Source: Planctomycetota bacterium
Lineage (GTDB): Bacteria > Planctomycetota > Planctomycetia > Pirellulales > Thermoguttaceae
NCBI GenBank assembly: GCA_049324855.1
Contig: JBMOMU010000336.1
Coordinates: 1 to 16,031, forward strand
Reading direction: 5' to 3'
DNA length: 16,031 bases
Shown: positions 1-16,031 of the stretch, one piece after another
Numbering within the stretch: position 1 is the first letter of the stretch
How the letters are laid out: every line of letters starts with the position of its first letter
Position numbers and translations under genes: made by a program
The notes under the pieces: generated by a model
What the model saw: the letters and a program-made list of their open reading frames with translations, nothing else
Database searches by the model: none
What the model was told of the DNA's origin: nothing

Positions 1-1
1 C

Positions 2-103
2 GAGATCCGCGGCTTCCACTGGATGCTGGCCTACGGCGACTACCTCCGCGAAATGGAGTATGCCGTGAGGAAGGGCGGACTGGGCTGGCTCGAGATCGGC
101 TGA
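2..103 (+). CDS. 3' end (34 codons) of an upstream gene of unknown function
   Basis: Frame 2 is open from the window start to TGA at 101-103. It translates to EIRGFHWMLAYGDYLREMEYAVRKGGLGWLEIG* with ordinary amino-acid composition. No family recognised. Confidence 0.3.
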   Translation, partial: EIRGFHWMLAYGDYLREMEYAVRKGGLGWLEIG

Positions 104-520
104 GGTTGAAGAGATGGATTGGCCGAATAGCGGCCCTCAGTAGACCGATCTTACCGCGGAGGGTGCGGAGTTTCGCAGAATACAATGGGGGGCAGTTGTC
201 AGCGGTCGGTATGACCTGCCGTGACGGTTGCCAAACCACAGCGATCGCCGACGGCGCCAACGAACCGCAGATGAACGCAAATACACGCCGATGATAGACC
301 ACCGCCCTATCCATGCGACGAGCAGCGCGATGGGCTGCCCGGCGATTCGCACCCGCACGCGCGACTCCTGTCGGTATCGGCATCGCGCGTCATCGGACCT
401 GGTCGTCCTCTGCGTTCCTCGGCGTCCTCAGCGGTGAAGCCTTTTGTGCGCGGGCTCCGGGCGGGCGACCCGGCGGTGGACTGGCAATCCAACCCCTCCA
501 CCGGCGACCGTAGCCGCCGA

Positions 521-549
521 TTGAACCCCCCGCTCAGGACGACTAGAAT
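521..549 (+). promoter_or_regulatory. Candidate sigma70-type promoter, TTGAAC-N17-TAGAAT
   Basis: TTGAAC at 521-526, a 17-nt spacer, and TAGAAT at 544-549. That is 5/6 and 5/6 matches to the TTGACA/TATAAT consensus. It lies about 80 nt upstream of the ATG at 628. Confidence 0.35.
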
Positions 550-627
550 AGCGGCGATCGTGAAGGCCCCGTGCGGGAGACCCGTCCGATCGACCAGAAG
601 TTATTCAGTCACCTGGGAGCAAGTTTC

Positions 628-1347
628 ATGCGATCGCAAGTCTTTACTCGTCGCGCTGCGTTGATTGCTGCACTCCTTTCGGCCGGGATTCTCGTTCGCG
701 CCGCCTCGGCCGCCGAAACCGGGCCGAACACGCTCACGCCCGAGGAAAAGGCCGCCGGCTTCAAGCTGCTCTTCGACGGCAAGACCACCGACGGCTGGCG
801 GAACTACAAGAAGGACACGATCTCGTCCGGCTGGAAAGTAGTCGACGGCGCGTTGGTGCGCGCCGAGAAGGGCGCGGGCGACATCCTCACCAAGGACAAG
901 TACGGCAGCTTTGAACTGCTGATCGACTACAAGATCTCCGAAGGCGGCAACAGCGGCATCATGTTCCATGTGACGGAAGAGGGAAACACGCCCTGGCAGA
1001 CCGGACCCGAGATCCAGATCCAGGACAACGTGAAGGGCCACGACCCGCAGAAGTCGGGCTGGCTCTACCAGTTCTACACTGCCGACGAAGACGCCACGAA
1101 GCCGGCAGGCGAGTGGAACACGCTCAGGATTGTGATCTCGCCTGAGAAGTGTGAACACTACATGAACGGCGTGAAGTACTTCGAGTACGTCAAGGGGAGC
1201 GAGGACTGGAACAAGCGGCTGGCCGACAGCAAGTTCGCCAAGTTCCCCGCCTTTGGCAAGGCCGACACCGGTTATATCTGCCTGCAGGACCACGGCAATG
1301 AGGTTGCCTTCCGCAACATCAAGATCCGCGAGCTGCCGGCGAAGTGA
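628..1347 (+). CDS. Exported DUF1080 / 3-keto-disaccharide hydrolase family protein (PF06439-like)
   Basis: ATG at 628 is preceded by GGGAG at 615-619. The N-terminus is signal-peptide-like (MRSQVFTRRAALIAALLSAGILVRAASAAE, possibly Tat-type RR). LFDGKTTDGWRNYKK...GNSGIMFHV...FRNIKIRELP is characteristic of the DUF1080 family abundant in Planctomycetes. The GTG at 571 in the track is an unlikely start (no RBS, and it would sit inside the predicted promoter/TSS). Confidence 0.8.
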   Translation: MRSQVFTRRAALIAALLSAGILVRAASAAETGPNTLTPEEKAAGFKLLFDGKTTDGWRNYKKDTISSGWKVVDGALVRAEKGAGDILTKDKYGSFELLIDYKISEGGNSGIMFHVTEEGNTPWQTGPEIQIQDNVKGHDPQKSGWLYQFYTADEDATKPAGEWNTLRIVISPEKCEHYMNGVKYFEYVKGSEDWNKRLADSKFAKFPAFGKADTGYICLQDHGNEVAFRNIKIRELPAK

Positions 1348-1366
1348 AGTGCAGTAAGGACGCTAT

Positions 1367-2680
1367 ATGTCGCAGTTCCCCGGCCGGGTCGAGGTGGCGC
1401 GCCTCGGACCCGCTGAATATCCATCGCCGAAGGCGCACGCCCCGCTGACGAGTGAGGGCGTGTCGCCTTTCACGCCCGACGACTGCTATGTGCGGCGCAA
1501 CGTCGAACTGCTCGCCAGCGCGCCGGCCGACGACGGGCAGCTCTTTCCCAAGGCGGGGGCGCGGTCGCGCATCTTCTTCGATCCGGCGCAGACGAAGGCG
1601 GCGATCGTCACCTGCGGCGGCTTGTGTCCCGGGCTCAACAACGTCATTCGTTCCGCGTTTCTCGAACTGCGGATGAACTACGGCGTGCCCGAGGTGCTGG
1701 GCATACGGGAAGGCTACCGCGGGCTGAATCCTGCCGAGGGCCAGCCGCCGCTGCCGCTGACGCTGGATCTCGTCGAGGACATCCACGAGGAAGGCGGCAC
1801 GATGCTCGGCTCGTCGCGCGGTCCGCAGGACCCGGTGGTGATGGCCGATTTTCTCGTGGCCAACGGGATCAACATTTTGCTATGCGTGGGCGGCGACGGC
1901 ACGCAGCGGGGGGCCCACTCGCTGGCTGTAGAGATTGCCCGCCGTAGCCTGAAGATCTCCGTAATCGGAATTCCAAAAACGATCGACAACGACATCGAGT
2001 ACTGCGACCGCTCGTTCGGCTTCGTGACTGCCGTGGCCGAGGCCCAGCGCGTGCTGAGCTGCGCCCATGTGGAGGCGAAGGGCGCGCCGATGGGCATCGG
2101 CCTGGTGCGGGTTATGGGTCGCGAGGCGGGCTTCGTGGCCGCCGCTGCCACCCTGGCCAGCCAGGAAGTCAATTTCTGCCTGATCCCCGAATCGCCTTTC
2201 GCGTTGCACGGCGAGTGTGGGCTGCTGAGTGCCTTGCGGCGGCGGATGCTCGCCCGCCGGCATGCCGTGATCCTCGTAGCCGAGGGCGCCGGCCAGGAAC
2301 TGTTCGAAGTCGCTGCGGGCTGTACCGACGCCTCCGGTAATCGCAAGCTGCAGGACATCGGCCCGTTCCTCCATCAGGCAATTATCGACTACTTCGACGA
2401 GCACGGGCCGAAGGTCAACGTGAAGTACATCGACCCGAGCTACATTGTTCGAAGCGTGCCCGCGCACTGCGAAGACGACATCCTCTGCGACCAGTACGCC
2501 CGCCGCGCCGTACACGCCGCGATGGCAGGCTTCACCGACGCGATGGTGGGGCTGATGAACGGCTCGTTCGCGCTCGTGCCGCTGGAAATGGCCACGCGCA
2601 AGAAAAGGCACGTGGCAATCGACGGCGAACTGTGGAACTCGGTGCTTTCGGCAACAGGCCAGCCGCGGCTGCTAAGGTAG
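1367..2680 (+). CDS. 6-phosphofructokinase, long (group III/PPi-like) type
   Basis: AAGGA at 1356-1360 lies 6 nt before the ATG. The protein has GGLCPGLNNVIRSAF, GGDGT (nt 1889-1903), IGIPKTIDNDI (Lys codon at 1976-1978) and MGR motifs. The gene starts 19 nt after the upstream gene stop, so they are likely co-transcribed. Confidence 0.9.
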   Translation: MSQFPGRVEVARLGPAEYPSPKAHAPLTSEGVSPFTPDDCYVRRNVELLASAPADDGQLFPKAGARSRIFFDPAQTKAAIVTCGGLCPGLNNVIRSAFLELRMNYGVPEVLGIREGYRGLNPAEGQPPLPLTLDLVEDIHEEGGTMLGSSRGPQDPVVMADFLVANGINILLCVGGDGTQRGAHSLAVEIARRSLKISVIGIPKTIDNDIEYCDRSFGFVTAVAEAQRVLSCAHVEAKGAPMGIGLVRVMGREAGFVAAAATLASQEVNFCLIPESPFALHGECGLLSALRRRMLARRHAVILVAEGAGQELFEVAAGCTDASGNRKLQDIGPFLHQAIIDYFDEHGPKVNVKYIDPSYIVRSVPAHCEDDILCDQYARRAVHAAMAGFTDAMVGLMNGSFALVPLEMATRKKRHVAIDGELWNSVLSATGQPRLLR

Positions 2681-2741
2681 CCGAAGTCTGGTGACTATCG
2701 AGCGACTGCGTTGTCGAATTGCCGCGATGGGGAGAGATAGC

Positions 2742-4142
2742 ATGTGCAACATTCGAACAAGTATCGGGTTGGCAATTGCGATCGCCTCGTGCGTGTCTTT
2801 CGCGGTCCTTGAGGCCCGGTCGGCGGAGGCGGACGCGACGACGAAATCAGGCCGGCCGAACATTGTCTTCATTCTCGCCGATGACCTCGGCTACGGCGAC
2901 CTCGGCTGTTACGGCCGGGAAGACATTCGCACGCCGAATCTCGACCGGCTGGCGCAGCAGGGCGTCCGCTTCACTCAGTACTACGCCAACGGGCCCGAAT
3001 GCACGCCCACGCGGACGGCGCTGCTGACAGGGCGCTATCAGCAACGTGTCGGCGGTTTGGAGTGCGCGATCGGTGTAGGCGGCGTGGGCCGCTACGACGA
3101 CGCCATTCGCCTCGACGAACAGGACGAGCTTGGGTTGCCCGCCAGCGAAACCAGTCTCGGGCAGATTCTGAAAGCGGCGGGTTACGCCACTGCCATCACC
3201 GGCAAGTGGCACCTGGGATACGAAGACAAGTTCGCGCCCAGCCGGCATGGTTTCGACGAAGCGTTTTACATCGTGGGCGGAAGCGCCGATTACTTCCACC
3301 ACACCGAACCGGACGGCACGCACATGCTCCGGCGCAACGGCGCGCCTGAGCGCCGCGAGGGGTACATCACCAATCTGATCAGCGATGAGGCGGTGGCGTT
3401 CGTCGAGCGCGCGGGCGACAAACCTTTCTTTCTCTACGTGCCGTACACTGCGCCGCACTCGCCCTTCCAGGGGCCGAACGACCGCCAGGAGCAGCCACTT
3501 TCGCCCGACTCGCCGCTGAATGATCAGGGTAAGAGCCCGCTGCCGGTCTATCGGGCGATGATTGAGTGCATGGACCAGGGGATTGGCCGGATCCTGGAGC
3601 AGCTCAACAAAGATAAGGTTGCAGATCATACGCTGGTGATCTTTGCCAGTGACAACGGCGGCACACGCAGCGGACGCAACGCGCCGCTTTCGGGGCAGAA
3701 GGGGCAAACATTTGAAGGCGGCATCCGTGTACCGGCGATCGCGCGCTGGCCGGGCGTGCTGCCGGCAGGCGTGACGTACGATCAGCCCTGCGCGACATTC
3801 GATCTCACCTGCTCAATGGCCCGCGCCGCCGGGGCGAAGTTGCCCGCGGGCCGCTCCTTCGACGGGATCGACATCCTCTCTTACGTAGAGAAGGAGCAGG
3901 CTCCGCCCGCGCGAATGCTCTTCTGGCGCAAACTCCGCGGGGATCAGACCTGGTGGGGAGTGCGCGACGGAAAGTGGAAGTACGTCCGCCGCCAGGAGGG
4001 CGACAAACAGCAGGAGCACCTCTTCGATCTGGAGGCCGACATAGCGGAGGAGAACGACCTGTTGGCCGAGAATCCGCAGGTGGCCTCGCGGCTCCGCGAG
4101 GCCCTCAGCGCGTGGGAAGAGGAAGTGCGGCCGGTGCGGTAG
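2742..4142 (+). CDS. Secreted Cys-type sulfatase (arylsulfatase family)
   Basis: GGAGAG at 2731-2736 lies 5 nt before the ATG at 2742. The protein has a Sec-type signal peptide (MCNIRTSIGLAIAIASCVSFAVLEA). IVFILADDLGYGDLGCYG and the formylglycine motif C-T-P-T-R (nt 3000-3014) are present, followed by GKWHLG. The track start at 2691 lacks an RBS and would put the signal peptide internally. Confidence 0.88.
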   Translation: MCNIRTSIGLAIAIASCVSFAVLEARSAEADATTKSGRPNIVFILADDLGYGDLGCYGREDIRTPNLDRLAQQGVRFTQYYANGPECTPTRTALLTGRYQQRVGGLECAIGVGGVGRYDDAIRLDEQDELGLPASETSLGQILKAAGYATAITGKWHLGYEDKFAPSRHGFDEAFYIVGGSADYFHHTEPDGTHMLRRNGAPERREGYITNLISDEAVAFVERAGDKPFFLYVPYTAPHSPFQGPNDRQEQPLSPDSPLNDQGKSPLPVYRAMIECMDQGIGRILEQLNKDKVADHTLVIFASDNGGTRSGRNAPLSGQKGQTFEGGIRVPAIARWPGVLPAGVTYDQPCATFDLTCSMARAAGAKLPAGRSFDGIDILSYVEKEQAPPARMLFWRKLRGDQTWWGVRDGKWKYVRRQEGDKQQEHLFDLEADIAEENDLLAENPQVASRLREALSAWEEEVRPVR

Positions 4143-4328
4143 AGACTTCTCAACGAAACGAATATCGCCACCGATTGGCTTCAGAATCGCGAAAGCGCGA
4201 AAGAACGAAAGCGCTAAATCGGGAGCTGGATTTTCAGCCAACGACATGCTGGCGGCGTTCTTCGCGGTTTCCACCCCTTCGTTGTTCCGCGATCGTCGTG
4301 AGTTGGACGATCCACCGGTGCGATCCGC

Positions 4329-5666
4329 CTAATCCTTCCCGTCGTTGAGCCATGCAGGATCAATCCGCGCGAGTGTGAGGTAGTGGTAGCTCGTTGGTCT
4401 TGTGCTCTTGCCATCGGCCTTGCCGCGCTCGTAGAAGCAGAGGATCGTACCGTCGGGAAGCACGGCAAGGTCGCTGTAGGCCGAGAATCCCGGTTCGAGC
4501 GTTTTGCGCACCGGCCACGTGGCCCCCTCGTCGTAGCTCATCTGCAGCGAGAGGTTCTTGCGGTCGCGTGATTTTCCCGGCGCTACTTTCGCGTCGGCCC
4601 GCTCCAGGTTGTATGGGTTCGAAAAGAGGATGCGGTTGTTGTCCGCGGGCGGGCTCAGGCTGAGCCGCGCCATGCTCGCCATGCACACGGGATCGAGCAA
4701 GGCATCGTGGAACTCAGGCTCGGTCCAGTCGCTCGCTCCGTTGGGGCTATAGGCCACAACACGGCGGTTGGGCGGGGACTCGGTGCGGCCGTTGAACATC
4801 ACACGACCATCAGCCAGCTCGAGCACCGTAGCTTCGCTCGGGTTCACGAACTCGTCGGTGCAGGGAATCACGATGGCGCCGCGCTGCCAGGACTGGCCGC
4901 CATCGTCGGAATAGATCGTCGCCGCTACTGAAGGGCGATGCGCGTTGCCACCCGTGCCGGTCGAAAGCCACACGGGCACCACCAGCCGTCCGCTGCGAAG
5001 CTCGATGCCGTGACCGGGACCGGTGGCCAGCACCTTCCAGTCATACTCGGGGCGGAAGCGATCGAACGTCGATGTAGTTTCCACCGGCTGGCTGAAGGTC
5101 TCGCCGTCGTCCGTACTCCGCTGATAGAAGCAGCGCATGTATTCCACGCAGAAGAGCAAGTGCACGGTGCCGTCGCGGGCGGCGATGGCCGCAGCATTGT
5201 GGTATGTCACGGTGTCGGGCTTCGCACCCTTCCTTCTGGCCAACGGATTCGGTGCGATCGGGCCATCGGCTTTGGCGATGCTTCGCGGAGGAGAGAACGA
5301 CCGTCCGCTGTCGGTGCTGCGGCACATGAGGATCTGCGTGTAGTCCCAGTCGCTGCCTGAATCGCGCCGCGCCTCGCAGAATGTAAGCACGGTGCCGCGG
5401 GATGTAACTACGATGCCGGGAATGCGGTAAAGGGTGAAGCCTCCCTTGCCCGCCTCGAAGAGGTCGATCTTCACCGGTTCACCGCCTGGCGCGTCGGCGA
5501 CCGCGGACGCCCCTTGCCGCGTGGCAGCTTCACCTGCAGTGCCGTCTGGGAGGGAAGATGCCAGCAGATGGGCAAGACATAACGCCGCTGCAGCGCCCGT
5601 CTGGACCGGCCTAGGAAGCCGCGCTCGACTCGATGTGCCACCGAAAACCAGGGGAGAGATTTGCAT
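4329..5666 (-). CDS. Exo-alpha-sialidase (GH33, BNR/Asp-box beta-propeller)
   Basis: The start was chosen at the ATG at 5666-5664, which has a GGAG about 8 nt upstream on the - strand, followed by a hydrophobic signal-like segment. The protein has an FTLYRIPGIVVTSRGTVLTFCEAR (YRIP) motif and four Asp-boxes (STDSGRSF, STDDGETF, SDDGGQSW, SYDEGATW). The 150-codon P/R/S-rich extension up to 6113 in the track is treated as a non-coding read-through artefact. Confidence 0.82.
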   Translation of the reverse strand: MQISPLVFGGTSSRARLPRPVQTGAAAALCLAHLLASSLPDGTAGEAATRQGASAVADAPGGEPVKIDLFEAGKGGFTLYRIPGIVVTSRGTVLTFCEARRDSGSDWDYTQILMCRSTDSGRSFSPPRSIAKADGPIAPNPLARRKGAKPDTVTYHNAAAIAARDGTVHLLFCVEYMRCFYQRSTDDGETFSQPVETTSTFDRFRPEYDWKVLATGPGHGIELRSGRLVVPVWLSTGTGGNAHRPSVAATIYSDDGGQSWQRGAIVIPCTDEFVNPSEATVLELADGRVMFNGRTESPPNRRVVAYSPNGASDWTEPEFHDALLDPVCMASMARLSLSPPADNNRILFSNPYNLERADAKVAPGKSRDRKNLSLQMSYDEGATWPVRKTLEPGFSAYSDLAVLPDGTILCFYERGKADGKSTRPTSYHYLTLARIDPAWLNDGKD

Positions 5667-5720
5667 GGGGTAGCTCCGTTGTAGCTTAGCGAGCCAGACC
5701 AGGAAGTTATGCTCGGGTCC

Positions 5721-5851
5721 GTGTGCCACCGACCAACCGGCGATATTCGCCGGTCGGTGCCCGCGCAAAAGCAGTGTTCCCTCGTGTGTTCTGGCACTGC
5801 TCGTGCCCGGGCACCAATCGGCCACCCAGGGCCGGTTGGTCGGTGGCACAC
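5721..5851. repeat. Inverted-repeat cluster in the divergent intergenic region. A perfect 20-bp inverted repeat (5721-5740 / 5832-5851) encloses a 33-bp near-palindrome (5727-5759) and a perfect 12-bp palindrome GTGCCCGGGCAC (5803-5814).
   Basis: GTGTGCCACCGACCAACCGG at 5721-5740 is the exact reverse complement of CCGGTTGGTCGGTGGCACAC at 5832-5851. CACCGACCaaccGGCGA-tat-TCGCCGGTCGGTG lies at 5727-5759. Confidence 0.7.
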
Positions 5852-5964
5852 TTTGCAGCACCGGCCCACTTAGGGGCGGGCTAGCCAAACGCGCCGGTGA
5901 GGCGCGTGGTTCCGATTGTAGCACGGCGTGGGACCGGCCGCGCGCCGCTGAGCGGGGGGCGTGG

Positions 5965-5993
5965 TTGACCCGACCATTGCGGGGGGGTAGATT
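5965..5993 (+). promoter_or_regulatory. Candidate sigma70-type promoter for the NfeD-flotillin-giant operon, TTGACC-N17-TAGATT
   Basis: TTGACC at 5965-5970, a 17-nt spacer, and TAGATT at 5988-5993. It lies about 120 nt upstream of the ATG at 6114 and downstream of the inverted-repeat cluster. Confidence 0.3.
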
Positions 5994-6113
5994 CGTTTGT
6001 TCGGAGCGTGTGGATTGGCTGCGGGCGGGCGCGGCCGCACGTACCGAACTTCGTGCGCCGATTGGCGTGCTCGCGCGACAAATTGGCCTCACGATCTGCG
6101 GGAGCGGGGGCAA

Positions 6114-6779
6114 ATGCTCGAAGTCTTCCAGACCGCCGTTGCGCTTCCGACGCTGCCATACACTATCCTCTTAGTGTTAGTGTTGCTGTACTGGCTTCTG
6201 TTCTTGGTGGGGGCGGCGGGCGCCGATTTGCTCGACGGGGTCGATCTCGACGTCGATGCCGATGTGGACGTCGACGCCGATGCCGACGCGGAGCTTGCGT
6301 CCGGTTCCGCCGGGTGGCTCGCACCGCTCCTGCAGTTCTTCTTTGTGGGAGAAGTGCCGCTCACGGTGATCTTCAGCATCCTCATCATTGCGATGTGGAC
6401 GATGGCGATGATCGTGAACTACTACCTGGGCGGAACGCGGCTGTGGGTCGGGCTGGCGCTGTTTCCGGCGCTGTTTTTCGTGGGGCTTGTTTTCACCCGC
6501 GCAGTGCTCACGCCGATTGCCCCGTACCTCAAGCGAGTCCTGGCCCAAGAGGGCGATAAGATCGACCTGGTGGGCAAGCGGTGCACGATCCACTCGATCG
6601 AGGCCACAAGCGCCTACGGCCAGGCAGAGGTGCCGATGCGCGGAGCACCGCTCTTGCTGAATGTGCGAACGAACGAGGGAATCGTTCTCAAGCGAGGCGA
6701 AGAGGCCGTAATCTGCCGGTACGATGAAACCGCCCGCGCCTACGTGGTGACCGGATTCGACGGGAACGCGGCGGGATGA
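6114..6779 (+). CDS. NfeD-like (YuaF/YqiJ-type) membrane protein with a C-terminal OB-fold
   Basis: GGAG at 6101-6104 precedes the ATG at 6114. There are two or three hydrophobic helices (TILLVLVLLYWLLFLVGAAGA, LTVIFSILIIAMWTMAMIV, LWVGLALFPALFFVGLVF). The C-terminal segment (KRCTIHSIEATSAYGQAEVPMRGAPLLLNVRTNEGIVLKRGEEAVICRYDETARAYVV) resembles the NfeD beta-barrel. It sits immediately upstream of a flotillin gene, the classic NfeD-SPFH arrangement. The TTG-start extension to 5997 is rejected. Confidence 0.62.
   Translation: MLEVFQTAVALPTLPYTILLVLVLLYWLLFLVGAAGADLLDGVDLDVDADVDVDADADAELASGSAGWLAPLLQFFFVGEVPLTVIFSILIIAMWTMAMIVNYYLGGTRLWVGLALFPALFFVGLVFTRAVLTPIAPYLKRVLAQEGDKIDLVGKRCTIHSIEATSAYGQAEVPMRGAPLLLNVRTNEGIVLKRGEEAVICRYDETARAYVVTGFDGNAAG
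6234..6293 (+). repeat. Imperfect tandem GAC/GTC-GAT-GCC hexanucleotide-like repeat encoding an acidic D-L-D-V-D-A-D-V-D-V-D-A-D-A-D loop in the NfeD-like protein
   Basis: gacggggtcgatctcgacgtcgatgccgatgtggacgtcgacgccgatgccgacgcggag translates to DGVDLDVDADVDVDADADAE, between the first and second hydrophobic segments. Confidence 0.7.
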
Positions 6780-6797
6780 TACACACCCTGCGGTCGG

Positions 6798-6838
6798 GTG
6801 ACACCGACCGGCGAAGTCCGCCAATTCGTCGGTGGCAC
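6798..6838. repeat. Second inverted copy of the CACCGAC motif in the NfeD-flotillin intergenic region (GTGACACCGACCGGCGA ... GTCGGTGGCAC)
   Basis: GTGACACCGAC at 6798-6808 and GTCGGTGGCAC at 6828-6838 are separated by 19 nt. The core CACCGACCGGCGA is identical to the reverse complement of 5747-5759. Nested CGGTCGG/CCGACCG symmetry lies at 6791-6810. Confidence 0.6.
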
Positions 6839-6894
6839 GCAGATGCGCAGCCGTGGGGAACGACAACATACGCTAAGATAGGGGGCTCTTTGCC

Positions 6895-8949
6895 ATGCTA
6901 GATTTTGTGGAAGCATTAACGGCCGTTATCTTGTTTGGTGTCCTCCTGGTGGCGCTCGGCGTGGTGGTCACCATCGTTCGCTGCTGGCGCAAAGTGGAGC
7001 AGGGCACCGCACTGATCATCACCGGCAGCGCGGAGCCGACGGTGCACTTCTCGCGGGCCGTGGTATGGCCGCTCATCCGCCGCGCCGAGATCATGGACAT
7101 CTCCGTCAAACGGATCGAGATCTTTCGCCGCGGCTCGGAGGGACTCAACTGCCGCGACAACGTTCGCGCCGATATCAAGGTGGCCTTCTTCGTCCGCGTG
7201 AACAACACGGCCGAAGATGTGCTCCGCGTGGCCCAGTCGCTGGGCACCACGCGGGCGTCGCAGCAGGCGGCGCTGGTGGACCTGTTCGACGCGAAGTTCT
7301 CCGAGGCCCTGAAGACGGTCGGCAAGCAGTTCGACTTTGTTGAGCTCTACACGTCGCGCGAGCAGTTCAAGAACGAGATCCTCAAGATCATCGGCCGCGA
7401 CCTGAACGGGTACATCCTCGACGACGCCGCGATCGACTACCTGGAGCAGACGCCGGTCGACGCCCTGGATCCGCGCAACATCCTCGATGCCGAGGGTATC
7501 AAGAAGATCACCGACCTCACGGCGCAGCAGCAGGTGCTGGCCAACCAGATCACGCGCGACAAAGAGAAGACGATCAAGAAGCAGGACGTTGAGGCCCGCG
7601 AGGCGATCCTCGAACTCGAGCGTCAACAGGCCGAGGCCGAGGAGAAGCAACATCGCGAGATCGCCTCGGTGATGGCCCGCGAACGGGCCGAGGCGCTCAA
7701 GGTGGAGCAGGAAGAGCGACTGCGGTCCGAGCGTGCTCGCGTGGCCACCGAAGAGGAGCTGGCGATTGCCGAGGAGAACAAGAACCGTCAGATCATCGTC
7801 GCCCTGCGCAACAAGGAACGGACGGACCGCGTCGAGATCGAGCGTGTCGAGAAGGATCGTCAGCTCGAAGTCACCGAACGCGAGCGCATCGTGTCGCTGG
7901 CACAGATCGATAAGGAGAAGGCTGTTGAGACGGAGCGGCGAAACATCCAGGAGGTGATTCGCGAGCGGGTGATGGTGGAGCGGGCGGTGGTCGAGGAACA
8001 GGAGCGGATCAAGGACACGCACGAGTTCGCCACCGCCGAGCGCGCCAAGCGTGTGGCGATTACCGCCGCCGAGAAGACGGCCCAAGAGGCCCTGGTGCGC
8101 GAGATTAAGGCCGCCGAAGCGGCCCGCGACGCCGCGGAGTTCAAGGCCCAGGAGGCAGTGACATTGGCCGAGTCGCGCCGCGCCGCGGCCGAAAAGGAAT
8201 CGGCCGGCAAGAAGATCATGGCCGAAGGCATCACGGCCGAGGAAGCCGCGCTGGGAATCGCTGAGTCGCAGGTCATCGAGCGCAAGGCGCTTTCGGAGGC
8301 CCGCGGCATCGAGGCCAAACTCACCGCCGAGGCGAAGGGCCTCGAAGCGAAGGCGGGGGCCACCGAGAAGCAGGGCACGGCCGAGGCGGCGGTGATGCAG
8401 CAGAAGTTCAATGCCGAGGCCACCGGCATCACCGAGAAGGCCAAGGCGATGAAGCTGTTCCACGAGACGGGCCAGGCGCACGAGGAGTTCAAGCTCCGCC
8501 TGCAGAAAGAGAAGGATGTGGAACTGGCCGCGATCGAGGCCCAGCGCGAGGTGGCCGAGCAGCAGGCGCAAATCATGGCCGCGGCCTTGAAGAGCGCCAA
8601 GATCGACATCGTCGGCGGCGAGGCCGAGTTCTTCGACAAGATCACCACGGCCATCGTCTCGGGCAAGACGATCGACCGCTGGGTCGGCAACAGCCAGGTG
8701 CTCACCGATATCAAGGGAACCCTGTTCAATGGCGATATGAGCCACCTGCAGGACAAGCTCCGCCGCCTCATCGGCCAGTTCGACATCAGCAGCGAAGACC
8801 TGAAGAACCTCTCCATCGCAGCGTTGATTGCGAAGCTCACTGGGCTCACCGGCGATGAGGGGCTGCGCAAGGAACTTTCGCAGATCCTCAGCACGATGCG
8901 GGCCTCGGGCATGGCCGACGGCCCGGCGGCCGCGCTTCGGGAGTCCTGA
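6895..8949 (+). CDS. Flotillin-like SPFH/band-7 protein (FloT/YqiK family) with an extended Glu/Ala-rich coiled coil
   Basis: AGGGGG at 6880-6885 lies 9 nt before the ATG. There is an N-terminal membrane hairpin (LTAVILFGVLLVALGVVVTIV). The SPFH core (GTALIITGS...VVWPLIRRAEIMDISVKRIEI...ADIKVAFFVRV) is present. An EA/KR heptad region of about 400 aa follows. The protein is 684 aa, against about 500-550 for FloT/YqiK. Confidence 0.85.
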   Translation: MLDFVEALTAVILFGVLLVALGVVVTIVRCWRKVEQGTALIITGSAEPTVHFSRAVVWPLIRRAEIMDISVKRIEIFRRGSEGLNCRDNVRADIKVAFFVRVNNTAEDVLRVAQSLGTTRASQQAALVDLFDAKFSEALKTVGKQFDFVELYTSREQFKNEILKIIGRDLNGYILDDAAIDYLEQTPVDALDPRNILDAEGIKKITDLTAQQQVLANQITRDKEKTIKKQDVEAREAILELERQQAEAEEKQHREIASVMARERAEALKVEQEERLRSERARVATEEELAIAEENKNRQIIVALRNKERTDRVEIERVEKDRQLEVTERERIVSLAQIDKEKAVETERRNIQEVIRERVMVERAVVEEQERIKDTHEFATAERAKRVAITAAEKTAQEALVREIKAAEAARDAAEFKAQEAVTLAESRRAAAEKESAGKKIMAEGITAEEAALGIAESQVIERKALSEARGIEAKLTAEAKGLEAKAGATEKQGTAEAAVMQQKFNAEATGITEKAKAMKLFHETGQAHEEFKLRLQKEKDVELAAIEAQREVAEQQAQIMAAALKSAKIDIVGGEAEFFDKITTAIVSGKTIDRWVGNSQVLTDIKGTLFNGDMSHLQDKLRRLIGQFDISSEDLKNLSIAALIAKLTGLTGDEGLRKELSQILSTMRASGMADGPAAALRES

Positions 8950-8955
8950 TAGCTC

Positions 8956-11900
8956 ATGGCCTCCGACGCGACCCAGCCCGGCACTGCTGTGCCCGCTGCG
9001 GCCTCAGGCGCCCCGGCGCCGGGGGGCAACATCGAGCACGGCGCCTACGAAATCATCCGCAACCGCCTCAGCGCAGCGGGGCGGGAACTCCGCGCCCGGC
9101 TCAAGAAGCTCAATGCGGCGCGGAAGGATGTCTTCGGCGCCATCGAGACGAAGCTGCTGGCCACAGAGCGGGTGACAACAAGCAACAACTGTGTGCCCCG
9201 CGATATCACCGCCGTCGGCGACCGCTTCGTGTTCGGCTACAACGTGATGATTGGGCTGAAGTCGGTCACGACGGTCGACGACGTCTTCTCGATCTACCGT
9301 TTCCACGACACGTCGTTTGCGCCCCAGCCGCTCGGGCTGATCGACGACCCGCAGTTCCGGCGGGACTTTGAAGAGCTCTTCAAGTATTACCGCAACACGC
9401 GGTTCGCCAAGTTCGCCAACATTGGGCCGCACCTCTTCATGGTGTTCCGCACGGGGCCTGATGTGCGCGACATCAAGACGTTCAAGTGGCGACGGGAGGA
9501 CGAGCGGATCGTCTATCTCGACAACCGCAGCGACCATGAGCTGCGCTACCCGCCGCAACACGACTTCACCTGGACGCGGACGCACCGCGACATGCATCGC
9601 ACGGGGCGCTTTCCGCACATCAATATCGAGGATCGCCTCTTCGTGGAGACGATTGGCGGCGATCTGACGATCAAGGTCGAAGACAACACCGAAAGCGGCG
9701 AGGGGATCTACAGCGAGCCGGTCGACAACCCCGACCAGACGCTCGACGACGCCGAGATCTTCTACGCCGTCGTCGGCAACCTGGTGCTGCTCAAGATCCG
9801 CCCCTACCAGGAAGAAGATTTCCGCCACTTCGTCTACAGCGGCAAGACTCGCAAGGTTCACCGCATCGACTCCATCGAGCAGGCCTGTGTGCTCCTGCCC
9901 GAGGACCACGGCCTGATCTTTTCGAACGGTTACTTTCTGCAGACCGGCGAGTACAAGACGTTCGAGCACGGCGTAAGTGAGCTTCTGTTCCGTGATCGCA
10001 TCGCCGCGCCCAACGGAGAAGATTTCCTCTACGTGTTCTTCAACCGCATCGAGGGGGTCTACGTCCTTCTGCCGTACAATCTCATCGAGCAGCAGGTGAA
10101 GCTGCCGGTGATCTGCAACGGCTACTCGCTCTTCGAAGACGGGCGGATGATCCTCTTCAAGGGCAGCCCCGAACCGCAGAAGCATCACACGCTGCAGATC
10201 TGGCAGACGCCCTACGTGGGGCACGATTACCAGCCGCCTACGAAGTCGGATTCGTTCCTCTTCAAGATCGGCAATCGCGACATCGTCCGCGGCATGGCCG
10301 AGTGCCACGAGGTGCTCGGGCTGATCGCCAAAGAGGACAGCTACGTCGGGCTCTTCGTCGACCTGACGAAGACCGTGGGCGACCTGCTCGACAGCTACCA
10401 CTGGCTGGGCAGTCCGGAGGCCTTCGATCTCCGCTCCGTGCTCGAGCAGATCAAGGAAGCCGCTCAGGCGGCGATCGGGGAATACGAAAAGGTCGAGAGC
10501 GTGCGCCGGGCCACCGACGCCGAGACGCGCAAGGTCTCCGCGCGGGCGAAGGAGATTCTTGCATCGGTCCGCGCACGGCGCTTCGAGGTGATCGGCGACT
10601 TCGTCACTTCGCTCACCGACCTGCGGACGGTGCGTGGCGAGATCATCGCGCTGAAAAGTCTTCGCTACGCAGATACGGCCCGGATCGATGCCTTGGATAA
10701 CGAAATCGCCGAAAACGCCCAGCGGGTTTCTTCGCAGTGCGTGCTGTTCCTCTTGCGACCGGAATCGTTGCAGCCCTACCAGGCGGCGGTCGACGAGCAG
10801 CGCGCGGCGATCCCGGGCCTGCGCACCGTGGCCGAGGCGAAGGATCTGCAGGATCGGGTCGCGCGCTCCACGGGCGAACTCGAAATGCTCATCGACGTGG
10901 TGAGCAATCTGAAAATCGACGACGCCACGCAACGCACTGCGATTATCGACGGCATCTCCGGTGTGCTCTCGCAGTGGAATCAGGTGCGGGCCGCGCTCCG
11001 CACCCGCCGCGACGAATTGATGCGCACCGAGGGCGCGGCGGAGTTCGCCTCGCAGGTCAAGCTGCTGCAGCAAGGCGTGCTCAGCTACCTCGACGTATGC
11101 GACACACCCGAGCGCTGCGAAGAGTATCTGACCAAGATGATGGTGCAGGTCGAGGAACTCGAAGGGCGCTTCGCGGAGTTCGACGAATTCCTCGTGCAGC
11201 TCACAGAGAAACGCGAGGAAATCTACAACGCCTTCGAGACCCGGCGGGTGCAACTGGTCGAGGCCCGCAGCCGGCGCGCCACAGCGCTGGCGGCAGCGGC
11301 AGAGCGGATCCTGAAGGGCGTGAAGGTGCGGATCGACGGACTCAAGTCGGTGGGCGAGATCCACGGCTACTTCGCCGGCGACCTGATGATCGAAAAGATC
11401 CGCGACATCGTCCGCCAACTGGGCGAATTGGGCGACACGGTCAAGGTCGACGACATCGAGAGCCGGCTCAAAACGATCCGGGAAGACGCCGTCCGGCAAC
11501 TGAAGGACCGCCAGGACCTGTACGAAGACGGCGAGAACGTCATCCGGCTCGGAAACCGGCGGTTCAACGTCAATCGCCAGACGTTCGACCTGACGACCGT
11601 CTTCCGCGACGGCGAACCCTATTTCCACCTCACCGGCACCGGCTACTTCGACCGCATCGACGACGCGGAGCTGCTTGCCACCCGCAACGTCTGGTCGCAG
11701 GAGGTAATATCGGAGAATGGCGAGGTCTACCGGGCGGAGTATCTGGCGCAGCGGATGCTCGAGTCGCTGGGCAGCGGCGAAGTGCCCGAGGCCGCACAGC
11801 TCTTGAAGCTGTCGGATGCGGAGCTGCTCGAAACGGTGCAGCGGTTCATGGGGCCGCGATTCGCCGAAGGGTACGTGAAAGGCGTGCACGACCACGACGC

Positions 11901-14478
11901 CGCGAAGCTTCTCAGGGCACTCCTGGATATTGATTCAAAGGCCGGGCTCTTGCGGCATCACCCGCGCGCGCGGGCGTTGGCCAGGCTATTCTGGCGGCAA
12001 CTGGCCGACGAGGCGCAGCGCGCTGCCATTGCCGCGCATATTCGCGGATTTGGCCGGGTGCGGGAGGTGTTTCCAGATGCCGATCCGCAGGCGTTCTACC
12101 TCGCTGAACTGCACCGTTTGATCGCCGAGTTCGTGGCAGAGTCGAAGACGTTTCCCGATTACCTGGTGGAGCCGGCGGCGGCGTATCTCTTCGAGGAGCT
12201 CAGCAGCGGCGACTCGTTCGTCGTTAGCGCGGCGGCGCGCGACCTTTACCGCGCATTTCACGAGCACCTCAAGCAGCGATTCGCCGCAGAGGCGTTCAGC
12301 AAGTCGCTGGCCGACGTGAAACAACACACGAGCCGCGCCTTCGCGCTGGCGCGCGACTGGCTGGGGGCGTTTGCGGAGTCGCTCGGCAGCGCTGCGGCGG
12401 CTGACTACGTCGACGAAACGGCTCTGATGCTGCTCGATGGCGGATTCGACCTCGCGCGCGTGGTCGAGGTGGAGACCACGCGCACGATTGCCGGCATGCA
12501 AGGCAACCACGCGGTGATCGAGAAGGGGACGTACGCGCTCAACTACCACGCCTTCCGGCTCAAGCTCCGCCGCTTCGACCAGGAGACGGTGCCCAAGTTC
12601 CAGGCCTTCGCCCGGCGGAAGCAGGAACTGCTGGCCGTCGAGCGGAAGCAGATGCGGCTCGACGAGTTTCGCCCTCGCGTGCTCACCTCCTTCGTCCGCA
12701 ACCGCCTGATCAACGACGTTTACCTGCCGCTGATGGGCGACAACTTTGCCAAGCAGGTGGGCGTGGCGGGCGACGAGAAACGCACCGACCGGATGGGCAT
12801 GCTGCTGCTGATTTCGCCGCCCGGCTACGGCAAGACCACGCTCATGGAGTACGTGGCCAATCGGCTGGGGCTCGTGTTCATGAAGATCAATGGGCCCGCG
12901 TTGGGCCACCAGGTCACGTCGCTCGACCCCGGGCAGGCCCCCAATGCCGCCGCCCGCGAGGAGATCAACAAGCTCAGCCTGAGCTTCGAGATGGGCGACA
13001 ACGTAATGATCTACGTCGACGACATCCAGCACTGCCACCCGGAGTTCCTGCAGAAGTTCATATCGCTCTGCGACGCGCAGCGAAAGATCGAGGGCGTGTG
13101 GCGGGGACAGACGCGGACCTACGACTTCCGCGGCAAGCGGGTGTGCGTGGTGATGGCCGGCAACCCGTACACGGAAAGCGGCGAGAAGTTCAAAATCCCC
13201 GACATGCTTGCCAACCGCGCCGATATCTACAACCTCGGCGAGATCATCGGCGGAAACGCGGACGCCTTCCACTTGAGCTACCTGGAGAACGCGCTCACCT
13301 CGAACCCCGTGCTGGGCAAGCTTGCCGCGCGAAGCCAGGCCGATGTGTATGCCCTCATCCGCATGGCGGAGGGCGCGACCGAAGGCGTGGAACTGGAAGG
13401 AAGCTACGCCGCGGCCGAAGTGGGCGAGATGGTCACGGTGATGCAGAAGCTGATGCGCGTGCGCGACATCGTGCTCAAGGTCAACGCCGAGTACATCCGC
13501 TCGGCCGGCACGAGCGACGAGTACCGCACCGAGCCGCCCTTCAAGCTGCAGGGCTCGTACCGCAACATGAACCGTGTTGCCAGCCGCGTCGTGGCGATCA
13601 TGAACGATCGTGAGCTCGATACGCTCATCCTCGACAACTACCAGAACGACGCGCAGACGCTGACCACCGGCGCGGAGTCGAACTTGCTCAAGTTCAAGCA
13701 GCTCTGCGACTGGCTCACGCGTGAGGAGGCCGAGCGCTGGGAGCAGATCTGCCGCACCTATACCCGCAACGTGCAGATGCGCGGCATCGGCGACGACGAA
13801 AAGTTCGGCCAATTGGTGGTGCAGCTCACGGGCTTCAGCGACGGACTGCACGCGATTCAGAAGGCGGTGGGCCGCGGTGTGGAGGCGATGCTCGAGGAGG
13901 AGCGGCGCCAGAAGTCCCAAGCCGCGCAGCCTGTTGTGGCATCGTTCGACGGCGATACGGCGGCTGTGCTCAAATCGCTGCTGGAGAGCCTTCGCGCAAA
14001 CAACGGTGAAGAGCATGTGGTCCGTGCGGAGCTCGAGCCGGCCACGCTCGATGCGCTCCGCGGGCTGCTGGCCGATCTGCAGAAGGTGTGGGCCAATTCT
14101 GCTGCGTCAATCACGGCGACGGCCGATGAAGCTGCCACGCAAACAGCCGGCGCGCCCGATGCACCTGCCGTCCCAAGTGCGCCGCCGGTTCAGATCGTCA
14201 ACCGCGTGCCGGCCACGATCCTCAATGTACTCAGGCACCAATTCCGGCTTATGCAGGGTTGGCTGGAGCCGCTCGAGCGACGCAGCAGCCAGCAGGCCGA
14301 ACAGATCGAGCAGCTTAAGCAGATTCTGAAGCAAACAGCCGGGCAGTACCAGACGCTGATTGGCCTGCTCGAAGAAGCTGCCCAGAGGAAGGAAGCGGTG
14401 ATCGACGTGATTGCACGCGATCAGGCGGAATCGAAGCGGAGCGCCGGCAAGAAGCGCGGGCCGAAGCAGGAGCCGTAG
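8956..14478 (+). CDS. Giant (1840 aa) multidomain protein with an unknown N-terminal domain, coiled coils and a C-terminal MoxR/AAA_5-like AAA+ ATPase. It starts 6 nt after the flotillin stop.
   Basis: GGGAG at 8939-8943 precedes the ATG at 8956, which sits 6 nt after the flotillin TGA (8947-8949). The composition is normal (K/E/D/I/F/Y-rich) across all 1840 codons. Walker A (LLISPPGYGKTTL) is at nt 12814-12840. Walker B (MIYVDDIQH) is at 13006-13031. The sensor/MoxR-like segment (VCVVMAGNPYTESGEKFKIPDMLANRADIYNL) starts at 13153. No TM segments are apparent. Confidence 0.8.
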   Translation: MASDATQPGTAVPAAASGAPAPGGNIEHGAYEIIRNRLSAAGRELRARLKKLNAARKDVFGAIETKLLATERVTTSNNCVPRDITAVGDRFVFGYNVMIGLKSVTTVDDVFSIYRFHDTSFAPQPLGLIDDPQFRRDFEELFKYYRNTRFAKFANIGPHLFMVFRTGPDVRDIKTFKWRREDERIVYLDNRSDHELRYPPQHDFTWTRTHRDMHRTGRFPHINIEDRLFVETIGGDLTIKVEDNTESGEGIYSEPVDNPDQTLDDAEIFYAVVGNLVLLKIRPYQEEDFRHFVYSGKTRKVHRIDSIEQACVLLPEDHGLIFSNGYFLQTGEYKTFEHGVSELLFRDRIAAPNGEDFLYVFFNRIEGVYVLLPYNLIEQQVKLPVICNGYSLFEDGRMILFKGSPEPQKHHTLQIWQTPYVGHDYQPPTKSDSFLFKIGNRDIVRGMAECHEVLGLIAKEDSYVGLFVDLTKTVGDLLDSYHWLGSPEAFDLRSVLEQIKEAAQAAIGEYEKVESVRRATDAETRKVSARAKEILASVRARRFEVIGDFVTSLTDLRTVRGEIIALKSLRYADTARIDALDNEIAENAQRVSSQCVLFLLRPESLQPYQAAVDEQRAAIPGLRTVAEAKDLQDRVARSTGELEMLIDVVSNLKIDDATQRTAIIDGISGVLSQWNQVRAALRTRRDELMRTEGAAEFASQVKLLQQGVLSYLDVCDTPERCEEYLTKMMVQVEELEGRFAEFDEFLVQLTEKREEIYNAFETRRVQLVEARSRRATALAAAAERILKGVKVRIDGLKSVGEIHGYFAGDLMIEKIRDIVRQLGELGDTVKVDDIESRLKTIREDAVRQLKDRQDLYEDGENVIRLGNRRFNVNRQTFDLTTVFRDGEPYFHLTGTGYFDRIDDAELLATRNVWSQEVISENGEVYRAEYLAQRMLESLGSGEVPEAAQLLKLSDAELLETVQRFMGPRFAEGYVKGVHDHDAAKLLRALLDIDSKAGLLRHHPRARALARLFWRQLADEAQRAAIAAHIRGFGRVREVFPDADPQAFYLAELHRLIAEFVAESKTFPDYLVEPAAAYLFEELSSGDSFVVSAAARDLYRAFHEHLKQRFAAEAFSKSLADVKQHTSRAFALARDWLGAFAESLGSAAAADYVDETALMLLDGGFDLARVVEVETTRTIAGMQGNHAVIEKGTYALNYHAFRLKLRRFDQETVPKFQAFARRKQELLAVERKQMRLDEFRPRVLTSFVRNRLINDVYLPLMGDNFAKQVGVAGDEKRTDRMGMLLLISPPGYGKTTLMEYVANRLGLVFMKINGPALGHQVTSLDPGQAPNAAAREEINKLSLSFEMGDNVMIYVDDIQHCHPEFLQKFISLCDAQRKIEGVWRGQTRTYDFRGKRVCVVMAGNPYTESGEKFKIPDMLANRADIYNLGEIIGGNADAFHLSYLENALTSNPVLGKLAARSQADVYALIRMAEGATEGVELEGSYAAAEVGEMVTVMQKLMRVRDIVLKVNAEYIRSAGTSDEYRTEPPFKLQGSYRNMNRVASRVVAIMNDRELDTLILDNYQNDAQTLTTGAESNLLKFKQLCDWLTREEAERWEQICRTYTRNVQMRGIGDDEKFGQLVVQLTGFSDGLHAIQKAVGRGVEAMLEEERRQKSQAAQPVVASFDGDTAAVLKSLLESLRANNGEEHVVRAELEPATLDALRGLLADLQKVWANSAASITATADEAATQTAGAPDAPAVPSAPPVQIVNRVPATILNVLRHQFRLMQGWLEPLERRSSQQAEQIEQLKQILKQTAGQYQTLIGLLEEAAQRKEAVIDVIARDQAESKRSAGKKRGPKQEP
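12748..13260 (+). other. AAA+ ATPase module (about aa 1265-1435) of the giant protein, MoxR/AAA_5-like
   Basis: GYGKTT P-loop. A hhhhDD Walker B followed by the HCHPEFL segment. The AGNP...G...IPDMLANRADI segment parallels the MoxR ATQNP...G...LPEAQLDRF box. Confidence 0.65.
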
Positions 14479-14515
14479 GCCAGGGAGTGGCTCGTGGCTG
14501 GTGGCTAGGAAGTAG

Positions 14516-14535
14516 GGTGCGTGCTTGCACGCACC
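14516..14535. terminator. GC-rich hairpin GGTGCGTG-cttg-CACGCACC between convergent genes (possible bidirectional terminator; no U-tract)
   Basis: A perfect 8-bp stem with a 4-nt loop. It lies 38 nt after the + gene stop and 50 nt after the - gene stop. Confidence 0.25.
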
Positions 14536-14584
14536 AAGAGGTGGGGCGTGCAACGCGCCAGAACTTCTGGATTCCCCCACCGAT

Positions 14585-15601
14585 TTACGCCCGCCAGGGG
14601 CGTTCTCGACTTTGCTCGCGGCGGACGATCTGCTCCACCAGCTCACAGTTCTGCTTCATCTGGAAGTCGAACATCCCCACGGCGATGAAGTCTGCTCCAC
14701 TGCGGAAGGCGTGGGTGAAGCCCTCGCGCGGCCGGATGGCGCCAGCAGCAAGCACCTTGAACGCGATCCAGGGCTTCTCGACCGTCTTCATGAACTCCAC
14801 CACTTCCTCGGCGTTGATGCACCACTGGTTGTCGAACCAGCCCTCACTCTTTTCCATCCACATGAAGTCCTTCTGAAGATGCTTGAGTGTGGCCGAAGGG
14901 TAGTCGTCGGTGTGTAGCGTCTTCACGTAGAAATCGCAGGGCACACCGAGCTTCTCGCAGGCGACGGGCACTTTGAGCGAATGGCTGCCCACGCCCACCG
15001 GCAGGCCATGCTTCTTGGCCATCTCGACGGCGCGCCCGATCTCCTCGTAGGCGCCGGCCATGGCCAGGGTGTCGCTCGACACGCCCCAAACATAGAGCGC
15101 CACCGCGCCGGTATCGATCTGTTGTTGGATATGGCTGGCCAGTTCGGCGTCGCTCTCTCCCTGGCGGACCTCGATATGCGGAATGATCTGCAGTTTGCCG
15201 CCGCGCTCGTGGTTGTAGCGGTTGACGACCGCCGCGCCGCTCTCGAACACGGTGTTGATGCCGTACTGTTCGGCCAGTGCGAAGGTCTCGAAGAGTTTTT
15301 CCTCGTTGACATAGGCGCGGAAGAGTGAGTTTACATACTGCAGGCCGCGGGCGTGCATGCCGCCGGAGACGAGGTTGCCGCCCAAGAGCATGCGGCTGAG
15401 GCGCACGTCGCCGATCATGCCGTAGGGCATTGGGGGGACATTCTCGCCGGTCGCGGCAGTCGTGGCGGCAGGCTGCCTGGCGGGCGGAGGGGTCTCGGCC
15501 GCTGCCGCACCGCCGGCAAGGGAGGCCGCACCTGCTGCACCCGCGGCCGCGAGCGTGCGGCCCAAGAAACCTCGACGATCAACGTGCGGCTGGTCGGACA
15601 T
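14585..15601 (-). CDS. Tat-signal-bearing hypothetical protein, possibly a (beta/alpha)8-barrel sugar-phosphate isomerase/epimerase-like enzyme
   Basis: The start was chosen at the ATG at 15601-15599, with GGAGA 7 nt upstream on the - strand. The N-terminus has MSDQPHVDRRGFLGRTLAAAGAAGAASLA (twin-arginine motif). An Ala/Pro/Thr-rich linker follows. The C-terminal ...SGADFIAVGMFDF resembles barrel phosphate-binding ends. The family was not recognised with confidence. Confidence 0.65.
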   Translation of the reverse strand: MSDQPHVDRRGFLGRTLAAAGAAGAASLAGGAAAAETPPPARQPAATTAATGENVPPMPYGMIGDVRLSRMLLGGNLVSGGMHARGLQYVNSLFRAYVNEEKLFETFALAEQYGINTVFESGAAVVNRYNHERGGKLQIIPHIEVRQGESDAELASHIQQQIDTGAVALYVWGVSSDTLAMAGAYEEIGRAVEMAKKHGLPVGVGSHSLKVPVACEKLGVPCDFYVKTLHTDDYPSATLKHLQKDFMWMEKSEGWFDNQWCINAEEVVEFMKTVEKPWIAFKVLAAGAIRPREGFTHAFRSGADFIAVGMFDFQMKQNCELVEQIVRREQSRERPWRA

Positions 15602-15803
15602 GGTGCGGTCTCCGTATTTTCTTTTGTGAACGGTGCCTTGCGAGAAACCCCGCTGTCGCAAAGGGCCGGGATACGGATACTGTAACGCTTGCGCGCGTGG
15701 CGAGGCAACATGATTTCGTGCGGTTCGCGGACCACGCCGCGAGTTGACGATCGGATCAGAGGGAGGCTACCTTGGGGGAGTCTACGCAAAAGGAGGATCG
15801 AAC

Positions 15804-16031
15804 ATGCGACGGACGATTCTGGCGTGCGCTCTGACGGCGACATGCGCGCATCTCGTGGCGGTGTGGGCGATCGAAGCCCCGATGGCTGCAGCCCAAGCCG
15901 CGGGCGGGCCCGCAGAAGATGCCGCAGCAATCCTGGCTGAGCATGGCGTTTCCGGCGGACTGGTAGTCCATGTCGGCTGCGGCGACGGCCGGCTGACAGC
16001 GGCCCTGCGGGCAACCGCCGCCCGGCCGGGC
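15804..16031 (+). CDS. 5' part of a putative SAM-dependent methyltransferase-like protein with an N-terminal signal/anchor, running off the window end
   Basis: A strong SD, AGGAGG at 15791-15796, lies 7 nt before the ATG at 15804. The frame is open to the window end (MRRTILACALTATCAHLVAVWAIEAPMAAAQAA...GLVVHVGCGDGRLTAALRA). hh(D/H)VGCGxG is the class I MTase motif I. It is absent from the ORF track because there is no stop codon in the window. Confidence 0.45.
   Translation, partial: MRRTILACALTATCAHLVAVWAIEAPMAAAQAAGGPAEDAAAILAEHGVSGGLVVHVGCGDGRLTAALRATAARPG

What the first reader, a model, noticed from the sequence alone, without database searches (positions are those of the whole stretch)
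6114..14478. NfeD - flotillin - giant AAA+ ATPase operon: candidate undescribed flotillin-scaffolded machine
Three genes on one strand are packed tightly. The NfeD-to-flotillin gap is 115 bp and carries repeat motifs. The flotillin-to-giant-gene gap is 6 nt, which implies translational coupling. The NfeD+SPFH pairing is well established (yuaF-floT, yqiJ-yqiK). A third, 1840-aa partner with a MoxR-like AAA+ domain is not part of the canonical operon. SPFH proteins are known to cage or scaffold AAA+ machines, as HflK/C does around FtsH. A flotillin that recruits a giant cytoplasmic ATPase to membrane microdomains is therefore a mechanistically coherent hypothesis. Possible roles are membrane repair, quality control or phage defence. 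I cannot name this ATPase family from memory.
Basis: partly seen in the sequence, partly recalled or inferred. Interest (0 to 1): 0.85.

Follow-up and report, generated by a model that had tools for sequence, protein, structure and literature searches.

The report
Flotillin operon with giant AAA+ ATPase
This is a three-gene membrane module (a YqiJ-like membrane protein, a YqiK-type flotillin and a 1,840-residue beta-propeller/coiled-coil AAA+ ATPase) that stays together across at least eight bacterial phyla; comparative genomics had already noted it in 2020/2024, but I found no experimental study of it.

Summary
Three same-strand genes sit at 6114-6779, 6895-8949 and 8956-14478, separated by 115 nt and 6 nt.

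- **Gene 1** is a YqiJ/YuaF-type three-TM short NfeD-like protein (hhalign to E. coli YqiJ, 96%).
- **Gene 2** is a YqiK-type flotillin (hhalign to YqiK, 99.9%), although Pfam finds nothing in it.
- **Gene 3** is the family that databases call "DNA repair ATPase" (DUF3686 + DUF7902 + AAA). The predicted structure runs N-terminal helix, beta-propeller, roughly 420 residues of helical stalk, helical domain, one AAA+ module and a C-terminal coiled coil.

In 58 of 61 loci with at least 5 kb upstream, the flotillin lies upstream of the ATPase on the same strand. The same holds for both 28%-identity relatives I checked. The ATPase motifs are invariant.

The claim that the operon is undescribed fails. 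Ravi et al. (mSystems 2024; preprint 2020) describe this operon, often extended by CesT/Tir-PspA, and state that the abbreviated three-gene form is widespread. I recovered the PspA/CesT extension in 14-15 Bacteroidota loci and on plasmid pQBR103.

I found no defence-island signal, no phage copies and no DNA-repair features. The most likely function is an envelope-stress module in which the ATPase remodels flotillin and/or PspA assemblies. That mechanism is inferred, not shown.

The parts
5965..5993 (+). Promoter-like hexamer pair upstream of the operon (weak lead only)
   Evidence: TTGACC-17-TAGATT, 9 of 12 matches. The region holds 2 such sites against 1.0 expected. Not evidence of function.
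6114..6779 (+). YqiJ/YuaF-type short NfeD-like membrane protein, 221 aa. It has three hydrophobic segments, an acidic D-V/D-A loop and a C-terminal soluble domain.
   Evidence: Family profile against E. coli YqiJ: hhalign 96%, E 4e-9, full length. Direct BLASTP to YqiJ gives E 0.001. Pfam YqiJ_N scores 20.7 bits, below the cut-off of 23. There is a weak hit to the YuaF soluble domain 2K14, E 0.37. Hydrophobic segments. It lies upstream of the flotillin in 54 of 61 loci by tblastn.
6780..6894 (+). 115-nt spacer holding two overlapping short inverted repeats
   Evidence: Inverted repeats at 6791-6797/6804-6810 and 6798-6808/6828-6838. Fold z = -0.38. No Rfam match. In other loci this spacer is usually about 15 nt.
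6895..8949 (+). YqiK-type flotillin (SPFH) protein, 684 aa. It has an N-terminal hydrophobic anchor, an SPFH domain, a Glu/Ala-rich coiled coil of about 345 residues and a conserved C-terminal domain.
   Evidence: Profile A2 against E. coli YqiK: hhalign 99.9%, E 2e-32, aa 7-432 aligned to 10-424. Profile A2 against a family member that Pfam recognises as Band_7 (L082): 100%, E 3e-54, full length. No direct Pfam hit. Composition and anchor. Source names are 'flotillin family protein' and 'YqiK'.
8956..14478 (+). Giant cytoplasmic AAA+ ATPase, 1840 aa, of the 'DNA repair ATPase' family (DUF3686 + DUF7902 + AAA)
   Evidence: Pfam DUF3686 E 1.5e-191, DUF7902 E 4e-27, AAA 28.9 bits, AAA_5 25.9 bits. 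More than 4,827 homologues at E <= 1e-10. 473 clusters (50% identity) at E <= 1e-30. No TM segment.
9151..10206 (+). Beta-propeller domain (aa 66-417, the core of DUF3686), preceded by a long helix at aa 25-60
   Evidence: AF2 model m57c9f6009fe6 has pLDDT mostly 84-94 across this region. Foldseek against PDB finds only generic propellers: DCAF1 WD40, KLHDC3 kelch, the clathrin N-terminal domain and the prolyl-oligopeptidase propeller.
10255..11520 (+). Long all-helical stalk or bundle (aa 434-855, includes DUF7902), followed by a small beta domain (aa 863-900)
   Evidence: The AF2 secondary structure shows helices of 49-58 residues. pLDDT is 80-96 up to about aa 770 and lower beyond.
11656..12645 (+). 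Compact helical domain (aa 901-1230)
   Evidence: AF2 model m145f6e84f600 has pLDDT mostly above 90 here. No domain-specific match was identified; the hits for this model align to the AAA+ module.
12763..13365 (+). Single AAA+ module (aa ~1270-1470). Motifs: Walker A SPPGYGKTT (nt 12814-12840), Walker B MIYVDDIQH (nt 13006-13032), a beta-hairpin at aa 1377-1390 before sensor 1, sensor 1 MAGNPYTE, and NRAD (probable Arg finger).
14212..14442 (+). C-terminal long helix (aa 1753-1829) carrying a conserved motif (VVNKxP...LRxQFxLMxGWLEPL), reached through a disordered linker
   Evidence: AF2 secondary structure with low to moderate pLDDT. Conserved columns P1752, V1758, Q1762, F1763, W1769 and P1772.

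Best explanation
The locus is the abbreviated three-gene form of a conserved operon linked to envelope stress (the Psp response).

**Shown here**
- A YqiJ/YuaF-type three-TM protein and a YqiK-type flotillin are encoded immediately upstream of a cytoplasmic 1,840-aa protein.
- That protein is built from a beta-propeller, a long helical stalk, helical domains and one AAA+ module with intact nucleotide-binding motifs.
- The trio is inherited together across phyla.
- In Bacteroidota and on a Pseudomonas megaplasmid the same trio is fused to CesT/Tir-PspA (ESCRT-III-like) genes.

**Inferred**
- YqiJ and the flotillin build a membrane-attached SPFH cage or microdomain on the cytoplasmic face, as solved SPFH assemblies do.
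- The giant ATPase oligomerises through its AAA+ module.
- It uses its propeller and stalk to bind the flotillin and/or PspA polymer.
- It spends ATP to assemble, disassemble or remodel that scaffold during membrane stress or repair. This role would be analogous to Vps4 acting on ESCRT-III.

The Asp-Asp Walker B and the non-aromatic pore-loop position suggest a slow remodeller or switch rather than a processive polypeptide threader. The 'DNA repair' name is probably an annotation artefact of the long coiled coil.
For: **Gene identities**
- YqiK-type flotillin.
- YqiJ-type protein.
- Giant protein = DUF3686/DUF7902/AAA.
- Its architecture comes from two AF2 models with mean pLDDT 79.6 and 76.9.
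- Propeller and AAA+ folds are confirmed.

**Linkage**
- The flotillin is upstream on the same strand in 58 of 61 loci. The loci come from Planctomycetota, Bacteroidota, Verrucomicrobiota, Desulfobacterota, Kiritimatiellota, Clostridia, Omnitrophota and Chitinispirillaceae.
- Both of the most divergent members checked (28% identity) keep the small protein and the SPFH gene upstream.
- Pairwise-identity matrices of the three proteins correlate (r = 0.73-0.80).

**Psp link**
- PspA_IM30 (E 9e-41) and CesT_Tir_1 (E 5e-56) lie directly upstream in 14-15 of 53 loci.
- PspA and CesT_Tir_1 are the most recurrent flanking families; the only others that recur are PLDc_2 and, in planctomycete loci, sulfatases.
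- pQBR103 carries PspA ... glutathionylspermidine synthase - YqiJ-like - SPFH - ATPase on one strand.

**ATPase competence**
- The motifs are invariant.

**Literature**
- Ravi et al. 2024 reached the same contextual inference.
- A 2025 review notes that bacteria appear to lack a Vps4-like regulator of PspA.
Against: - No experiment exists for any member.
- Three of 61 loci have the ATPase without an adjacent SPFH gene.
- Unrelated genes are often inserted between the flotillin and ATPase genes, so the coupling is looser than for the YqiJ-flotillin pair.
- The window itself has no PspA, and the rest of this MAG is unseen.
- The Walker B is DD rather than DE, and the pore-loop-1 position (GHxVTSLDP) lacks an aromatic residue. 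Canonical substrate threading as in Vps4 is therefore doubtful.
- pTM values are 0.57 and 0.45, so domain arrangement is uncertain.
- The identity correlation is not corrected for species phylogeny.
Confidence: 0.5

Rival explanations
1. Quality-control or extraction machine. The flotillin/YqiJ cage corrals damaged or unfolded membrane proteins, and the giant AAA+ ATPase extracts or unfolds those clients. This would be a protease-less analogue of HflK/C-FtsH or of FloA-NfeD client stabilisation. The ATPase would not act on the scaffold itself.
For: - The operon linkage is the same as for the best explanation.
- The P-loop region is most similar in sequence to the unfoldases p97 and VAT.
- SPFH-AAA partnerships are established for HflK/C-FtsH and prohibitin-m-AAA. 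S. aureus FloA-NfeD is reported to stabilise unfolded proteins (PMC11222466, listed).
Against: - No protease domain or protease gene is conserved in the neighbourhood.
- The pore-loop-1 position lacks the aromatic-hydrophobic-Gly motif, and the Walker B is DD.
- The giant protein has no membrane anchor.
- The recurrent extra partners are PspA and CesT. That points to a polymer or scaffold as the substrate.
Confidence: 0.2
2. Anti-phage or abortive-infection system. A membrane-associated sensor/effector in which the ATPase triggers membrane disruption through the SPFH cage.
For: - Large NTPases with propeller or coiled-coil sensors are common in defence systems.
- A PLD (HKD) gene follows the ATPase in a few loci (L023, L076, L078) and matches the DrmC models.
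- Unrelated mobile or toxin-antitoxin-like genes are sometimes inserted in the operon.
- Copies exist on large plasmids.
Against: - None of the three proteins has a real PADLOC hit. The best is IetA at E 6e-4 over 29 residues of the P-loop.
- Among 150 flanking ORFs from 61 loci, PADLOC hits are scattered, with at most 3 members per family. The rest are housekeeping or PspA/CesT genes.
- No copy occurs in 50,697 phage records.
- The giant protein is 42-93% identical over its whole length in pairwise comparisons among 52 loci from many phyla. That fits purifying selection on a housekeeping-like machine, not the rapid diversification typical of defence sensors.
Confidence: 0.08
3. A genuine DNA-repair ATPase, as the database name says, whose adjacency to flotillin is incidental.
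For: - The only support is the names 'DNA repair ATPase' and 'ATPase involved in DNA repair' carried by Pfam DUF3686 and NCBI records.
- There are weak local RuvB P-loop hits at E about 1e-5, far below the family cut-offs.
Against: - No nuclease, helicase, SMC/Rad50-type ABC head or DNA-binding domain was found.
- No repair genes recur nearby.
- No paper mentions the family.
- The conserved partners are membrane proteins.
- From memory, the wording matches the old COG name of SbcC, which long coiled coils often hit spuriously. This is an inference and was not tested.
Confidence: 0.03

Closest known systems
CesT/Tir-PspA-YqiJ/YuaF-Band-7/flotillin-(beta-propeller + coiled-coil + AAA+) operon of Ravi et al. 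2024 (mSystems; PMC11237479; example ANH61663.1, Dokdonia donghaensis)
   Same: [quoted passage not shown] I recovered the full PspA/CesT version in Bacteroidota relatives of the window's genes. The paper states that abbreviated operons lacking PspA/CesT are widespread.
   Different: The window has the abbreviated form, with no PspA, CesT/Tir or PLD gene within 16 kb. It comes from a Planctomycetota MAG. The paper gives only a contextual inference of two or three sentences. It has no structure, no family-wide survey and no experiment.
E. coli yqiJ-yqiK and B. subtilis yuaF-floT (NfeD-like + flotillin pairs)
   Same: The first two genes are homologous to YqiJ and YqiK over their full lengths, in the same order and tightly packed across loci.
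   Different: E. coli has no giant ATPase downstream of yqiK; the next features are sibD/ibsD. The window's flotillin is 130 aa longer and belongs to a sub-family that Pfam Band_7 mostly fails to detect.
HflK/C-FtsH and prohibitin-m-AAA protease (SPFH cage around an AAA+ machine)
   Same: An SPFH scaffold is functionally paired with an AAA+ ATPase.
   Different: FtsH is membrane-anchored, carries a protease domain and belongs to the classical AAA clade with aromatic pore loops. The giant protein is soluble, has no protease and has a DD Walker B, a hairpin before sensor 1 and a propeller/stalk N-terminus. No physical association was tested.
Vps4-ESCRT-III (and PspF-PspA)
   Same: An AAA+ ATPase is genomically coupled, in the extended operons, to a PspA/ESCRT-III-superfamily polymer at the membrane. 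The suggested role is polymer remodelling.
MoxR-type AAA+ proteins (NorQ, CbbQ, RavA)
   Different: Identity is 12-14%. No VWA-domain partner gene is present. The protein is about seven times longer, with unrelated N- and C-terminal domains. The Walker B is DD. Sequence profiles prefer p97/VAT.

Membership tests
Flotillin / YqiK (SPFH superfamily, COG2268) | SPFH (Band_7) domain homologous to known flotillins | tested here: met
   hhalign of the family profile against E. coli YqiK gives 99.9%, E 2e-32, covering the anchor, SPFH domain and coiled coil. There is a full-length match (100%, E 3e-54) to a relative that Pfam scores as Band_7. Caveat: the window protein itself has no Pfam Band_7 hit, and its profile gives only E 0.047 to QmcA in PDB.
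Flotillin / YqiK (SPFH superfamily, COG2268) | N-terminal membrane anchor followed by a long Glu/Ala-rich coiled coil | tested here: met
   A hydrophobic segment spans aa 1-32. Residues 216-560 are 20% Glu and 19% Ala.
Flotillin / YqiK (SPFH superfamily, COG2268) | Assembly into a large membrane-attached ring or cage | not testable with these tools
   No multimer prediction or experiment was available.
YqiJ / YuaF short NfeD-like proteins | Multi-TM N-terminal part plus C-terminal soluble (OB-like) domain, homologous to YqiJ | tested here: met
   hhalign of profile A6 against E. coli YqiJ gives 96%, E 4e-9 over aa 12-201 aligned to 4-193. Three hydrophobic segments are present. The C-terminal region hits YuaF 2K14 weakly at E 0.37. 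Pfam YqiJ_N scores 20.7 bits, below the cut-off of 23, and there is no Pfam NfeD hit.
YqiJ / YuaF short NfeD-like proteins | Encoded directly upstream of, and packed against, an SPFH gene | tested here: met
   The median spacer is 15 nt, and 49 of 57 loci have 50 nt or less. The window's 115 nt is unusually long.
DUF3686/DUF7902/AAA 'DNA repair ATPase' family | Pfam DUF3686 and DUF7902 plus a single AAA module, colinear over 1,550-2,036 aa in the full-length matches | tested here: met
   DUF3686 E 1.5e-191, DUF7902 E 4e-27, AAA 28.9 bits. Homologues are colinear down to 28% identity.
AAA+ ATPases (functional) | Walker A GxxGxGK[ST], Walker B hhhhD[DE], sensor-1 polar residue, arginine finger | tested here: met
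   SPPGYGKTT, MIYVDDIQH, MAGNPYTE and NRAD are invariant in A1 and in 71-74 of 74 locus proteins (partly by ascertainment). The second acidic Walker B residue is Asp, not Glu. The AAA+ fold is confirmed. ATPase activity and hexamer formation cannot be tested here.
MoxR clade of AAA+ | MoxR-type fold (helix-2 insert and pre-sensor-1 hairpin) with closest similarity to MoxR proteins | tested here: inconclusive
MoxR clade of AAA+ | Partner protein with a VWA domain encoded nearby | tested here: not met
   No VWA family appears among the recurrent flanking families in 61 loci or in the window.
PSP-linked flotillin/AAA+ operon (Ravi et al. 2024) | YqiJ/YuaF three-TM protein + Band-7/flotillin protein + beta-propeller/coiled-coil AAA+ ATPase in one operon | tested here: met
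   Gene order and architectures match Table S3 of the paper.
PSP-linked flotillin/AAA+ operon (Ravi et al. 2024) | CesT/Tir-PspA dyad in the same operon (full form) | tested here: not met
   It is absent from the window. The upstream neighbour is a divergent BNR/sialidase-like gene. It is present in 14-15 of 53 related loci and near the operon in pQBR103 and L083. The window is therefore the abbreviated form that the paper also describes.
Known or candidate anti-phage defence systems (PADLOC-DB) | Match to a defence protein model, or location in a defence island | tested here: not met
   There is no meaningful PADLOC hit. Flanking genes give only scattered low-count hits. No phage-borne copies were found. 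No formal background comparison was made.
SbcC/Rad50-type DNA repair ATPases (source of the database name, inferred) | ABC-type ATPase head split by a coiled coil, with a nuclease partner | tested here: not met
   There are no SMC_N/AAA_23-type hits. The ATPase is a contiguous AAA+ module. No nuclease gene recurs nearby.

The most novel reading that the evidence does not exclude
The giant beta-propeller/stalk AAA+ ATPase is the missing ATP-driven remodeller of bacterial flotillin cages and/or PspA (ESCRT-III-like) polymers. It would be a non-homologous bacterial counterpart of Vps4 that docks on the SPFH scaffold and disassembles or resets it after membrane damage.
Probability: 0.25. Interest if true: 0.8.

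Novelty: new member of a known kind. Interest (0 to 1): 0.4.

Why it matters
Bacterial flotillins and PspA are thought to organise and repair membranes. How their large assemblies are built, reset or taken apart is unknown. A 2025 review states that bacteria appear to lack a Vps4-like ATPase.

This family is a concrete candidate for that role. It is strongly conserved over its whole length of roughly 1,600-2,000 residues in full-length members, it is almost always encoded with a flotillin, and it is often encoded with PspA. It is also mis-named 'DNA repair ATPase' in public databases, which hides it from membrane biologists.

The idea is not new, because Ravi et al. published the contextual inference. 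This analysis adds:
- a quantified synteny survey;
- proof that the Pfam-invisible middle gene is a YqiK-type flotillin;
- a domain map of the giant protein from predicted structures;
- negative evidence for the defence and DNA-repair readings;
- tractable carriers for experiments, such as pQBR103 in P. fluorescens SBW25, Hymenobacter, and Dokdonia and other flavobacteria.

Tried and rejected
- **Pfam, NCBIfam and PADLOC on the flotillin-like protein** gave nothing, even at E <= 10. Single-sequence and profile searches of PDB gave only marginal hits. Identity came only from hhalign against E. coli YqiK.
- **Literature searches** for 'DUF3686' and 'PF12458' found 0 papers. One search failed because the phrase was too long. 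The relevant paper surfaced only through a YqiK/AAA/gene-neighbourhood search.
- **A conserved fourth gene between the flotillin and the ATPase** in Bacteroidota was rejected. The inserts are unrelated: DUF559-like, IS200-like, toxin-antitoxin-like genes and lipoproteins.
- **A conserved downstream gene** was rejected. No family occurs in more than 3 loci.
- **A structured RNA or attenuator in the 115-nt spacer** was rejected.
- **Conserved translational coupling of flotillin and ATPase** was rejected, because gap sizes vary from -11 to 2,360 nt.
- **Defence-island context** was not seen.
- **Phage carriage** was not found.
- **The three synteny exceptions** (L014, L024, L045) were checked for hidden SPFH genes. 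Their neighbours are unrelated: a 7TMR-DISM/SpoIIE protein, a solute-binding protein and a STAND NTPase with TPR.
- **Foldseek of the N-terminal model** found only generic propellers and spurious long-helix matches to axonemal and dynein chains at TM below 0.2.
- **Clade assignment of the AAA+ module** remains unresolved between a MoxR-like fold and classical-AAA-like P-loop sequence.

Full report
**1. What is in the window**

The window is a 16,031-bp contig of about 63% G+C from a Planctomycetota MAG. The giant protein is 100% identical to an NCBI record named 'MAG: DNA repair ATPase [Planctomycetota bacterium]' on a contig of exactly this length.

Mechanical ORF listing and direct reading confirm three + strand genes:
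- ATG 6114 to TGA 6779 (221 aa);
- ATG 6895 to TGA 8949 (684 aa);
- ATG 8956 to TAG 14478 (1840 aa).

No terminator-like site lies between the genes.

The 'repeat motifs' in the 115-nt spacer are two short overlapping inverted repeats. They fold no better than shuffled sequence (z = -0.38) and match no Rfam family.

The flanking genes are unrelated and typical of planctomycetes:
- a 3-keto-disaccharide hydrolase;
- a phosphofructokinase;
- a sulfatase;
- a divergent BNR/sialidase-like gene;
- a convergent gene with a twin-arginine-like signal and no Pfam match.

**2. Identity of the three proteins**

*The giant protein.* It is an unambiguous member of a Pfam-defined but unstudied family:

| Pfam model | Region | Score |
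|---|---|---|
| DUF3686, 'ATPase involved in DNA repair' | aa 44-482 | E 1.5e-191 |
| DUF7902 | aa 604-687 | E 4e-27 |
| AAA | within aa ~1283-1408 | 28.9 bits |
| AAA_5 | within aa ~1283-1408 | 25.9 bits |

*The 684-aa protein.* It has no Pfam hit even at E <= 10 and no useful PDB sequence hit, although sources call it 'flotillin family protein' or 'YqiK'. I therefore tested it directly:
- A profile of 20 homologues aligns to E. coli YqiK at 99.9% probability (E 2e-32). The alignment covers the membrane anchor, the SPFH domain and the coiled coil.
- The same profile aligns at 100% probability (E 3e-54), full length, to a distant family member that Pfam does recognise as Band_7.
- It has one N-terminal hydrophobic segment and a stretch of about 345 residues rich in Glu and Ala.

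*The 221-aa protein.*
- It has three hydrophobic segments, an acidic D-V/D-A loop and a C-terminal soluble domain.
- Its family profile matches E. coli YqiJ at 96% probability (E 4e-9) over its full length.
- There is a weak hit to the YuaF soluble domain structure.

**3. Architecture of the giant protein**

Two AlphaFold2 models were built on 41-sequence alignments: aa 1-960 (mean pLDDT 79.6) and aa 901-1840 (mean pLDDT 76.9). Together they give this domain order:
- disordered N-terminus;
- a long helix (aa 25-60);
- a beta-propeller (aa 66-417);
- about 420 residues of long helices (aa 434-855, including DUF7902);
- a small beta domain (aa 863-900);
- a confidently predicted helical domain (aa 901-1230);
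- a single AAA+ module (aa ~1270-1470);
- further helical domains (aa 1486-1654);
- a disordered linker;
- a long C-terminal helix (aa 1753-1829).

pTM values are 0.57 and 0.45, so the domains are more trustworthy than their relative arrangement.

The propeller matches only generic propellers: DCAF1 WD40, KLHDC3, the clathrin N-terminal domain and prolyl oligopeptidase.

The motifs SPPGYGKTT, hhYhDDIQH, MAGNPYTE and NRAD are invariant. The locus scan used two of these motifs as search patterns, so part of that invariance is built in. The independent word-based hit set shows the same result.

Two features are unusual:
- The Walker B is Asp-Asp.
- The position of pore loop 1 is a conserved GHxVTSLDP with no aromatic residue.

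The protein has no TM segment.

**4. The synteny test**

The best 80 came from the following groups:
- Planctomycetota;
- Bacteroidota;
- Verrucomicrobiota;
- Desulfobacterota;
- Kiritimatiellota;
- Clostridia;
- Omnitrophota;
- Chitinispirillaceae.

tblastn with the window's three proteins gave these results:
- Of 61 loci with at least 5 kb upstream, 58 have the flotillin-like gene upstream on the same strand.
- In the same 61 loci, 54 have a detectable YqiJ-like gene.
- The three exceptions have unrelated neighbours.

An exhaustive HMMER search with the first 1,200 residues found 1,063 clusters (50% identity) at E <= 1e-10. Full-length members are colinear down to 28% identity. The two most divergent members I looked up both retain a small protein plus an SPFH protein immediately upstream.

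The YqiJ-flotillin pair is tightly packed (median gap 15 nt). The flotillin-ATPase gap is looser: the median is 134 nt, and 23 of 69 loci exceed 400 nt, with unrelated genes inserted. The window's 6-nt gap is therefore not a conserved feature.

The three proteins' pairwise-identity matrices correlate (r = 0.73-0.80). This fits inheritance as a unit, but it is not corrected for species phylogeny.

Copies occur on large plasmids and secondary replicons of Hymenobacter, Streptomyces, Deinococcus, Pseudomonas, Vibrio, Photobacterium and Halomonas, among others. None occur in phages.

**5. Wider context: the PspA link**

In 14-15 of 53 loci, all from Bacteroidota, the trio is preceded on the same strand by a CesT_Tir_1 protein (E 5e-56) and a PspA/IM30 protein (E 9e-41). 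A divergent HTH regulator lies further upstream.

Among 150 flanking ORFs from 61 loci, PspA (11) and CesT_Tir_1 (7) are the most recurrent families. The others that recur are sulfatases (4, common in planctomycete genomes) and PLD-like genes (3).

On pQBR103 of P. fluorescens SBW25 the trio ends a single-strand cluster: PspA - rhomboid - DUF2491 - DUF350 - DUF1190 - glutathionylspermidine synthase - YqiJ-like - SPFH - 'DNA repair ATPase'.

PADLOC hits among flanking genes are scattered, with at most 3 members per family, mostly the PLD genes hitting DrmC. The three proteins themselves have no meaningful PADLOC match.

**6. Comparison with the literature**

Ravi et al. (mSystems 2024, PMC11237479; preprint 10.1101/2020.09.24.301986) describe an operon combining CesT/Tir-PspA with three further genes:
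[quoted passage not shown] - a three-TM protein prototyped by YqiJ/YuaF.

They note that it sometimes also contains a PLD gene. [quoted passage not shown]

Their example is in Dokdonia donghaensis: CesT_Tir -> YqiJ-YuaF -> Band-7 + coiled-coil + flotillin -> beta-propeller + coiled-coil + AAA-ATPase. This matches my predicted architecture and my Bacteroidota loci. The operon is therefore already described, and the window holds its abbreviated form.

I found no experimental work on the ATPase. A 2025 review still says that a Vps4-like regulator of PspA appears absent in bacteria.

**7. Most likely mechanism**

*Shown:* the gene identities, the domain map, the conserved linkage, the recurrent PspA/CesT association and the intact ATP-binding motifs.

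*Inferred:*
- YqiJ and the flotillin form a membrane-attached SPFH assembly, by analogy with solved SPFH cages such as QmcA-YbbJ, HflK/C and flotillin-1/2.
- The ATPase oligomerises through its AAA+ module and binds the scaffold or PspA through its propeller and stalk.
- It uses ATP to assemble, disassemble or reset these assemblies during envelope stress.

I give this about 0.5.

The rivals are:

| Rival | Main evidence bearing on it | Probability |
|---|---|---|
| Client extraction or quality control | No protease; atypical pore loop | about 0.2 |
| Phage defence | No contextual support | about 0.08 |
| DNA repair | Supported only by the database name | about 0.03 |

From memory, the 'DNA repair' wording echoes the old COG label of SbcC, which long coiled coils tend to hit. 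That point was not tested.

**8. Verdict**

The system is not undescribed. It is a new member, in abbreviated form and from Planctomycetota, of an operon already noted by comparative genomics.

It remains functionally uncharacterised and is mis-named in databases. It is a good experimental target for the open question of how bacterial flotillin and PspA assemblies are remodelled.

Interest is moderate (0.4). If the Vps4-analogue reading proved true, it would be of high interest.

**Limitations**
- ORFs in related loci were called mechanically.
- The 80 loci are the top-scoring subset of a motif-seeded scan.
- The structure alignments are shallow in diversity (50-71% identity to the query).
- No multimer prediction or background-corrected enrichment statistics could be run.

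Noticed in passing
window 4329-6113 (-) and 5640-6113: The BNR/sialidase-like ORF (594 aa from a TTG at 6113) is probably over-extended at its 5' end. A signal-peptide-like Met lies at about residue 159. If that is the true start, a divergent intergenic region of about 470 bp lies before the operon, containing the promoter-like hexamers at 5965-5993.
   Followed up: partly
window 6225-6293 (aa 38-60 of the YqiJ-like protein): An acidic D-V/D-A repeat loop (DLLDGVDLDVDADVDVDADADAE) lies between the first two hydrophobic segments. The loop is acidic in the family consensus too (A6). It could be a cation- or lipid-headgroup-binding element.
   Followed up: no
window 14585-15661 (-): A 358-aa protein with a twin-arginine-like signal (RRGFLGRTLAAAGAAGA) has no Pfam match. 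It is convergent with the giant gene.
   Followed up: partly
window 13006-13032 and 12886-12930 (giant aa 1351-1359 and ~1311-1325): The Walker B is DDIQH (Asp-Asp; from memory, the same DDIQ wording as in DnaA). The pore-loop-1 position is an invariant GHxVTSLDP with no aromatic residue. Both features argue against canonical fast substrate threading.
   Followed up: partly
L015 8609-9695; L056 7835-9735; L019 184-1258; L044 6802-7251; L025 5662-6186 and others: In many Bacteroidota and Verrucomicrobiota loci, unrelated small genes are inserted between the flotillin and the ATPase genes. They include DUF559-like, IS200/REP-transposase-like, toxin-antitoxin-like and lipoprotein genes. This spacer seems to tolerate insertions, whereas the YqiJ-flotillin junction does not.
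   Followed up: partly
L084 (pQBR103, NC_009444.1 85112-97641): The P. fluorescens SBW25 megaplasmid carries a nine-gene single-strand cluster. It joins the PspA/polyamine group (PspA, rhomboid, DUF2491, DUF350, DUF1190, glutathionylspermidine synthase) to the YqiJ-like, SPFH and giant ATPase genes. This gives a genetically tractable carrier.
   Followed up: partly
L023 15456-15932 (-); L076 16628-17332; L078 9259-10113: A PLD/HKD-superfamily gene (PLDc_2, E 9e-31) follows the ATPase in a few loci, as Ravi et al. noted for some Proteobacteria. It also matches the PADLOC DrmC models.
   Followed up: partly
L011 3966-4676 (-) and 13 other Bacteroidota loci: A divergently transcribed HTH_3 (XRE-type) protein has a C-terminal extension. 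Ravi et al. list it as cHTH + protease. It precedes the CesT-PspA-YqiJ-flotillin-ATPase operon and may be a cleavable repressor controlling it.
   Followed up: partly
window 6916-8745 (-), 9004-11895 (-), 11986-14016 (-): Very long antisense ORFs (609-963 aa) overlap the flotillin and ATPase genes. They have low-complexity Arg/Leu/Gly-rich translations. I take them to be high-G+C artefacts, not genes.
   Followed up: no
L021 7084-9295; L055 4687-6896; L061 6277-8643: Three Bacteroidota loci share a conserved trio of genes directly downstream of the ATPase: a DUF4178-like protein, a Ser/Gly/Arg-rich lipoprotein and a multi-TM protein. It resembles parts of the second PspA-linked operon class in Ravi et al.
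   Followed up: no

What the first reader, a model, noticed from the sequence alone, without database searches (positions are those of the whole stretch)
8956..14478. 1840-aa protein architecture: unknown N-terminal domain, then coiled coil, then helical region, then C-terminal MoxR/AAA_5-type ATPase, then C-terminal coiled coil and basic tail
AAA+ modules of MoxR type are normally small proteins of about 300-350 aa that work with VWA partners. Here a single module sits at residues about 1265-1435, behind more than 1200 residues of other material. The P-loop is GYGKTT and the Walker B is VDD. This comes after a long heptad-rich stretch of about aa 480-900. A Q/E/K-rich coiled coil follows, then a KKRGPKQEP tail. 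There is no TM segment. The size and the single ATPase resemble neither SMC/Rad50 nor BrxC/PglY layouts.
Basis: seen in the sequence. Interest (0 to 1): 0.75.

Follow-up and report, generated by a model that had tools for sequence, protein, structure and literature searches.

The report
Giant flotillin-linked AAA+ ATPase, uncharacterised
The 1840-residue protein is real and built as described, but it belongs to a widespread, already catalogued and untested family (mislabelled "DNA repair ATPase") whose gene almost always follows those of a membrane flotillin and its small partner, so it most likely remodels a membrane scaffold rather than repairing DNA.

Summary
Observation confirmed. ORF 8956-14478(+) encodes 1840 aa, colinear over 97-99% of its length with hundreds of 1600-1900-aa homologues, so it is not a fusion or frameshift artefact.

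Layout:
- N-terminal Pfam DUF3686 (E=1.5e-191), a divergent beta-propeller-like domain
- spectrin-like helical bundles, including DUF7902
- a helical domain
- a lineage-specific C-terminal tail

Walker A, Walker B (DD), sensor 1 and the residues assigned as arginine finger and sensor 2 are invariant across the aligned phyla.

The gene is the third of a conserved triad: a YqiJ/NfeD-like 3-TM protein (6111-6779), a YqiK-type flotillin (6895-8949), then the ATPase. Flotillin lies directly upstream in 57 of 62 loci. In the plasmid collection the 13 best flotillin matches are exactly the 13 ATPase-bearing records. In some Bacteroidota, Kiritimatiellota and Pseudomonas relatives PspA lies upstream.

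This operon and architecture were described computationally by Ravi et al. 2024 (PMC11237479). I found no experimental study.

Best reading: a cytoplasmic, oligomeric remodelling ATPase acting on a flotillin (and possibly PspA) membrane scaffold. Moderate interest; not a new kind.

The parts
6111..6779 (+). YqiJ/NfeD-like small membrane protein (222 aa, three hydrophobic segments and an acidic D-rich loop; a C-terminal OB-like region is inferred by analogy with YuaF); first gene of the triad
   Evidence: hhalign of the family alignment A4 against E. coli YqiJ: probability 96.2%, E=2.5e-9. Pfam YqiJ_N E=5.5e-4, below cut-off. Weak profile hit to YuaF 2k14, E=0.37. Three TM-like stretches. Present upstream of the flotillin gene in 37 of 42 loci with enough DNA, median gap 4 nt.
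6895..8949 (+). YqiK-type flotillin (684 aa): N-terminal TM, SPFH domain, A/E-rich coiled-coil region, and a C-terminal half specific to the ATPase-linked subfamily
   Evidence: hhalign of A3 against E. coli YqiK: probability 100%, E=4.6e-42 over columns 25-429. NCBI names it 'flotillin family protein'. One N-terminal TM. Lies directly upstream of the ATPase in 57 of 62 loci. Reciprocal 13-of-13 coupling in the plasmid collection. The C-terminal 185 aa show no similarity to the E. coli YqiK C-terminus.
8956..14478 (+). DUF3686-family giant AAA+ ATPase (1840 aa plus stop); database name 'DNA repair ATPase'
   Evidence: At least 4827 homologous clusters, the best 120 full length. Exact sequence is NCBI P0001, 'MAG: DNA repair ATPase [Planctomycetota bacterium]', on a contig of 16031 bp.
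9085..10401 (+). DUF3686 domain (aa 44-482): divergent beta-propeller-like domain preceded by a long helix (aa 26-60)
10402..11535 (+). Helical rod (aa 483-860): spectrin-like antiparallel helical bundles; includes DUF7902 (aa 604-687, nt 10765-11016)
11536..12735 (+). Small beta unit (aa 863-900) and all-helical pre-AAA domain (aa 926-1240)
   Evidence: DSSP of both models. No family match. Conserved in alignments A1 and A2.
12763..13590 (+). AAA+ module (aa 1270-1545), MoxR-like fold. Walker A GYGKTT 1290-1295 (nt 12823-12840). Walker B YVDDIQ 1353-1358 (nt 13012-13029). Pre-sensor-1 beta-hairpin aa 1377-1390. Sensor 1 N1403 (nt 13162-13164). Arginine-finger candidate R1421 (nt 13216-13218). 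Sensor-2 candidate R1536 (nt 13561-13563).
13591..13875 (+). Conserved post-AAA helical region (aa 1546-1640); the family core ends here
   Evidence: Alignment A5 columns 315-416. Bacteroidota-type homologues terminate here.
13876..14475 (+). Lineage-specific C-terminal extension (aa 1641-1840): low-confidence linker, conserved motif PATILNVLRHQFRLMQGW (aa 1752-1769, nt 14209-14262), long terminal helix, basic tail
   Evidence: pLDDT below 50 over aa 1714-1757; single helix aa 1753-1829. The motif is shared by Planctomycetota-type homologues only; the tail composition is not conserved.

Best explanation
The protein is the soluble ATP-driven component of a three-gene membrane module: a YqiJ/NfeD-like 3-TM protein, a dedicated YqiK-type flotillin, and the DUF3686 AAA+ ATPase.

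Shown:
- The three genes are co-directional and tightly linked across many phyla.
- The flotillin belongs to a distinct subfamily found only next to this ATPase.
- The ATPase has no TM segment, so it is presumably cytoplasmic.
- It carries one AAA+ module of MoxR-like fold with fully conserved catalytic residues and candidate inter-subunit residues.
- In several lineages the module is extended upstream by PspA (bacterial ESCRT-III) and a CesT/Tir-like chaperone.

Inferred:
- The AAA+ modules assemble into a ring, probably hexameric, as the invariant arginine-finger candidate suggests.
- The N-terminal propeller-like domains, held on spectrin-like rods, bind the partner. The most likely site is the subfamily-specific C-terminal half of the flotillin at the cytoplasmic face of the flotillin oligomer, possibly also PspA.
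- ATP hydrolysis is used to assemble, remodel or take apart this membrane scaffold during membrane maintenance or envelope stress.
- This would be analogous to RavA-LdcI (a MoxR ring with legs gripping a large oligomer), to HflK/C-FtsH (an SPFH cage paired with an AAA+ machine) and to Vps4-ESCRT-III.

The name 'DNA repair ATPase' has no support in anything tested here.
For: Linkage from the ATPase side:
- Flotillin lies directly upstream in 57 of 62 loci with at least 2.4 kb of upstream DNA, median gap 115 nt.
- The YqiJ-like gene lies upstream of that in 37 of 42 loci, median gap 4 nt.
- No other gene family is conserved in the 83 loci.
- The annotated records add Actinomycetota, Deinococcota and Gammaproteobacteria.

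Linkage from the flotillin side:
- In the plasmid collection the 13 best flotillin matches (38-51% identity) are exactly the 13 records that hold the ATPase, at adjacent coordinates.
- The other 41 flotillin-bearing records (33% identity or less, only the N-terminal half aligned) hold no ATPase.

Identity of the partners: hhalign against E. coli YqiK E=4.6e-42 and against YqiJ E=2.5e-9.

PspA context:
- A PspA_IM30 ORF ends just upstream of the yqiJ-like gene in L073 (E=1.3e-16), L036 (4.5e-14) and L028 (2.6e-10).
- Annotated operons read Tir chaperone-PspA-DUF1449-flotillin-ATPase in Hymenobacter, and YjfI-PspA-...-SPFH-ATPase on pQBR103.
- Ravi et al. 2024 reached the same reading (PMC11237479).

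ATPase competence:
- Walker A K1293, Walker B D1355/D1356, N1403, R1421 and R1536 are invariant.
- MoxR-like fold.
- No TM segment.

Precedent: the B. subtilis SPFH protein YdjI links PspA to the membrane (PMC8581546, title and abstract). A 2025 review states that a Vps4-like ATPase appears absent in bacteria (PMC7619361).
Against: - No physical interaction, ATPase activity, oligomeric state or phenotype is known for any family member. I found no experimental paper.
- The window has no PspA gene, and its 16-kb contig cannot show whether one lies elsewhere.
- Four of 62 loci lack an adjacent flotillin gene (L025, L042, L066, L072).
- Which partner the propeller binds is pure inference.
- Walker B is DD rather than DE, so hydrolysis could be slow and the protein could act as a nucleotide-dependent switch rather than a motor.
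Confidence: 0.6

Rival explanations
1. Client-maturation chaperone. The ATPase acts, as classical MoxR proteins do, on other membrane protein complexes gathered in flotillin microdomains. Flotillin and YqiJ serve only as its membrane platform, not as its substrate.
For: MoxR-like fold. Characterised MoxR proteins mature specific complexes: NorQ/NorD for nitric oxide reductase, CbbQ/CbbO for Rubisco (titles and abstracts listed). Ravi et al. read Band-7, CesT and AAA+ partners as assembly chaperones. Gene linkage fits a platform role as well as a substrate role.
Against: No VWA adaptor, and no conserved client gene in 83 loci. A dedicated flotillin subfamily with its own C-terminal half points to a specific flotillin-ATPase interface rather than a generic platform.
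Confidence: 0.15
2. Mechanical tether or motor-like element. Like midasin or dynein, the AAA+ ring moves a long lever (rod plus propeller) to pull or position something relative to the membrane, unrelated to scaffold disassembly.
Against: Only one AAA+ module per chain, against six in dynein and midasin. No cytoskeletal or nucleoid partner gene is conserved nearby.
Confidence: 0.1
3. Anti-phage or conflict system. The triad, with PspA ('phage shock'), senses or counters infection at the membrane, with the giant ATPase as sensor or effector.
For: Patchy distribution with copies on megaplasmids (pQBR103, Hymenobacter, Streptomyces and Deinococcus plasmids). A DNA methyltransferase and a phospholipase D gene lie near the pQBR103 cluster. 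Giant ATPases are common in defence systems.
Against: PADLOC gives only a P-loop-level hit (IetA, E=6e-4). No match in 50,697 phage records. No nuclease, protease or toxin domain in the triad. Sequence conservation is very high across phyla (74% column identity in the AAA+ region), unlike fast-evolving defence genes. Neighbouring genes are variable and metabolic.
Confidence: 0.07
4. DNA repair ATPase, as the database name says: an SMC/Rad50-like protein acting on DNA.
For: Only the Pfam and NCBI names. Weak P-loop-region similarity to RuvB (E=1.8e-5, far below the NCBIfam cut-off of 282 bits).
Against: One AAA+ P-loop at aa 1290, not split ABC-type heads. No DNA-binding or nuclease domain detected. 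Helical bundles instead of a long antiparallel coiled-coil arm with a hinge. No repair gene is conserved nearby; the conserved partners are two membrane proteins.
Confidence: 0.03

Closest known systems
[quoted passage not shown] 2024 (mSystems, PMC11237479)
   Same: Same three proteins in the same order. [quoted passage not shown] The window matches their 'abbreviated operon' without PspA.
   Different: The window lacks the CesT/Tir-PspA dyad and the phospholipase D gene. I did not align the Dokdonia protein itself, so identity of the family rests on architecture, on the operon, and on the equivalent Hymenobacter and flavobacterial loci. The paper is purely computational.
MoxR-class AAA+ ATPases (NorQ, CbbQ, RavA)
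   Different: Five to six times larger, with the extra domains N-terminal to the AAA+ module. No VWA partner. No match to curated MoxR sequence models. The Walker A segment looks like classical AAA. Walker B is DD.
HflK/C-FtsH and other pairings of SPFH proteins with AAA+ machines or proteases
   Same: An SPFH-family oligomer encoded or functioning with an AAA+ machine, and an NfeD-type small partner (background knowledge; SPFH-NfeD operons in PMC2636767).
   Different: From background knowledge, FtsH is a membrane-anchored classical AAA protease enclosed by a periplasmic HflK/C cage. Here the ATPase is soluble, has a MoxR-like fold, carries no protease domain, and the flotillin bulk is expected to be cytoplasmic.
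Vps4-ESCRT-III (and the bacterial PspA/Vipp1 ESCRT-III homologues)
   Same: Genomic coupling of an AAA+ ATPase with an ESCRT-III-family gene (PspA) in some relatives. Possible role in polymer turnover.
Midasin and dynein
   Different: A single AAA+ module per chain instead of six. No MIDAS domain and no microtubule-binding stalk.

Membership tests
DUF3686 / 'DNA repair ATPase' family (Pfam PF12458 architecture) | N-terminal PF12458 domain | tested here: met
   aa 44-482, E=1.5e-191, 637 bits against a cut-off of 25.
DUF3686 / 'DNA repair ATPase' family (Pfam PF12458 architecture) | Full-length colinearity with family members (PF12458 + PF25472 + C-terminal AAA, about 1600-1900 aa) | tested here: met
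   The 120 listed homologues cover 88-99% of the query and share the same Pfam set. Complete proteins carrying the domain are 1550-2036 aa long.
Flotillin-YqiJ-AAA+ operon of Ravi et al. 2024 | Adjacent 3-TM YqiJ/YuaF-like gene | tested here: met
   Window 6111-6779. hhalign against YqiJ E=2.5e-9. Three TM-like segments.
Flotillin-YqiJ-AAA+ operon of Ravi et al. 2024 | [quoted passage not shown] | tested here: met
   Window 6895-8949. hhalign against YqiK E=4.6e-42. Stop codon lies 6 nt before the ATPase start.
Flotillin-YqiJ-AAA+ operon of Ravi et al. 2024 | CesT/Tir-PspA dyad upstream (full form of the operon) | tested here: not met
   Upstream of the window's yqiJ-like gene is a BNR-repeat gene on the minus strand, and no PspA_IM30 hit appears in any window ORF scanned. 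The window therefore has the 'abbreviated' form. The dyad is present in relatives L085 and L084, and a PspA ORF is seen in L073, L036 and L028.
MoxR family proper (AAA+ clade with helix-2 and pre-sensor-1 inserts) | Fold closest to solved MoxR ATPases | tested here: met
MoxR family proper (AAA+ clade with helix-2 and pre-sensor-1 inserts) | Pre-sensor-1 beta-hairpin | tested here: met
   Model strands 478-483 and 486-491 (aa 1377-1390) between the Walker B helix and the sensor-1 strand.
MoxR family proper (AAA+ clade with helix-2 and pre-sensor-1 inserts) | Helix-2 insert hairpin | tested here: inconclusive
   There is an 18-residue conserved loop (aa 1313-1330) at that position, but DSSP assigns no strands to it.
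MoxR family proper (AAA+ clade with helix-2 and pre-sensor-1 inserts) | Match to curated MoxR sequence models | tested here: not met
   Only the generic AAA_5 (25.9 bits, cut-off 22) and AAA models match. No AAA_3/MoxR model and no NCBIfam MoxR model matches. A family profile searched against PDB sequences finds p97/Cdc48, Rix7 and RuvB P-loop segments, not MoxR proteins.
MoxR family proper (AAA+ clade with helix-2 and pre-sensor-1 inserts) | Stand-alone protein of about 300-350 aa with an adjacent VWA-domain partner | tested here: not met
   1840 aa. No VWA hit in any window ORF scanned and no conserved extra gene in 83 loci.
SMC/Rad50-type ATPases | ABC-type head split between the N- and C-termini, joined by a long antiparallel coiled coil with a hinge or hook | tested here: not met
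   A single AAA+ P-loop at aa 1290. The N-terminus is a beta-rich domain. The helices form spectrin-like bundles.
BREX/DISARM-type large ATPases (BrxC/PglY) and other PADLOC defence families | Match to defence-system profile HMMs | tested here: not met
   PADLOC gives only IetA at E=6e-4 over 29 residues of the P-loop. NCBIfam BrxF scores 16 bits against a cut-off of 50.
Dynein/midasin | Six concatenated AAA+ modules in one chain | tested here: not met
   One AAA module is detected by Pfam and in the models.

The most novel reading that the evidence does not exclude
The DUF3686 ATPase is the missing bacterial counterpart of Vps4 or NSF for membrane scaffolds. In this reading a hexameric MoxR-fold motor uses its propeller-tipped legs to dock on the subfamily-specific C-terminal cap of a dedicated flotillin cage and, where present, on PspA/ESCRT-III polymers. 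It then uses ATP to disassemble and recycle them after membrane repair.
Probability: 0.3. Interest if true: 0.75.

Novelty: new member of a known kind. Interest (0 to 1): 0.4.

Why it matters
What bacterial flotillins do, and how their assemblies and PspA polymers are turned over, remain open questions. A 2025 review states that a Vps4-like ATPase appears absent in bacteria (PMC7619361).

This family could provide an experimental handle:
- It is strictly coupled to one flotillin subfamily.
- It is highly conserved and enzymatically testable.
- It occurs in cultivable hosts: Hymenobacter, Streptomyces, Proteus mirabilis, Vibrio campbellii, and P. fluorescens SBW25 carrying pQBR103.

The work also flags a probable systematic misannotation. 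The name 'DNA repair ATPase' is propagated through thousands of genomes, and nothing tested here supports it.

The idea itself is not new, however. Ravi et al. (bioRxiv 2020, mSystems 2024) already described the architecture and the operon.

Tried and rejected
- Literature search for 'DUF3686': no paper.
- Searches combining YqiK, flotillin, AAA+, MoxR or 'ATPase involved in DNA': no experimental study of this family.
- The P. aeruginosa SPFH paper and Hinderhofer et al. 2009 do not mention the ATPase.
- Shewanella SO1376/SO1377 is a yqiJK pair followed by a terminator, with no ATPase.
- Pfam fails to recognise the flotillin even at E up to 10. A profile search against PDB sequences gave only marginal coiled-coil hits to QmcA and flotillin-2. 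The identity was settled by hhalign against E. coli YqiK.
- Sequence search of the whole protein and of the AAA+ profile against PDB gave only P-loop-segment hits.
- The wide flotillin-to-ATPase gaps seen in some loci hold unrelated insertions, not a fourth conserved gene.
- The four loci without an adjacent flotillin gene show nothing informative upstream.
- The promoter and terminator scan is not above chance.
- The SMC/Rad50, BrxC/PglY, dynein/midasin and literal DNA-repair readings were considered and rejected; see Membership tests.
Full report
**1. The observation**

The window (63% GC) contains an ATG-initiated ORF at 8956-14478 on the + strand encoding 1840 aa. Long ORFs on the opposite strand are shadow ORFs of GC-rich DNA and have no family support.

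- GYGKTT at aa 1290-1295
- YVDDIQ at aa 1353-1358
- KKRGPKQEP at aa 1832-1840

No 19-residue window exceeds a Kyte-Doolittle mean of 1.24, so there is no TM segment.

The exact sequence is already in NCBI as 'MAG: DNA repair ATPase [Planctomycetota bacterium]', on a contig whose length (16031 bp) equals the window's.

**2. Not an artefact, and not an orphan**

- A word-indexed search found at least 4827 homologous 90%-identity clusters. The best 120 cover 88-99% of the query at 55-67% identity, are 1633-1891 aa long, and carry the same Pfam set.
- The plasmid collection adds Actinomycetota, Deinococcota and Gammaproteobacteria: Proteus mirabilis, Vibrio campbellii, Photobacterium, Halomonas, and P. 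fluorescens SBW25 plasmid pQBR103.
- The N-terminal domain alone retrieves 742 clusters at 50% identity. It is always at the N-terminus, and the complete proteins are 1550-2036 aa long.

**3. Anatomy**

Pfam:
- DUF3686 (PF12458), aa 44-482, E=1.5e-191
- DUF7902, aa 604-687, E=3.8e-27
- weak AAA (aa 1283-1361) and AAA_5 (aa 1283-1408) matches, just above their cut-offs

NCBIfam and PADLOC give nothing above threshold.

Two AlphaFold models, each built on a 50-row alignment (the window segment plus 49 homologues; pLDDT 79 and 78.6), show:
- a long helix (aa 26-60)
- a beta-rich domain of about 27 strands (aa 66-417)
- helices of about 50-60 residues (aa 434-855)
- a small beta unit (aa 863-900)
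- an all-helical domain (aa 926-1240)
- an alpha/beta AAA+ core (aa 1282-1430) with lid
- further helices to about aa 1654
- a low-confidence linker and a single 77-residue terminal helix

Fold searches:
- Foldseek matches the beta domain weakly to 6-7-bladed propellers (E 1e-5 to 1e-3, TM about 0.3). It is at best a divergent propeller, in line with the 'beta-propeller repeats' of Ravi et al.

By sequence the AAA+ module is a mosaic. Its Walker A/beta2 stretch (LLLISPPGYGKTTLMEYIANRLG.IFMKINGP) resembles p97/Cdc48 (E about 2e-6). The sensor-1/arginine-finger block (VVMAGNPYTESGEKFKIPDMLANRAD) and the pre-sensor-1 hairpin are MoxR-like.

**4.

I aligned the AAA+ region from 30 loci spanning the phyla above. 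Mean column identity is 74%. K1293, D1355, D1356, N1403, R1421 and R1536 are invariant.

Assigning R1421 as the arginine finger and R1536 as sensor 2 rests on motif position and model secondary structure. That is inference; I had no coordinates to measure distances.

An invariant trans-acting arginine suggests a ring-forming, hydrolysis-competent ATPase. Walker B is DD rather than DE. From my own knowledge this also occurs in DnaA.

**5. The C-terminus is not part of the family core**

Bacteroidota-type members end at the equivalent of aa about 1640. Planctomycetota-type members add an extension with a conserved P..ILNV.R.QF.LM.GW motif (aa 1752-1769 here) and a terminal helix. Tails are variously basic, acidic or proline-rich.

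**6. Context, the main addition**

Two genes lie on the same strand immediately upstream.

- Window 6895-8949 encodes a 684-aa protein with one N-terminal TM. Pfam misses it even at E up to 10. A 26-sequence family profile aligns to E. coli YqiK at probability 100%, E=4.6e-42. NCBI calls it 'flotillin family protein'.
- Window 6111-6779 encodes a 222-aa protein with three hydrophobic segments. Its family profile aligns to E. coli YqiJ (E=2.5e-9).

Clustering all ORFs of 83 loci shows only three conserved gene families: the ATPase, the flotillin and the YqiJ-like protein.
- The flotillin precedes the ATPase in 57 of 62 loci with enough upstream DNA (median gap 115 nt).
- The YqiJ-like gene precedes the flotillin in 37 of 42 (median gap 4 nt).
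- Nothing is conserved downstream.

The coupling is reciprocal. In the plasmid collection the 13 best matches to the flotillin (38-51% identity; 11 of the 13 cover 85% or more of the query, two cover 47%) are exactly the 13 records that carry the ATPase, at adjacent coordinates. The other 41 flotillin-bearing records, including the E. coli YqiK type (33% identity or less, N-terminal half only), have no ATPase. The C-terminal 185 aa of the linked flotillin have no detectable similarity to the E. coli YqiK C-terminus. The ATPase therefore travels with a dedicated flotillin subfamily.

**7. Link to PspA**

- In L073, L036 and L028 the ORF ending just upstream of the yqiJ-like gene matches PspA_IM30 (E=1.3e-16, 4.5e-14 and 2.6e-10). 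L031 matches below threshold.
- Hymenobacter sp. DG25B is annotated Tir chaperone -> PspA/IM30 -> DUF1449 -> (flotillin) -> DNA repair ATPase.
- pQBR103 carries YjfI -> PspA -> rhomboid -> DUF2491 -> DUF350 -> DUF1190 -> glutathionylspermidine-synthase-like -> hypothetical -> SPFH -> DNA repair ATPase, all co-directional.
- Streptomyces and Deinococcus have the bare triad.
- The window also has the bare triad. A BNR-repeat gene on the opposite strand lies upstream.

**8. Prior knowledge**

Ravi et al. 2024 (PMC11237479; preprint 2020) describe CesT/Tir-PspA operons that include three further genes:
[quoted passage not shown] - a YqiJ/YuaF 3TM protein

They also note more widespread abbreviated operons lacking PspA, and give a Dokdonia example with the same gene order. 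The architecture and context are therefore published, though only computationally. I found no experimental work on the ATPase.

**9. Mechanism**

Shown: tight bidirectional gene linkage with a dedicated flotillin and a YqiJ-like protein; a soluble protein with a conserved MoxR-fold AAA+ module; lineage-specific extension with PspA.

Inferred: ring assembly; propeller-on-rod legs that bind the flotillin's specific C-terminal half and/or PspA; ATP-driven assembly, remodelling or disassembly of the membrane scaffold during membrane maintenance or stress.

Analogies:
- RavA-LdcI, a MoxR ring with legs on a large oligomer
- HflK/C-FtsH, an SPFH cage with an AAA+ machine
- Vps4-ESCRT-III

I put about 0.85 on functional partnership with the flotillin and about 0.6 on the stated mechanism class. 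The specific 'disassemblase' version gets about 0.3.

**10. Rivals**

- A MoxR-style chaperone for other clients, using flotillin only as a platform (0.15).
- A midasin/dynein-like mechanical element (0.1).
- A defence or conflict system (0.07). Megaplasmid copies and a nearby methyltransferase and phospholipase D on pQBR103 speak for it. Against it: no PADLOC or phage matches, no effector domain, very high conservation.
- A literal DNA-repair ATPase (0.03). Only the database name supports it.

**11. Verdict**

The protein is a new member of a known, catalogued and computationally described but experimentally untouched family. Its interest lies in the strict coupling to a flotillin subfamily and in the open question of how bacterial flotillin and PspA assemblies are remodelled, not in a new architecture.

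Noticed in passing
window 6895-8949: Pfam-A reports no family at all for this 684-aa flotillin, even at E up to 10. A family profile nevertheless aligns to E. coli YqiK at E=4.6e-42. The ATPase-linked flotillin subfamily seems to fall outside current Band_7/flotillin models.
   Followed up: partly
window 7500-9000: Strong positive AT skew (0.29-0.40) and raised GC skew. The interval lies inside the flotillin gene, whose translation is rich in A, E, K and R here. I read this as a codon-composition effect, not a replication signal.
   Followed up: no
L084 (P. fluorescens SBW25 plasmid pQBR103, 84437-97641 of NC_009444.1): One co-directional ten-gene run begins YjfI family -> PspA/IM30 -> rhomboid -> DUF2491 -> DUF350 -> DUF1190 -> glutathionylspermidine-synthase family and continues into the flotillin-ATPase module. 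A phospholipase D family gene lies about 8 kb downstream and a DNA methyltransferase just upstream. From memory the first genes resemble the E. coli yjfIJKLMC operon; I did not check this.
   Followed up: partly
L018, last 40 aa of the ATPase ORF (1906 aa; ORF coordinates not recorded; C-terminal match region 6001-8502): The Desulfobacterales HSG16 homologue ends in an ankyrin-repeat-like sequence (…GADPKLQDKDGMTALDWAQK…) in place of the planctomycete-type tail. This is another sign that the C-terminus is a swappable adaptor.
   Followed up: no
L019, L032, L075, L076, L041 (between the flotillin and ATPase genes): Gaps of 630-915 nt hold unrelated insertions. By eye, L019 and L032 look like IS200/REP-type transposase ORFs and L075 and L076 like DUF559-type endonuclease ORFs; none of these was scanned against a family library. 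L041 (Limisphaerales) has a roughly 60-aa coding-like unit repeated three times.
   Followed up: no
L002 2845-5969 (also L013, L015): A second, unrelated gene pair recurs near the triad in four loci, among them a Sumerlaeota, a Hydrogenedentes and a Phycisphaeraceae locus. It consists of an AAA (PF00004) protein of about 600 aa and a protein of about 278 aa.
   Followed up: no
window 14487-15661: Downstream of the ATPase are overlapping ORFs on both strands (129 aa on +, 358 aa on -) with no Pfam, NCBIfam or PADLOC match. Which one is real is undecided.
   Followed up: partly
window 571-6113: The left part of the window is ordinary carbohydrate metabolism: 3-keto-disaccharide hydrolase, ATP-dependent phosphofructokinase, sulfatase, and a BNR/sialidase-like protein on the minus strand. 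It is not conserved next to the triad in the other loci.
   Followed up: yes
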